Source: Bdellovibrionales bacterium (GTDB taxonomy: Bacteria > Bdellovibrionota > Bdellovibrionia > Bdellovibrionales > UBA1609). From it: a stretch of 64,000 bases of DNA. Every line of letters starts with the position of its first letter. Position 1 is the stretch's first letter. A model generated the notes under the pieces. That model ran no database searches and was not told where the DNA came from. It saw only the letters and a list, made by a program, of their open reading frames with translations. The stretch lies in contig CBDHDF010000010.1 of assembly GCA_965261545.1 (NCBI GenBank), positions 192,001 through 256,000 of the forward strand. The letters are read 5' to 3'. A program made the translations under genes and the position numbers. Below are positions 1-64,000 of the stretch, in pieces.

Positions 1-591
1 TAAAGACCCTCTGGCAAGAGACATCAATTTAGAAACTGATCTCTCTCCATTAGCTATGGCACGAATCATGGCCATACCAGATACGCAGTCAGCTTTAGAC
101 ATTGCATAGGTTAAACGAATGCCTGAATATTCAAGAACCTTATACATACGATTTTGTTCCGAAGATATTTGGCGGATCGTTTTTGTACGATAACGAGCCA
201 AAAGTCTAATAGAACGAATCTCACGTGGAGGAATGAAGCTAGCTCTTAGAAGACCACAAGCACCAAGCTCTGCAATCCACTGGCTATCCAACACGTCAGT
301 TTTTTTACCAGTAATATTTTTGACATGAAAGGCATTGATAACATCTACTTCATAACCTTTTTCTGTCAAATCATCGTATAAAGAATTCCAATAAATCCCT
401 GTGCTCTCAAAAAGAACTCTCTCAACCTTATGTGGCTTCATCCAAGAGCGCATTCTAGGAAAATTTTTTGGAAAATTCTTGAACTCTTTTGTGAAAAACT
501 TCTTCTTACCGTCTTCCACTTTGACAATCGTACACATCAACATATGTTGATGAACATCTATTCCACAAACAGAACTATAAATAATATCCAC
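1..591 (-). CDS. IS110-family (DEDD) transposase/recombinase, runs off the left edge of the window
   Basis: Not in the ORF track. Manual translation from GTG at 591 (AGGAG RBS upstream) gives MDIIYSSVCGIDVHQH...VLFESTGIYW...GKKTDVLDSQWIAEL..GLLRASFIPPREIR, carrying the IS110 RuvC-like motifs GIDVH, ESTG and KTD..D. Confidence 0.93.
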   Translation of the reverse strand, partial: MDIIYSSVCGIDVHQHMLMCTIVKVEDGKKKFFTKEFKNFPKNFPRMRSWMKPHKVERVLFESTGIYWNSLYDDLTEKGYEVDVINAFHVKNITGKKTDVLDSQWIAELGACGLLRASFIPPREIRSIRLLARYRTKTIRQISSEQNRMYKVLEYSGIRLTYAMSKADCVSGMAMIRAIANGERSVSKLMSLARGSL

Positions 592-611
592 ATGACTCCT
601 CCTTTCTGTTA

Positions 612-810
612 GAAAAAAAGAAGGTGATAAAACTAGAGCCTTGGGATTTTGCCATAAATTCTAAAGCGAAAATAGGTCAACTTACTATACGTCCATACAC
701 TCAGAGTGCAGGTACATGCGTGGGTTCGATCCAAAGCTCAAGACCATGTTACTTCACGGAATTAAAATTACCAATCTATTCAACGGCCACTCATCTTATC
801 ACCTTCCAAT
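612..810. ncRNA. Structured non-coding end of IS110, candidate bridge RNA
   Basis: About 190 nt upstream of the IS110 ORF, closed by an 11-bp inverted repeat (GAAGGTGATAA 620-630 / TTATCACCTTC 796-806), with a nested imperfect stem (636-646 / 730-739). Confidence 0.45.
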
Positions 811-1092
811 AATGTTATTGCTTTATCCTTTATTGTATCGGAATCATACATGACAAAAATACCATCAAAAGTCCAGAGTAACTAAAAGAGGCCAATTATA
901 TAGACCAGCGAAGCTGTCCACCGAGTTGCTTCGTGCAAAGAAGTGGGGGCCTAGATAAGATTCATGGGCGTGGGTGGGGAAGCAAGGCGCCCCCATGAAT
1001 GTTACAATTTTACTTCAATATAGCAGCAATTTGCTATTCTTTTTTAAGGGTCTCTGAGGGGGCACTTCTCTGTTTTATTGCTAGGAGTCGAT

Positions 1093-1686
1093 TCATACAA
1101 CGATAGACTCCCAATATTTTTCGAGAATTTTGCTCATCTTGAGATTGTCAGCCATCCGACCTAGTTGAGCTAGCGTCGTTAAGTTTTCTTCCAGAGCCAA
1201 CCTTGTTGCTTGGATAGCTATTCTTGGCCCAATTTTAGAAGAAAATTTTAAAGATTCAATCAATGTGCGTTCAATATTTGTGATTCTAAAATATTTCTTT
1301 TCATGAATGCCATAACTAAGTGTTGTGGTTGTCCTCAGACATTTGAACTGTCCCATAGAAGTTTGATCTTTCCTGGACGGTGGGATAATAACCCATATCT
1401 GTTGGGGAGCTTGGTCGATGAGCCCATAGTAAAACAGAGCGGAAAGACCTCCGATAACTGCTTGAGCTCCAAAGTGTGTACAAGTTATGGCAAAGTCCAA
1501 TTCTTCCGGTTTTATGGAAGATTTTGGGTGCATATAAAGTCCCCTGGATACTCGCTTGATAGAGCCATTGGAGACCCAACGGGACAAGGTAGCCCATGAA
1601 ATATTAGCCACCTTCTGAGCTTCTTTTGAGCAGAAGATTCCCAGTGGTTTTAGTTTGTTATATCGTTGAGAATCGACCTTCTTCAC
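1093..1686 (-). CDS. Type IV toxin-antitoxin AbiEi-family antitoxin / transcriptional regulator
   Basis: N-terminal wHTH (LSRWVSNGSIKRVSRGLY), GLSALFYYGL and ITNIERTLIES motifs typical of AbiEi. Confidence 0.85.
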   Translation of the reverse strand: MKKVDSQRYNKLKPLGIFCSKEAQKVANISWATLSRWVSNGSIKRVSRGLYMHPKSSIKPEELDFAITCTHFGAQAVIGGLSALFYYGLIDQAPQQIWVIIPPSRKDQTSMGQFKCLRTTTTLSYGIHEKKYFRITNIERTLIESLKFSSKIGPRIAIQATRLALEENLTTLAQLGRMADNLKMSKILEKYWESIVV

Positions 1687-2013
1687 ACTGTCATCTTTGG
1701 ATAAAGAAAGACAAAAGTCAATGAAAATGTCTTATTTTGTTCATGGCTAGAGAGCCCGGGACAGAAGATTTCAGATAGTATCCAATTACTAGGGAGCCGG
1801 ATGTGCACTGTTCACCCAAAAGGCAAAAAATGAGGGATGACTATGGCACATAAAATCTGTAGGAAAGGGCGTGGTAAGGAGTGTCATATCAATACAATTC
1901 TAAATTACCGCAGGTGTAAAAGTGGTTTGATTCCCTTGCATGACGCAGATTTCCAAAATAACTCAACGACTATCTCAACTCTAATATATGACACAAGCAA
2001 AGTAGTTCTTAAG

Positions 2014-2241
2014 CTATTTTTCTAAAAGTTTATTACTGAAAGAGGACTTGGCCCAATCTGGAAGATCTAATTTGATAGAGTCAAAATGTCGATCTTGATT
2101 TTCCATAACTGTAAAGAAGTTTGCCTCTGCCTGGCTCTCACCTTTTCTTGCTTTGTTTTTTTGAATTTTTCTACACATTTCTTTGAACAATTTAAAGCTC
2201 TTTTCTTCTTTTTCTTTTATTTCATTTACACTTAGACTCAC
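2014..2241 (-). CDS. Small hypothetical protein downstream of the deaminase
   Basis: 75-aa ORF with a GGAGG RBS, co-oriented 27 bp after the deaminase stop. Confidence 0.5.
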   Translation of the reverse strand: MSLSVNEIKEKEEKSFKLFKEMCRKIQKNKARKGESQAEANFFTVMENQDRHFDSIKLDLPDWAKSSFSNKLLEK

Positions 2242-2268
2242 ATTACACCTCCCAGTAAGCCTTTACGA

Positions 2269-3158
2269 TCATTTAGTATTCTCAAAAATTTCCTGCCGAG
2301 ATTCAACAAATTTAATCGACTTTATTCTGAGTTTTTCCCTTGGTTCAGCCTGTGCCTTCTTGGCTTCAAAGTCGATCTTAAAACCTTTGTGGTGCCTCGT
2401 TATCTCGCGCCCGGAACTCAATGTCAATGAGAATAAATCAAAGAACCTCCTAGGACCAACACCAATAAATGGCTCAAAAAATAATCTATTTTTTTCATTT
2501 TTATTTTTTGTGATGGAATCATCATGTAACTCATCTGCTAGGCTCTTAGGGTAAGGCTCAATATAGACAACTCTTGAGATACCTGCTGCAACTATGTGTT
2601 TAGCACAATTGTGACAAGGATAGGTTGTACTAAATAATGAAGCACCTCTTAATCTAATTCCTAAGCGACTGGCTGACAAGAGGGCTGCCATTTCAGCATG
2701 AACAGCTCTTCCATATTCTGTTATATCTTTAAGTTCGCTATTTTTAATCTCATTCATTATAATATCTATTAAATTATTCTCTGTACTTTCGGATTTCTCA
2801 TATTTATCTGAAAAGGTTTGAAACGTATCGTTAGAGGTAATCTTTTTAGAAATATTATTCAAGATTTTTTCCATTTGATGCTTGTTTGATTCATACATTT
2901 ATAATGTAATCTCTTTGGTCTCCATTCTGACCTGAGTCATCGGACCAATATTGTCCTCCCCCAAATTTGGGCACATCGTTTGCCCCCTGGCTAATAATAT
3001 CACCTTCTGATGTCGTAATAACAGAGCCTACTTGACGAGATAAATCTGCAGATCTTAAAGACGCTGCATAAGCTTGAAACATAGCATATTCATCTCTACT
3101 AGGTGTGTGGTAAGGGTGTCCAAATATCAGATCTATAAATCGTGACAATTCTTTTTTG
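2269..3158 (-). pseudogene. Anti-phage dCTP/dCMP deaminase (AvcD-like), 5'-truncated by IS66 and frameshifted near 2895
   Basis: SADLSRQVG, GANDVPKFGGG, HAE and PCHNC zinc-deaminase motifs, and VVYIEPYPKS, split over ORFs 2891-3172 and 2269-2898. The coding sequence starts abruptly at the IS66 left IR. Confidence 0.85.
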
Positions 3159-4698
3159 GTAACTGCTCGCACCCCTTCTACACCAGACTTTTAGCCTAAA
3201 GACCATTTTTATACTAAAGTATTGATTCTCAAGCCTCCCCATTTAATAATTCTTTCGTGAATACAAGAAAACAATCCTTACGAAGCGAAATTGAAAACCT
3301 CCAGAAGGAATCTAAGAAGATTCTTTCTGACAAGAGTATCCCACGAGAGACTAAACTATTTATTCAGTCCATGCTGACCATTCTCACAGTTGTAGTGACT
3401 TTATTTTTGGAAAAAAAGACTCGTAAAAACTCCAGCAATAGTGGGCTGCCCCCTTCTCAGAACTCTGGTAGCAATGGGAACCGTAATAAGGAAGGGGCTG
3501 AGGAAGACAGCAAGAAAGGATCAAGGCTCGATAACAGTAAGGACACAGAGAGCAAGGAAACAGTGTCTCCATCAAATTGCTCTAAATGTGGGGCCGATTT
3601 GAAGGAAACTGAGATGAAAGGCTCCGAAGAGCGTAAAAAAATTGATATTCTCTATGAGATAAACACCCACACTGTCACCTCTGAAATCAAAGAGTGCCAT
3701 GAATGTGGTACAGAAAACAAAGGCCCATTCCCAGAGGGCATAGATGGACCGATCCAATATGGTATTGGAATTAGGGCCTCAATTATTAATTTTATTGTCA
3801 TTCAAATGATGTCTCTCCAGCGTGTTGGTGAACACTACAAGGGTCTCGTTGGCCGCTTTATCTCACCCTCAACCATGTGAAGTATATTTCTCAACTGAGC
3901 GAATCTCTTCAAGAGTGGGAACAATGGGCAAAACAACAAATCCTTGAGTCTGTGGTCATTCATGTTGACGAAACCTCCATGAGAGTCAATAAGAAGAACT
4001 ACTGGATTCATACTTATAGCTGTGGTGATCTTACATTGCAGTTCATCCATCCTTCCCGTGGAAAAGATGCCATCAAAGATATTGGCATATTGGACAGGTA
4101 TGGAGGTATCTTGGTACATGACTGTTGGAGTCCCTATTTTTCTTATACAGATATGATTCATGCTCTGTGCGTTGCCCATCTTCTTAGGGAATTGAAATTT
4201 GTGGAGGATAGCTCTGGTTCGAAATGGGCCACCAATCTGAAAAAACTTCTTCAGGAAGCTGTTGAATTGGTCCAAAAAAGAAAATCTAAGATATTGACTC
4301 GAAAGGAGTATCAAACTCTTCAGAGGAGGTATAGGAATATTCTCACAAGGGCTTTAAAGGAGCTTCCTCCCTTTCCAGAGAAGAATGGTAAAAAAGGACG
4401 AGTGAAACATACAGATGCTCAAAATCTTTGGCTCCGCTTTAAAAAATATGAAGCAGAAATCCTTCTCTTTGCCAAAGTGAAAGAGGTGGACCCAACCAAC
4501 AACAGAGCCGAGCGAGACTTGAGAATGAATAAGGTGAAAAAGAAAGTATCAGGTTGCTTCAGGACAGCAAAAATGGCAAAGCACTTTTGTCGGATTACCA
4601 GTTATGTCAAGACTATGAGAAACAAGGGGTTCTCTTCCTTAGAGGCCATCAATATGGCTCTCAAGGGAGAAATTCCTATGTAAGGTGCGAGCAGTTAC
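3159..4698 (+). mobile_element. IS66-family element (single-transposase type)
   Basis: Perfect 15-bp terminal IRs GTAACTGCTCGCACC (3159-3173 and 4684-4698) enclosing the transposase. No flanking target duplication. Confidence 0.92.
3257..4683 (+). pseudogene. IS66 transposase split by a 1-nt frameshift near 3878
   Basis: NSSNSGLPPS, CxxC zinc-finger pairs, HVDETS, LVHDCW, LCVAHLLREL and TNNRAERDLR motifs spread over two overlapping ORFs. Confidence 0.9.
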
Positions 4699-4814
4699 CA
4701 AATTTTAAGCCAAGTGTGAATTTATCCACTTGCCTTTTAATAGCATACACAGACCTATATCTAGGTGTTTTACACTTTGCCCAAGACTTTAGGCCCGAAA
4801 CCTAGCGATAACTG

Positions 4815-5228
4815 AAGGGGATTTCAGGTTATAATCCATCTCGCCATGTAGAAAATATTTTAGCTGATGCGGGTCAGATTGGCCCTCAAACAAAAGCTTT
4901 TTGTCAGTCATTACTCAGGGTGGATGAGAGAGTTGAAAACAGGCAGATGCGTGGGGTGGTGTCCTTGGCTAAAAAGTATCACTCTGATCTTATTGAAAAA
5001 GCAGCCATTCAGGCTGTGAGCAGAGGGATCTTATCTCTTAGGGTCTTTAAAAGGCTTGTTGAGGAACTACAACCCCCTGTGGATGAGAAAAAAATCGAAT
5101 CCCACCTCACCCAAGACCACGACATTATTCGAGCACCATCAGAGTATGCCATCTACTGGAATTTACATGCCAACAACGAAATCCACCACTCACCCTTACA
5201 CCCTCAGCCTAGCACCAACCTTACTTAA
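4815..5228 (+). pseudogene. istA: IS21 IstA transposase, C-terminal fragment
   Basis: DAGQIGPQTKAFCQSLL...RGVVSLAKKY..DLIEKAA...HDIIRAPSEY resembles an IstA C-terminus. No DDE domain is present. Confidence 0.7.
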
Positions 5229-5270
5229 TCCACCCCCCAACCCCTCTTCTAGAGGAAAGGAGCAATCACA

Positions 5271-6040
5271 ATGCCAATGTCACCTACAGAAATACAAGAG
5301 ACTCTCAAAAGCCTTAAGCTTATAGGCATGTTTGAAACATTTGAGGCTCGAAGTTACCAACACACACAGAACCAACAAAACTTCCAAGAGACCTTCTCAT
5401 TGCTCTTACAGGATGAAAAGGATTTCAAGAAAAGCAAAAAATGTGAGAGACTCCTCAAAGCATCCAAGCTCACGGAAGAGTCCACCCTCACCGGTTTTGA
5501 TTGGAATTTTAACCCAAAAATACCCAAGCCAATGATCTTGGAATTAATGAACTTGAAGTTCATCAAGCAGGGGGAGGGAGCCTTGCTTATTGGCTCCCCT
5601 GGAACTGGAAAAAGCCACATTGCAAAAGCTATAGCCACCAAGGTCTGTTCCATATCAAATTACAAGGTTTTGTATCAAGAAGCTCACAAGCTCTTTGAAA
5701 ATCTCTTTGAGGCCAGGCAGCTGGGGCGCAGAAAGAGGTTCTACACCCAACTCATCCATGTGGACCTGTTGATCATTGATGATCTTTTTCTTAGAAAGCG
5801 CATTCCGCCAGAGGCTTGCGATGACTTCCAGGAAATCATTCTAGATCGATACTCAGCGAGAAAAAGCACTCTTATACCTCCAATCGCATTATTGAGGACT
5901 GGGGAAAGTGTTTGGGCGATAATACCGTGGCCTCTGCCATCCTGGATCGCCTTCTCCACTGCAGCCAACTATTAAAATTTGAGGGAAAAAGCTACCGATT
6001 GAAGGAAGCTTCAAACCGACTTGTCAAGATAAAAAATTAA
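5271..6040 (+). pseudogene. istB: IS21 IstB AAA+ helper ATPase, 1-nt frameshift near 5876
   Basis: Walker A GSPGTGKS and Walker B LLIIDD. Shifting frame restores TSNR..EDWG...AILDRLLH...GKSYRL through to TAA at 6038-6040. Confidence 0.88.
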
Positions 6041-6188
6041 AGGTAGGGTGAGCCCATCTTGTCAGATTACCCTAAATGGCCTGGTTTAACCCGCCCATCA
6101 GGGATAGATTGAACTCGATTCGCTTTGAGTGGTTCACCTTTTGAAACCTCCAGCTTTGCTGGAGGGGCATTCACTAATGGAGGCTTAT

Positions 6189-7169
6189 ATGGTAAATGTC
6201 TATGATTCTTTTTTAAATTATAAAGGAAATATTGCTAACCTTTGTCAATTTGAATGCATGAGAAAAGGCAAGGAAGTATTCTTAGTAAATACTAATACTA
6301 ATATGGACGTTAAATCAAAACAAATACAGGCGAAAATGGATGCATATGATCTAAAAAATAAATTAAATTCTTTTCCTTATCGACAAAATGATAAACTTGA
6401 GAAAATTGATATAATTAAGGCCAATCTTATACAGAACTTTCAAACAAATTCAAAGCACTGGAATATATTTATGCCAAAAAGTTTGGATCATATAAAATAT
6501 TTGACTGAGCTTTTTAAAGAAAAAAACTTCTTAAAAGGTCGGCCATGGGGCCCTGAAATGTCTATGGTTTTTAAAGATATGAATTCTAATGATACTACAG
6601 ATACGTCTAAATTAGTTTTTACGAATAAGGTTTATCTTTATGTTGATTTAATATTGAATACAAATACAAAAAATGCTCTTAAAGTTATAGGAGAAGAAAA
6701 AAAATTAACTTTACAAGTGAGAGACAAGAAATATTTTGATAATCTTAAAATAGATGTATTTATTTGTCATGATAGTCGGGATAAGCCTCCATTTGCTAAA
6801 AATTTAGCAAAGGAATTACAAAAAGTAGATCTTAAAGTATGGTATGATGATTTTTCTTTAGAAATCGGTGATGGCCTCATAGAGTCTATTCAAAAAGCTT
6901 TAAGCGACTCAAAAAAATGTATCTTAATAATTTCTCAAAATTTTCTTAATAATAACGGGTGGGTAAAAAAAGAGTTCACTGCTATATCGACTCGTGAAAC
7001 AAAGAAAAAAGAAGAGGTTATTCTTCCAATATGGCATGGGGTTAATGCTAATGAGGTTTATGAATACAGCCCTTTCCTAGCCGACAAATATGCTATTGAT
7101 TCATCAAAAATGAATATTAAAGAGATTGCTAATGAAATTTCAAACCAGATAAAAAAATGTGAGCTCTAA
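6189..7169 (+). CDS. TIR-domain protein (C-terminal TIR_2, uncharacterised N-terminus)
   Basis: DVFICHDSRDK, VWYDDFSLEIGD, ILIISQNFL, WVKKE (catalytic-type Glu) and ILPIWH. Start moved to ATG 6189, behind a GGAGG RBS. Confidence 0.88.
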   Translation: MVNVYDSFLNYKGNIANLCQFECMRKGKEVFLVNTNTNMDVKSKQIQAKMDAYDLKNKLNSFPYRQNDKLEKIDIIKANLIQNFQTNSKHWNIFMPKSLDHIKYLTELFKEKNFLKGRPWGPEMSMVFKDMNSNDTTDTSKLVFTNKVYLYVDLILNTNTKNALKVIGEEKKLTLQVRDKKYFDNLKIDVFICHDSRDKPPFAKNLAKELQKVDLKVWYDDFSLEIGDGLIESIQKALSDSKKCILIISQNFLNNNGWVKKEFTAISTRETKKKEEVILPIWHGVNANEVYEYSPFLADKYAIDSSKMNIKEIANEISNQIKKCEL

Positions 7170-7486
7170 ACCGATATAAAGAGATACTTTTTCAAAATAT
7201 CTGTAAATTGGCTATAAACTTGCCACAAGAGATGTTTCCAAGAAAATAATGCATAGCATTAATAGTGCTCCCTGGAAAAACCTCCCATAGCGGATTACAA
7301 ACCTTTTTACATCCAGTCAGAACTCACAGCGGTTCTACCGGGTCATCAAAGGAGGAATGCTAGAAGACTCCCACAGTGGTGTGCCTATCTCAAGCAGTGA
7401 ACCTATAATCAGAGGAGCCTAATGCGTGATTTGCGCGCGTTGGTTTCTGGGAGGGAGAAGGGGGGAAACCTCCTTCCCTACTCGAC
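7170..7486 (+). mobile_element. Degenerate group II intron relic (RT fragments plus domains V/VI)
   Basis: RT3-like TDIKRYFFKISVNWL*, RT4-like RVIKGGMLEDSHSGVP, then a DV-like GAGCCTAATGCG...CGTTGGTTTC and a DVI-like GGGAGAAGGGGGGAAACCTCCTTCCCTACTCGAC 3' end. Confidence 0.7.
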
Positions 7487-7508
7487 TATATCTCGGACAA
7501 AAGAGGGA

Positions 7509-8789
7509 TTATTTTAATAATTCTTTAGAAATTTTAAAAACAAGTTCAGCATTAACAGCATTACCAAGTGCTTTATAAGATGCGGTTGGTGTTCCAGGTA
7601 GATATTTTAAATTCTCCATACTTTGTAAGCGACTGCATTCACGTGGTGTCATATATCTTTCTTCCCAAGAAATAATAGGAACCTGAGTAGTTGTCATGGC
7701 AACTAAAGAAGGGGCTGTAATAGGCCTTTTTATACGAACCCCAGACGCTCGAAATTGAATAATATAATTTTTGACATCTCTTTCTTCGCCTTTGCAGTTC
7801 CATTCAAACTTTTGAAGGCTTTGGGGATATTTTTTTATTTTTGAGATCCATGGATGAATCCACTTCTTATTTCTTGAATAATATTCTCTGTTCTTATAAA
7901 TAAATTTCTGCTTCCATGGTGGAAATATGTTGTTCACTCCTCGAGCATAAGATGGTATATGTTTTAGTATGTCATGACGGTAGTAATAGCTATTGAGCTT
8001 ATGTCCAAAGGCTCCTTTACAACTCTTGAGTTCCTTCAAAGGAGCTTCATAGAGGGAATCATACCCTTCATATGGATAAGTAGCACCAAACTCCATTGTC
8101 CATATCGGAAATGAGGGGAGTTCCTCATCTTTTGGAGATAAGCTTAGAAATTCCTGCCAGACACTTAAGCACTCTTTGGTTTGGTGATTTAATGGTTGGG
8201 CATTTGGAGGGTTCTTATCTAAAATTGAAATAATATTCGGCTTCTGGATTTTAGATTCATTTGGCCAGAAAAAATGCTTTAAACCATATTGACTTCCCAC
8301 AATAAAAAGCCTTTCTCTTATTTGTGGTATATTAAATTTATGGGGAGACAAAATTTTGGTATCAACACTATACCCCTCCTTCTCAAGTTGTTTTTTCATG
8401 AGTAACCATGTTTTTCCGCCGTTATGCTTTTCTAGATTTGCAACATTTTCCATAATAAAAAAATTTGGTCTATGATACTTAATTATGCGTAAAACATGTT
8501 TTGAGAATAGGTCCCCCCATAACCTGCATTTAGTTCCAAGCTGTTCTCCTGCCTTTGAAAAGGGCTGACACGGAAATCCCGCACACAAAATATCATGAGG
8601 TGGAATATTGTTAGCATGAATCGAACGAATATCTCCACCTGGTCTTAAACCAAAATTCCTCTCATAAATTTCGACAAGCTCCTCATTTACTTCGCTTGAA
8701 AAAACACATTTATGGCCTAACTTTTTTAAGGCTAAGTGGAACCCCCCTAAACCAGAAAATAAATCAATAAATCTCAAAGATTTTGACAT
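7509..8789 (-). CDS. DNA (cytosine-5)-methyltransferase
   Basis: Motifs I FSGLGG, IV GFPCQPFS, VI MENV, VIII PQIRER, IX RECSRLQ and X LGNAV. Confidence 0.95.
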   Translation of the reverse strand: MSKSLRFIDLFSGLGGFHLALKKLGHKCVFSSEVNEELVEIYERNFGLRPGGDIRSIHANNIPPHDILCAGFPCQPFSKAGEQLGTKCRLWGDLFSKHVLRIIKYHRPNFFIMENVANLEKHNGGKTWLLMKKQLEKEGYSVDTKILSPHKFNIPQIRERLFIVGSQYGLKHFFWPNESKIQKPNIISILDKNPPNAQPLNHQTKECLSVWQEFLSLSPKDEELPSFPIWTMEFGATYPYEGYDSLYEAPLKELKSCKGAFGHKLNSYYYRHDILKHIPSYARGVNNIFPPWKQKFIYKNREYYSRNKKWIHPWISKIKKYPQSLQKFEWNCKGEERDVKNYIIQFRASGVRIKRPITAPSLVAMTTTQVPIISWEERYMTPRECSRLQSMENLKYLPGTPTASYKALGNAVNAELVFKISKELLK

Positions 8790-10963
8790 TTAATGTTCTC
8801 CTTGTCTGGTTGGTACATCCAAGGTTTTTCATCATACTGACTTGGGACCCAAATAGCTAAAGTAGGAACTTCTTTATGAATCAATTCTCCTTCAAATCTA
8901 ATATCTAATGTATGAACTTGTATTGTTAGCTGTTCATTATTTTTTATATCTCTATCACCGGGGTATGTAGCTCCTCTCAAACGCTTCGGTGCAACTGGTG
9001 CTTCACCTTGAAATAATTGACTTATTTCACCGCTTTCACTTACACTTCTGAGCCTAGGCTTTCTAGAGTTAATTAAATAAATTTCACATTCTTCACTATC
9101 GTGGTCCTGAAGAAAAGATGCAATTTGCAGCAGAACTCTAGTATAGCGATCAGAATCATTTTTGGACATTATGTATTCTGTCAAGTAATCTTTATATAGT
9201 TGTATTAAGGGGATTTTTTTTGAAACACAGTGTCTTTGTGCGTCTGTGCGATTTTCATGTCCAACATCTTCTACAAAACGAAAGGTCTCAGATAAATTGT
9301 TTACTATTTTTTTATTATTCTCAATATTTGCTGATAAATGAGGTGCTTTTTGTTCAAACCAGCTATCACTATACAATCCTCTCCGACAGTCCATTTTTAA
9401 TATATTTCTACGAGTAGGTCTTAAATTTGAATCAAGAAAAAAAACTCTCTTCCAATCTTTCAAGGGTTTGTTTGCACTTATATGTTCAGATAAAGAGTTT
9501 CTAAGATCAGATTCATGATCAACATAACTTTGAAATGCACTCAATGAATTATTTTCTAGAAAAATTCTACAATGCCCTAAGTAGTCTTTCTTATACCCAT
9601 AGAACCTAGCTCTTTGCTGAATAGTATCTGCATTTCCAACTCCAGGTCCTCGAGGCATATAAGTCACTGTTAAGCCTTCTACAGTGTAGCCTCGATCCAT
9701 TGATTGGCCACCAATTAAAATATGAGAGTAATTAGAGCACCAAAGTACTGTTGGCGTAGAGCCTCTTGAAGTATTCAATTCAGTAATACTAGTTTGTCGG
9801 ATACTTCTTTTTAAATTTTTTCTAATTGCATCAAACTGCGGGAAATTATTAACTGTCTCTTTTAAATCCTTATATCCTTCATCCTCAAAGCTATTTATAA
9901 GATCATACTGATCTGAATCACCAGGCGTTTGATCGAGTAAGTTTAGCCATTGGTGTTTAATAGAATTTATCCATTCTGAATACTGAGCATGATCCATAAT
10001 GAGTCTAGACGGATGAACCATCATTGAACGGTTTCCTTGTGTATCTCCGTTGCAATAATTTGCTGCAACGGAAGTATAAAAAATTTTTAAAGCCCTTAAT
10101 AAGGATGATGGAGGAGATGAAATAGGATTATCTCTTCCTGGTATTTCGTTATCAGGAATAACATTTATTATCCTCGGAACAGAAAAAAGATCTGTCCCCC
10201 CTATATACTCCTCTCCAGGAGTTAAAAGTTGAGCAAATTCAGGAGACAAAACATCAATAAATTCAATAAGCAATGGGGCCTGAGGAGTTGCTGTATATTG
10301 TAAATATGTGTGATATGGGAGAGCATCCCGCAACTCTAATAGCTTGCTATGAGTTGTACTTAACTCTTTTGTGTCTTGACTAGCATTTGTATTAAGCCCT
10401 GCTTGATCTGCCTCATCATCAATGATTAAAGTCGGTTTTTTTTTTAAATCAGAATTTATTCTGTTTAAAATGGAAGAAAGATTTTGTATGTGACTATAAT
10501 GTTTCATTATAACAATTAAAGTCGATTGCTTTTCATCATCTGGAATAGATTCATCTGCCCATGTCTGTAAGGAAATTTCAATGGACTCCTCCTCTGTTAT
10601 TGATTTTGGGTTCTCAAATATAGACCACTTTCTGTCTTTTCTAGTATCAATTATCAAATCCCTCTTCAAGCGGCTTACTGTTTGCTCGAAAAGGCTTGTT
10701 GATGTACCTGCTATTATAATAATCAGTGGGAAATTATTATCTCTAGCCAGGCAAGAAACAGAAGTAAATGAGAGGGTTTTTCCACTTTGTATATAGCCAA
10801 TTACTAGCCCTGTCTTTTTATCTTTTCGTTTTTTTATATCTAAGAGGGATTGAGATATAATAGATTTAGACTCTTGAGTAATTTTTTTTGAAGAACTCTC
10901 ATCCAAATTTAATGAACTAAGTAATTTTTTAAATTCAGTTCCAACCGTAACTTTTTCAATCAT
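8774..10963 (-). CDS. Z1-domain protein with SF2 helicase-like ATPase motifs
   Basis: GYIQSGKT, IIDDEADQA, YTATPQA, SMMVHPS, DRGYTVEGLTVTY and QRARFYGY. Confidence 0.88.
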   Translation of the reverse strand: MIEKVTVGTEFKKLLSSLNLDESSSKKITQESKSIISQSLLDIKKRKDKKTGLVIGYIQSGKTLSFTSVSCLARDNNFPLIIIIAGTSTSLFEQTVSRLKRDLIIDTRKDRKWSIFENPKSITEEESIEISLQTWADESIPDDEKQSTLIVIMKHYSHIQNLSSILNRINSDLKKKPTLIIDDEADQAGLNTNASQDTKELSTTHSKLLELRDALPYHTYLQYTATPQAPLLIEFIDVLSPEFAQLLTPGEEYIGGTDLFSVPRIINVIPDNEIPGRDNPISSPPSSLLRALKIFYTSVAANYCNGDTQGNRSMMVHPSRLIMDHAQYSEWINSIKHQWLNLLDQTPGDSDQYDLINSFEDEGYKDLKETVNNFPQFDAIRKNLKRSIRQTSITELNTSRGSTPTVLWCSNYSHILIGGQSMDRGYTVEGLTVTYMPRGPGVGNADTIQQRARFYGYKKDYLGHCRIFLENNSLSAFQSYVDHESDLRNSLSEHISANKPLKDWKRVFFLDSNLRPTRRNILKMDCRRGLYSDSWFEQKAPHLSANIENNKKIVNNLSETFRFVEDVGHENRTDAQRHCVSKKIPLIQLYKDYLTEYIMSKNDSDRYTRVLLQIASFLQDHDSEECEIYLINSRKPRLRSVSESGEISQLFQGEAPVAPKRLRGATYPGDRDIKNNEQLTIQVHTLDIRFEGELIHKEVPTLAIWVPSQYDEKPWMYQPDKENIKCQNL

Positions 10964-10979
10964 ATTATATACCTCTTAC

Positions 10980-12542
10980 TTAATTGGATATTGCTTTTAT
11001 GATTTCATTAAAGTTCTTTCTAATCGTTCCGGCGTACTTTACACCACTACTACGAGCTATAACTTCAGCCAAACCAAGGGCTGCTGCTACTCTTAATAGA
11101 GACTCAATTCCTGTGCCGTCAGTCCCAGAAAATCTTTCAGTAAATGGGTGAATCAACGATAAGCGTAAGCTTGTTTTTTTGGCATCCTTCTTTTTTTCAA
11201 TATTTATAGGAAAAGGAATATCACTGACCTCCACCCAGTTACCTACTGATGGATCTGTAGATAACTGAATTAAAATTTGCCACTGTTGCTCCCTATATTC
11301 TAGTTCTATTGATTTATATGAAACAAGACTCTTTTTAGAGAGGTTTTCTGGCAAGGGGCGAGCATCCGTCTTTTTATCAATTCGCAACAGAACCGGAGGG
11401 ACCCCCTCTTCTATAGATTTAGCAGTATTCTCAGTAGCTTTTTCTATTTCTTTTTTTATTTTTTCTGGATTAAGTTTCGATCTATAGCCTTTTGCTTGTT
11501 GTATTAAAGGTAGAGTCTCTTCCATTAACTCTTCTTTTAGTAAGTCTAAAAATATCTCGCTATTTTCATCCCACTCAAATCCATCTTTTGTATGGCTAAC
11601 ATTAAAGCCATCCAAAAAAATTTCACCAAAAATTCTCTGATACTCAAAACTATTTGGTTTTCCAAATAGTTTTTCTGGGCGAAATCCCTCGTCTCCACTT
11701 CCCTGAATAAGTCTATTTCTTCTGAATAATGCCAGACCAGATTTTGAAGTATTCGCTCTTTCTCTTATTGCGATGAATCCAGATGCTCTTAAGTTTTCTC
11801 CGAAGTCAAAGTCAATATTTTTTTTCCATAATTTGTCTTCACCACTAGTATCTTTATAGTATGGAGCAAACAAAATATTTGGTTCAGTATAATCTATGAA
11901 TTCATTATTGAAAATTAAATCAAGTTCGCCTTCGCGTATAAAGAAGCGATAAATATCAGAAAGATGCTCCTTGATTTTTCCTAAGGTTCGTCCTTTCGGA
12001 GTTTTGTATAAATTGGATAGTGTAACTTCAGTAAAGTGATATTTCTTTTCTGTTTGGTTTGATTTTATTTCCAACTCTTCCTGACGATCCTGAACAATTC
12101 TATCAATATCAAAAAATACTTCCCTTTCTAATTCCTCCCCCAATGCAGTTGTCCTTACTTTCCAGTTAGGGGAAAACCAACAAGCAGCACTTTTCATTCC
12201 CATGCCAAATTCAGAAAGCCCAGTCCTATCTGGTGGAACTTCAGCCGCTCGGAAGGCTCTGTGGTAATCTTCTTCATGGATTCCTGCTGCATTATCTCTT
12301 ATAAGAATAATTCCTTCGTCGTTAGGGTCGATTTCAATTTGAACTCTCAATTTGTATTTTTTGTTTTCAGATGCTAATTCGCTTTTATATTTCTTATAGC
12401 TTTCTATGGCATTATCAATAAATTCTGCCAATGCAAACCAAGGCTTATAATTTATATGACGTAATACCGAAAGAATATTTACCCCTGGTCGTATATTAAC
12501 CCGACGAGAGTCATTCATGCTGATTCCCCAATCCCTTATCAT
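10980..12542 (-). CDS. MORC/MutL-like GHKL ATPase (HATPase_c_3)
   Basis: ALAEFIDNA, IRDNAAGI and SEFGMGMKSA GHKL motifs. First gene of the Z1-methylase operon. Confidence 0.88.
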   Translation of the reverse strand: MIRDWGISMNDSRRVNIRPGVNILSVLRHINYKPWFALAEFIDNAIESYKKYKSELASENKKYKLRVQIEIDPNDEGIILIRDNAAGIHEEDYHRAFRAAEVPPDRTGLSEFGMGMKSAACWFSPNWKVRTTALGEELEREVFFDIDRIVQDRQEELEIKSNQTEKKYHFTEVTLSNLYKTPKGRTLGKIKEHLSDIYRFFIREGELDLIFNNEFIDYTEPNILFAPYYKDTSGEDKLWKKNIDFDFGENLRASGFIAIRERANTSKSGLALFRRNRLIQGSGDEGFRPEKLFGKPNSFEYQRIFGEIFLDGFNVSHTKDGFEWDENSEIFLDLLKEELMEETLPLIQQAKGYRSKLNPEKIKKEIEKATENTAKSIEEGVPPVLLRIDKKTDARPLPENLSKKSLVSYKSIELEYREQQWQILIQLSTDPSVGNWVEVSDIPFPINIEKKKDAKKTSLRLSLIHPFTERFSGTDGTGIESLLRVAAALGLAEVIARSSGVKYAGTIRKNFNEIIKAISN

Positions 12543-12836
12543 TACCTTTTATACTAAATTGAATTTTTACAACCCCTCTATCCCGCATTTCTCACAAATT
12601 AAAAAATGTTCTTCTTTTGTAACCTTCATGGGGGCATCTTGCTTCTCCACCCAGAAGGTTACCTTCTTTTTTAATGAGAAATGGGAAAGTCACTTCCTTT
12701 TCCTATTATTTGTAAGAAATGCGAACTACGGCCCCATTGGTATGACGTGCGTCGTCATGCATTCTTTAAATTATAGGCTTACAAAGGGTCCTTAAATTTG
12801 TATTACTAAAAAAGATTCAAAAACTCTTCATAAACC

Positions 12837-13982
12837 TTAGTTTATAATCAAAACTCTTCCACTTGCAATGCTATCCATTTGGGGCATCACGTCAAGAATA
12901 TCTGTTGCACCTTTGACTTCAACCCCTGCAAGCCTGACATAAATCTGAAAGGTCTTGATGTCTCTCCAGCCACCGATTTTCATAACGGTGGCCTGATTGA
13001 CTCCAGAGGCCAGCATGTGAGTGGCAAAACAAGCTCTTAGTGAGTGAAAGACGACATTGCTTTCAATGCCCAAGCCTTTCAAATACTGCCGCAGTATCTC
13101 ACCAGCCTGACCATTCTTCCAAGCATAATGCCTTTCAAGAACAAAATCTTCTGGGCTTAGGTCGTCTTTTCTCAACTTCAGAATAACTGCTTTTAGATCA
13201 TTTGAAATAGGAACAGTTCTCCAGTACCCAGTCTTGGTGCTTTTGATCGTGCGGCGAGCGTTATTGTAGGACTTCGATACGGTTATGATCCCTTTTTCGA
13301 GGTCAATGTCCTTCCACTGAAGGGCCATTAATTCTCCGCTTCTCATGCCCGTGCAAATAGCAAAAGCCCATGTGGGATACCAAGGGTTGTTGCTTGTCTT
13401 GGCCTGCTTAAGAAGCACCCTCAGCTCATCTTTTGTGAGAATCTTAGGGACCCTTTCTTCCTTAGTTCCCACCGTCAAGCCTTCAGTGGGACTTGAGTGA
13501 ACACCTAAAGCGTATTTCTCTTCAACTGCCCACCTAAACACAACATTGACGGAAGATTTGATACTCCTTAAAAGACCAGTGCCAGCACCCTTGGCTTTTG
13601 CTGAATCTAGAACCTGTCTTCCATCACCCTTGGTTAAATCAGAGACCCTACAACTCCACCAAATTTGTGTGTAGTTTCTTAATCTGTTGACATGGGCCTG
13701 TACGATGGAGCGATCTGAGTACCTATCCCCAAGATGCCCAAAACGAGCTTTAATTTCCCATCGGTCTACAATCTCACCCCAAGTGAGACCACGACCTTCA
13801 AGTTTTGCAACCTCCTGAGTGACGCTCTGTAAGAGCTTTTTTTCAACTCTTAAGGCCTCCTTCAAAGTGGGGATGTTTTTCCTACTTCTCTGTAACCTTA
13901 GAGTTGGGCTGGCCTTCCCTCGTGCTTCAACAGAAACCCTAAAAAACTCCACTTCGTTCTTATTATAGATATTAATTGCCAT
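12837..13982 (-). CDS. Tyrosine recombinase / integrase
   Basis: TGMRSGEL (R), TKTG (K), FHSLR (HxxR), GGW and IY catalytic residues. Confidence 0.95.
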   Translation of the reverse strand: MAINIYNKNEVEFFRVSVEARGKASPTLRLQRSRKNIPTLKEALRVEKKLLQSVTQEVAKLEGRGLTWGEIVDRWEIKARFGHLGDRYSDRSIVQAHVNRLRNYTQIWWSCRVSDLTKGDGRQVLDSAKAKGAGTGLLRSIKSSVNVVFRWAVEEKYALGVHSSPTEGLTVGTKEERVPKILTKDELRVLLKQAKTSNNPWYPTWAFAICTGMRSGELMALQWKDIDLEKGIITVSKSYNNARRTIKSTKTGYWRTVPISNDLKAVILKLRKDDLSPEDFVLERHYAWKNGQAGEILRQYLKGLGIESNVVFHSLRACFATHMLASGVNQATVMKIGGWRDIKTFQIYVRLAGVEVKGATDILDVMPQMDSIASGRVLIIN

Positions 13983-14245
13983 TATAAGCCCTCCTTAAAT
14001 GCTGAGGTTTCAATAAGGACACAAAGCTCATCTTTTCTGAAGTAAAGTCTTCTCCGAAACTTCCTTGCTCTTAGAAGCCCTCTATGAACGAGAATCCTAA
14101 CCGCATTGGCACTTTTCCGAAGATATTGAGCCGCTTCTTCTGTTGTTAACCAAACTAAATTGTCAAAGAGCAAATCAGGGTCGTGCGTTTCGTGACTGGC
14201 ACCCTGACCTCTGTCACCTTTTGTTTGACAGTTATCTAAAATCAT
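13982..14245 (-). CDS. Excisionase-like HTH_17 protein
   Basis: WLTTEEAAQYLRKS...LYFRKDEL; its stop overlaps the integrase start. Confidence 0.85.
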   Translation of the reverse strand: MILDNCQTKGDRGQGASHETHDPDLLFDNLVWLTTEEAAQYLRKSANAVRILVHRGLLRARKFRRRLYFRKDELCVLIETSAFKEGL

Positions 14246-14316
14246 ATCAAAACCTCCTTAGTTGAACAATCATAAAATCCTTTAAAATCTCCATAACACA
14301 GCATACTTATCTAAAA

Positions 14317-14676
14317 CTATGTTTGATTTTGTGACAAATACTGATCGAAAACTTCCATCATTTTAAGTTCCAGTTGTTCTTTGGAGCCATTGAATTTGGT
14401 AAGTTTTTCTTTCAAAAAGGCTTCTTTCTTATCATTTAATGATAGAGAGTTCTCTTGGGACTTTTTGATAACCTTTTCCAATAGCCTCTCATCAGCAAGG
14501 TGAAAAAGAGCTTCCAGAATGTCTGCAGACCTTACTTTCCTTCCAAAACTCTTTTTGTTGGCTTTCTCAACAAGTCTTGAGACTTGCCTCATAAAGTCCT
14601 TGTTAAATCGAGCTAAAGAATAGTTCTTTTTTTTGGCGACCTTTTTTACGGGCTCTTGTATATTGTTTTGTTCCAT
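14317..14676 (-). CDS. Hypothetical basic protein, possibly DNA-binding
   Basis: 119-aa ORF with an AGGAGG RBS between relaxase and excisionase. Confidence 0.65.
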   Translation of the reverse strand: MEQNNIQEPVKKVAKKKNYSLARFNKDFMRQVSRLVEKANKKSFGRKVRSADILEALFHLADERLLEKVIKKSQENSLSLNDKKEAFLKEKLTKFNGSKEQLELKMMEVFDQYLSQNQT

Positions 14677-14698
14677 ATAGATACCTCCTGTTCGTTGT

Positions 14699-16598
14699 TT
14701 AAAATCCTAAACTTAAACCACGCTCTCTTTTTATGACCTTTTCTAATGAAAAAGATGAAACAGAGATGTAAAAGTTTTTGAGTTTGTTTCTTTGCTGTTC
14801 AATAAAACCATTTTGATGAGCTTGTTGCTCCTTATTTTCAGGCTCAACAAACTCAATGCTCTTGATATTCGGTCTTGTTGCTAGAAAAATGTGTAAAGAC
14901 TTCTCATTCAACCCTTTCAATACAAGAGAGGACTTGAAGTTGCCATTAATTATTTTTTTACCATTGACCTTCAAAAAAACTGATAAAATCAGTGTAAACA
15001 GTGATACGCTTCTCATTCATATAAGAGTGAATAGATGGAGTTTCTTTGCTTCCATAGTGTTGAGCTTTGTAACCTTTATCTGGATCCAGTGTGTACTGGA
15101 TAGCTTCTTTTTGCTCTTCATCTAAATAGAACCAAATGGCACCCTTCTTATCAACTTGGACTCTTTTTTGTTGAAAAAGATCGTCAGCGAATCTTTCATT
15201 GATCTTATGATGCTTGAAAAATTTTTGAATCTTTGCTTGAGCAACTCCTATATTTTCCTTTTGTATAGTGGGGGCGTAGAAAGATTTATAAGGTCTTTTT
15301 ACTTCCCCAAAATGTTTCTCCAAAAGCAAAAGATTTTTATTACCTGTGATCTTTGAAATGGCACTTAAAAAACTAACATCGCTGTGAAGACTGACAAGCT
15401 CAATAAGCGAACCCGTGGTTTTGTTTTGTGTGTTCACCCATCTATTGCCATTGATGACAACGTATTCTCGTTTCTTTAAAACAGTTTCACCCTTTTTGTT
15501 CTCAAGATATGGTATGTCGTGCTTCTTGCAATAATCTAGAATGTCACTGTTTGAGGCTCTTCTTATTTCACCAATAGGTACAATAGAGTTCCCAAGAGCA
15601 TCATTTGAAGGAAGAGGAGTCCTATCAGCACGGCGGTCACTTTTTGTATAAGAATTGTAATCTTTTTCGCTGATTTTTTGTGCATTTCCTCCAAACATTG
15701 ATAATGGGCTTGAAGTTCCCAAAGAATCTCTTCTTCCATCTTTAAAATCACTGATTCCATCTCTTATTTTCCTCCTTACTTGAGGTTGTTTTAGAAACAA
15801 CTCATCATTGGATTTGAACTTTTTAATGAGACCTGGTTTATCATAATAAGCACCCAACTTCTTACCTCTGATTCCCTTTTCATGTCCCGTATAGTAGTAA
15901 GTGATCGTCTTTTCGGTAATTGCTACTTGGATAGATAACTCATTCAATAGACTCACGTACTCATCAAAACTTGTTGCATAACTCCTCGCAAAATCAGCTT
16001 TTTGGAAAAGATCAAGTCGGTAAGAGTTGCCACCTCGACGTTGAATCTCTTTAACTTCCTGGGGCATATCTCTGTTCTTCTCTTTTGCAGTACTTCTGAT
16101 CGTGGAAAGTCCGTTTTCTTTTGAAATATCGTTAGAGATAGCTCTGAGATTGTAGAGATGTTTCTTTTTGTTTGCGACATCTCTTTTTCCTGTTTTTTCG
16201 TTCACTGGATTGACTAAAATGTGATTATGAGTCTTATCTGTATCCGTATGTGTGACCACCATAAATTCATGGTCTGGGAAATAGCGTTTGGCCAGTTCTG
16301 TTCCCATCACATTGATCTTTTCTGCTGACAGATGTTTGCTTTCTTCAGGACTGAAACTGTGAATCACCTCAAAGGCCACATTAAGGCCCTCACTGCGATA
16401 AGACTTATCTTTTCCAAAAAATGATTGAGTACGTTCAAATTGTTTAATTGCACCTCCAACGCAATTGTGGCAATCTACCACAATTTCAGTTTCTCTTTTT
16501 TTGAGCAAATACTTCTCATAGTCTTTTGCAGACATTTCCCTATTTTTAGAAATGTCTTTTCTCCATTTAATTTTTATGTATGCCATAGCCATAACCAT
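14699..16598 (-). CDS. MOBP-type relaxase with a C-terminal primase/Toprim-like extension, apparent frameshift near 14975
   Basis: MAYIKI (Tyr), VIHSFSPEE and HTDTDKTHNHILVN His motif. Removing one base from an A7 run at 14973-14979 joins ORF 14699-15016. Confidence 0.85.
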
Positions 16599-16977
16599 AG
16601 TGAATTTGATTCGTTAAAGTTTTGAATTGTTCCAAAGCTAAATCCAAAGTGTCACTCCATCCATGCATGAGACCGGAATTTAGTCGTCTGGCGACTTGAT
16701 TAAGATTATTTCCAATTCTATTCAAATCTTTTCTCAAAACAGCTAAATCATCTTTGTTCATCAGCACCTTCGTTGAAGGTTTGTCGAAGTAAGATTCCCG
16801 TAAAAGCTCAGGGATAGACTTGCCAGATGTCTTGCTGTCTTTTTGAATCCGACTATATTCAGAGGGAGACAGTCGCACACAGCTGGCACCACCTTTGATT
16901 ACTTTTGTTATGTTATTTTGACTCATTTGATCTCCTTTGTTTGTTAGTTTGAGAATTGTGTTTTCGCTTTTTTTCAT
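16567..16977 (-). CDS. mobC: Relaxosome accessory protein MobC
   Basis: RHH-like VRLSPSEY..I...SGKSIPELLR and the LNRIGNNLNQVARRLN signature; overlaps the relaxase start. Confidence 0.9.
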   Translation of the reverse strand: MKKSENTILKLTNKGDQMSQNNITKVIKGGASCVRLSPSEYSRIQKDSKTSGKSIPELLRESYFDKPSTKVLMNKDDLAVLRKDLNRIGNNLNQVARRLNSGLMHGWSDTLDLALEQFKTLTNQIHYGYGYGIHKN

Positions 16978-17124
16978 ATTTTTTTGTCACATCTTTTTTT
17001 TTGGTTTTGTTACTTTTATTTTCTTTGTTTGTTACTTATTTTTTTCTGTTTGAGTTAGTTGTATTTTTTAGTCATTTAGGGTCGTTTTTTTACATGCAAG
17101 TATGGTTTCAGATATCTGAACCCC

Positions 17125-17245
17125 AAAAAAGCTCCTGCGGAGCAGGGGGACTGCGCCCCTTTTTTGCTTGTTGAGGGCAAGCCCCCAAACCCCCTTGATG
17201 ACTGCTTCGCAGTCCCAAGGTGCTCGCTTCGCTCGCCTTTTCCCG
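17125..17245. promoter_or_regulatory. Putative oriT region
   Basis: GC-rich intergenic tract upstream of mobC with several short hairpins (CTCCTGC/GCAGGGG, GGGG..CCCC, GACTGC-TTC-GCAGTC). This position is typical for mobC-relaxase oriTs. Confidence 0.45.
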
Positions 17246-17268
17246 ATGTATTTTCGTCCCTCTCTGGC

Positions 17269-18762
17269 TCATAACACAGCTCCCGCAGCCTTCACAGCAA
17301 GGCTTGTTTTGTTCGCAGTATTGCTAGCTCCGCCAATAAATTCTGGAGCGGATTCTTGTTTGTTTTCCATCAGCATCGGCCTTAAAAAGAAGAAGACACT
17401 TCCCGTTGTGAGACTGGCCACTAATAATTGAATCCAAGAATAGATGGAGTAAAAATAGTACATCCTTGAACTCACAAGCTTGGCTCCATAGAGTGAGATT
17501 CCATCAGAAAAACGGCCCAATTCCTCCATTACTTCCACGGACTGGGCCATGCTGGTCATGATGTGGTAGAACAAAACCCACAGAGGAGTCCAAAGCAGAA
17601 CGGAAAAGTAAAGGACAAACCAATAAACAAGAACCTTCCACTTTCCAGCCACAACAAAGAAAATCAGGAAGGGGAAGATTGCCACCAGGGCCAGCTTTAT
17701 CAGCCCTGCAACATGGGGGGCACGGGCTAGGTGTTCACTGAATTTCTGGCTTCTTGTTGCAGCCTCAGAAGCTCCATGGGTGTCCGAAAATCCAAGAAAA
17801 GACATGACGGCATCGAAGGAAAACAGGCGGTTGAGATACTGAAAAACCCGTGCCGTTGTGCCTGGAAGTTGGGAACCTTTCATAATGCCCATCACGGATT
17901 CTTTATCTTCCAAATAGTGGTTTACGAGCATATTGGCCATGTGCATATTTTGGGCGGCCTCATCCCTGATGGGGTAGACATGTTTTCCACTGTTGCGGAT
18001 AAAAGTGATGTGGTGATCTATGGCGTACTGCTTTAAACCGTTTCGGACTTCTTTTTTCACATCAAGGCAAGAATAAAGGCTATCTTCTGTTTTGATTTCA
18101 ATTTCAGAGAGCTTCTGGTCTATGCCATTATCTTGGTTAAAGAAGGCGTTGAGCTTATCTTGGGCACGGGCTTCTCCAATAAGAGGCAAGGTCTTTTCAA
18201 AGCAATTTTCTGTGTAGAAGTGGACAAGCTCTTTGAGGTCTTGATCCTGAATGGTGGCCGTTCCCGAATACATAATGGCTTTGTAAAAGAAGTTGGGGGC
18301 ACCAAGCTGGGAGTGGGTTCTTGCCATCACATGGTCAATGATTCGACCAAGAAAGGCACTGGACTCCTCAGCCGTCCGGCTCAGAAGGTCAAAGATAAAG
18401 CTCACCTTTGCTTGATCTTTCACATCGCCATAGCGGGTTTTGATGTAGGGGTTGTCTTTCCAAGACTCTCCGTAATAATTCTTCACCCCCGTGGTCGAAC
18501 CCACTCGAAGTAGGGAAAGGCCCAGAAATAGACAAAAAATGACTTTGACAAAGGCTGCTAAGGGAATTTGCTTTCGTGTGACAATGGTTCCTGGCATATA
18601 GCGTGAGAAGAATCTGATCGTGGTGATAAAGAAGGCTGTGCCGAAAATAACAAGAACCATGGCTTTGAAAAAGACTTCTGATGTGATAGCCGCAATAAAC
18701 TGTGAGTGGAGTTCCAGGCCAAGATATTGGTATAAGGCTTCGTAGGCTGTGTTGCTGAACAT
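17269..18762 (-). CDS. TraG N-terminal-domain mating-pair stabilisation membrane protein
   Basis: Multiple TM segments flanking a periplasmic region with FYTENCF and SCLD cysteines, C-terminal AIFPF...VLLWTPLW. Start reassigned to ATG 18762 (GGAGG RBS). Confidence 0.7.
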   Translation of the reverse strand: MFSNTAYEALYQYLGLELHSQFIAAITSEVFFKAMVLVIFGTAFFITTIRFFSRYMPGTIVTRKQIPLAAFVKVIFCLFLGLSLLRVGSTTGVKNYYGESWKDNPYIKTRYGDVKDQAKVSFIFDLLSRTAEESSAFLGRIIDHVMARTHSQLGAPNFFYKAIMYSGTATIQDQDLKELVHFYTENCFEKTLPLIGEARAQDKLNAFFNQDNGIDQKLSEIEIKTEDSLYSCLDVKKEVRNGLKQYAIDHHITFIRNSGKHVYPIRDEAAQNMHMANMLVNHYLEDKESVMGIMKGSQLPGTTARVFQYLNRLFSFDAVMSFLGFSDTHGASEAATRSQKFSEHLARAPHVAGLIKLALVAIFPFLIFFVVAGKWKVLVYWFVLYFSVLLWTPLWVLFYHIMTSMAQSVEVMEELGRFSDGISLYGAKLVSSRMYYFYSIYSWIQLLVASLTTGSVFFFLRPMLMENKQESAPEFIGGASNTANKTSLAVKAAGAVL

Positions 18763-18763
18763 A

Positions 18764-20251
18764 TTAGAATCCTCCCTGGTCAGAGTTCGGATCAGAAGAA
18801 CAGAGAATGCCGTCAGAGCAGTCAAATAGCTGCCTCTGAGAACGCTTAGAATTGATCCTATTGGCTTCATTGCCCAAAGTCCTCTCTGTGCTCTGGCCTT
18901 GATAAAGACGCCCCTCCTTGGTGATCTGAGAGATGACAGCGTTGAGTGGGGTGTTTTGGACCTCTTGAAGTTGCAAGGTGGCATCCACGGAGTCTTTGAG
19001 TTTTTTTCTCTTCTCGTTGATTTCCTTTTTTCTTGGGGCGGGAAGATTGGGGTTTTGCTCCAAAATATTGAGCATATCCAGTGAACGGTTCATTTCATGG
19101 GAGAACTTGGTCAAAGCAATGGAGGAGGCAAGTTTGCGACAATAGGAACCTCTTTTGATAAATGGGAGGTAGGACAGGTACCTGAGTGTTTGCTTATCAA
19201 TGTAGGTTTCGCCCTTGTGGCCACCGATGTCTTTAAGGGCTTTTGTATCAATCAGGCGGTCAAGGCTTATGCGGTGGCGCCGTGAGCTATGGTTATTCTT
19301 ATCAATCTTTTTCAAAAGTCCACGGCACAGTTTCTCATAGGTATCCTTTTCAAGTTCATAAAGCCTTGTCCTAGGAGTGATAGCCCTACGCCTTGGCCCA
19401 TATTCCACGGAAATGCGACCTTGACCGACAACAGTGTCCCCCACAAGGGCTTTGATAAGCTCGACAGTGCGTCTTGCTTCTTTTGAATTGAAACCAGCCC
19501 ACTTGGCTGAAGACTCAATGAGTTTGTTCTCGTTGGCTTTGAGTCCAAAGCGGCTTCCAGCCCAGTTCGCTAAGTCCACAGAGTAGTCTGAACCTGAACG
19601 GCACTCCTTCATGGCCTGTTCCATATTTCCTCCATTTTTTTGAATGGCCCTGTGGACACATCCTTGCCGCTCTTGCTTAAAATCTTCGGTTCGTTGATCG
19701 ACATATTTGTCAATCAAGGCACATTGATCGAGCCTCATTTGTGAAAGAAAGTTGGCGTTGACTCTTGTGTGCTTGAGGATGGAACACCATGTGGGGCTGA
19801 AGTAGCAAGTAAGTAACATGGGGCTTGCTGCCATGATGTTGTTTCCCAGAGACTCAAAGTATTTGGAGTCCAAAAAGTTTTTTAAAGCTCCCTGGAGAGT
19901 GTTTTTAAAGTCAATTCTCCCACAGTCGGCGTCTATACCGAGCTTAAATCCAAGGTCCACCGTTTGGTAATTATCAAAGATATAATCACTTTCTGGGCTG
20001 CGTTCTTTAAACAGGTAGTCCGTTGAGGACATTTCAGAGTTATGCCTGTAGTTAAAGTTCTTAGCCCTTTGAGCCGCGACAGCCATTGCAGACAAAGCTG
20101 ATAAAAATAATAAGGCTGGTAGGACTGATGAAAATAAGAATAATGAGACTGATAGGGTGGGTGGGGATAAAAACACCAAGAGGATAGATCTCATTGTTTT
20201 CCATATTCTCATTGTTCTCAACTTCATTGCTTTTAACTTTATTGTTCTCAA
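18764..20251 (-). CDS. TraH-like / ICE periplasmic Cys-rich conjugation protein
   Basis: Signal-peptide-like N-terminus, DCGRIDF motif, multiple Cys; lies directly upstream of the traG-like gene. Confidence 0.55.
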   Translation of the reverse strand: MRTIKLKAMKLRTMRIWKTMRSILLVFLSPPTLSVSLFLFSSVLPALLFLSALSAMAVAAQRAKNFNYRHNSEMSSTDYLFKERSPESDYIFDNYQTVDLGFKLGIDADCGRIDFKNTLQGALKNFLDSKYFESLGNNIMAASPMLLTCYFSPTWCSILKHTRVNANFLSQMRLDQCALIDKYVDQRTEDFKQERQGCVHRAIQKNGGNMEQAMKECRSGSDYSVDLANWAGSRFGLKANENKLIESSAKWAGFNSKEARRTVELIKALVGDTVVGQGRISVEYGPRRRAITPRTRLYELEKDTYEKLCRGLLKKIDKNNHSSRRHRISLDRLIDTKALKDIGGHKGETYIDKQTLRYLSYLPFIKRGSYCRKLASSIALTKFSHEMNRSLDMLNILEQNPNLPAPRKKEINEKRKKLKDSVDATLQLQEVQNTPLNAVISQITKEGRLYQGQSTERTLGNEANRINSKRSQRQLFDCSDGILCSSDPNSDQGGF

Positions 20252-20263
20252 TTTTCTCTCCTT

Positions 20264-20707
20264 TTATGATTGTTTTCCTTTATGATTTATGAACTCCCTA
20301 GAATAAAAACTTTCCTTTATGGGAATCGGTATAGGCACCAATGGAAGCCGTATTTTCTGACTCCATTCCTTCTTTCCGGCAATCTCCAGAACTAAAACAA
20401 GTAAGACATAAATGGAGACCATTTGCCCTAGGAGCAGGATAAAATCTAAGAATTCTATGGGAGCCAAGGGAACCAAGAAGATGCTCATATATGTCAACAT
20501 TTCTCTTAAAGAAAACAGAGGAAGAAATGTGGTGGCAATGTCATAATCACTCTTCTTGAGACCTGCAAAGTGGATATGAAAAAGAAGCAAGACGCAGTAA
20601 ATGGGAGAACCAATGAGCAAATACCCAATGAGTAAGATATACCTTTCCGCATTTTCTCCCATGGAATGATGGATTGATTTTATAAAATTTCTGTACTCTT
20701 GAGTCAT
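20264..20707 (-). CDS. Hypothetical membrane protein in the tra operon
   Basis: 147 aa, about 3 hydrophobic segments, AGGAGG RBS. Confidence 0.6.
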   Translation of the reverse strand: MTQEYRNFIKSIHHSMGENAERYILLIGYLLIGSPIYCVLLLFHIHFAGLKKSDYDIATTFLPLFSLREMLTYMSIFLVPLAPIEFLDFILLLGQMVSIYVLLVLVLEIAGKKEWSQKIRLPLVPIPIPIKESFYSREFINHKGKQS

Positions 20708-20753
20708 ATTGACCTCCTATCTATTTAGGTTGTGTTATCGTTTGTTGGTTTTC

Positions 20754-23420
20754 CTATTTCTCTTGGGTTTTATTGTTTTTCTTGGAATGATGAGTGGTTA
20801 AGTACAAAAGGGCTTCCCAAGGCTTGCCGTCAAATTTTTTGATGGCATCCTCAAAGGTTTTCAAATCGGCTCGATTGGTGGGGGCAAGCCACCGGTCGTA
20901 GGGGGTTTGGTAATATCGAAAGACCCCTTGTTTGGACTTGTCCTTGTTCATGTAGAAGATTTCGGTAAACTGCCCTTTTTTGACCTTGAGAGATTTGACA
21001 ATTTCAGAATTGGCTTCATCAAAGAGATTTGACTTTTGAAGCAGGTAGTCCACGTTGTCGGGACTCATTTTGAGCATAATAAAATTATCAGCCACCGACC
21101 ACATAGCTTGACCAGCTTCAAGCTCGAAATAGTTTTGGGGTCTAGGTGTCAGTCCAATAAGCCAGAATCCAAGCTTTCTGAAGGTTTCAGCCGCATCAAT
21201 AATAAAGTTTTTGGCCACGGGATTGTTGCGACCGAGCATCCCCAATTCTTCGATAACAATAAAGCCACCACGCTCTCGATGCTCTGGCCTTTGTATCGTT
21301 TGACGTATTTCTTCAATCACACTCATTGTCATCAGAGTTTGAAGAGTTTCGTCCTTAAGGGCATCCAAGTCATAGACAAAAAGAAGTTCTGAAGACTTGT
21401 CTTTTTGAGCCACCCCCTGGAAATACTTGGAATAAGTCCCATCTCCATAAAAAGGGTTGAGTTTGACAAGAACTCTTTCAATCTCCTCTTTCATCTTTTC
21501 AAACTCTAGTTCAGATGTGAGGCTTGCCATGGCTGTTACAAAGTCATCCATTGTGACTTCCACTTCTTCTTGGCTTTCTTCGCTAACAAGTTTTCCATCC
21601 ATATAAGAAAGGCCAGACTCCTTGGATTTTTTAAGATAAGCCAGCTTCAATGCCCTAGAGATGCTGGTAATATGCTCACTTTCAATCTCAAACTTCGGGG
21701 AGGTCAGCTTAATGGCTGTGGTGAGGAGATGAGTGAGGAAATTCACTTTGGCATCATCAAAAGCTCCACGAAAGGGGGAGAAGGGCATTTCTTCCTGGGG
21801 GTCAAAGACTGTCAGTTCCCCATGAAAGGGGCCTATGACTCCCTTGTAACTGGATTTCTTATCAATGACGAAAACAAGAGGTTCTGGGTCAAGTCGCTTT
21901 GCAGACTGGATGCAATCAATGACAAAGGCTGACTTTCCGCTCCCACTATCAGCTAAAACCACGGTATGGTTTGAAGTTTCATTTTCAAGGAGATTGAAGT
22001 TTATAAGGTTCTTCTCTCTTGAAAGATAGGTTTGCAGTGAGTGGGATAAGCCCTTGAAAGAATCAAAAAGTGGCAAAAACATGACCGCATCATTTTGCAA
22101 AATGCGAATGTATCTCTGAGTTGAGTAATCCGCTTCTGGAGAGTAGTTTAAGGGAAGGGAGTTCAGGGCTAGGCCCAAGCCAATTTCTTCCTCCACAATC
22201 ACCTCGCACTCAAGGTCATTGTGAAAGATGTTGATGAGTTCTCGTGTGCGTTGGTCTAGAATTTCTTCCGTTTCTCCCTCAAGAATGATGCAAAAAGTGA
22301 GATAAAGGCATTTTTCACCCACAGCCAAGCGGTCTTGGGCTTCTTTAATTTCTGCTCTTTGAACCTTGGCACTTCGTGAAACATTGTTTTCAAGAAAAAA
22401 TTCTTTAATATCAAAGAATTTTTTGACTTTTCCCTTGGATGGAAAGCTAAAATTTAGGGACATTTTAAAAGGAAAGTCCAACTTGGTGAAATAGGCCATG
22501 CCTCCAGCGTAGGCAAACTGTGGACTTGTTTTTAGTGTTATGGTTCTTGTTTTGACTCCCTCTCTTTCGATTCCTCTATAGTCAAGAGTGGGACTGTTGT
22601 AAATCAACTGGTCAGAAAGGGAAAGGTGTTTATTGAATCTTGCAAACTCTCTTTTGTAAAACTCCTTGGGATTAAAGAATTGGCGAGCATGGGTTAAGAA
22701 CTCTTGAGCATCAAGGGTTTTGAGTTTTATTTTTGAGTTTTCAATATATTGCTTCATCATTTGGGAAAACAGTTTGATCTGTTTAACAAATTCACTCATT
22801 TCATCGAAAAGTATTCTCTCCCCTCGGTCCAGTGATCTTTTCCATTCTGCTGTGGCTGATTTTGGAGGGAAAAACCGAATGGACAAGAGGACTTTTCTCT
22901 TCAAAGGAGCCAGCTCATTGGTTGAATTGCATTGGTTTTGAATCATCTTGACCTTTTCTTTGTAAAGGATTTTTGAGACAGGGTGTGGGTACTTGTACTC
23001 ACTGAGAAGCGTCTTCCAAACCTTGTCCTTTTGAGAAATATAAGACTGGTCAAAGAGAACTTGGAGGACACAGTTTTCAGGCAAAGCAAATAGTGATTTG
23101 AAGGACTCAACAGATGAAATGATATTTTTGATGGTCATGGGCTCATGTTCTAAAAGCTCGGCTTCGAGGATGGCGCCAAGGCTTCCATCCTTATTGACGA
23201 AGGTTCTAAACTCATCAATGTACTCGCTATATGGAAGCCATTGACTGAGAGAATCCGAGCGTTTGAACAGGGCTTCTGTCAACTGGAAGCGGTTGCTCAA
23301 TGGTGCACTCAATGTTTGATGAATGGGTTTTAAAGTATCATTTAATTTCAATACAGACCTCCTCGATCTTCTCAATGATTTTCTGGTAAAGGCCATTTGG
23401 CTTTTTCTTGGCTTCCTCAA
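20754..23420 (-). CDS. traC: VirB4/TraC-family T4SS ATPase
   Basis: WLPYSEY N-terminus, Walker A ADSGSGKS, VFVIDKK, Walker B IVIEE, ETFRKLG. Confidence 0.9.
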   Translation of the reverse strand: MRKPRKSQMAFTRKSLRRSRRSVLKLNDTLKPIHQTLSAPLSNRFQLTEALFKRSDSLSQWLPYSEYIDEFRTFVNKDGSLGAILEAELLEHEPMTIKNIISSVESFKSLFALPENCVLQVLFDQSYISQKDKVWKTLLSEYKYPHPVSKILYKEKVKMIQNQCNSTNELAPLKRKVLLSIRFFPPKSATAEWKRSLDRGERILFDEMSEFVKQIKLFSQMMKQYIENSKIKLKTLDAQEFLTHARQFFNPKEFYKREFARFNKHLSLSDQLIYNSPTLDYRGIEREGVKTRTITLKTSPQFAYAGGMAYFTKLDFPFKMSLNFSFPSKGKVKKFFDIKEFFLENNVSRSAKVQRAEIKEAQDRLAVGEKCLYLTFCIILEGETEEILDQRTRELINIFHNDLECEVIVEEEIGLGLALNSLPLNYSPEADYSTQRYIRILQNDAVMFLPLFDSFKGLSHSLQTYLSREKNLINFNLLENETSNHTVVLADSGSGKSAFVIDCIQSAKRLDPEPLVFVIDKKSSYKGVIGPFHGELTVFDPQEEMPFSPFRGAFDDAKVNFLTHLLTTAIKLTSPKFEIESEHITSISRALKLAYLKKSKESGLSYMDGKLVSEESQEEVEVTMDDFVTAMASLTSELEFEKMKEEIERVLVKLNPFYGDGTYSKYFQGVAQKDKSSELLFVYDLDALKDETLQTLMTMSVIEEIRQTIQRPEHRERGGFIVIEELGMLGRNNPVAKNFIIDAAETFRKLGFWLIGLTPRPQNYFELEAGQAMWSVADNFIMLKMSPDNVDYLLQKSNLFDEANSEIVKSLKVKKGQFTEIFYMNKDKSKQGVFRYYQTPYDRWLAPTNRADLKTFEDAIKKFDGKPWEALLYLTTHHSKKNNKTQEK

Positions 23421-23443
23421 TGATTTTCTGCAAGGCCATTTGG
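23372..23443. repeat. Imperfect direct repeat of about 28 bp at the traC 5' end
   Basis: TCAATGATTTTCTGGTAAAGGCCATTTGGC and TCAATGATTTTCTGCAAGGCCATTTGGC. Confidence 0.7.
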
Positions 23444-23462
23444 CCTTCTCAGTTTGGTCTTC

Positions 23463-23753
23463 TCAATTAAAGTGATGTTCAGGCAAAGACCATTTGGTCT
23501 CTTCAATTAAAAGGTAAATCCATGCTCCACCAAAATAATCACCCGTGGGCATCTCATGGGCGTGAAGCCAAGCCTTTTTGATCTTTCCCCTGGTTCTTGA
23601 GACCCTTTTTTCCCTTTTGGGCTGGGCATTAAGGGAATAACCAGCCCTTTTTTCAAGAATCCCAGAAGTTTTTGTGTGGGCACAGCCTCCAAGGCTAATC
23701 AATAATGCGAGTAAGATATGAAAATACTTTTTCATGGCGATTTCTCCTTTCAT
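23463..23753 (-). CDS. TraV-like T4SS lipoprotein
   Basis: Lipobox LGGC, short length, KAWLHAHEMPTGDY...W motif; sits between traB and traC. Confidence 0.7.
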   Translation of the reverse strand: MKGEIAMKKYFHILLALLISLGGCAHTKTSGILEKRAGYSLNAQPKREKRVSRTRGKIKKAWLHAHEMPTGDYFGGAWIYLLIEETKWSLPEHHFN

Positions 23754-25058
23754 TTTTCATAAAGAAATTGTTGGGCAATAAGACTTTTTCCTGCATAACG
23801 ATCCACACATCCTGGCCTGAATGCACAGCTAAGGTGGGGATAAGAGAGGTGGCTTGTTTCAAGTACCAATCACTCACCTTGGCGGCGGCTCCTTGGGCAC
23901 CATTTTGCACAATGGTATTGGCGGAGTCTGGATTTGAACCCCCGATGTTTTGAGATCTGCGACTGATAATGTCCCCAACTCCATCCACTACAGATTTGAG
24001 GAAGGCCATTTGGGCCACACGACTTTGTTTGGAGTTCAGTTTGGCTTTAACGGCAAAGGTATTGTCTGAATCATCCGCAATAAAGCCATTCACCTTTCTT
24101 TCAAAGAATTTTCCTTTTTTGGAAACACATGAAAGGCGAGTGGCCTGAAAGTTAATTCGTTCGGTGGCCATGGATGGGGAACTCTTGGCAATCATGAAGC
24201 AGCCAGATAGGTCCACTTTGTGCTTGTTGGGTCCAATATAGGAATAATCGAGAGCCAGAAGCACAGGGTAGGTTTTCCCCTCTGGGGCATCGACACCGGT
24301 CATCAGCTTGGCTTTGACATAGCTTCCTGTGGGCAAAGTGACTCCTTCTTCCACTCGCTGATATTTTACAGGAAAGGAGATAACTCTGGGGCCTTTAGAG
24401 CTTTTGAAGTTTCCATGGTGGCGACGAGGCTTTCCTCTTGTTTGGAATATATGACTCCTGGGTGTGGGAGGACCGCCAAGGGAGAGTCGATTGTTCCCAA
24501 GGGGCAACTGATGGCTTCCTAGCAAGCCACTTCCACTTCCAACATGAATCCTCACAGGCTCGTCTTTGTGTGGCCCCATTTTCAGAACTCTTGTTTTTTC
24601 TGGCTCTGTCATTTTTTCTGAAGCTTGGGCATTTGAAGCCTGGGCATCAATTTTTTTCTTTTCAAGTAGAAGCTTTGGGTCTTCGTTTGTAGCACTCGTT
24701 TGTGGTCGTGGTGCTATAACTTTGCTTCCATCTGTTTTTCAAGTTCCCGGATCCTCGCTTCAAGAGCCTGACTTTCAGCCATGATCTTCTTGGCGGTTTT
24801 ACTCAATTGCACCTCCTTGTTCTTGAGGTAAGATGAGGTTTGGGAACCGAAAATTCGACCCTCTTTAAAAACTGGTCTCTGGTGATCTCGGTAAATCACT
24901 TTCTTTGTCTCTGACATTTTGCTTGTGATATAGATAAGGCTCAGGCCAAGAAAAAGAAATAATCCCACTTTTGTCTTTGGATAAGCCAACAAAGACTTCT
25001 TTGCCGAACTGTATTGCCTTAAGGAGTGTTTAAAGAAATTCTTCACTAGTAGATTCAT
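23695..25058 (-). CDS. traB: TraB/VirB10-family core-complex protein, apparent frameshift near 24720
   Basis: N-terminal TM and coiled coil (24714-25058); C-terminal LPTGSYVKAKLMTGVDA, DLSGCF, ERINF...RLSCV. One extra A joins the two ORFs. Confidence 0.85.
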
Positions 25059-25939
25059 ATTTGCCTTCCTTTCTTTGCATGTTTATTTTCTTCATATTGA
25101 TTTTTTTCATGCTTAACAAAAGTTGGGATCATGAGGTCATTCACTGAAGCCGTTGGTTTGGCAACAATCTTTAAAAAAGTGCTACAAGTACTCCTTTTTG
25201 TTGGACATAACACCTCATGGTCAACAAGTGACATAATGGCCAAAGACGATCCTTTGAACTTCAGTTGATCTACCTCCACTTTAAACTTCGCTGTCTTACA
25301 AACATTGCTGAGCCTAACAACAAAGCCCTTGTATTCCTTCCCTGTATAAGTGCGGGTGAGTCTTGTTTTGATGCATCGAGGTCCCATGACCCGGAGGGGC
25401 GTGGTGAACAAGAGTCTGTTTTCTACCCTGCGCTTGTATCCCACAATATTGTCATCCCTATCCATGGACCTCATAAAGTCCATGACAGTGATCGCTGGTA
25501 GGTTTTTCTCTGACTTCTTAAGTAACATGCTCTTCGGGCGCAAATCATAAAAAGGTTCCGAAGAGTGTTTGGAATCGCTAGAGTTGTTTGTGCTTTTCAC
25601 AATTTTGATTTTTAGAGTCACCACGCTCCCATCACTGAGAACAAAGGCCACCTTTGAGGTGCCCTTCGTAAAACGGGGACGAATGGAAAGCATGGAGTAG
25701 TCGGGGTCATTGGAATCGGCAGGCTTAATCTCAAATCTTTGGGCTTGAGAAATAGTTCGTACCTGTTTATGAAACCTGAAAATGGTCTCTTTGGAGATAC
25801 GGACAAGCTCTGGTCTTGAGCCATAGTAAATTTCTCTCGCCTGAGATGTGAGGGAAAAGAGAAGCAAGGCAAGAAAAACAAATACGACCAATAAAATATA
25901 TAAGGTGATAAATAAGACATTGCATAAATATTTATTCAT
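25055..25939 (-). CDS. TraK-like secreted T4SS protein
   Basis: Signal peptide (SQA), beta-rich sequence, position between traE and traB (traLEKB synteny). Confidence 0.6.
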   Translation of the reverse strand: MNKYLCNVLFITLYILLVVFVFLALLLFSLTSQAREIYYGSRPELVRISKETIFRFHKQVRTISQAQRFEIKPADSNDPDYSMLSIRPRFTKGTSKVAFVLSDGSVVTLKIKIVKSTNNSSDSKHSSEPFYDLRPKSMLLKKSEKNLPAITVMDFMRSMDRDDNIVGYKRRVENRLLFTTPLRVMGPRCIKTRLTRTYTGKEYKGFVVRLSNVCKTAKFKVEVDQLKFKGSSLAIMSLVDHEVLCPTKRSTCSTFLKIVAKPTASVNDLMIPTFVKHEKNQYEENKHAKKGRQI

Positions 25940-25941
25940 GG

Positions 25942-26673
25942 TTACCTCTTTCCTTGGGGGTTATTGGTGATTTCTTTTCCTCTAAAGGAGTTGGCTTCTG
26001 TACGAGTGAGGGAGGTGATTTGCAAGAACCACTTTTTACCCTGCTTGGGGGGAATCAGCTTTAAGACCATTTCAATAACCTCATCAGTTCTTCCCATGTA
26101 CTCATTGTTGGCGTAACGCTCCCTTGTCGTGATGGCAACCACCTTGTAATGACCTCGCTCATTGGATACTATCTCCTTGTCTGTCACCTTTAAGACTTCA
26201 GAAATATTCTCCATTTTCACCATCTCAGCCCACTCTGATATTTCCATATCAAAGCGAACCTTAAGGTCGTGGGACATATAACCGGAGAGTTCCGTGTATT
26301 GCCCATCAATGTTGACGGGGTTGATATTCCCAAGGATTCTTAAAAAGGACATGACAGCGTTTTCCACATAACCATCGGTGACAGTTTGAGGAGAGGCTGG
26401 TGTGAAGTCCACAACTCCTGGGGCCAAGATATACTCCTTTTCTCTAAGCTTTGAATGAAGGTTTCCGATTTCATATCTGGTCACAACAAAGTAAACACCC
26501 AAGACCCCAATGAGCAGAAGAATGATATTTTGCAATAAAATCTTCTCCTTTAATAAAGCGGCCTTAAAGCATAAATACTTGGGCAAGACCTTAAGGTTCA
26601 CCCCATCATAGGAGCCCGCAGGTGGCGAACTCACTTGAGAGGCTTGGATGCCTTTTTCCATAGCTCCTACCAT
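25942..26673 (-). CDS. TraE/VirB8-like protein
   Basis: Single TM followed by YILAPG...DGYVENAVMSFLRILGNINP. Start placed at 26673 to avoid overlapping the upstream ORF. Confidence 0.7.
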   Translation of the reverse strand: MVGAMEKGIQASQVSSPPAGSYDGVNLKVLPKYLCFKAALLKEKILLQNIILLLIGVLGVYFVVTRYEIGNLHSKLREKEYILAPGVVDFTPASPQTVTDGYVENAVMSFLRILGNINPVNIDGQYTELSGYMSHDLKVRFDMEISEWAEMVKMENISEVLKVTDKEIVSNERGHYKVVAITTRERYANNEYMGRTDEVIEMVLKLIPPKQGKKWFLQITSLTRTEANSFRGKEITNNPQGKR

Positions 26674-26674
26674 A

Positions 26675-26971
26675 CTACTTACCACTTCCTGACACTTCTT
26701 TTTTGCTGCCTTGAGCTTTGTAAGGACTTTCGTTTTCAATGATGGTACGAATGTAATTGGTCGGGAAAATGCATGTCTTAATGACTTGAACAACAAATGA
26801 TTTTCCATCCTTAGACTTAAAAGCCTTGACTTCTTCAATGGGTCTTCTTGCATAAAATCCTCCATCTTTCTTTTTGGAAATTATTTGTTTGTTGGTATTG
26901 GCTTGCTTGCTGGCAGTTGTCTGGTTATTGGTAATCATTTTATTCTTATTTTCTTTATTTTTATGAGTCAT
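26675..26971 (-). CDS. Small hypothetical protein between traL and traE
   Basis: AGGAG RBS before ATG 26971; ends immediately before the traE start. Confidence 0.55.
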   Translation of the reverse strand: MTHKNKENKNKMITNNQTTASKQANTNKQIISKKKDGGFYARRPIEEVKAFKSKDGKSFVVQVIKTCIFPTNYIRTIIENESPYKAQGSKKEVSGSGK

Positions 26972-26982
26972 TGTGATCTCCT

Positions 26983-27030
26983 GGTTACGGTTACGGTTAC
27001 GGTTACGGTTACGGTTACGGTTATGGTTAG
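26983..27030. repeat. Hexanucleotide tandem repeat (GGTTAC)6 plus 2 degenerate units
   Basis: GGTTACGGTTACGGTTACGGTTACGGTTACGGTTACGGTTATGGTTAG. Confidence 0.95.
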
Positions 27031-27047
27031 ATGTTTATATTAAATGC

Positions 27048-27359
27048 TTAATCAGAGTATTTTTTCTTTCCTTTCGGGTTCATAAGAGCTGGTAGGCTCA
27101 TGTTCCATCGACTGTAAGGCCAATGAAGGAAGATGCCTTTGTGATTCCTTCGTTTTATTACCGGTCCTATTCCCAAAAACAGTAATAATAGGATGAACAT
27201 AGTCCACCATGAATAAAAGATGACCCCAAATATCAAGATGATAAAGAGGGCTATAAAGACATCACTTAACTCCCAAAAGTCGAACACAGTGATGGGTGAG
27301 TCGATGGATTGAGCCACCTTTCTCCCATGTCTTGCTTTAATCAATGCATAATCGTACAT
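27048..27359 (-). CDS. TraL/VirB3-like membrane protein
   Basis: IDSPITVFDFWELSD, two TM segments, KGIFLHWPY; follows the pilin gene. Confidence 0.7.
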   Translation of the reverse strand: MYDYALIKARHGRKVAQSIDSPITVFDFWELSDVFIALFIILIFGVIFYSWWTMFILLLLFLGIGPVIKRRNHKGIFLHWPYSRWNMSLPALMNPKGKKKYSD

Positions 27360-27379
27360 AATGAAACCTCCTTTCTGGT

Positions 27380-27772
27380 TTAGTTAAAAATCCCATTTCC
27401 TCCACCAATGGAGAAAATATTTTCTACCCAAACGGGGGCAGTTCCGAGAATAATGGCAGCAATGATGCAAACAATGGCAACTCCAAACCTTTGCTCCTTG
27501 AGGTTATACCCTGCTGATAGGATACTAATTCCTGAAAACAGCCTTGCCCCCCACTTAAAAAGGGCTGTATCGACAATTCTTAGGACTGTGCCAGCGGCTT
27601 CCAGTTGGTCCGAGGCGTCTGTTCCCGGAATCCGAGGGCCTGCATAGGCCATAGAAACCATTGTCAATAAAAGCAGTAGTAGTAGTAGTAAAAGATTTCG
27701 ATGTGTTGGGTCTTTGCCAAAGAAATTGGCTGGAGTTGTTTGACACATATATTTTGCAAACATGACATCCAT
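27380..27772 (-). CDS. Conjugative pilin (TrbC/VirB2/TraA-like)
   Basis: Leader ending AYA followed by two hydrophobic helices. Likely start is ATG 27772 (GGAG RBS). Confidence 0.7.
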   Translation of the reverse strand: MDVMFAKYMCQTTPANFFGKDPTHRNLLLLLLLLLLTMVSMAYAGPRIPGTDASDQLEAAGTVLRIVDTALFKWGARLFSGISILSAGYNLKEQRFGVAIVCIIAAIILGTAPVWVENIFSIGGGNGIFN

Positions 27773-27981
27773 AGTTTTTTCTCCTTGTTCTTGGTTGGAT
27801 TTCTCACCATCATTATTATGAATGAGATGAGGGGTGGGGTTAGGGGTGAAATTAGAAATGAGTTCCAAATTATGAGTAGAATTGGAATTATAAGGAGAAC
27901 TCATATTATAGGAATTTTTAAAGCCTTTTGAGTTATGACCCTTGTGTTTTGTTTTAAACATTGTCTGGCAAACAGGATAAA

Positions 27982-28841
27982 TCATAGTTTTTCTCCTTTT
28001 TCTAGTAGGGCAATCATTGAATGGACACCTTGGAAACCAATAATGGCTGGGTAAAGGACTTTCTTTTTTAAATCCGCAACAAGTGTAAAGGGTACAGATT
28101 CAATCTTGTGCTTTTTTATCTCATCTCTTGTGGCTTTTTGTATGGGAAGTGGAAAAGAGTTTTTCTTAAAATCTCTGTCATCCACCTGTCGAGCCTCAAC
28201 ATAGATTCCACGATTTTGTAATTTTAGGAGAGTCTTAAACATTCGTTTGCATGAGGGACATTTAGAATCAAAATACATTCTGACCCTGTATCTTGAGGGA
28301 TCAAATGATATTTTTGGACTTTGGATTTTTTTCTGAAGAACTTGGCGAGCTTCAGGGGTGTATTTTGAGTTTTTACTCAAATACTCTTTGATCCTCTGTT
28401 GAAGTCGCTTATTGAGGGAGCTTTTCACCTTGTTGTAGGCCATCCAATTTCTGATATTCTCATCCGTTGGGTTGCGGGCAAGCTCTATAAAAGGCTCTGG
28501 AGGTTTGTAGCTACCCTCTTTGAAGAACTCATCATTTTGAGGGTTGAGGTACTTTTCCCAGTCAAATGGCTTTGATGTTTTCTTCGTTTCTTTGTTTTTC
28601 TGAGTCTCTTTGTATTCTTTGACTTCTGTCTCTTCTTTGTCTTTTTTATTTTGGAACTCGTTGGTGGTCGTAGTTCCTAGTTCTTTTTTCTCGTTTTACC
28701 CCAGTAATCAATACCATCAGGGAAATATTTTATTTCTTGGTTATTGGTTTGAGGTGAAATATTGCGACTTGCCTGGATTGAGGTAAGGCAAGAAAGAAAC
28801 AATAGATTGAAAATAAGCAATCGTTTGATAGGGTTATTCAC
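27982..28841 (-). CDS. Secreted thioredoxin-fold conjugation protein (TrbC/TraF/TrbB-like), apparent frameshift near 28685
   Basis: C-terminal YFDSKCPSC and IESVP. The upstream frame gives a signal peptide and ELARNPTDENIRNW when one A is added to an A6 run. Confidence 0.65.
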
Positions 28842-29976
28842 AGTTTAATACCTCCTGATAATCAATAAGACTGTTTTGGGCCTTTGAGACGTACTCGTCA
28901 AGAAGGCTCTTTTTGGGTTTCAATGATTTGGCCAATTCAAATTTTGTAAGATATTCCATAATGGGGATTCTCCCCACAACTCCCTTTTTGCACCTTTGGC
29001 ATCCCTTGGAGTTTATTTGTCGGAAGTCTCCTTGTAAGTTGAGGTGAGCAAGGGCATGGATTTTTCTCATATCTTGGGAGGTCACCTTATTTGAACAAAA
29101 GGGACAGATTTTTTTCACAAGTCGTTGAACCGCACAGAACCTCAAGTTGGATTCAATCATGTAGGGTTCCACTCCCATATTTCGTAGGCGTTCAATGACT
29201 TTCACCGCACTGTTGGCATGAAGGGTGGAAATCACCAGGTGCCCGGTGGCTGAAGCTTTAAAGCAAAGGTCTGCGGTTTCCCAATCTCGTATTTCGCCAA
29301 CAAAAATAATATCAGGGTCTTGACGGAGCACGGCTCTCAATCCATCGGCAAAAGACAGGGAGTCTTTAATTTCAATCTGATTGATTCCTTGAAAGCTATA
29401 TTCCACAGGGTCTTCCAGTGAGACGATGTTCTTTCGTTCTTTGTCAAGGGAGTTGAGGAGGCTGAAAAGTGTTCTTGTTTTTCCGCTTCCTGTGGGTCCA
29501 GAAACAAGAATCACTCCATTGGGCTCATTGGCTGAGTTTCTAAGGTCAAAGACAGCATCATCACTGAGGTTGGATGACTCCAGATTAAAATCCGTTGTCA
29601 TATCAAGAAGGCGAAGAACAATCTTCTCCCCATACAGTGTGGGGGTGGAGTTGACTCTCAAGGCTAATTTCCATGAAGGAAGTGACAAACGGCTGTCTTG
29701 TGGTCTATTGCTAATAGCAATAGACAGGTTACAAAGCCTTTTGGTCTCCTGAATGAAGCTTTGCCGATAATCTCTGGTGAGGGTCTTGTGAGTAAAGAGG
29801 TCACCATTGACTCTTATTCTTATGGCAAGCCCATTGGCATGGGGCTCAATATGAATATCACTTGCAGATTGCTTTTGGGCATATTGCAAGGTCTCTCGGA
29901 AAAATGAAGTGTAAGGCCCACAGTTGGCCATTTTTTCTTCACTGGTTTGTTTGTGTTCTATTGTGATTTGACTCAT
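28834..29976 (-). CDS. PilB/GspE-family secretion ATPase
   Basis: ASDIHIEP, PQD, GEKIVLRLL, GPTGSGKT, SLEDPVEY, LRQDPD..FVGEIRD, TGHLVISTLH and a tetra-Cys motif (CPFC...CQRC). Confidence 0.93.
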   Translation of the reverse strand: MSQITIEHKQTSEEKMANCGPYTSFFRETLQYAQKQSASDIHIEPHANGLAIRIRVNGDLFTHKTLTRDYRQSFIQETKRLCNLSIAISNRPQDSRLSLPSWKLALRVNSTPTLYGEKIVLRLLDMTTDFNLESSNLSDDAVFDLRNSANEPNGVILVSGPTGSGKTRTLFSLLNSLDKERKNIVSLEDPVEYSFQGINQIEIKDSLSFADGLRAVLRQDPDIIFVGEIRDWETADLCFKASATGHLVISTLHANSAVKVIERLRNMGVEPYMIESNLRFCAVQRLVKKICPFCSNKVTSQDMRKIHALAHLNLQGDFRQINSKGCQRCKKGVVGRIPIMEYLTKFELAKSLKPKKSLLDEYVSKAQNSLIDYQEVLNCE

Positions 29977-29977
29977 C

Positions 29978-30580
29978 TTATTTTCCTAGTCCTTGGCAGG
30001 TGGGTTTCATGGCGGCAATAACTGCTTTTGAAATTGCAATATGGGCGATATCACGAACGCAACTGACAGGCTTGTAAATGACAAATAAATATCCTGTTAA
30101 ACGGCCTCCCATAAGACGTCCTATTTCTCTCACATTTTTAATGGTGTCGAGGAGGGCAATGTTTTGTCCCTCACGAAAGCAAGAACTTGACCCCGGACTC
30201 ACCATCTGCCAGGTTTCCCCAAAGCTTGAGGGTGTGGCCATAAAGACTTCTGATGAAATCGACTTCATCCGTGAAGCGATCATCAAGGCCCCGGTGAGAG
30301 TGGCAGGCCCGTTGTAGCTGCCCATTCTTGGGTAAAAAATTCCCCAACCATTGCAGGCAGAATGGCTGGAGGGCGGAAAGATGGGAAGCTGGGGAAGCTT
30401 CACACTGCACATGGGAGAATCGGGGGCATAAGAAGCATCCGTCCCTCCTGTTGCCGAAGTCATGGCCCCTTTGATAAGGCAAGCTTTGGGAGAGAGCGAC
30501 CAAGCAAGAAAATTTGGTTGGAAGCTGTCGCTGATCCCAGTGGACCAGTGCTTATGAATATGCTCGCTCATTCCATCAAA
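29978..30580 (-). CDS. TraU-like domain, C-terminal portion (continues from the T4CP ORF across a 1-nt frameshift)
   Basis: GWGIFYPRMG, WQMVSP..SSCF and YKPVSC motifs of TraU/PFGI-type proteins. Confidence 0.7.
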   Translation of the reverse strand, partial: FDGMSEHIHKHWSTGISDSFQPNFLAWSLSPKACLIKGAMTSATGGTDASYAPDSPMCSVKLPQLPIFPPSSHSACNGWGIFYPRMGSYNGPATLTGALMIASRMKSISSEVFMATPSSFGETWQMVSPGSSSCFREGQNIALLDTIKNVREIGRLMGGRLTGYLFVIYKPVSCVRDIAHIAISKAVIAAMKPTCQGLGK

Positions 30581-33326
30581 AGCACAGCTTGGGAATCCGA
30601 ATTCCACCACAGGGAAGTATGCCAAATGGAATCTGAGCGAGGGGCACGGAGAGAGTTCTGGCATGATAGGATTGGGTGTCTTCATCGTTGGCCACTCCAA
30701 AGGGAGCAAGAGTTTTCACAGTGGACAACTGGAGGGCTGCGCCTGGGAGCTTGTGGAAATGTGAGTGACCTGCACGGGGTGAGACTTCAATAAAAGTTTG
30801 AGGGACATTGTAGCTGAAGCGAACACAGGGGCGTGGTGGAAAACCACACATTGTCATTGAGTATCTGAAGTTTAGGCAAGAGTTAAATTCCACAGTATTG
30901 ACGATCGAGCAGATATTGGGGAAAGCTTGGGCCTTGTGAGTCAATGCCAGAGGAGTTATGAGAGTCACAAGAGTCAGGCATATGGTGAAAAGATGCATGG
31001 TATGTAGGGCTGGTGGGGCCAAATATGTGGCCAAAGCCAACCATGTGGTAGCGTTGGCCCGCCCGTTCAGCTTGGTGTTGGCATTGGACTTTTTAAAGCC
31101 CTCAAAGAACTTTTTGAAAGAAGGCCGGAGAGGCTTTTTTTGAAGCCACTTAAGGACTTTTGTGTGCTTGGTGTTTTTCTTTTTGAGAAAATAGGGTTTT
31201 AAGAAAAGTTTATAGAAGTTGGTTTCTATGCCATCATACACTTGCACAAAGGCTTCAAAGGACTTGAGCCTTGAAAAGTCCTTTCCTGTGATGAGGAATT
31301 CCTTTTGTTGGCTGGTACTGATGGATTCGTTAATATTGGCATCCTTTGAGTCAAAGCCACCGAGAATGAAGTTCCGAGTGGTCCTTTGAGATTGCTCAGA
31401 AAGGCTGCGACTGGTTTTCTCCTGATCCTCTTGGCCCATCAATTCTTTAAAGTTACGAATGGTGTCAATGTCGGAAGAATGACAGGCAATCCTTGTACGA
31501 AAGTTTTGGATCAGTTCCTTGGCTGCTGTCTCACTGCCAATGGCATTGTAAATGGAGCTTAGGCTCTGGGAGGCTGCGAGAAAGAAGAAATTGGCTTCAC
31601 GACCCTTGGCACATATTTTATCATCACCCATGGAGCCTCCATAACCCACGGAGACGATATCTTGGTACTCATCAGCGATCAGGGCTGCCAGAATATTTCT
31701 GGGGCGGCTGGTGTCTTTTAGGCGGTTTAATACAGACCTCTCATAGTGGAGCTTAATAAAAGTGCCCATGGAGCGGCAAAGGGCCTCATGGTTTACATTG
31801 AAAAGAAGAACTTTTCCATTATCAACAATCTCATCCATGGATGGGATCGTGAGGTCTTCTTTTTTGGGACAGAAGATTTGAGCCGCCTTGTAGTTCTGGA
31901 ATTGATTGAGAAATGTGGTGGAACTCACCAAAACGCCAGACCTGAACTTGTCTTCAAAGAGTGAGTATTCCTTGAAATATTGGAGGGCGCACTGGATGTT
32001 GTATCTTTCCTCCTCATCAAAGCGGTTCTTGTCCAAAGATGCTTTTAGATTTTCCCTGATTTCTTTTGAGTCTGCGATGAGCATAGTTTTGTAGCAATCA
32101 AGCAAGGTGAAATAATCAAATACGGCGGTACAGTAGACAATGACATTTTTTGTAAGGTTGAAAGCGGAGTCCTCCCAAATGGGTGACTCATTGGATTTTC
32201 CTGAAAAGTTCTTTGCCGCAGCCCGTATCATATTGGCAACTTCCAGATAGTTTGAATTTTTCAAGGTGTTGTCAATATAGACGGGGTTAAATGTTTGCAT
32301 GATGTGTGTGGGTGGTATGGTGTCCATGGCTTGTGTGGATGTGGGGTGTGGATTCTTGGGCACAGAATTTAATGTTTGTACGGGGTTCACAGGTATGGGT
32401 ACTAATGTTTGCATAGACTCCCCTACTACGGAACCATGGGGGGCTTTGATATCTCCAAGGTAAACGCACTGATCTTCCAGGTCATGTTTTTGAAGTATTT
32501 TGGAAGCCTTTTCAATAAAACTGCCCTTGGGGTCGAGTATCAAGGCGGCTGGTTTGTGTGAAAATTGGGTAAAGAGTTGGTCGACATAGTTCAAGATGGT
32601 TCCTTGTGTTTTTCCAGTCCCTATGGAACCTGTGACTAAAATATTTCCATTCAATGCTTTTTGGGGAATAGTGAGCCACTTCGGACGCTCCGTTTTGTCA
32701 AATGCGTCTGTCTCCTCTCCAATAGAGCCTAAAGTGAGGCCATCCCTAAAGCGTGATTTTCTGGGCAGTGTTTTATCGAGCTTAAGGAACCTTTGGGTTA
32801 TTAATAAAATAGAAATTGATCCATACAAGACAATGCTTAAGGATAGTAAGAATGAGCCATTAAGAAATATGCTAAGATATTGAAGCATTCTCTGAGAAAA
32901 AATATCCCCATAGGATGAGAGGCTATGTGTTGTATATAGCTCAAATGGCACCCAAAATAGGCCGGCCAACAGTAGGCAAAGCAGAGTCTTTGAAAAAACT
33001 TCTTTTCCATTCATTTTTTCCTTTTTGATGCTTCGCAAACGACTCCCTTGCTTCTTATAGCCCAAGACTCTTTCAAGGATGAGTGTCATCATCAGGGCAT
33101 TGGCTGAGACAGAAGCCAAGCCTATGAGGAGAAAGTCTTGTGTCTCACCAAAAGCCTTTTCAAGGTGAATCCAGTGCAACACAATGGACTCATAGTGACT
33201 CAAGCCAAAAAGTGTTAGGAGAACAAGGGCGAGAAGGCCAATGGCTGCTAGGGGAGAAATGTCATCTTTTTTCATTTGTGACCTCTTGTGTGAGACTTGT
33301 GAGATTGCATGTTCTTTGTAAAGCAT
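30576..33326 (-). CDS. Type IV coupling protein (TraD/VirD4-like) read in-frame into a TraU-like N-terminal half
   Basis: N-terminal TMs, GSIGTGKT, LILDPKG, IADEYQ, ASQSLS; then a hydrophobic segment and Cys-rich FPNICS...PRPCVRFSY..PQTFIEV. Confidence 0.85.
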   Translation of the reverse strand: MLYKEHAISQVSHKRSQMKKDDISPLAAIGLLALVLLTLFGLSHYESIVLHWIHLEKAFGETQDFLLIGLASVSANALMMTLILERVLGYKKQGSRLRSIKKEKMNGKEVFSKTLLCLLLAGLFWVPFELYTTHSLSSYGDIFSQRMLQYLSIFLNGSFLLSLSIVLYGSISILLITQRFLKLDKTLPRKSRFRDGLTLGSIGEETDAFDKTERPKWLTIPQKALNGNILVTGSIGTGKTQGTILNYVDQLFTQFSHKPAALILDPKGSFIEKASKILQKHDLEDQCVYLGDIKAPHGSVVGESMQTLVPIPVNPVQTLNSVPKNPHPTSTQAMDTIPPTHIMQTFNPVYIDNTLKNSNYLEVANMIRAAAKNFSGKSNESPIWEDSAFNLTKNVIVYCTAVFDYFTLLDCYKTMLIADSKEIRENLKASLDKNRFDEEERYNIQCALQYFKEYSLFEDKFRSGVLVSSTTFLNQFQNYKAAQIFCPKKEDLTIPSMDEIVDNGKVLLFNVNHEALCRSMGTFIKLHYERSVLNRLKDTSRPRNILAALIADEYQDIVSVGYGGSMGDDKICAKGREANFFFLAASQSLSSIYNAIGSETAAKELIQNFRTRIACHSSDIDTIRNFKELMGQEDQEKTSRSLSEQSQRTTRNFILGGFDSKDANINESISTSQQKEFLITGKDFSRLKSFEAFVQVYDGIETNFYKLFLKPYFLKKKNTKHTKVLKWLQKKPLRPSFKKFFEGFKKSNANTKLNGRANATTWLALATYLAPPALHTMHLFTICLTLVTLITPLALTHKAQAFPNICSIVNTVEFNSCLNFRYSMTMCGFPPRPCVRFSYNVPQTFIEVSPRAGHSHFHKLPGAALQLSTVKTLAPFGVANDEDTQSYHARTLSVPLAQIPFGILPCGGIRIPKLCF

Positions 33327-33490
33327 CGCTCTTTCAGGTTGAACTCAATATTGGCACAGCTCCCATCATGGACCTGAATCACAAAGCTCCCGTACTTCAT
33401 AGGGAGGTATGTTTTCTTGGACACATATGCAATGAGCCTCTCAACGGCTTCTTTGATGATTATTTCGTCTTTCACATTTTCTAAATTCAT
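33272..33490 (-). CDS. Small YezD/DUF2292-like protein
   Basis: KYGSFVIQVHDGSCANIE resembles the FG-S-x-I-x-VHDG motif of DUF2292. Confidence 0.5.
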   Translation of the reverse strand: MNLENVKDEIIIKEAVERLIAYVSKKTYLPMKYGSFVIQVHDGSCANIEFNLKERCFTKNMQSHKSHTRGHK

Positions 33491-33807
33491 TTGATGGACT
33501 CCTTCTTTATTCCTGATGAGATGGTAAAAACAGAATCATAGTAAGCATCATCTGCCTCCTGAGAATATTCCTCAATAAGAACTGGGTTCTCCAAGAGAAT
33601 TTCCTCCTGATTGATCTCAAGGGTTTTTAGATAGTCCTCCCAGTCTGAGGAATCCCATTGCTTACAAGATATCTTAATTTCTTCTTCTGACTTCAGTATC
33701 CTACCGGACTTCAAGCAAGGTTTTTTGTTCTTCATTTTGCTTACCTCCCTACTAATAGTGTTTTTTTCAACCGTTTCAACCGGTTGAAAACGCCTATTTT
33801 TTGACAA
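33487..33807 (-). CDS. Hypothetical protein, probable first gene of the tra operon
   Basis: ORF overlaps the next gene by ATGA. A likely start at MKNKK follows a GGAGG RBS. Confidence 0.5.
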   Translation of the reverse strand: MSKNRRFQPVETVEKNTISREVSKMKNKKPCLKSGRILKSEEEIKISCKQWDSSDWEDYLKTLEINQEEILLENPVLIEEYSQEADDAYYDSVFTISSGIKKESIK

Positions 33808-34172
33808 AAATAATTCAAGTTTTTTTCTAAGTTACTGGAATTTATGGAAAATAATTTTTCATTGGATTTTTCTAAAAAAAATAAATTTTTATTTTTTCGG
33901 AAAAATAAATGATTTTTGAGATGATTTTTCAGATTTGTATGTATGTTGTATGAGTGAGGCTGAATGACCTCTAGGAGGTTTTCATTCCTCTCAAGATTAT
34001 TTTTTTGTATACCAAACACAAATGTGTTTTTGTGATTTTTCACGCTCTAGATCCCTTCATGTAATATCTACAAATATGAATCAACTGGATTATGTTTTAT
34101 TTAAGTTCCTATTCTTTCACACCCTTTGATAAAAACTAAAAGCAAGAAAGTGTTTACTTGGATTTTGAGTAT

Positions 34173-34188
34173 TGCTAAATCTGTGCCA
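34173..34188 (-). promoter_or_regulatory. Sigma54 (-24/-12) promoter motif facing the tra operon
   Basis: Minus strand reads TGGCACAGATTTAGCA, i.e. TGGCAC with exact GG-N10-GC spacing, in the intergenic region shared with a divergent sigma54 activator. Confidence 0.7.
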
Positions 34189-34420
34189 TAAATGAAAAAA
34201 CGATAAATAACCGTTTTTATTAGATAAATGAGGTGGCCATGAATTTATTACATCCTTCAAATTAATTATGAATTAATAATTTAGAACAAAAAAATTATTA
34301 AAAATTAAAATTAAATAAAAAATCTTTTAAAAAATGTTTGTTGTATGATATAAATACCAGAATGAATAATGTGAATCCAAAACATATAAAGTAAGAACTT
34401 GTCTTGATTGGAGGAGAGAA

Positions 34421-35953
34421 TTGAAGGAAGTATCCATACTCATCGTGGATGATAGTGAACCCACTCGACAAATTCATCAGCTCTTTATTGAAAAGCTCTT
34501 TGAGGATTCTTTTGCCTCAAAACCCATAGTGCGTCTCGCCGCCACGGCCACAGAGATGTTTCATTTTCTAAAGGATGAGAAATTTCACTTGATTCTCTTA
34601 GATTGGGATTTGGGAAAAGATGAAAATGGCAAAAAGGTGGATGGCATTGATTTGATCCCCGATATCATTGGGATGAGACCCAATGCCAAAATCTTTGTTG
34701 TCACCTCCTCCAATGATACTCGACTTGCAGTTCGAGCTATGAGGAATGGAGCTTTGGATTTTATAACCAAAGGTGATGGTCAGTATAAGAAAGAAAAGAT
34801 TCTCAAGGCTCTTGAATCCGTACTTGAAATTGAGTCTTTGCACGCAGGTCTCACCTCCACCACGACAGAGGGTTATATTTGCCAATCAGAGGCTATGAAG
34901 TTAGTGGACCTTCAACTTAGGACTTTATCTGAAGTGCATACTCCCGTTCTTATTCTAGGCGAGTCTGGGTTAGGAAAAACTCACGCCGCCAAACGGTTGA
35001 ACGAACTTTCCAAGAATTTTCATGGGCAAAGTCAAAGACCCTTTTTGCATGTAGATATCAATACTATCAACGAAAATCTGGTCGAATCTGAATTGTTTGG
35101 GCATGAAAAGGGGGCCTTTACAGGATCCACTCAAAGAAAACTGGGGCTATTTGACTTGGCCTCTGTTGGAGACATTCTTCTTGATGAAATTGGCGATGCT
35201 TCACCTAAAATGCAATCCAAACTTCTAAAAGTTATTGAGGAAAAAACCTTTAGGCGAGTGGGGGGAGAGAAAGATATTAAAACAAATGCTAGGATCATAT
35301 GTGCAACAAATAAAGATCTCAAAAACATGGTCGCTGAGAAGAAATTTAGAAGTGACCTTTACGCTCGCATATGCACAATTAAGATCAGTATGCCAGATCT
35401 TAAAGAGCGCAAGGAGGATATACCCTATATATGCGAAAGACTGGCTCAAGAATTAGGAGATATGCACAAAAAAATGATTTCATACAGTGATTTTCCACCA
35501 TCGCTCAAACAATATTTCTACAGAGGAAATATTCCCTTCAATATCCGTGGCATGAGGAGTGATATTGAGCGTCTTATAATATATTGTCCAAAAAATAGTA
35601 GAGGAAAAATTGACTATACGAAATGGAAGCATATTTTAGGATACTCATCAAAAGATATAAAACCTATAGAAGACGACATTGATTTAGAAAAAGTTGATAA
35701 TATTGTCTATCTTATGGATAGAATAGCCTCTCGTTTGTTGTCTGGAAAAGAAGAGAATGCAAGCCTTTACTCCCTTAAAGAGATGCTGGAAAAAAGAATA
35801 TTCATGGCCGCTAATGACAAATACAAAAAGAAGATGGACATTGCAGAGGCCATTGGCATACATAAATCAGCCGTATCTATTAAGATAAACAAGTATTTAA
35901 ATAGGCCCAAAGAACAAGGATCTGCAACGCCTTTACGGGAGAAAGAGGTATGA
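34421..35953 (+). CDS. NtrC-family sigma54-dependent response regulator (REC-AAA+-HTH)
   Basis: ILIVDD and LILLD receiver, GESGLGKT, ESELFGHEKGAFTGS, LLDEIG, RIICATN, FRSDLYAR, C-terminal HTH. Confidence 0.93.
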   Translation: MKEVSILIVDDSEPTRQIHQLFIEKLFEDSFASKPIVRLAATATEMFHFLKDEKFHLILLDWDLGKDENGKKVDGIDLIPDIIGMRPNAKIFVVTSSNDTRLAVRAMRNGALDFITKGDGQYKKEKILKALESVLEIESLHAGLTSTTTEGYICQSEAMKLVDLQLRTLSEVHTPVLILGESGLGKTHAAKRLNELSKNFHGQSQRPFLHVDINTINENLVESELFGHEKGAFTGSTQRKLGLFDLASVGDILLDEIGDASPKMQSKLLKVIEEKTFRRVGGEKDIKTNARIICATNKDLKNMVAEKKFRSDLYARICTIKISMPDLKERKEDIPYICERLAQELGDMHKKMISYSDFPPSLKQYFYRGNIPFNIRGMRSDIERLIIYCPKNSRGKIDYTKWKHILGYSSKDIKPIEDDIDLEKVDNIVYLMDRIASRLLSGKEENASLYSLKEMLEKRIFMAANDKYKKKMDIAEAIGIHKSAVSIKINKYLNRPKEQGSATPLREKEV

Positions 35954-38900
35954 ATATTGATATCATGAAGATAAATCAAATGGTTTATATAAAGATGATA
36001 ATATTAATGATCTTCACGGCTTTGGTGTCATCATGTTCTTTTGTGAAAGAAGAAACTGATAAGGGAGAGACTCATAAAGAAAACACCCATAGAATCCATG
36101 AAGTGGGAGAAGTGGAAAAGGCCATTGAAGAAATAGATATTTTTGATGCGGTGATGAAGGGGAATAATTATATTATGACGAAATTCTTAGAGTCAGAAAA
36201 CAAGGATATCAATTCTTATGACTCTCAAGGATATACGCCTTTGATGTATCTTGTAAGACTCAATAATGCCGTCATGGCGGAAAAATTTATTCATCATGGG
36301 GCACAAATTTATCAACCACATAAAATCAATAAGCATCAAACAGCTTTTTCTATGGTGGACAGAAGCAATGAAGACATGATTCGCCTTTTTGAATCAGAAT
36401 CTTTACGATATGCAAAGGTGGTTGAAGACCTTGTGGAAAATGGTTCCTATGGGAAAGCATTGAACGTGAGTAGGGACAACCACTTTCCCACAATCCTAAC
36501 TCTCCCTAGAAGCCAAAAAACAGCCCTCGAATGGATGTCCCATGTATACAGCCATCAAGGTATGGCCAAAGAGGATGAAGACTCTATAGAGTACGTGAGA
36601 TATCTCTTGGAAGGGGCCTCTCAAAATCCACAGTATTTACTTGAAAGCGAAAGACACTTTCAAAAGCTATCAAAAGCCATAGATCATACTCCCTTACTCC
36701 AAGACATGGAGGAAGTCTATCTCAATGGAGGAGTGGCATTAAAACAAATTTCTATTTTGGAAAAAGATATATCAGATATGAACTGGCTCCTGTTGAAGGT
36801 AAAAGTCACCAAGAAATATGGAACATTGAAGCTCGATCATTCCCATATTCATCTTTATGTGGATGCCATAAAATTTGCAATCAAATGGCAAGGAGTTAAA
36901 TCCAAAAAATCTAGAATACTGATAAAAGAAATACTGAAAAGTAAGGGTGATGATGAGGACAAGGTCAAGTTTCTAGATAAACTTTTTTCCTTATTTTTCT
37001 CCCTCGAAAAAGGTGATTATAAATACCTTCAAGAAGCTCAAGTTTTACTAAAAACTTGGAAGGCTTATCAATTGCCTCCATCCAAAGGACCGTTTGACCT
37101 CGCAATGCTTCAAGTCCTTCAATCTCTTAAAATAAATGAAAAAGTGGATTATAGGACAAACATTGTTGGAAGCCTTGTGGACCTATTGGTATCTTTTTAC
37201 CCAGATAACTCAAACAGGTCTAAAAAAAGCATAGAGTATATTATTGACAGTAATTTCATCCAAGAACAAAAGGCAAGGCTTCTTAATCTGCTAGCCTTAA
37301 AAACAAAAGAGATGCTTCCTCCTCATATTTTTTCCTATGCCATTAGAAAAGGAGGCCAAAGCTCTCTTGATTTGATTATTGATTCTAATATTTCATTTAG
37401 CCCTGAAGAGCAGCAAGAGTCTATTTTAACGGCAATTTCTGCTTCAACATCAGCTCTTGCAGCTCATAAATTGATTGCTTCTCTAAATAATCAAGGAATA
37501 AGAACAGATACTCCATATGGAGTGAAAGCCTTAAAAATAGCTTTCAAGAAGGTTTGGGAGAATGAGGAGTTTCAAGAGCCTCTTTTATCTTTATTGTTAT
37601 CAAACCCTTCTCCCATAAATTCAATGTCTGAAATTGAGGTCCTTGAGATTCTCAGTGGACATTTAGCATTTATTAAGAAGACCCACCGGGGTTTAAGCAT
37701 CATGGAACATACACTAAAAAAGCTACAAAGGGATTTACCTATATATCACAATAATATCCCGTCTCCAATTCAGTCAGGACTAAAGTCCATGAGAATCAGT
37801 TTTGTATGGGACTATATATTAACAATGCATGATATATACAAGGAGATAACGAGAGCATCAACACATCTCGGTGACTCCATTGAGTGGTTGCATGACCTTA
37901 ATCTCATCCATGACACCATCGGTTTATTGATCTCAAAATTTCCCCAAGAAGAGTTTTCTATGGTGTTTTTTGAAGAACATCCACCATTTACATTCAAAAG
38001 TCAGAATCGTGGTTTATTGGACAATATGCTTGCATTAAGCCTCATCTTGTCGGCCAATAAAGACTCTCTTTATAGTGCACTGTCTTCTGAAGATGCTAGA
38101 GATTATGAAATTCATATAGAGGGGTCTCCTTTAAAACTCTCATGGAAGGCTTTTGTTTCAGGTGATTTTTATAGAAGTTATGCTGACAATAAGAAATTTT
38201 GGGGCTCTGTCTCTAAGTCTCTTCTTGATTCTGGGAGACACTTTGCTTTAAAGCATGATAGAAGTTCGGTGGAATTTATAAAGATACTTATCTCAGACAA
38301 CCAACTGATCCAATACCCTCAATTGTCTCATATCATAAAGAATCAAAAGATCATCTTGCCTGTGGATCAAGAAAGCTGTGCTCTTGATAAGAGCAAAGTA
38401 GATGAAGTGAATCTTCCAGATATCAAGCACAGCGGCCCTCACCCCAATCCAAGTGTGGGTTATTCTTTGGCTACAGTGGAAGGCTTCTCACCTCGTTGGG
38501 CGAATTTAGGAACCATGGAAGCCTTAAGGCCCCTTAAAGAAAGAAGTTGCCTAGGGGAAAAGTTATCACAAGAAGAAACTCATTTTATAAGAAACTTTGT
38601 TCTTCTAGAAAAAGAAACTCTACTTTATCAGAGACCAGATATTCCTCATACGAGAAAATATGGAAAAGACCCTCGCTTGGCAGATATAAGCGGACAACAT
38701 GCTGTGGATTGCGACTCTTCTTCCATGGTCGAAGGGAGTCAAGTGGCATATTATTCACAAATAGGAAAGAGGCTTTCCCATTTGGAAATGATGGGGGCTA
38801 CAGAAGAAAGGGTGCAAAGTTTCATACCTCCCTATGGAAAATGTTATAAATATCTGCCGTCAAAATGGATGCGATCATCTGTGATGCGTTCGTTTCTGAG

Positions 38901-39042
38901 CTATTGGTATAAATGTGCTGAAGATGCCAAAAATGGGTCTTTGGTCTCAGTTTTTAAGGAGATACAAGAAGAAATAAATATTGCACCTCAAAAAGAGCCT
39001 ATGGACGCAGGAGTCTACACCTGCCGATGGAAGAGCTTATGA
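35950..39042 (+). CDS. Large lipoprotein with an N-terminal ankyrin repeat
   Basis: Lipobox LVSSC and DINSYDSQGYTPLMYLV...HHGA ankyrin; the remainder is helical and unrecognised. Overlaps both neighbouring genes. Confidence 0.7.
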   Translation: MNIDIMKINQMVYIKMIILMIFTALVSSCSFVKEETDKGETHKENTHRIHEVGEVEKAIEEIDIFDAVMKGNNYIMTKFLESENKDINSYDSQGYTPLMYLVRLNNAVMAEKFIHHGAQIYQPHKINKHQTAFSMVDRSNEDMIRLFESESLRYAKVVEDLVENGSYGKALNVSRDNHFPTILTLPRSQKTALEWMSHVYSHQGMAKEDEDSIEYVRYLLEGASQNPQYLLESERHFQKLSKAIDHTPLLQDMEEVYLNGGVALKQISILEKDISDMNWLLLKVKVTKKYGTLKLDHSHIHLYVDAIKFAIKWQGVKSKKSRILIKEILKSKGDDEDKVKFLDKLFSLFFSLEKGDYKYLQEAQVLLKTWKAYQLPPSKGPFDLAMLQVLQSLKINEKVDYRTNIVGSLVDLLVSFYPDNSNRSKKSIEYIIDSNFIQEQKARLLNLLALKTKEMLPPHIFSYAIRKGGQSSLDLIIDSNISFSPEEQQESILTAISASTSALAAHKLIASLNNQGIRTDTPYGVKALKIAFKKVWENEEFQEPLLSLLLSNPSPINSMSEIEVLEILSGHLAFIKKTHRGLSIMEHTLKKLQRDLPIYHNNIPSPIQSGLKSMRISFVWDYILTMHDIYKEITRASTHLGDSIEWLHDLNLIHDTIGLLISKFPQEEFSMVFFEEHPPFTFKSQNRGLLDNMLALSLILSANKDSLYSALSSEDARDYEIHIEGSPLKLSWKAFVSGDFYRSYADNKKFWGSVSKSLLDSGRHFALKHDRSSVEFIKILISDNQLIQYPQLSHIIKNQKIILPVDQESCALDKSKVDEVNLPDIKHSGPHPNPSVGYSLATVEGFSPRWANLGTMEALRPLKERSCLGEKLSQEETHFIRNFVLLEKETLLYQRPDIPHTRKYGKDPRLADISGQHAVDCDSSSMVEGSQVAYYSQIGKRLSHLEMMGATEERVQSFIPPYGKCYKYLPSKWMRSSVMRSFLSYWYKCAEDAKNGSLVSVFKEIQEEINIAPQKEPMDAGVYTCRWKSL

Positions 39043-40439
39043 ATCATCGTAGTAAGTTTATAAATCATTTGATAAGTCGTATTGCTGGAAAGCCTATTGT
39101 GATTGTGTTACCATCTATTGCTTGTTTTGTGTTCTTTCTATACAACTCTCTTTTATCATCCAATTATGAAAAAGCAAGGGGAGATGTCAACAAATATGTG
39201 AGTCAATGGGAAATGGACCTCTCTCAAAACATTTCGGAAAAAACAAACCCAGAATTGATAAGAAAGATTTTTAGTGGCTTGAAGGTGTTTCCGCTTTCCC
39301 AGTATGAGTTGAGGGCTCAGGGAAGAGTGCTCCACCAATGGTCTGAAAAAGGCAATAAGAAGGGCAAAGGATTTTCAATCACATGCCCTAACCCTATTGA
39401 GCATAATATAACCATTGATGGCTTGAGAATAGGGAGGGTTCATGCTTGCATATCGGATCAATTAATCACAAAGATGACCCTTCTTTCACCCACACTTGCT
39501 GCTGCCATGTTAGTGGCTATGACCTTGTTGTTTGTGGTTTCATTCATTCCCTTGCTAGGCTACAAAAGGTCTCTTAATTCAACCATTGATACGTTGGAAC
39601 AATGGAGTAGAGAGTCCGACGACTCATTGATCCCAAAAACCAGCGACAAGGCCACCCATAAGGTCATCTCTCTCATCAAAAAGGGCTTAGATATTAAGAA
39701 TAACTTAAAAGAGACTCAATCTGCACTCAATGTGGAAAAAGAAATAGGTCGGATTATTCGTCAAGTAGCACATGATATTAGAAGCCCTGTTTTGGATCTG
39801 AAGACACTCATGTCGGGTGACTTTCCCCAAGATAAAAGAGACAAGATCATAATGTCATCCATTGAGAGAATTTGTGAAATTAGTGAATCTTTAGTGGGAT
39901 CTAGTATAGAGAATAAATACCGAAACGAATACAGATTAGAAATGATAAGCCCCGTCAATGTATCTCAGACCATTGAGAGTATTTTTAGAGATAAGAAGAT
40001 TTTATATACAAATGTGAAGTTTCGTTTACACACATACGGAAATGACGAACTCCACGCTCTTTGTTCTCCCGTTGAATTTAAAAGAGTGATTTCAAATCTT
40101 GTAAGCAATAGTATTGAGTCTATCCCAAAAGGTGTTTTAGGGAAAATCTCTTGCCGTCTCTCCATGGATTTGGAGGAGAACACTTGCAAGGTGGCTATAT
40201 CGGACAATGGGAAAGGTATTCCTTTTGAAAATTTAGAAAAGGTTTTTGATGAGCATTTTACCAGCGGCAAGAGGTCTGGCAATGGTCTTGGGTTGTACTA
40301 TGTCAGAAAAAAGGTTCAAGATTGGAGTGGAGCCATTGAGATTCACTCCAGTGTGGTGCGAGGAACCACGGTTGAAATGGTCTTACGAGTCCCCAAGAAA
40401 GCAACCACCCTCAAGTTGCTAGGAGCCAATGGGGTATAA
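39027..40439 (+). CDS. Sensor histidine kinase
   Basis: Two TMs, H-box QVAHDIRSP, NLVSNSIES, ISDNGKGI, FTSGK..GNGLGL. Confidence 0.93.
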   Translation: MEELMNHRSKFINHLISRIAGKPIVIVLPSIACFVFFLYNSLLSSNYEKARGDVNKYVSQWEMDLSQNISEKTNPELIRKIFSGLKVFPLSQYELRAQGRVLHQWSEKGNKKGKGFSITCPNPIEHNITIDGLRIGRVHACISDQLITKMTLLSPTLAAAMLVAMTLLFVVSFIPLLGYKRSLNSTIDTLEQWSRESDDSLIPKTSDKATHKVISLIKKGLDIKNNLKETQSALNVEKEIGRIIRQVAHDIRSPVLDLKTLMSGDFPQDKRDKIIMSSIERICEISESLVGSSIENKYRNEYRLEMISPVNVSQTIESIFRDKKILYTNVKFRLHTYGNDELHALCSPVEFKRVISNLVSNSIESIPKGVLGKISCRLSMDLEENTCKVAISDNGKGIPFENLEKVFDEHFTSGKRSGNGLGLYYVRKKVQDWSGAIEIHSSVVRGTTVEMVLRVPKKATTLKLLGANGV

Positions 40440-40464
40440 GGGGTGTAAATAATCACTACGCTCA

Positions 40465-41217
40465 ATGATTGCCATGTTTACCATGTTGGAGGCCAAAGTG
40501 TCTATAAAATTGAATGTAAGACTGAATGAAAGGCTCAAGGTATGTCCCCCTAAAACCCTTTTGAGTAAGATGGGGGTAGGGGTATGTAAAAGGCCCAGCC
40601 TCTTTGTGAACAAAAGGTTCATTGTTATGGTGGCAAAAGGTGTCATGGTTTTTTTATCTTTCATGACCATGGGTTGTGCGACAAACTTAAAGTATCAGCA
40701 GATGACAAATTCACAGTATCGTTGGGCGACAATGGGTATCGCAGCCCCTATCGGTGCTGGCGTTGGAGCTTTATCTGCACCTGACAGAGAAAAAAAGGCA
40801 TATCATGCCTTGGCGTGGGCCAGTGCCTTTGTCGCCGCATCAGCTATCTTTGGAAACTACCACTACAGCGATGATAAGGAAATAGAAAAGCTCAGAAAGC
40901 AAGTCAAAGATTATGAGAATAGTTTGCGCCCCCACCTCCTCAATGAGGGCTCTGGCTATCTCAAGCATCCTTCTCTAGACAAAACAAAACCTGTGAAATG
41001 GAAAGTGTATAAGATCGACAAGTGGGTGCAGGAAAATGAAGCCACAAAATATCATCAAGACTTAATGCTCAAGTTGGAACCAATGGCCAAAGGCAAGGGG
41101 AAGAATCAGGATAAGAGTAAAGAAAATCTCAAGGAGCAAGAGGAGAAGAGGGGGGAAGAGCAGGAAAAACTGCAAGATAACAAAGGCTCCCAGAGAGCAA
41201 AGGAGAGGCCCAGGTGA
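40465..41217 (+). CDS. Putative lipoprotein with a glycine-zipper-like segment
   Basis: Lipobox-like TMGC and GIAAPIGAGVGA. The true start is probably downstream, near 40628. Confidence 0.55.
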   Translation: MIAMFTMLEAKVSIKLNVRLNERLKVCPPKTLLSKMGVGVCKRPSLFVNKRFIVMVAKGVMVFLSFMTMGCATNLKYQQMTNSQYRWATMGIAAPIGAGVGALSAPDREKKAYHALAWASAFVAASAIFGNYHYSDDKEIEKLRKQVKDYENSLRPHLLNEGSGYLKHPSLDKTKPVKWKVYKIDKWVQENEATKYHQDLMLKLEPMAKGKGKNQDKSKENLKEQEEKRGEEQEKLQDNKGSQRAKERPR

Positions 41218-42356
41218 TTAAAAATATTCTCTCTAAATCAGCCCTTATGATCTTATTGTTATGGTCTTCTCTCACCACCTACTTTTGGTTGGGTGGCATC
41301 AGTATTTCTGACATCAGAAGCCACCTCACCCTCTCTCCTAGAAAGAATCAGCCCATAAATATTGAACGTGACTACTTATTCATCACAAAATTTCTTAATG
41401 AGTACTATACCATAAATACAATGGGCTCTCCTAGAAATAAGGAGCAAAAGATGGAGTCTGTCAAAAAAATGGTTTCAAAGGGCAAGCAGGAGCGGATTAT
41501 AAAGAAATATAGGAGAACTCTTGATTATTTCTTCTCTCAGAAAGGAGCCCAAAAATTCTCAATTCAAAAGATTGTGAGAGATCAGGAAAAAGGTATGTAT
41601 AGAGCCTATTTATCTGTGTATCAGAGCTTTCAGAACAAGAAACAATATCTTGTCAAGGTAGATTTAAAGGTACACTCTCTTCGTAAAGTGAATGTCCTCA
41701 ATAAAGACTCTAGCCATTTCTTACAGAATACTCAGATTATGCACTTTGATGAGGTCATATTGGATATACCTCCCACTGAGCTATCAAATAAAGAGGTTTA
41801 TCTCCACCCCAAAACCACTTCTCAGGTCAGGCTTCCATGTCCTGTCAAGGCGATGTTTCGCCCCTCCCTGCCTAGTCCCTCGAAGGTTTCGTCATCACCT
41901 GCATCACCCTCTAGCTCTTCACAGGACTCTAGTTCTTCGACTTCTTCACAGGGGGCTCCCTCTTCTTCAGCCTCCTCTCATGTTACAAAAAATGTGTCCT
42001 CCATACCTGTAGGTGATGGCATAGATATACAATTAAGTTCAGATTTACGACATATCAAATTCTATTCAGAAAATAGTGATGTTATGGCTGAGGTCGGTCG
42101 CACTCATTTTGAAGTCAAATGTAAAAAGAGGGCCTTTAAACTCAACCTCATGCATAACAAGAATCTATTGACTGTTTATCAGTCTCTTTCACTCTCAGAC
42201 GGCATAGTAAAAGCAAGAAAGAGAAAGAAGCCCACAGCCAGTGATCGCTTTGAGAAAAATGTAGAAAAGCAACTAGGACTTGTAATAACTGATTGGAAGT
42301 GGAGCCATGGGAGTAGGAAGGCAAAGGGTGAAAAGAAGGAGAGGGGGCCTAAATGA
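41214..42356 (+). CDS. Membrane-anchored hypothetical protein, possibly a VirB8/TraK-like T4SS accessory
   Basis: N-terminal TM, FITKFLNEYYT helix, Ser-rich linker; overlaps the upstream gene by GTGA. Confidence 0.45.
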   Translation: MIKNILSKSALMILLLWSSLTTYFWLGGISISDIRSHLTLSPRKNQPINIERDYLFITKFLNEYYTINTMGSPRNKEQKMESVKKMVSKGKQERIIKKYRRTLDYFFSQKGAQKFSIQKIVRDQEKGMYRAYLSVYQSFQNKKQYLVKVDLKVHSLRKVNVLNKDSSHFLQNTQIMHFDEVILDIPPTELSNKEVYLHPKTTSQVRLPCPVKAMFRPSLPSPSKVSSSPASPSSSSQDSSSSTSSQGAPSSSASSHVTKNVSSIPVGDGIDIQLSSDLRHIKFYSENSDVMAEVGRTHFEVKCKKRAFKLNLMHNKNLLTVYQSLSLSDGIVKARKRKKPTASDRFEKNVEKQLGLVITDWKWSHGSRKAKGEKKERGPK

Positions 42357-42430
42357 CAATTGGGTGCCTCCAAAGCTCGACAGATTTTGAAGAATGTTGT
42401 GAAATTTATGTTTTTCTTTCCACCTTTTAG

Positions 42431-42492
42431 CTGACAATTAAAATGCCCACCGTCGCCAATGAAAAGTGGCCACTTTTCATTGACGCCTAACA
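42431..42492. repeat. IS21-like end remnant, copy 1
   Basis: TGACAATTAAAATGCCCACCGTCGCCAATGAAAAGTGGCCACTTTTCATTGACGCCTAACA: palindromic core, ends in CA, core shared with copies near 55.7 and 58.4 kb. Confidence 0.6.
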
Positions 42493-42513
42493 TCTATCAT
42501 TATAATAGCCAAT

Positions 42514-43548
42514 TTATTCTTGATTAACAACACTTTGACATTTAGAGTCCCTTTTAGGGCAGCGACCTCCTGAATGTAAACAAGACTTCACACTTTGATA
42601 GGCCGTAAAGTTCTTTGTTCTATGATAGCTAGAGCTTGAATCTTTTGAATGACATATCCCTGATCTGCTTTTTTTAACATTTGGTTCATCTGTTGGATTG
42701 ACAGTTGGTCGGTTTGCTGGGGTTCTTTGAGAAGAAACTTTCTTTTTTTCCGAAGAAGCCTGTTTGCACTTGGAATCTCTTTTTGGGCATCGTCCACCTG
42801 CACTCAAACAGGATTGAATGTTCGGGAAAGGTTGGTAATTCTTGGTCTTGGAGTAGTAAGGACTGGATTTCCTCATGTGGCAGATATTTGACCTGCTCTT
42901 TTTAACCACAGGACTCTCATTTATAGCGTCTACTGACGCAGCAATTTTTTGTGATACATCTTGTGAACTATCTTGAGTGTTGAAAAAGACCATTTGAAAG
43001 GATGGACACTTGGAAATAATTTTTTCTAAAGCCACCAATTCTTCTGAATCAACTGTCAAGTTGTAGTCTTTTTTAACCTCAACAATTTTATTCGCAAACC
43101 AACATTTATTTTTTTCAGGTATCCAACCAGAAGCATCATGGCCTGATTTCTCTCTCTGATTAATGCCTGGTGAAGCTAATGTAAGGTTTTTAATATCCGA
43201 AGCAAATCGTATTTTTGTTTTTTTATTAGCAGCACAAAGACCACTATCATGAGCTTCGGATAATGAAACGATATGCTCTATATCTGTCTCTTTTATTGAT
43301 TTAAAATATTTGCCTAAATAGGGGGAGTAAATTTTATCGCCCAAGGATTCAACAATTTTATTTTCTAAAGAAGGTGAATAGTTGTAGTCCTTTGAGCGAT
43401 TATAAGGAGAGCACCGCCTCTCCTCTGATATTTTAAGGCCACGCCAATTATTGTCTTTAGATAAAGCAGTGGTTGTGAGGGTCAAAAGAAGGATAAAAAA
43501 GAAAACTTTAAAAAAGTTATAAGAATTATACTCAAAAATACGAATCAT
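42514..43548 (-). CDS. Secreted HNH (DUF1524-like) nuclease with two C-terminal Cys-rich repeats
   Basis: Signal peptide, DIEHIVSLSEAHDSG, NLTLA...NQREKS..DASGWIP, and two copies of KKSRS.ICH...CL..GGRCPKRDSKC. Confidence 0.8.
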   Translation of the reverse strand: MIRIFEYNSYNFFKVFFFILLLTLTTTALSKDNNWRGLKISEERRCSPYNRSKDYNYSPSLENKIVESLGDKIYSPYLGKYFKSIKETDIEHIVSLSEAHDSGLCAANKKTKIRFASDIKNLTLASPGINQREKSGHDASGWIPEKNKCWFANKIVEVKKDYNLTVDSEELVALEKIISKCPSFQMVFFNTQDSSQDVSQKIAASVDAINESPVVKKSRSNICHMRKSSPYYSKTKNYQPFPNIQSCLSAGGRCPKRDSKCKQASSEKKKVSSQRTPANRPTVNPTDEPNVKKSRSGICHSKDSSSSYHRTKNFTAYQSVKSCLHSGGRCPKRDSKCQSVVNQE

Positions 43549-44154
43549 TTTCTCTCCAATGTTAGTTTAATGTGTATTTGTCGGCAATTGAATTCATATT
43601 CTAAATACTAAAATATTGCATAATCGTCCTTTTAAATAAATGGGTCAATCTTTGCTAAGAAGTATCAATTCATTAAAATAGCTTAATAAAAATGTATTTT
43701 TCAAAAAAGATGAACCATTGGGTTTTAACAAAATATAATAATTTCTTACTTGTCATTATGTTTGCAAAATTCGATCGTAACTTTATCCACCCCCCACCTT
43801 AAGTACTGTGAGATAGGGCCAGCAGACATAGACTTAGGAATCAAAGCTGGATTCCAAGACTTAATTCTTGGTTCTAGCTTCGCCAGGTTAGATACCATAA
43901 ATTCCTTGCAAAGAAAGAATATTTTCAAAATGAGTCATGATTGGAACATCAATGTAAGTTAAAGAGACCTCTATGTATCATTATAAAAAATTTTATCACT
44001 GAAACACTCAAGATTTTAGTCCAGTAGGACGAAGAGTAGAAGAATATATAAGGTGCTTTCTTAAAAATATCATTCAGTCTTTTTGATAACCTTAAAGTTA
44101 AGAGGCTCGCAGTTGATTTACTTTGTAAGCTGATAAATTCTTGGAGGGTCTTTA

Positions 44155-47106
44155 GTGAGACTTCTATTCATATTTACGTTTCCAATTTATATCTTTCTTT
44201 TTTTCATAGAAATAGAAGTATCTGTAGCCAAGAACCAAGAACCAAGATATAAAAATATTTATAAAATTACTCCTGAGCAAGATTATATAGAAAATTACTT
44301 AAAATCTAATATTCTCATTAGGAACAAAGAAAATACGGGCAGTGGATTTTTTATATCTAAAAGCCTCATAGCTACAAATTACCATGTTGTTAAGGGTTCA
44401 GAAAAAAATATAATTATGTTTGAAAAACAAGATGGAAAGAAGGGGATTGCCCACATTGTTTTCTTTGATGAGAAAAATGATTTAGCTATACTTAAATCTT
44501 GGTCTAACGATGGTGTTCCTCTCAAACTAGGAAACTCATCAACAATAAAATTAACAGATGAAGTTTTAATCATTGGTTCCCCACAAGGACTTCAAGGAAC
44601 TGTGTCTACAGGAATCATCTCTGCAAAAAGAAAAAAAATTCTCGGATTTGATGAGCTTATTCAAACATCAGCTCCCATATCTTTGGGAAGCAGTGGATCC
44701 CCTGTTATATCAAAAAGAACAAAGAAAGTTATAGGGATTGCAACAATAATTCACAAAGAAGGTCAGAATTTAAATTTCTTTTTGCCTATAACTAAATTAA
44801 AAATACTCATCAAGAAAAACATAAATAAAATAAATAAGATGAAAAAAAGCATTATTAGCAAACTATTTAAGAATTCAAAAAATGGATCTAAGTCAGATCA
44901 ATTCTTGCTAGGAACTATGTATTTTTATGGAATACATTTTGACAAAAATTATAGGAAAAGTAAATACTGGTTCTTAAAAAGTGGCTTTAAGTCTTCTTAC
45001 CCATATTTAGGCGCAATATATTATCAGAGGGGACACAGAACTAAAATCAATTATGATAAAGCAAAGAAATATCTATTGAATAGCACTGAAAATCCAGACT
45101 CTTTGAGTATACTAGGCATGATGCATCTTGAAGGCAAGGGATTCTTGTCAAATCAATCAAAAGCATTAGAATACTTCCTAAAATCTTCAAGAAAAGGTCA
45201 TTTGATATCTCAAAAGATTGCAGGCTATATATGCTATAATCAAAAGAATTTCATAGAAGCATCTTTTTGGTTACTAATATCTTCTCTAAGAGACCCAAAC
45301 GATGACAAAATAAAAAATCATCTTGAAAAATCCATGATGAAACTAAGTTCCAATCAAATGTCATCTTTAAGAAGAAGAATAAATTTACTGATTAAAGGAA
45401 AGAATCCTATTGAGACGACTGATAAACCACAGAGATTGATATCCCAAGATACCTCTATAGATGAAGTAAAGATGATGAAGCTTTATGAAAAAGATTGCAA
45501 GGGGGGAGATATGGGAGGCTGTTCTAACCTTGGAGCTCTTGAAGAAAAAAAAGGAAATATGGCAAATGCTGCTGAATTGTATCAAAAAGCCTGCCTAGGG
45601 GGAGAGATGATAGGCTGTTCTAACCTTGGAGCTCTTGAAGAGAAAAAAGGAAATATGTCCAAGGCTGCTGAATTGTATCAAAAAGCCTGCCTGGGGGGAA
45701 ATATGAGTGGCTGTAATAACCTTGGGGGTCTTGAATATAAAAAAGGAAATGTGTCCAAGGCTGCTGAATTGTATCAAAAAGCCTGCCTAGGGGGACAAAT
45801 GAGAGGCTGTTCTAACCTTGGGCTTCTTGAAGATAAAAAAGGAAATATGGCAAATGCTGCTGAATGGTTTCAAAAAGCCTGCCTAGGGGGAAACATGATA
45901 GGCTGTTTTAACCTTGGGATTCTTGAAAAGAAAAAAGGAAATATGCCCAAGGCTGCTGAATGGTATCAAAAAGCCTGCAAGGGGGGAGATATGATAGGCT
46001 GTTCTAACCTTGGGCTTCTTGAATATAAAAAAGGAAATATGTCCAAGGCTGCTGAATGGTATCAAAAAGCCTGCCAGGGAGGATACATGGGAAGCTGTCA
46101 TAGCCTTGGGGTTCTTGAAGAGGACAGAGGAAATATGTTCAAGGCTGCTGAATGGTATCAAAAAGCCTGCAAGGGGGGATACATGGGGGGCTGTTCTAAC
46201 CTTGGGTTTCTTGAAAAGAAAAAAGGAAATATGCCCAAGGCTGCTGAATTGTATCAAAAAGCCTGCCTAGGAGGAGAGATGATGGGCTGTAATAACCTTG
46301 GATTTCTTGAAGAGAAAAAAGGGAATATGGCAAATGCTGCTGAATTGTATCAAAAAGCCTGCCTAGGGGGAGAAATGAGAGGCTGTTCTAACCTTGGGCT
46401 TCTTGAAAAGAAAAAAGGAAATATGTCCAAGGCTGCTGAATTGTATCAAAAAGCCTGCCTAGGGGGAAATATGAAAGGCTGTGTTAACCTTGGGCTTTTT
46501 GAAGAGAAAAAAAGAAATATGTCCAAGGCTGCTGAATTGTATCAAAAAGCCTGCCTAGGGGGATACATGGGGGGTTGCTCTAACCTTGGACTTCTTGAAT
46601 ATAAAAAAGGAAATATGTCCAAGGCTGCTGAATTGTATCAAAAAGCCTGCCTAGGGGGAGACATGATAGGCTGTGTTAACCTTGGGGGTCTTGAATATGA
46701 AAAAGGAAATATGGCAAATGCTGCTGAATTGTATCAAAAAGCCTGCCAGGGGGGAGAAATGATGGGCTGTTTTAACCTTGGGGTTCTTGAAGGTAAAAAA
46801 GGAAATATGTCCAAGGCTGCTGAATTGTATCAAAAAGCCTGCCTAGGGGGAGAAATGAGAGGCTGTAATAACCTTGGGGTTCTTGAAGAGAAAAAAGGAA
46901 ATATGTCCAAGGCTGCTGAATGGTATCAAAAAGCCTGCCTAGGGGGAAATATGAAAGGCTGTCATAACCTTGGGGTTCTTGAATATAAAAAAGGAAATGT
47001 GTCCAAGGCTGCTGAATTGTATCAAAAAGCCTGCCAAGGAGGAGTTCAACTGGGCTGTTCTTCGCTTAAAAAACTTAGACATCGTATGCCTGCTTCGAAT
47101 CAATAG
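44155..47106 (+). CDS. Secreted trypsin-like serine protease with Sel1-like and Cys-rich 32-aa repeats
   Basis: Triad motifs ATNYHVV, NDLAIL and GSSGSP; a canonical Sel1-like region; then a tandem repeat array. Confidence 0.9.
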   Translation: MRLLFIFTFPIYIFLFFIEIEVSVAKNQEPRYKNIYKITPEQDYIENYLKSNILIRNKENTGSGFFISKSLIATNYHVVKGSEKNIIMFEKQDGKKGIAHIVFFDEKNDLAILKSWSNDGVPLKLGNSSTIKLTDEVLIIGSPQGLQGTVSTGIISAKRKKILGFDELIQTSAPISLGSSGSPVISKRTKKVIGIATIIHKEGQNLNFFLPITKLKILIKKNINKINKMKKSIISKLFKNSKNGSKSDQFLLGTMYFYGIHFDKNYRKSKYWFLKSGFKSSYPYLGAIYYQRGHRTKINYDKAKKYLLNSTENPDSLSILGMMHLEGKGFLSNQSKALEYFLKSSRKGHLISQKIAGYICYNQKNFIEASFWLLISSLRDPNDDKIKNHLEKSMMKLSSNQMSSLRRRINLLIKGKNPIETTDKPQRLISQDTSIDEVKMMKLYEKDCKGGDMGGCSNLGALEEKKGNMANAAELYQKACLGGEMIGCSNLGALEEKKGNMSKAAELYQKACLGGNMSGCNNLGGLEYKKGNVSKAAELYQKACLGGQMRGCSNLGLLEDKKGNMANAAEWFQKACLGGNMIGCFNLGILEKKKGNMPKAAEWYQKACKGGDMIGCSNLGLLEYKKGNMSKAAEWYQKACQGGYMGSCHSLGVLEEDRGNMFKAAEWYQKACKGGYMGGCSNLGFLEKKKGNMPKAAELYQKACLGGEMMGCNNLGFLEEKKGNMANAAELYQKACLGGEMRGCSNLGLLEKKKGNMSKAAELYQKACLGGNMKGCVNLGLFEEKKRNMSKAAELYQKACLGGYMGGCSNLGLLEYKKGNMSKAAELYQKACLGGDMIGCVNLGGLEYEKGNMANAAELYQKACQGGEMMGCFNLGVLEGKKGNMSKAAELYQKACLGGEMRGCNNLGVLEEKKGNMSKAAEWYQKACLGGNMKGCHNLGVLEYKKGNVSKAAELYQKACQGGVQLGCSSLKKLRHRMPASNQ
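45478..47060 (+). repeat. 96-bp tandem repeat, about 16.5 copies, coding
   Basis: The unit core GCTGCTGAAT(T/G)GTATCAAAAAGCCTGC...AACCTTGG...AAAAAAGGAAATATG recurs every 96 nt. Confidence 0.97.
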
Positions 47107-47285
47107 CCAAAATGTCACTTTGTTATGTTCAAAACTTCTGCTGCGAGGGGGCTGCTATGGCGATGGAAGCAAAGACGACATAACTTTTGCTACTGTTACT
47201 ACAATGATTGTTTAACTGTTCAAGTTTCTATGCCCCATGAAGTTGTACCATTGCACATGCTGCACAATTCTCAAATCACCACTGA

Positions 47286-50200
47286 GTGAGGATGGCAAAC
47301 AAGGAGATATTTTCATTGAAAACCATGTCGAAAACGATTCTAAAAAATATATTTGTCGCCTTGTTTGGCTCTTTGAACTGGACTCTTCCCAAGTGGTTAG
47401 GTGGGTTGATAGGGTGTGTGTGTCGTTTGATTGCTGGAATCAAAAGAGAACATTCAAGCCATAAAAAAAGATTTTATTGTATTCTGTCTTGTCTATTTCT
47501 TTTTGCCGCTGTGGGTGCGAGTGCTTATTTCGGGTATATCCATCAGCCTCAGTTGATGCGAGTCAGTGTTCAGGGGTCCACGATTGAACCCACTCCTCTT
47601 AAAGAGAGAGCAAAGCCTGTAGAATATAGCATTACTTTTGGGGGGTCTGTGGCTAAGCTCTCTGATGTGGGAAAAGTGGTGACAAGTGGTATTTCCATTG
47701 TGCCTGAGATTCAAGGTGTATGGAAATGGGCTTCGGATAGTGAGCTTGTTTTTAAAGTAACAAAGGATTGGCACACGGGGGCCACCCACCGTGTTCATCT
47801 TAAAAAAACGCTTTTTCCCAAGCATATTCACTTAGAAACCTATGAGCTGGAACTGTCCACTCCAAAACTTAAGATTGATATTAAAGAGGCTTCTTTTTAT
47901 CAGAACCCCAAGAAAATAAGAGATAAAAGGGTGGTGGTTGAGTTTCACTTTACCCATCCTATTGATACAGAATCCTTTGAAAAAAATGTGCAACTCATCC
48001 ATCTTTCTGGAGTGGGAAAGGGACTTGTCGCCCGAGGACATAAAGAAAAAATGGATTTTACAGTGACCTATGATGATTTTTTCGGAAAAGCTTTTTTACA
48101 TTCAAAGAATCTAACGATCAAAAATTATGAGAGTCGAGTGAAAGTCGAGGTGAAGGGAAAGATTTATTCCAAGTTACAAGGGCGTGGAGTTCTGGCAGAT
48201 ATTAAGAAAAGTGTCAAAGTGCCAGGAATTTTAACATTTTTTAAATTTCAAAGCTTTGATTTAGAATTTGTGAGGAACAGTGATTATGAGCTTGAGCAAG
48301 TTCTTATACTCAATAGCACAACAAGGGTCTCTTCAAAAGAATTGACAAAACACCTAGAGGTGTACTCACTTCCCAAGGATTGTCCTGCGAGTCTCAATAG
48401 AAAGAAAATCAAAGGATGCCGTTGGGATGTGGATTCTGTGTCCAACAAAGTCCTCGCTGTATATAAAAAGGTTGAGGTTGTCCCCATTCCCACAAAAAAA
48501 GATTTTTCTCAAACCCTTAGCTATAAATATAAAGAAAATCCGGGAATGTTTCTTTATATTCATATCAAAAAAGGTATCAAGTCTTTCGGGGGATATATGT
48601 TGCCGAGAGGATACTCCTTTGTGGCTCAAGTTCCACCCTTTCCAAAAGAGCTAAAGATTATGGCAGAGGGATCATTGTTGAGTCTGAATGGTGAAAGAAA
48701 GCTTTCGATTTTGTCTCGGAATATAAAGAATATAGGGTATCGAATTCAAAGGATATTGCCAGGTCAAATATCTAACTTTATCACACAAAGCTGGGGTGAT
48801 TTAAGTCACCCAAAATTTCGTTCAGAATTTAATTATCACTTGGGGATGGAAAATCAGTTTGGGATAGAAAATATATCTGAGACATTTAGCGGATCGAGAG
48901 CCCTTCCCCTCGTTGCGGATGGAAAAACACAGTACTCTCATTTTGATTTTGAAAAATTTCTAAATAATGTGAAGGGAAGACCCCGAGGACTTTTTCAATT
49001 GACAATTGAGGAGAAATTGAAAAAGCGTTCTTATCCAACGTTGAAAGGACCAACGGATCAGCGGTTTATCCTTGTCACAGATATAGGAATTATATCTAAA
49101 AAATCTGTAAGTGGAGGGTATGACCTATTTATTCAATCCATTTCAAGTGGACGGCCCATGGCAGGGGTCAAGGTTCAAGTGATGGGGAAAAACGGTCTTC
49201 CTGCCCTCACGAAAAGAAGCAATCATAGGGGGCATGTTTGGTTTTCAAGCCTCAAAAACTTTAAGCAAGAAAAGGAGCCTGTGGCTTTTGTTGTCACAAA
49301 AGGGGTCGATCTTTCTTTTTTACCGATTCGCACACATACTAAGGCTTTGAACTATTCTAGATTTGATGTGGGAGGTGTTCATGTTGGGAATCAAAGTCAT
49401 AGTCTAAAAAGCTATATGTTTTCAGACCGTGGTATTTATAGACCAGGTGAGAGGGTACGTATTGGTTATGTGATTAAAAACTCTGACAATTGGTCAGAGA
49501 GCCTTTCAGGTGTACGTCTCTCATTGAGTGTGGAAAACCCCAAGGGTCAATCCATTAAAAATGAGGAAGACATTGGACTCAATCAAGAAGGTCTTCAAAC
49601 CTATGAGTTTGAAACAAATGATAACTGGATCACAGGAGATTACACAGTTTCCTTGTTTGCAAAAATGAAGGAACAAGACCGCATTCAAATGGACTCCATC
49701 AACGTCAAAGTGGAGGAATTTGTACCCGATCGCTTAAAGATATCTGCAAATTTCTCAAAGCCCCTTAATAAAGGCTGGCTTCATCCAAAGGATTTAAAAG
49801 CCCATGTCCACTTAAAAAATCTCTTTGGCACACCTGCGCAAAATCGCCGCATTGTCGGTAAAATTTCTTTGATACCCCGTTATCCCTCCTTTAATGCTTA
49901 TAAAGATTGGAAGTTTTATAGCTCCGTGCGGTCTCAAGAGAGTTTCAATGAGGAGTTGGGAGAGCAAACAACAAACAAAGAAGGCAGTGCTGTGTTTAAC
50001 CTTGGTTTGGATAAGTTTGACTCCTCTTCCTATTTATTAAATTTTATGGTCGAAGGCTTTGAAGCGGAGGGAGGGCGATCTGTTCAGGCTTTTCATACCA
50101 CCCTTGTTTCTCCCCTAGAGTATTTGGTGGGTCACAAGGCACAGGGGGCTCTCAAATATATCCACCGAGGAGCCCAACTGGGAGTTGATTTTATAGCCGT

Positions 50201-53150
50201 TGATGCTCATTTGGAAAAGGTGCCTGTCCAGGAATTGACACTCAAGATTGTTCATTTCCAGTATGTGTCCACATTGGTAAAAAAACTCAATGGCACCTAT
50301 AAATATGAGTCCATTAAAAAAGAACGTGAAGTGAAAAGCTTACCCTTTCATATCAGTGCTTCTGGGACTTCAGTGCCACTAGACACTTCCCAAGCAGGTG
50401 ACTTTGCTCTCGTTGTCTTAAATGGCGATCATTTAGAGCTAAGCCGTGTTCCCTACAGTGTGGCTGGAAAATCCAATTTGGCCTCTCGTTTGGAAAGAAA
50501 TGCCGAACTCAAGGTCCAACTCAATAAAAATGACTTTGCTCCTGGGGACGAAATTGAAATCAATATAAGATCACCCTATGTTGGCTCTGGATTAATCGCT
50601 ATAGAAAGAGAGCGTATTTTTGCCTATAAATGGTTTCATGCAAGTACAAAAAATACTGTTCAAAGGATTCGCATCCCCATGGACTTTGAAGGCAATGGTT
50701 ATGTCAATGTGATGTTTGTGAGGTCTCTATCTTCTAACGAAATCTTTATGAGCCCTCTAAGTGTGGGGGTGGCTCCCTTTTCCATCCATAAATCAAGTCG
50801 TATCAACAAAATCTCCCTTCATGTACCCTCCCTTGTGCGCCCTGGAGATGACTTGGAGATAGATATTGCATCCACTCGCAAAGGTAAGGCCATTGTTTTT
50901 GCTGTTGATGAGGGAATTCTTCAATTTGCTGAGTACAAAAACCCAGACCCCCTCAGTCACTTTTATGAAAAGCAGGCATTGGAAGTTGAAACCAGGCAAA
51001 TTCTTCATCTCATTTTACCTGAATTCTCAAAGGTTGCCTTGAGACGCTCTTCAGAATCGGGAGGGGCTTCAGGGAGTCTTTTGGGCAAAAACCTCAACCC
51101 CTTTAAACGTCAACGAGACAAGTCCGTGGCCTACTGGTCGGGACTCATGGACATTGGACCAAAGTCGCAAAAATTAACATATTCTGTCCCTGACTATTTT
51201 TCAGGACAACTGAGGGTGATTGCTGTGGCTGTATCTCCAGACACGATGGGTGTTTCTGTAGAAAAGACCTTGGTCAAAGGGCCTTTTGTGATCTCTCCAA
51301 ACACACCCACTTTTGTGGCACCAAAAGATGATTTGACCGTTTCTGTTGGTATTTCCAACAACGTGCAAGGTTCGGGTGAAAATGCTGAGGTGGAAGTTCA
51401 TTTAAAGACTTCAGAGAATATTAAAATCAAGGGATCGCCTTCTGTGTCACTAAAAATCAATGAGGGAGACGAAGCCTCAGCAACTTTTGATATTGTCGCC
51501 CAAGAACCTTTAGGCCATGGGGAACTTGTATTTACAGCTCGTTATAAAGATCAATCCAGCCAGCGAAGATCAACCTTAAGTGTGCGACCAGCCACTCCCC
51601 TTATTATATCCGTCCATTCAGGTTATTTAGATGCCAATAAAAGCATCAAGGTGGCAACTCCAAGAAGAGCCTATAAAGAGTTTCAATCCAATGAAGTCTC
51701 CGTTTCTAAAGTACCATTGGGACTTACAAAATCATTTGTAAATTATCTTCAGAAATATCCATATGATTGCACAGAGCAAATCATCAGTCAGGGGTTTCCC
51801 TCTCTTGTCTTTGGCAACTATGAGGAGTGGGGAAAAACAAAGAGCGAAATTGCCACACAGGTGCAAGATATCACTGAAATACTCTCAAATCGTCAACGAC
51901 CTGATGGGAGTTTTACTAAATGGCCAGGTCCCTATGAGGAAGATGCTTTTCATACAGCTTATGCGGTTCACTATTTAACTGAAGCAAGGGACAGGGGCTA
52001 TGAAATTCCAAAGCCTCTTATGAAACATGCTTTGTCTTACCTTGAAGATTTTTCTAAACAGGAGACAAAAGACTTATCCATGGCGAGGATTCAGTCTTAT
52101 GGAGCTTACCTTCTGGCTAGAAATGAGTTTGTTGTCACCCAATCACTGACCTCGTTGGAGCAGTGGCTTGAGAAACACTATGCTGAATATTGGTTCAAGG
52201 ATATTGTGACTTTATATATGGCCAGTGCTTATAAGATCATGAAAGCCTCTATAAGAGCACAAAAGTTACTTATGCAATTTGATGATACCCACAAGACACC
52301 TTCTGAATATAAGTATGGTGTCTATGATGATACGATCAAGCGAGCCATGCATCTCTATTTGGTTTCTAAGCACTTTCCACATATGTTGAGTGCGTTTGAT
52401 GGTGAGAAGATCAATATCTTAGTAAAGCAGCTTTCTAGGGCCTACAATACAAACTCATCGAGTTTATCTATTTTGGCATTTGAGTCCTATGCCCAGGGGC
52501 TTACTCAAATAAAAAAGAAGGGATCATCGGAGGGCTTACCAGACACCTCAGGTATTTCAGTGGTGGAGTGGGTGGAGAAAGCAAAAAATGCATTGAAATT
52601 AGAAGGCTCTTTGTTTCCTAAGTCTGATTTTTCTTCCCACGCCAATGAAATCAGTATTTCCAACGACAGCCAACATGTGGCTTATTTCTCTGTGATTCAA
52701 GAGGGGTTTGATCGAAAATCTAGCCAAGTCCCACTTGTCAGTGGGATTGAAGTGTTTAAGGAGTTTATAGATAAAGAGGGAAATATAAAGGATATCGCCA
52801 AGGATAAAGAGGATAAGGTAAAACTTGGGGATGAATTGACCGTGAGACTACGAACTCGATCCATTGACTCCTTTTGGGTGTCTAATATCGCTATTGTAGA
52901 CCTTCTTCCGGGAGGATTCGAGGTGGTGTTGGATTCTATTGATAGAGATAGTGGAAAAGTAGAATATGTGGATGCAAGAGAGGATCGTGTTTTGATATTC
53001 ACTCACTTTACAAAAGAAATAAAAAGTTACACATACAAAATAAAGGCCATCAATAAGGGGCGCTATCAAGTGCCCCCCGTATTTGCTGAATCCATGTATG
53101 ATCGCCAACTGCAATCAAAAGGGATTGCCAAAGAAATTGTTGTTGAGTGA
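47286..53150 (+). CDS. Bacterial alpha-2-macroglobulin (YfhM-like)
   Basis: 1954 aa; VTDIG, FSDRGIYRPGE, VEEFVPDR, FAVDEGIL, thioester motif YPYDCTEQ, DLLPGGFE, REDRV, AESMY. Confidence 0.95.
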   Translation: MRMANKEIFSLKTMSKTILKNIFVALFGSLNWTLPKWLGGLIGCVCRLIAGIKREHSSHKKRFYCILSCLFLFAAVGASAYFGYIHQPQLMRVSVQGSTIEPTPLKERAKPVEYSITFGGSVAKLSDVGKVVTSGISIVPEIQGVWKWASDSELVFKVTKDWHTGATHRVHLKKTLFPKHIHLETYELELSTPKLKIDIKEASFYQNPKKIRDKRVVVEFHFTHPIDTESFEKNVQLIHLSGVGKGLVARGHKEKMDFTVTYDDFFGKAFLHSKNLTIKNYESRVKVEVKGKIYSKLQGRGVLADIKKSVKVPGILTFFKFQSFDLEFVRNSDYELEQVLILNSTTRVSSKELTKHLEVYSLPKDCPASLNRKKIKGCRWDVDSVSNKVLAVYKKVEVVPIPTKKDFSQTLSYKYKENPGMFLYIHIKKGIKSFGGYMLPRGYSFVAQVPPFPKELKIMAEGSLLSLNGERKLSILSRNIKNIGYRIQRILPGQISNFITQSWGDLSHPKFRSEFNYHLGMENQFGIENISETFSGSRALPLVADGKTQYSHFDFEKFLNNVKGRPRGLFQLTIEEKLKKRSYPTLKGPTDQRFILVTDIGIISKKSVSGGYDLFIQSISSGRPMAGVKVQVMGKNGLPALTKRSNHRGHVWFSSLKNFKQEKEPVAFVVTKGVDLSFLPIRTHTKALNYSRFDVGGVHVGNQSHSLKSYMFSDRGIYRPGERVRIGYVIKNSDNWSESLSGVRLSLSVENPKGQSIKNEEDIGLNQEGLQTYEFETNDNWITGDYTVSLFAKMKEQDRIQMDSINVKVEEFVPDRLKISANFSKPLNKGWLHPKDLKAHVHLKNLFGTPAQNRRIVGKISLIPRYPSFNAYKDWKFYSSVRSQESFNEELGEQTTNKEGSAVFNLGLDKFDSSSYLLNFMVEGFEAEGGRSVQAFHTTLVSPLEYLVGHKAQGALKYIHRGAQLGVDFIAVDAHLEKVPVQELTLKIVHFQYVSTLVKKLNGTYKYESIKKEREVKSLPFHISASGTSVPLDTSQAGDFALVVLNGDHLELSRVPYSVAGKSNLASRLERNAELKVQLNKNDFAPGDEIEINIRSPYVGSGLIAIERERIFAYKWFHASTKNTVQRIRIPMDFEGNGYVNVMFVRSLSSNEIFMSPLSVGVAPFSIHKSSRINKISLHVPSLVRPGDDLEIDIASTRKGKAIVFAVDEGILQFAEYKNPDPLSHFYEKQALEVETRQILHLILPEFSKVALRRSSESGGASGSLLGKNLNPFKRQRDKSVAYWSGLMDIGPKSQKLTYSVPDYFSGQLRVIAVAVSPDTMGVSVEKTLVKGPFVISPNTPTFVAPKDDLTVSVGISNNVQGSGENAEVEVHLKTSENIKIKGSPSVSLKINEGDEASATFDIVAQEPLGHGELVFTARYKDQSSQRRSTLSVRPATPLIISVHSGYLDANKSIKVATPRRAYKEFQSNEVSVSKVPLGLTKSFVNYLQKYPYDCTEQIISQGFPSLVFGNYEEWGKTKSEIATQVQDITEILSNRQRPDGSFTKWPGPYEEDAFHTAYAVHYLTEARDRGYEIPKPLMKHALSYLEDFSKQETKDLSMARIQSYGAYLLARNEFVVTQSLTSLEQWLEKHYAEYWFKDIVTLYMASAYKIMKASIRAQKLLMQFDDTHKTPSEYKYGVYDDTIKRAMHLYLVSKHFPHMLSAFDGEKINILVKQLSRAYNTNSSSLSILAFESYAQGLTQIKKKGSSEGLPDTSGISVVEWVEKAKNALKLEGSLFPKSDFSSHANEISISNDSQHVAYFSVIQEGFDRKSSQVPLVSGIEVFKEFIDKEGNIKDIAKDKEDKVKLGDELTVRLRTRSIDSFWVSNIAIVDLLPGGFEVVLDSIDRDSGKVEYVDAREDRVLIFTHFTKEIKSYTYKIKAINKGRYQVPPVFAESMYDRQLQSKGIAKEIVVE

Positions 53151-53170
53151 TTTTATAGAGATAAGAGATA

Positions 53171-55621
53171 ATGATAAAGAAGGGAATTTTCATTTTAGTA
53201 TCCATTTTCATTGTTCACAAGATTGTTTTATGGATCCAACCTTTTGGCTCCCTTTTATCAAAAATCCCATTCTCACAGGAAGTGGTGGACAGAAACGGGA
53301 ACCTTTTGCGCCTTTCTTTGTCTGAAGACCAAATCTATCGTTTGAAAACAGATCTGACAGAGATATCCCCTCTGCTTCGTGAAACAACACTTCTTTATGA
53401 AGATCGCTATTTTTATTGGCATATGGGAGTCAATCCATTTTCTATGGTGAGGGCTGCATGGAGCACATTCGTATCAAAGAATAGGATGATGGGAGCCTCA
53501 ACGATTACAATGCAATTAAGTCGTTTGCTTTTTAAGATGGATTCTCGAGGACTTATTGGTAAAGTCCATCAGATGATGAGGGCTTTACAGATTGAGTTCT
53601 TGTATAGTAAGGATGATATTCTAGAGGCTTATTTGAATATAGCACCCTATGGGTTCAATATTGAAGGTGTCGGGGCTGCAAGCAGAATATATTTTGATAA
53701 ACACCCCCGACGACTTTCTCTCTTAGAGTCTCTTACCTTGTCTGTGATTCCTCAAAATCCCACGAAGAGAACCCGACATATTCAGATGCCTCCACTCAGT
53801 GTATCTAAGGAGGCTTATAACAAGCCACTGAAAAAAGCTCTCCATAGATTATTCAGTCAATGGGTGCTAAGGCATCCCAATCACTTTATAAAGAAAATAG
53901 ATTCCAACTTGAACCTGGATATGAGACACCCAAGAAGGCTTCCATTCTACGCTCCTCATCTGGTCACAGAAGTGATGGGAAAAAGGGCAGAAGATTTAAT
54001 CACAGAGAAGCGGTCCATAGTTCTGAGTTTGGATTTGCCCTTGCAATTGATGTTTGAAAAGGTTGCCAAGTCTTATATCCATGAAAGAAAAAGGCATGGA
54101 GTGAAGAATATGTCGGCTCTCCTGGTGGACACGCAGTCCATGGAAGTTCTCTCTTACATTGGCTCTGTGGATTTTTTTAATGAGGGTATCCATGGGCAGG
54201 TCAATGGAGTGCGAGCCAGAAGATCACCTGGCTCTGCTCTCAAGCCCTTTGTGTACGGGTTGGCTATGGAGCAGGGTATTATTCACCCTCTCAGCACTTT
54301 GAAGGATGCACGAACGTCGTTTGGTCTCTATACTCCCGACAATTTTGACAGCCGATTTTCTGGTCCACTTTCAGCAACACAAGCTCTTGTGCTTTCAAGA
54401 AATATTCCAGCCATCCGCTTAACTCGGCAATTATCTGTGCCGAAAGTGCATAAGCTTTTTCACTCATTAAATATACCGCTCCATCCAAACCCACAGCACT
54501 ACGGACTCTCCATTATTTTGGGCACCACGGGTGTGACGATGGAAGAGCTTGTGAAAAGCTATGCCCTATTGAATAACAAGGGGAGGTATCGGCCCATAAA
54601 GAAGCAAATGGACCCAGTGCCCATGCCCATCGGGGTCGGGGTGCCCATAGGTGACCATCTTTTTCGATTTACCGGGGAAATGAAACAAATGAAACGAAGA
54701 AAATCAAAAGAGCAAGAAAAACAGATTTTTTCCAAAGAGGTGGCTTTTTTAGTTTTAGATATGTTGACACAAAACCCTCACCCTCAAGGTAAACCAGGAG
54801 GAAGTACCTGGAAATTACATCCTCAAAGTGTGGCTTGGAAAACAGGCACATCCATGGGTTTTCGTGATGCTTGGGCTGTTGGTGTCTTTGATCATTATGT
54901 TCTTGCAACATGGGTGGGTCATTTTTCAGGTCATGGAAACCAAGCATTTGTTGGGAGAAAGGTGGCTGGCCCCTTGCTGTTTTCATTGATTGAGGCTCTG
55001 GCAAAGGTGAGGGAGGTGAACTTTTCTAAGCCCTCCCCCACTTCAGATTTAAATCTCACAAGTGTTGATTTTTGCCCCCTATCTGGCCGCCTTCCCCACA
55101 AAGATTGCCCACATAGGAAGAAGGGATGGTTCATACCAGGAGTAAGCCCCATACATCGCTGCAAGGTGCATAGAAGAATCGAAATAGACTTGGTTTCTGG
55201 GTACCAGGTTTGCTCAGGATTCAAAGGTCCCACTCAAACCAAAGTTTTTGAAAACTGGCCCACTGATATTCTCAAACTATTTCAACAAGCTGGATTGGGC
55301 AGAAAAACCCCACCCCCACGGCATCCGAAATGTCGTCAAGATATCTTTGGAGACATGGACCCAAAGATTCTTTCTCCAAAAGAAAGAATTGTCTATAATT
55401 TGAGAACATCTGGGTCTGATTCTAAGAAGATTCCCTTTCTGGCTATTGGCGATGGAAGTGTCAAAAATTTTTCTTGGTACGTCAACAATCAGTTTGTAGG
55501 ACAATCTCAAATGAATCATCCCCTCTTATGGATGGCAGCTTCTGGGCAACACACTGTGCGAGTTATAGATGACCATGGTCGATCCACAGAAGTTGCTCTC
55601 AATGTTCAATGGGTGGATTAA
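53171..55621 (+). CDS. pbpC: Penicillin-binding protein 1C
   Basis: Transglycosylase EDRYFYWH and GASTITMQ; transpeptidase SALK, SRN and KTG; C-terminal beta domain; adjacent to the alpha-2-macroglobulin gene. Confidence 0.95.
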   Translation: MIKKGIFILVSIFIVHKIVLWIQPFGSLLSKIPFSQEVVDRNGNLLRLSLSEDQIYRLKTDLTEISPLLRETTLLYEDRYFYWHMGVNPFSMVRAAWSTFVSKNRMMGASTITMQLSRLLFKMDSRGLIGKVHQMMRALQIEFLYSKDDILEAYLNIAPYGFNIEGVGAASRIYFDKHPRRLSLLESLTLSVIPQNPTKRTRHIQMPPLSVSKEAYNKPLKKALHRLFSQWVLRHPNHFIKKIDSNLNLDMRHPRRLPFYAPHLVTEVMGKRAEDLITEKRSIVLSLDLPLQLMFEKVAKSYIHERKRHGVKNMSALLVDTQSMEVLSYIGSVDFFNEGIHGQVNGVRARRSPGSALKPFVYGLAMEQGIIHPLSTLKDARTSFGLYTPDNFDSRFSGPLSATQALVLSRNIPAIRLTRQLSVPKVHKLFHSLNIPLHPNPQHYGLSIILGTTGVTMEELVKSYALLNNKGRYRPIKKQMDPVPMPIGVGVPIGDHLFRFTGEMKQMKRRKSKEQEKQIFSKEVAFLVLDMLTQNPHPQGKPGGSTWKLHPQSVAWKTGTSMGFRDAWAVGVFDHYVLATWVGHFSGHGNQAFVGRKVAGPLLFSLIEALAKVREVNFSKPSPTSDLNLTSVDFCPLSGRLPHKDCPHRKKGWFIPGVSPIHRCKVHRRIEIDLVSGYQVCSGFKGPTQTKVFENWPTDILKLFQQAGLGRKTPPPRHPKCRQDIFGDMDPKILSPKERIVYNLRTSGSDSKKIPFLAIGDGSVKNFSWYVNNQFVGQSQMNHPLLWMAASGQHTVRVIDDHGRSTEVALNVQWVD

Positions 55622-55659
55622 GGAAGGGGTTATGGAGGGCACAATAAATGGCTCCCTCG

Positions 55660-55787
55660 TGATGCTGAATTTCACGAGTTTGACCCACTGAATTTCACGA
55701 AGTTTGACCCATCGTCGCCAATGAAAAGTGGCCGTTTTTCATTGGCGACGGCTTCTAAAAATGGCCAAATTTGATTGTCATCTAACA
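55660..55787. mobile_element. About 128-bp IS21-like miniature element / joined ends (copy 2)
   Basis: Starts TG and ends CA; tandem CTGAATTTCACGA(A)GTTTGACCCA x2, then the palindrome CGTCGCCAATGAAAA...TTTTCATTGGCGACG. Confidence 0.55.
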
Positions 55788-55883
55788 TATGTTGCCGAGA
55801 GGATACACCTTTGTGGCTCAAGTTCCACCCTTTCCCAAAGAGCTAAAGATTATGACAGAGGGATCATTGTTGAGTCTGAATGG
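55787..55883 (+). repeat. 97-bp copy of an internal alpha-2-macroglobulin segment (48595-48691)
   Basis: Direct alignment by eye shows 3 mismatches in 97 bp. Confidence 0.95.
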
Positions 55884-55907
55884 CTGGGGAAAGAGATTTT
55901 TAACCCA

Positions 55908-56171
55908 TTATTGCATTTTATCTAATAACTGAATTGGCTTTACTTTAAGTCCCTTAGCGATGGCAGCAACTGTGCTGAGCCTTACATTTTCAATACGGCA
56001 TTGCTCAATTTCTGCTATTGTGTTTTGAGCTAGTTTTGAACGGATAGATAACTCAGCTTGAGTTATACCTAAATAGTTCCTCTTTTTTCTCACATTCTCA
56101 CAGAAATGTTTAATCATTTCTCGAAGTAACGGATCATTAATATGTAACTCGTCGCGTCTAGTTCTTCCCAC
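55908..56171 (-). CDS. XRE-family HTH regulator (copy 1)
   Basis: VRKKRNYLGITQAELS...TIAEIEQ...NVRLSTVAAIAKGL. Confidence 0.88.
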   Translation of the reverse strand: MGRTRRDELHINDPLLREMIKHFCENVRKKRNYLGITQAELSIRSKLAQNTIAEIEQCRIENVRLSTVAAIAKGLKVKPIQLLDKMQ

Positions 56172-56604
56172 CTTATTAAAGTATCTAGTTTGACAGGATC
56201 AGTAATTAGTTATATTTCTGTAGTTATATAGAACTGTTTTCTCAACAAGTGACAATAGAATCAGGTATTTGCGATGAAAATTGAATTTAGCAAGCTCTAT
56301 GAGGTATAAGGTTTGAGGAAGAACCCCGATGGGAGGATAAAAGCCGCCTTAAGCGATGGAAAAGCTCCGAAAGTTGAGGAGGGGGATAAAGTCGGCACCA
56401 AAAGGTCATTCTCGGATAGGAACTTTCTAACCTGGCGCAGCTAGAATCAAGGGGACAATCGTTTTAAGCAGTAAGTTTGTACTTACTAGCGGCTCTAGCG
56501 TTTAAGCCCGGATGACTGAAAAAAGATTACGGTTGCATTTTGCAAAGATAATAACAGGTAAGGGACTAAAAACTGCCAATTTCACGGAGAGTACTATAGT
56601 CCAT

Positions 56605-56868
56605 TTACATTATTTTATCTAATAGCTGAATTGGCTTTATTTTAAGTCCCCTAGCAATGGCAGCAACTGTGCTGAGCCTTACATTTTCAATACGGCGTTG
56701 CTCAATTTCTGCTATTGTGTTTTGAGCCAGTTTTGAGCGGATAGATAACTCTGCTTGGGTGATACCTAGATGATTTCGTTTTCTTCTCACATTCTTGCAA
56801 AAATGTTCAATCATTTCTCGAAGTAATGGATCACTGATTTGCAACTCGCCGCATCTACTTCTTCCCAT
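56605..56868 (-). CDS. XRE-family HTH regulator (copy 2, paralogue of 55908-56171)
   Basis: Same length and near-identical protein; the upstream DNA is duplicated as well. Confidence 0.88.
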   Translation of the reverse strand: MGRSRCGELQISDPLLREMIEHFCKNVRRKRNHLGITQAELSIRSKLAQNTIAEIEQRRIENVRLSTVAAIARGLKIKPIQLLDKIM

Positions 56869-57175
56869 CTTATTAAAATATCTGATTTGACAAGACTAGT
56901 AACTAGTTATATTTCTGTAGTTATGTAGAACTATCTTTTAACAAATGATAATGAGATAGGTATTCGCAATGAAAATCAAACTAAACATGAATGCAGAAGA
57001 AAGATGAAAATAAAGAAGCAGAGTAGCTGATTACATCTTGGGGGCAAATTTTCTTTCTAGCTCAAAGGTGGGAGAGAAGTTAGGTAGAGCTTACATTTGC
57101 AAAGCAGGTGGGAATAGCTAATGGATGAATTCATAAAAATTTATAAGATAAGGAAAATCAAATAAGAGATAGAAG

Positions 57176-57643
57176 ATGAAGATACTTATTAAAATCAAGA
57201 ATGTAGAAATCTTACTTATTGATAATGATATGCAATCAATAAATACTATGAAATTAATGTGGAAAAACCATGAAAATATCGTAAATGTTCATCAGATCAC
57301 AGATGCCATCAAGCTTTTCATGGATAAAAATTTTAATATTGTTATCTCAGATAGTAGTCTATTTACAAACAATTTGAGTGCTATTGATTGTTATAAAATT
57401 TATAGAAAACTGTATAGGCGATCCCCATACATACTACTGTTCTCGAAAGATCATGAAGTGAAATCGCTGTTTTCAAAATATACTTGGCTATCACAAGATC
57501 CCTATCTAGAATATATGATCAAACCATTTAATCTCAGAGATTTGAATACAAGAGCAGAGTGGATCATGTCAGAAACTTTCATTTTTAGAGAGAAACAAGA
57601 TGTAACTTTGAATTCGTCAACCTCTGATTTTCTTCCAATCTAG
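57176..57643 (+). CDS. Stand-alone response-regulator receiver domain
   Basis: ILLIDND, IVISD, LFS and YMIKPF receiver motifs. Confidence 0.75.
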   Translation: MKILIKIKNVEILLIDNDMQSINTMKLMWKNHENIVNVHQITDAIKLFMDKNFNIVISDSSLFTNNLSAIDCYKIYRKLYRRSPYILLFSKDHEVKSLFSKYTWLSQDPYLEYMIKPFNLRDLNTRAEWIMSETFIFREKQDVTLNSSTSDFLPI

Positions 57644-57728
57644 TTATTTTTTTGGATTTAAACTTATTAAATACTGTTAGAGGAGAGATTATTCAACAAT
57701 TATTTTTAATGATTATTAAGGAGAATGT

Positions 57729-58004
57729 ATGAATACAAAAAAGATTAAAATGTTGATCTTATATTCAGACCCAATTCTCAAAGAACGAGTTTATGCATTA
57801 TTCAAGAAAAATAAAATTAAATTTATTTTCTCAGAAGCAAAAAAAATATCAGAAACAAGAAAAAATATAGTAGAAGAATGTGATATTTATTGCATTGCTA
57901 GAAAATTTATTGATGGAGACCAGAGCATATCTTACTGTACAATCATACTTGAGAATAAAGATATACTGAAAGATAAATTATGTACCTCAAGGTTCTCCGA
58001 ATAA
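57729..58004 (+). CDS. Hypothetical protein, possibly a degenerate receiver fragment
   Basis: AAGGAG RBS; KMLILYSD...CDIYCI loosely resembles the first half of a receiver domain. Confidence 0.4.
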   Translation: MNTKKIKMLILYSDPILKERVYALFKKNKIKFIFSEAKKISETRKNIVEECDIYCIARKFIDGDQSISYCTIILENKDILKDKLCTSRFSE

Positions 58005-58212
58005 GAGGCTATATCCTACTTTCTCGGAGCCTAGGTCCAAATTTCCTAGGGAAGTAACGAAAAACTGGATGTACAGGTTATTTCTAAGATTTGTACATAA
58101 AAATACGGAGGACAGGGCTACCAAACCACTTGTGTGGAGAGCCCGCCGTTATCCACAAGACTCACCCACAGCAGCGCTGCTTTATTGTGGCTCCCGAGGG
58201 CCATAGCCGCAG

Positions 58213-58259
58213 CGTCGCCATGGATGAGTCTGTGGATAACTGACTCATCCATGGCGATG
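58213..58259. other. Perfect 16-bp stem-loop with a DnaA-box sequence in the loop
   Basis: TCGCCATGGATGAGTC-TGTGGATAACT-GACTCATCCATGGCGA; a second TTATCCACA at 58149-58157. Confidence 0.8.
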
Positions 58260-58380
58260 TTAGTATGGGAGGTGAATTGGAAAAAGGAATGTTGATCGAC
58301 AATAAAAATTATAGTGTATAAAAACGCTTGGGGAAACTTCCAACAATATCCAAATCCCCAGCTGTTAGCTGAAATTTTGC

Positions 58381-58424
58381 ACAATTAAAATGCTCCACCG
58401 TCGCCAATGAAAAGTGGGCATTTC
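58381..58424. repeat. IS21-like end remnant, copy 3 (partial)
   Basis: ACAATTAAAATGCTCCACCGTCGCCAATGAAAAGTGGGCATTT matches 42434-42475. Confidence 0.65.
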
Positions 58425-58452
58425 TCTCTGAGAAATAGATTCATCCTTAAAA

Positions 58453-59067
58453 TTACGATTTAAAGTTGAGCAATAGGGGATGAACAGCTCTGAGCTTCTT
58501 CTCGTTTAATTTTTTTATAATGGATATGCATTCGTCTTGAATATCTGTGACCAAAACGTCGGATTTCATGTGGTATTCAAAGTCCTCTGTTGTGAACCCA
58601 TAGGATTTTACAATATGTATTATTTTGGCTCTATAAAGCTCAATTCGGCCATTCTCAATCTGGCCAATGGTGTTCTTATGGTAGTTACAAATAAGACTGG
58701 CTTTGTATTGAGTCAGATTTTTGAGTCTTCGCAAAACCTGCAAGACCTGGACCTCTTTTGTAATAATCTTTTTGTCAAACCGGCGGTTCTTTTTGCTGTA
58801 ACTCACCTTTTCTTTTTTGTGACCAAACCTCTTTTTAATTTGTTCACTTTTGCCTTCACGACATAGCAAAAAGTCCTCATAGGTGAGCCCATAGGCTCTG
58901 GCTGTTTGTTTAATCCGGGGGTTGGTTATGACTGTCCTCCCATTTTCAAATTTCTCCACACTCTTGTGACTAACGCATAGCAATACACCTGCTTCTTTGC
59001 GACTTAGCCCTCGAATTTCACGCAATTTCCTTAAAGTGATCGCATCAACTTTTCCTTCGTTTCCCAT
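58453..59067 (-). CDS. Tandem double XRE-HTH regulator
   Basis: Two HTH_3 units: LRKLREIRGLSRKEAG...KFENGR and LRRLKNLTQYKAS...QIENGR. Confidence 0.85.
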   Translation of the reverse strand: MGNEGKVDAITLRKLREIRGLSRKEAGVLLCVSHKSVEKFENGRTVITNPRIKQTARAYGLTYEDFLLCREGKSEQIKKRFGHKKEKVSYSKKNRRFDKKIITKEVQVLQVLRRLKNLTQYKASLICNYHKNTIGQIENGRIELYRAKIIHIVKSYGFTTEDFEYHMKSDVLVTDIQDECISIIKKLNEKKLRAVHPLLLNFKS

Positions 59068-59395
59068 CTTTCCTCCTTGAGGCTATTATTTCTAGCCTCG
59101 GCTGTGCTAACACTTCACTAGCTCCGAAGTAGCAATTTCTGCTAGCGAAGTGCTGCGAATTTTTGTTAGAAAATTCAGTTGGTTAGAAAGAAAATGCTGC
59201 TACGATACCTTGAAAAAATGACTCTGCTACTCGGACAGGAAAAGAAACAGGGAAAAAAAGGAAACCTGGGAAATTTCGGGAAATTTAAAACAGAAAAGAT
59301 ATTAAACTTTGTGTTAACCTATTGAAACCATTCGTTTTTAATTTCAATAACTTACCTGGACTCGGTATGAGCGCTCTTCTAGCGTTAGAGTAAAC

Positions 59396-59472
<77 letters not shown>

Positions 59473-59888
59473 CATGGCGTTACTAAAGGCTACTTATATG
59501 ACTTTCTATTTTATCAAGCAAGTGCTATTTTTCATCATTAACTTAAGGTATGAGTCCCCGCAAAAGAAAGATTGCTTTCACTAACCTTAAATCGTGACTT
59601 CCCTTTCTCCAATTTCAATGCCCATCGGGGCAATGCGATGAATCAGCCTTCTAATGATCTTTAACTTAACTTCTGAGTAACCTCTCATGGGGGGGCCACC
59701 TCATGTTGGCAATCTTTTGAGATGTTGATTTGTCGCATCAGTTTAGTAAGGAAAGACCACATACATCTCTTTAGTGTCGTACACCCCATCTGGTGCTTCG
59801 CGTCAATCCCTGATTGCTTTGGTCAATCTCCTATTATATTGGTAGAATTTCCTTAAATTAATGTAAAATCTAACAAGGTCTTGCAATC

Positions 59889-60962
59889 ATGATGATTGAG
59901 TGCCCAAAATGTGGATTTACCCAACCTAAAGACAAATTTTGTGCCAAATGTGGAATTGACATCGATGTCTTTGAACCACAAAAATCTCAATTGTACAAAA
60001 AGCTGCTTAAAAGCAGCGTTGCTCAACTCCTTGTTCTTCTTGGCATTGTTATTGTCATGGCAACAACATACTTCCCTCAAAATAGAGACAATGTGCCTCT
60101 CCCTCAAGATGCATTTGTAAATATATCTCAAAAATCTCAATCCTCTCTCAAAGTCCAAGAAAATTTAAAGTCAGAGTCAAGAGCCACTACAAACTCCCCC
60201 TATCCCCCTTCCCCTCAGACGGCAACGGCAACGGCAACGAATGTAGAATCACTCACGGATAAAGAAACAAATCCTGCCTCAAAAACAGAGACTCTCCCTG
60301 TTACAAGAAGCGTAGAAACATCATCTTCTTCCAAAACTCTAAGTAAAAACTCGAAAGATGGAGGAGCAAAAACCTTCTCAAACTTTAACAAGTCTTCATC
60401 CAAAAAAACTATAAATGCTCTTCATGTCAGTTTTGTGGAAGTTCCCCAAATGGTTCTCAATGATGTTGTCTTTAGTCAGAAAGATGGTCTCCTTACCGAA
60501 GAATCCTATTTAAGAGTTGGGAAATACAAATTTAAATCACAATTAAGTAAAATCGTTCAGAAAATACCAGGACTCTCCTTTCTGCCAGGCACACGCTCCA
60601 AGAAACTTCCTATGTCTAGTGAAAAGCCTCTAACCTTTCAATTTGTCCATATGGTGGATGGAGAACCCCATGGACTTCAACTTGTTGTGTTTGCTCAAGT
60701 GAATCCAAATCAAGTGGTGCTTGGTCTTGAAGGCGAATTCAATATGAAAGCAATCTCTGACAGTAATATGATGAGTTACTCCTTTCAAGGTTCTTATAAT
60801 ATTCAGTATAACGAGATTCTTGTAATTGAACTTTCTATGCCTATACAACCCATGAGCGAGACCTACAGAAGTACTTTTGCCGAAACTCCTTTGTCCATTA
60901 TGAATCGTACGGATTTTCTGGAGGGAGTCACAAGCCTTGCTATTCTTGTTCAAGCACGCTAG
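59889..60962 (+). CDS. Zinc-ribbon membrane-anchored hypothetical protein
   Basis: CPKC...CAKC, one TM, Ser/Thr-rich linker, C-terminal globular domain. Confidence 0.75.
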   Translation: MMIECPKCGFTQPKDKFCAKCGIDIDVFEPQKSQLYKKLLKSSVAQLLVLLGIVIVMATTYFPQNRDNVPLPQDAFVNISQKSQSSLKVQENLKSESRATTNSPYPPSPQTATATATNVESLTDKETNPASKTETLPVTRSVETSSSSKTLSKNSKDGGAKTFSNFNKSSSKKTINALHVSFVEVPQMVLNDVVFSQKDGLLTEESYLRVGKYKFKSQLSKIVQKIPGLSFLPGTRSKKLPMSSEKPLTFQFVHMVDGEPHGLQLVVFAQVNPNQVVLGLEGEFNMKAISDSNMMSYSFQGSYNIQYNEILVIELSMPIQPMSETYRSTFAETPLSIMNRTDFLEGVTSLAILVQAR

Positions 60963-61149
60963 AATTACCCCTGACTTACTTGCATCCTTTTGATTTCATA
61001 GAAAAATCTATGGCCCGCTGCCAACTCTATTCCCTCTCACCACAGAAAAAGAGAGAGAAGGGGAGGCAAGTAGCAGAGGGGTGTGGTGAGTATCACCCTT
61101 GGACCAAAGAAGCAAGGCCATAAGATGTAAACGGAAAGGAGTATGTATT

Positions 61150-61677
61150 ATGGAGCCTCTCAACATTAAAGAATTTATTTCTGAGCAAAAGATTCAAGAG
61201 CGAATCCGAGAAATGGGGAATCAACTCACCGATAAATTTCATGGTGAACATGTGGTATTCATCTGTGTTCTTAAAGGATCCTTAATTTTCTTTGCGGACC
61301 TTATTCGCGAAATTCGACTGGATATGACCTGTGAGTTCTTAGGGGTTTCCAGCTACCAATCTTTTAAGTCCTCAGGCGAAGTCAAGCTTACTCTTGACTT
61401 AGCCACTCCCATTGAGAACAAGCATGTTTGCTTGGTGGAGGACCTTGCCGATACAGGACTATCTCTTAACTACCTCCAAAGGGCTTTAAAAAACCGTAAC
61501 CCTAAAAGCCTTACCACTGTGGTTTTTTTACGAAAACCCAATGCCATGAAGGTGGATTACTCATTGGATTACACGGGTTTTGATATTTCCAACAATTTTG
61601 TAGTTGGTTATGGTTTAGATTACAATGAATACTACCGAAATCTTCCCTATATTGCCAAAGTGGAAAATATTAATTAA
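61150..61677 (+). CDS. hpt: Hypoxanthine phosphoribosyltransferase
   Basis: VLKGS..FFADLIR, PRPP-binding VEDLADTGLSL, FVVGYGLDY..YRNLPYI. Confidence 0.96.
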   Translation: MEPLNIKEFISEQKIQERIREMGNQLTDKFHGEHVVFICVLKGSLIFFADLIREIRLDMTCEFLGVSSYQSFKSSGEVKLTLDLATPIENKHVCLVEDLADTGLSLNYLQRALKNRNPKSLTTVVFLRKPNAMKVDYSLDYTGFDISNNFVVGYGLDYNEYYRNLPYIAKVENIN

Positions 61678-61722
61678 GCGAAGGTCATTATGTCAGTTCA
61701 GTCATTTACGAAAGTTGATCCT

Positions 61723-62283
61723 TTAATTCAAGCTGGTCCATTTAATAGAACAACCCATGGAAGGGATGGGTTCAAAACCCAAGGTTGTTGAGTGCAAACA
61801 AGACTGAATAGCGAGGTCAAGCTCCTGCCTTTCCACTTGATTCGGGTCTTTCCAAGAATCGTCAAAGCGTCCACGATAGGCGAGCTTCCCATGGTGGTAT
61901 AAAAAAATATCAGGGGTACAAACCGCTCCAAAGGCCCGGGCGGTCACCTGAGTTGGGTCGTGGAGGTAGGGAAATGCGTAGTTTTTTTCTAACCACCTTT
62001 TTTTCAACTCTTCAAAGGAATCCTCAGGAGCATGAAGTGAATCATTGGAACAAATTCCAATGAACTCAACACGATCATCTCCCTGGTATTTCTTAGCTAA
62101 GGCAATGATACGGTCCTCAATGGCCTGCACATAGGGGCAGTGGTTGCATATAAACAAAAAGACAAGAACACTTTGATGGGAAAAATCCTCTTGTTGGTAA
62201 GTTTTTTTGTCCATACCCATGAGTTTAAAATCAGGGCAAGGTTGATCTATTTCAGTTTCAGGTGTGTATGTCAGCGCCATCAT
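61723..62283 (-). CDS. Thioredoxin-fold / AhpC-TSA-like protein
   Basis: FICNHCPYV, FPYLHD, GAVCTPD, YRGRFDD, SMGCSIKW. Confidence 0.9.
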   Translation of the reverse strand: MMALTYTPETEIDQPCPDFKLMGMDKKTYQQEDFSHQSVLVFLFICNHCPYVQAIEDRIIALAKKYQGDDRVEFIGICSNDSLHAPEDSFEELKKRWLEKNYAFPYLHDPTQVTARAFGAVCTPDIFLYHHGKLAYRGRFDDSWKDPNQVERQELDLAIQSCLHSTTLGFEPIPSMGCSIKWTSLN

Positions 62284-62474
62284 TTCTCCTAGGACTGAGC
62301 CTTTGTTTAGGTGAGGGTTTCATCCTTTACTTGTTATTATCCCCGATGAGCGGGTCATTATATCTTCAACATGCAAATATAATTTTAGTTTATTCTGAAC
62401 TTTTGGTTCTGGCTCCGTCAGGTTAGGTTTAAGAACCTCCACATTTTGCAAACCACCAATGAGCAAATGAAGAG

Positions 62475-63194
62475 CTACAACGAAGACCACGGAATCACCC
62501 CTGTATCGGTGATCAGACTACCCTGGTCATCGATTTCAATAAAGGGGTTGTGATTGAGAGGCCAAGCGTTGAGAGCTACCAATAAGGCTTCTCGGTCCTC
62601 TCGTGCCACATAACTGGCAGCCCCCTTACCCAAAGCCTCTTCAAATTGAATATACAGTTCAGCAAGAAATTGACACCAGTGAGGCTCCTCGATGGAAGCT
62701 CCCGTACCCAAGTGACTCGTTATATGAGTGGCCATCTCAATATGCTGGGGATGGCTGTCAATATTCATACCCAAGCCAATAATAAGGCGGTGTTCAGGGC
62801 CCTGTTGAATAGTTTCCACCAAAAGCCCTGCCACTTTTTTGTCCACCAAAAATAAATCATTGGGAGCTTTGAGACTCCACTTGAGGTTGGGCCACACCTC
62901 TTGGCAACTCTTAAAAAGAGCCAAGCCAACCAAAGGGGCCATAATATGCTGAGGGGGAGAGGACATTTTGTAAGACCATGAACTTAGAAAATTTCCCTCT
63001 GTATCTTCCCAAGAATTTATACAACGTCCACGCCCATGACTTTGTTGGTTGGCCAAATAAAGCTTAAAGTCGGATTTGGTCTGAAAGGCTTCTCTTCGAG
63101 CAATGTCATTGGTACTTGTTGTCGTTTCTCGAAACCACAGGCTCCAACCTTTGCTTCGAGCCCAAGCCATGGTGACTTTAGAAGTGTATTTCAT
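62475..63194 (-). CDS. birA: Biotin-protein ligase (class I, no HTH)
   Basis: STND, Q..GRGR..NSW, LKAPNDL..DKKVAGLLVE, IGLGMN. Confidence 0.9.
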   Translation of the reverse strand: MKYTSKVTMAWARSKGWSLWFRETTTSTNDIARREAFQTKSDFKLYLANQQSHGRGRCINSWEDTEGNFLSSWSYKMSSPPQHIMAPLVGLALFKSCQEVWPNLKWSLKAPNDLFLVDKKVAGLLVETIQQGPEHRLIIGLGMNIDSHPQHIEMATHITSHLGTGASIEEPHWCQFLAELYIQFEEALGKGAASYVAREDREALLVALNAWPLNHNPFIEIDDQGSLITDTGVIPWSSL

Positions 63195-64000
63195 AGAGAG
63201 GAATTTTCTCCATTATAAAGGTGATTGCTAAGATTATTGGAGCCATGGGAATTATGATAGCTATCAAAGCCGCCATAATTATCAAATTGCAAACTAAAAT
63301 CGGCACAGGGTGCCGAATGTGTGAGGGCTCCCACACTGATATAGTGAATACCTAAATCGGCGACACTGCGAACTCGCTCAATGGTCATATTACCGCTGGC
63401 CTCCAAAGTGATTTCGGCGGGAATCTTTCTAACACATTCCAACATTTCCCCATTGGACATGTTGTCCAAAAGAAGCCTTGTGGCCCCAGCTTCCACGGCC
63501 TCTTGAGCATCGAAAAGGCTTGTTACCTCCACTTCAATGGGGTGAATTTTTTTTTCTTTGACCTTTTGAACGGCCTTGTAAATACCTCCAGCCAAATCAA
63601 TATGGTTTTCTTTAATAAGGACAGTCTCACTAAGGTGAAGTCGGTGATTGCATCCTCCGCCATGACGAACAGCTCGTTTTTCTAGAGACCTATACCCAGG
63701 AGTGGTCTTGCGAGTGTCCAAAATTTGACACTGGGTTCCATCCACTTCCTTCACGAAGCAGTAGGTGAGACTCGCAATACCTGAGAGATGGCCTAGAAAA
63801 TTAAGAGCCACCCTTTCGGTTTGGAGAAGGGAGACAAGGTTTCCATAAATAATCGCCACCACTTGATCTCTATAAGCCATTTGACCATCTTCAAAACTCC
63901 ATTGAACTTGGGCTTTGGGGTCGAGGTGAAGGACTGTTTGTGTAAATAACTCCCTGCCCGACAGGATAATATCCTCCTTAGCCAACAGGCGAGCCGAGCC
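63191..64000 (-). CDS. nadC: Nicotinate-nucleotide pyrophosphorylase (quinolinate PRT), start beyond the window edge
   Basis: ERVALNFL, DTRKTTPG, NHR, LIKENH, EVEV, LLDNM, EASGN, ISVGALTHSA. Confidence 0.96.
   Translation of the reverse strand, partial: GSARLLAKEDIILSGRELFTQTVLHLDPKAQVQWSFEDGQMAYRDQVVAIIYGNLVSLLQTERVALNFLGHLSGIASLTYCFVKEVDGTQCQILDTRKTTPGYRSLEKRAVRHGGGCNHRLHLSETVLIKENHIDLAGGIYKAVQKVKEKKIHPIEVEVTSLFDAQEAVEAGATRLLLDNMSNGEMLECVRKIPAEITLEASGNMTIERVRSVADLGIHYISVGALTHSAPCADFSLQFDNYGGFDSYHNSHGSNNLSNHLYNGENSSL

Follow-up and report, generated by a model that had tools for sequence, protein, structure and literature searches.

The window analyzed here is a stretch of 64,000 nucleotides from an uncultured Bdellovibrionales-type bacterium. 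It contains an open frame on the forward strand (44155 to 47106) that starts with GTG, 7 nt downstream of a Shine-Dalgarno-like GGAGG read from the sequence (44143 to 44147, forward strand). The frame encodes 983 residues, predicted to form a signal peptide, a trypsin-like protease, Sel1 repeats with a cap, a linker, and an array of 32-residue cysteine repeats; all coordinates below refer to the same strand. Judged by eye, residues 1 to about 25 (44155 to 44229) are a probable Sec signal peptide, with a hydrophobic stretch followed by a small-x-small site. The N termini of the relatives P0122, P0123, and P0125 are also hydrophobic, and export of the protein seems probable from these sequences.

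The gene is the only one of its kind found in the genome, unlike diversifying gene families, and searches of the 11 contigs with blastn and tblastn found no paralogous donor arrays. The genome is rich in other in-frame repeat arrays, of which many were found, and gave 30 reverse-transcriptase matches (unclassified). A promoter and terminator scan revealed nothing informative, and the flanks of the conjugative genes have no noteworthy direct repeat marking island ends. We rejected a functional link with the downstream alpha-2-macroglobulin/PBP1C pair. Their adjacency looks incidental because the bMG10 domain, found in 15 of 60 relatives, was found in none of the 7 genomes whose trypsin or trypsin-Sel1 matches are nearest (G002, G008, G017, G018, G036, G043, and G054). 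A C-terminal RxPAS-like motif was likewise discarded as a fusion scar (12 seen, 12.3 expected).

The protease and its Sel1 body

The protease domain (44338 to 44739) is of the HtrA/DegP (S1C-like) type and matches Pfam Trypsin_2 at residues 62 to 195 (E = 4e-25). A previous reading of the DNA, made from the sequence only, described the trypsin triad as intact. Indeed, His77, Asp109, and Ser180 are present and are invariant in all six aligned proteins. NCBIfam HtrA models also match, all far below their cut-off, and a Pfam scan of the protein found no PDZ domain. The structure model resembles the protease domains of DegS and HtrA1, partly at low confidence; the second half of the domain, including Ser180, has a pLDDT below 50, and a single-sequence model gave no usable result for residues 1 to 437. 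We read the protein as a probably exported serine protease of the HtrA type that lacks a PDZ, has a trypsin-Sel1 body as its base, and is putatively active. It has the protease domain and triad in common with HtrA, DegP, and DegS (S1C), but Sel1 repeats replace the PDZ.

The body continues with about three ordinary, diverged, cysteine-free Sel1 repeats (44896 to 45204). Two of them match Sel1 at E ≤ 0.001 and the third comes from alignment and the model, in which the fold of these repeats is predicted to match SEL1L, c5321, and LpnE. The whole protein scores 170.6 bits on Pfam Sel1 (cut-off 30.7); the best single stretch is that of the ordinary repeats, and the array units score equally well on TPR models. 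Capping helices follow (45247 to 45393), which by comparison with those closing the Sel1 proteins of relatives represent the old C terminus, and then a linker (45394 to 45477). The closest relative, P0122, stops just past the stretch equivalent to this linker.

P0122 is 64% identical over 441 residues and has no array, which suggests that the array is not needed for the ancestral function. P0123 carries four units and P0255 to P0257 carry ankyrins; the number of units is 0, 4, or 17 across distant relatives. Trypsin and Sel1 repeats were found in 6 of the 15 relative loci listed. From these comparisons, the array appears to have been added to a trypsin-Sel1 protein that is complete without it; the relatives of that protein end without a tail, with a short tail, or with ankyrins. 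The array has a GC content of 43%, higher than the 30% of the gene's 5′ part. Close alleles were found neither in genome contigs (4 distant loci), nor among the metagenome-contig matches listed (at least 2 weak loci), nor in protein collections; plasmids gave generic HtrA matches only. In the mostly open-access literature searched, we found nothing on a 32-residue Cys-Sel1 unit or on trypsin-Sel1-ankyrin fusions, and PMC2639597 offered nothing of relevance.

The repeat array

The array (45478 to 47061) is supported by motif spacing, TRF, and the model. The earlier estimate of about 16.5 units agrees with the 17 C-x7-C motifs that we count, all 16 spacings being exactly 32 residues. It comprises a first unit whose start is divergent (45478), then 15 complete interior units (45574 to 47013) and a half unit (from 47014). 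TRF reports a period of 96, 16.1 copies, and 0% indels, and we found no stop or indel across the 1.5 kb of the array. In the model, where the array has a pLDDT of 81 to 92, each unit is predicted to be a helix of 13 residues, a loop of 3, a helix of 13, and a loop of 3 (DSSP), and the resulting superhelix matches 6OK3, 4BWR, and 8SXQ. The C-x7-C motif spans the inter-repeat loop in all 17 units, where disulfides are predicted. ESM Atlas returned generic TPR/Sel1 clusters only.

The proposed resemblance to the disulfide-bridged Sel1-like repeats of the Hcp type is borne out by the cysteine pair, the superhelix, and the matches to 1OUV (E = 2e-21) and 1KLX (E = 5e-9). HcpB and HcpC (PF08238; PDB 1KLX, 1OUV) also form a secreted-type Sel1 superhelix with C-x7-C across a short inter-repeat loop. 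However, their unit has 36 residues and an intra-repeat loop of 7 (PMC3851747, Table 2), whereas the array has 32 residues and a loop of 3, near-identical units, and a fusion to a protease. The array shares the Sel1 geometry of a pair of 13-residue helices with an inter-repeat loop of 3 residues (PMC3851747). Since one short-loop repeat of a similar kind occurs in c5321 (PMC3851747), we regard the array as a variant of the Hcp-type Sel1.

The near-identity of the scaffold even at synonymous sites, already noted from the sequence, is clear in the counts. Over the 15 full units, 62 of 96 base columns are invariant, and a single third base is used in 7 of the 12 four-fold and 12 of the 13 two-fold scaffold codons. 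Units are on average 87% identical in DNA and 77% in protein (range 59 to 91%), with no identical pair. Asn17 is kept in 14 of the 15 interior units, and scaffold positions 1, 4, and 5, which are polar and exposed, keep the same codon throughout. This is the most homogenised of the 110 arrays compared; its internal identity of 0.77 compares with 0.20 to 0.72 in 31 other 32-residue arrays, among which it is the longest uniform one.

A pattern of this kind could have a technical or special mutational origin, i.e., a mosaic produced by assembly or polishing, or diversification of the array by a diversity-generating retroelement. Assembly of tandem repeats is difficult, codons 16 and 20 follow an NNT pattern of variation, and the genome has many reverse transcriptases. 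Yet the reads (4 runs, all from one sample) speak against a mosaic. Run X1 holds 0.85 of the sampled words of a stretch that is more than 40% array, and the difference counts in 4 of the 5 compared contig intervals fit the assembled units. The contigs of this run match 43600 to 45509 with 0 differences, and the other letters listed over the first unit are all alleles of the assembled array; an assembly artefact is therefore less likely. The retroelement was rejected: there is no template copy elsewhere in the genome and 20 adenines are invariant, six of them at third codon positions. Adenine is absent from 9 of the 34 variable base columns. We find an origin of either sort hardly credible.

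Variable positions and the predicted groove

The residue sets at positions 11, 13, 16, 20, and 23 are exactly those listed before; positions 2, 8, 29, and 30 vary moderately too. The combination of the five residues is different in 15 of 15 units. Multi-base codon changes had been described at these positions, and many pairs of units do differ by at least two bases (62 of 85, 51 of 91, 62 of 84, 24 of 87, and 56 of 82, respectively). But the multi-base differences look accumulated rather than single events, because the 31 codon alleles found at these positions are joined by 27 single-base steps. The placement of the variable residues on one helix face is correct for positions 13, 16, 20, and 23, which lie within 80 degrees of the helical wheel, but not for position 11, which lies in the loop before the helix. 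Positions 13 to 24 are on the first helix of the unit in the model. When aligned to engineered consensus TPRs, the five positions correspond to TPR positions 34, 2, 5, 9, and 12, and Asn17 to position 6. In Sel1 folds, the concave face is made by the first helix (PMC3851747). TPR positions 2, 5, 9, 12, 13, 33, and 34 are the most variable, concave-face positions, and the Asn at position 6 contacts the backbone (PMC1261162).

These five positions also come first in variability among 24 further Cys-Sel1 arrays of high identity, and in a set of 85 old arrays of low identity the most variable ones are 13, 20, 16, 24, 23, and 11. They coincide with the groove positions that vary throughout the TPR/Sel1 family, and the pattern is not peculiar to the gene described here. 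Since they are the most variable even in the old arrays, they are also simply the most tolerant ones. Groove residues are 19% identical within the protein and 16% against other proteins, while the scaffold alone is 87% identical within the protein and 59% against others. At the five positions, similarity was not lower between adjacent units (0.157 versus 0.183, p = 0.34), leaving unsupported the idea that neighbours diverge to avoid misfolding.

Probable selection and exchange among units

Five codons hold 24 of the 40 minimal non-synonymous events (p = 6e-5 against random placement, the top five being picked in each draw). At sites fixed beforehand from PMC1261162, we counted 26 non-synonymous events over 16.4 sites and 10 synonymous ones over 20.7. 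The resulting ratio of about 3.3 (p = 6e-4) supports the excess of amino-acid change seen in the sequence-only reading; it comes from minimal counts, not from a codon model, and recombination can bias it. The outer positions of helix 2 have a ratio of 0.84. Codons 16 and 20 have 10 non-synonymous and 0 synonymous events, and their third base is T in all 15 units.

These values bear on the possibility that the array is a young, near-neutral expansion in a repeat-prone genome rich in mobile elements, with the scaffold under purifying selection and the exposed positions drifting. The many other in-frame arrays and the 30 reverse-transcriptase matches fit such a history, as do the family-wide tolerance of the five positions and the dispensability of the array in P0122. 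However, drift predicts a ratio near 1 instead of 3.3, the exposed polar positions 1, 4, and 5 would not be expected to remain codon-invariant, and 1.5 kb are free of stops and indels. We disfavor this explanation as very improbable.

The units had also been described as shuffled, and we found them to be mosaic, consistent with recombination. Among pairs of scaffold sites, 24 of 49 are incompatible, where free shuffling expects 24.5, and a parsimony reconstruction takes 91 steps, where the minimum is 48. In clonal simulations with increasingly extreme rate variation, 0, 1, 0, 18, 21, and 96 of 200 runs attained the observed incompatibility. Recombination among units is likely; it is not proven, because clonal simulations with extreme rate variation also reach the observed value. 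Stepwise local duplication was rejected, neighbouring units being no more alike than distant ones. Unit identity climbs slightly with distance (r = +0.29).

Alternatively, conversion could have homogenised the scaffold while selection kept the groove residues of each unit for one constant partner, such as a surface or periplasmic protein of the bacterium or a host protein, making the array adapted rather than diversifying. The within-array data fit this scenario and a shuffled groove equally. Moreover, the groove residues are about as unlike within the protein as between proteins, which would be expected if old differences had been retained, the gene is single-copy, and every variant letter in the one sample is an allele present in the assembly. 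Against a fixed partner, the shared T ending codons 16 and 20, with alleles linked by single steps, fits a recent origin from one codon better than the retention of old alleles, and relatives differ in tail type and unit number. On balance, we think a fixed partner somewhat unlikely.

A proposed role for the array

We hold with moderate confidence that the array is a peptide-binding groove, appended to a secreted protease and shuffled by recombination, that helps direct the enzyme to its targets. Behind the old C-terminal cap, the protein would have gained a second module, in which 17 short units form a Sel1/TPR superhelix stapled by disulfides. Recombination or gene conversion between units would have kept the scaffold uniform and reshuffled the alleles, and selection may have favored new residues at groove positions 11, 13, 16, 20, and 23. 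The near-invariant Asn17 ladder could hold the backbone of an extended polypeptide and the variable residues could read its side chains, a mode known from OGT and Hop. The array might then capture outside proteins, from host, prey, or competitor, raising their local concentration at the protease or switching the protease on. Groove specificity is probably spread over several units rather than being a demonstrated one-unit-one-residue code. A bolder version, decidedly doubtful, is a reprogrammable protease whose body takes interchangeable tails (Cys-Sel1 or ankyrin), with a five-residue code reading an extended peptide unit by unit and reshuffling in the population tracking host or prey proteins.

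Alternatively, the array could be a tether or scaffold that binds a glycan, peptidoglycan, or the cell surface and places the protease without choosing its substrates; some periplasmic TPR/Sel1 proteins bind such ligands. The array is basic (72 K+R versus 51 D+E), its groove residues include Tyr, Phe, His, and Asn, and a periplasmic TPR that binds polysaccharide is reported (PMC9384988). Yet a regular polymer would favor identical units, whereas all 15 combinations differ, and the Asn ladder and the match of positions point to peptide binding. We consider a tether unlikely.

Relation to known repeat proteins

TAL effectors and PPR proteins have near-identical units with few specificity positions, shuffled by recombination, and they read nucleic acid, one unit per base. 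The analogy drawn with them in the sequence-only reading stands for the near-identical, shuffled units; no code was detected, and 1 of 10 position pairs co-varies, that of positions 11 and 13, six bases apart. The array also differs from them in its five spread positions and in looking, from its sequence, exported and disulfide-bonded.

The closest parallel is found in the high-internal-conservation (HiC) repeats of fungal NLRs, not in TALEs. Studies on these TPR/ANK/WD sensor arrays (Dyrka et al. 2014, PMC4986451; het-d/het-e, PMC12222747) describe homogenised repeats as well, with few positively selected concave-face positions, explained by concerted evolution. In contrast to these proteins, ours has no NACHT or NB-ARC in a Pfam scan and is probably exported, disulfide-bonded, and protease-fused. 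Repeat-number polymorphism and a ligand are shown in the fungal genes, whereas the gene here is known from one sample. Its mean unit identity lies below the 85% HiC line (over 100 residues; PMC4986451), whose exact measure differs from the one we used. Positive selection on surface residues is also reported for Helicobacter cysteine-rich proteins (PMC1941758).

The top fold matches of the modelled array are the TPR superhelix of O-GlcNAc transferase (OGT)/SPINDLY and the TPR domains of Hop. OGT and SPINDLY likewise join an enzyme to a long TPR superhelix, in which an Asn ladder holds the peptide backbone and its neighbours select substrates (bioRxiv 10.1101/2020.12.22.423982). Unlike the protein described here, they are cytoplasmic glycosyltransferases with diverged 34-residue units, and their specificity is broad instead of diversifying.

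The evolutionary signature itself is known and will not surprise a specialist in repeat proteins. What is new is the 32-residue, short-loop Hcp-type unit, the most homogenised array of those compared, and a protease body whose relatives end in no tail, in four such units, or in ankyrins. The array is a clean natural library on a compact, probably disulfide-stapled Sel1/TPR unit, with a fixed scaffold, five varied positions, and an Asn ladder; this unit could be useful as a binder scaffold and for asking if TPR grooves have a modular peptide code. The proteins would also constitute a predicted exported bacterial protease family in which some members have no tail and others a Sel1-type or an ankyrin-type one. 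The long-standing question of the binding partners of repeat proteins in host-associated bacteria becomes testable, because an inactive protease can trap its partner.

Other relatives are the uncharacterised trypsin-Sel1 proteins of Bdellovibrionales and the Cys-Sel1 arrays found on kinases and caspases. The same five positions vary in other Cys arrays, and the gene at 44155 to 47106 joins the trypsin-Sel1 body and the Cys-Sel1 array that are separate in those proteins. As a related case, L019 encodes a trypsin-Sel1 relative with a homogenised 36-residue array (87% DNA identity over 13 units).

A protease body with a near-identical repeat tail

The open reading frame at 44155-47106 (+), as read from the sequence, has 983 codons and a GTG start preceded by GGAGG. 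Its product carries a putative signal peptide (residues 1-25, judged by eye) and a Pfam Trypsin_2 domain (residues 62-195) that is HtrA-like but falls under every NCBIfam cut-off and lacks a PDZ domain. The intact trypsin triad described in a sequence-only reading of this DNA is confirmed: His77, Asp109 and Ser180 are invariant in 6/6 aligned proteins. The protease model matches the DegS and HtrA1 protease domains, with the Ser180-bearing half at pLDDT <50. C-terminal of this domain, alignment and model place about three ordinary Sel1 repeats, then capping helices, a linker and the array.

The product has 17 C-x7-C motifs, and all 16 spacings between them are 32 residues. The array opens with a unit whose start diverges, continues through 15 complete interior units and closes with half a unit; TRF reports a period of 96, 16.1 copies and no indels. 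Among the interior units, mean identity is 87% for DNA and 77% for protein, 62/96 base columns are invariant, and a single third base occurs in 7/12 four-fold and 12/13 two-fold scaffold codons, in agreement with the earlier description of a scaffold nearly identical even at synonymous sites. The residue sets that this description gave for unit positions 11, 13, 16, 20 and 23 match exactly; their five-residue combinations are distinct in 15/15 interior units, and moderate variation is found additionally at positions 2, 8, 29 and 30.

The array model (pLDDT 81-92) repeats a helix of 13, a loop of 3, a helix of 13 and a loop of 3, and matches TPR and Sel1 superhelices, among them OGT, SPY, c5321 and LceB. 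According to PMC3851747, the canonical Sel1 unit is 13-7-13-3 with the concave face made by the first helix, and in Hcp proteins a disulfide links one repeat to the next. The proposed likeness to Hcp-type Sel1 repeats therefore holds, except that the intra-repeat loop is four residues shorter (3 residues instead of 7).

Comparison with relatives indicates that the array is an addition to the protease-Sel1 body. The nearest relative, P0122 (64% identity over 441 residues), ends right after the linker; P0123 (50% identical) has four Cys units, 3/4 with exact C-x7-C; and P0255, P0256 and P0257 (45-46% identical) have ankyrin repeats in the array's place. P0125 is tailless and may be cut short, its end coinciding with the start of the P0255 ankyrins. 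A tree built from ten protease-Sel1 bodies pairs the subject protein with P0122 as sisters (98/98), places P0123 next at a support that is not firm (89/89), and unites P0125 with the ankyrin-bearing proteins (99/99). Since the array scaffold is closer to two unrelated proteins, P0133 (0.74) and P0002 (0.67), than to two P0123 units (0.54), and since GC is 43% in the array and 30% upstream of it, the data suggest that the array was separately gained or replaced. Trypsin-Sel1 proteins occur in 6/15 relative loci compared, one of them, L019 (genome G008), with its own homogenised canonical 36-aa Sel1 array. There, a trypsin domain 44% identical to the subject's precedes the array, in which the equivalents of 11, 13, 16 and 23 vary and that of 20 is nearly constant.

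Evidence of selection at the predicted concave face

We aligned the units to engineered consensus TPRs. In standard numbering, unit positions 11/13/16/20/23 are TPR 34/2/5/9/12, and the near-invariant Asn17 is TPR 6. On a helical wheel, 13/16/20/23 lie within 80 degrees, as expected from the proposal of a single variable helix face, but position 11 sits in the preceding loop in the array model. Magliery and Regan (PMC1261162) name 2, 5, 9, 12, 13, 33 and 34 as the TPR positions that vary most and lie on the concave face, and describe the position-6 Asn as a backbone contact. The variable array positions thus appear to be TPR concave-face positions.

The excess of amino acid change anticipated for these codons is present. 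Pairwise comparison of the units puts pN/pS at 3.09 for the five codons and 0.56 for all others, and 24/40 minimal non-synonymous events fall in the five (p = 6e-5). At the seven positions fixed beforehand from PMC1261162, we counted 26 non-synonymous events over 16.4 sites and 10 synonymous events over 20.7 (ratio 3.3, p = 6e-4; minimal counts, no codon model); the same ratio is 0.84 at outer helix-2 positions and 0.49 in the remainder. All 10 events at codons 16 and 20 are non-synonymous (0 synonymous), which speaks against a local mutation hotspot. Groove identity is 19% among the subject's units and about 16% against units of seven other proteins; scaffold identity is 87% and 59%, respectively. 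With such ratios, drift is a very improbable source of the variation. Both the binding of some partner and selection on the array are well supported. Multi-base codon differences do occur, as the sequence-only reading stated; because 27 single-base steps join the 31 alleles of the five codons, they look accumulated.

A survey of 121 proteins, 110 with at least five interior Cys units, gave similar positions. The most variable of positions 1-25 are 20, 13, 16, 11 and 23 in 24 other arrays with internal identity of at least 55%, 13, 20, 16, 24, 23 and 11 in 85 older arrays, and again 11/13/16/20/23 in seven other 32-aa arrays with identity of at least 55%. Pfam labels mark many of these proteins as kinase or caspase fusions. 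The subject array is the most uniform of the 110 (0.76; runner-up, 0.71), with internal identity of 0.77 versus 0.20-0.72 in 31 other 32-aa arrays (253 proteins). Near-identical TPR-like repeats were reportedly treated by Marold et al. in 2015. Fungal NLRs offer a published case of homogenised units combined with positively selected concave positions (PMC4986451, PMC12222747), and positive selection is published for secreted Sel1 proteins of H. pylori (PMC1941758). The feature is real, and a clean case of a known evolutionary pattern. Its new aspects are the short-loop Hcp-type unit and the protease body with differing tails, for neither of which a description was found in the literature searched.

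Probable exchange between units

Tree-incompatible informative site pairs number 160/220, where free shuffling gives 156 +/- 7; at scaffold sites they number 24/49 (24.5 +/- 5). The best parsimony found takes 91 steps over a floor of 48, and similarity is no higher between neighboring units than between distant ones. Of 200 clonal simulations per setting, 0, 1, 0, 18, 21 and 96 reached the scaffold value as the settings for rate variation and two-state sites grew more extreme. Because the extreme ones reach it, exchange between units, as proposed earlier, is likely from these patterns but not proven. Pairwise co-variation over 10 position pairs detected no TALE/PPR-type residue code, only 11 with 13 co-varying (1/10).

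Contig support for the gene came from four runs of one sample. A contig of run X1 equals 43600-45509 at 0 differences, every alternative letter at the first unit is an allele already in the assembled array, and difference counts fit assembled units in 4/5 contig intervals compared and do not in 1/5. That the array is an artefact or a DGR product is scarcely credible; a DGR is ruled out by the absence of a template copy from the source genome and by 20 invariant adenines. At 45480-45558, a low-depth X1 piece (record 4, depth 2.35) differs from the first unit at 7 sites, and none of the 15 assembled interior units gives that number (13-21); it reflects a graph error, a second strain or a variant of the unit.

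Possible function

We propose that the predicted exported protease would bind extended polypeptides in a groove formed by the array: the Asn ladder would grip the backbone, the five varied residues would choose side chains, and inter-unit exchange would hold the scaffold uniform while reshuffling the groove. An Asn ladder on the backbone and groove residues selecting side chains are shown for OGT (bioRxiv 10.1101/2020.12.22.423982). We lean, if only slightly, toward an array that chooses substrates for the protease and differs from strain to strain. The same groove could instead be tuned to one fixed partner, which we consider unlikely, or tether the protein to a glycan or surface, which seems more doubtful still.

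Genomic setting

The gene is flanked by conjugative-element genes and an alpha-2-macroglobulin/PBP1C pair. Profile matches identify an integrase, relaxase, TraC/VirB4-like protein, TrbI, T2SSE ATPase, coupling protein and weak TraE (12837-33326 (-) and 40465-42356 (+)). The subject gene, about 11 kb past the coupling protein gene, may be cargo of an integrative conjugative element, whose ends were not found. Adjoining the integrase, a TIR-domain gene and a C5 methylase-Z1-HSP90-like ATPase cluster (6177-12542) likely form a defence island. The bacterial alpha-2-macroglobulin and PBP1C genes, assigned by domain matches, lie immediately downstream (47286-55621 (+)) and are not linked to trypsin-Sel1 genes among the relatives examined. 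Upstream are an intergenic element of about 155 bp (43738-43892), also in the contigs and with three more genome copies at 77-82% identity, and a divergent gene (42514-43548 (-)) whose product is a GmrSD_C-type nuclease, probably exported, that has two Cys-rich repeats at its C terminus.

The source genome is 4.3 Mb, unlike the reduced genomes of Bdellovibrionota sponge symbionts on record (PMC9944714), and has abundant in-frame repeat genes and RTs. It contains 28 open frames with at least three DUF285-type 25-aa motifs (e.g., loci L029 and L032 of the source genome, G000), Pfam confirming DUF285 in 2/2 tested; several have a fixed scaffold and few variable positions. A paralogue pair (L031 at G000:C9:7352-10252, and G000:C11:362006-364564) shares another 32-aa repeat containing His/Trp; a Pfam match was absent in the one member tested, and this is possibly an undescribed repeat family. 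Locus L030 (G000:C2:546533-550042) joins an FRG domain to about 23 similar TPRs with few highly variable positions, the same variable-position pattern as in the array, on a cytoplasmic-type protein.
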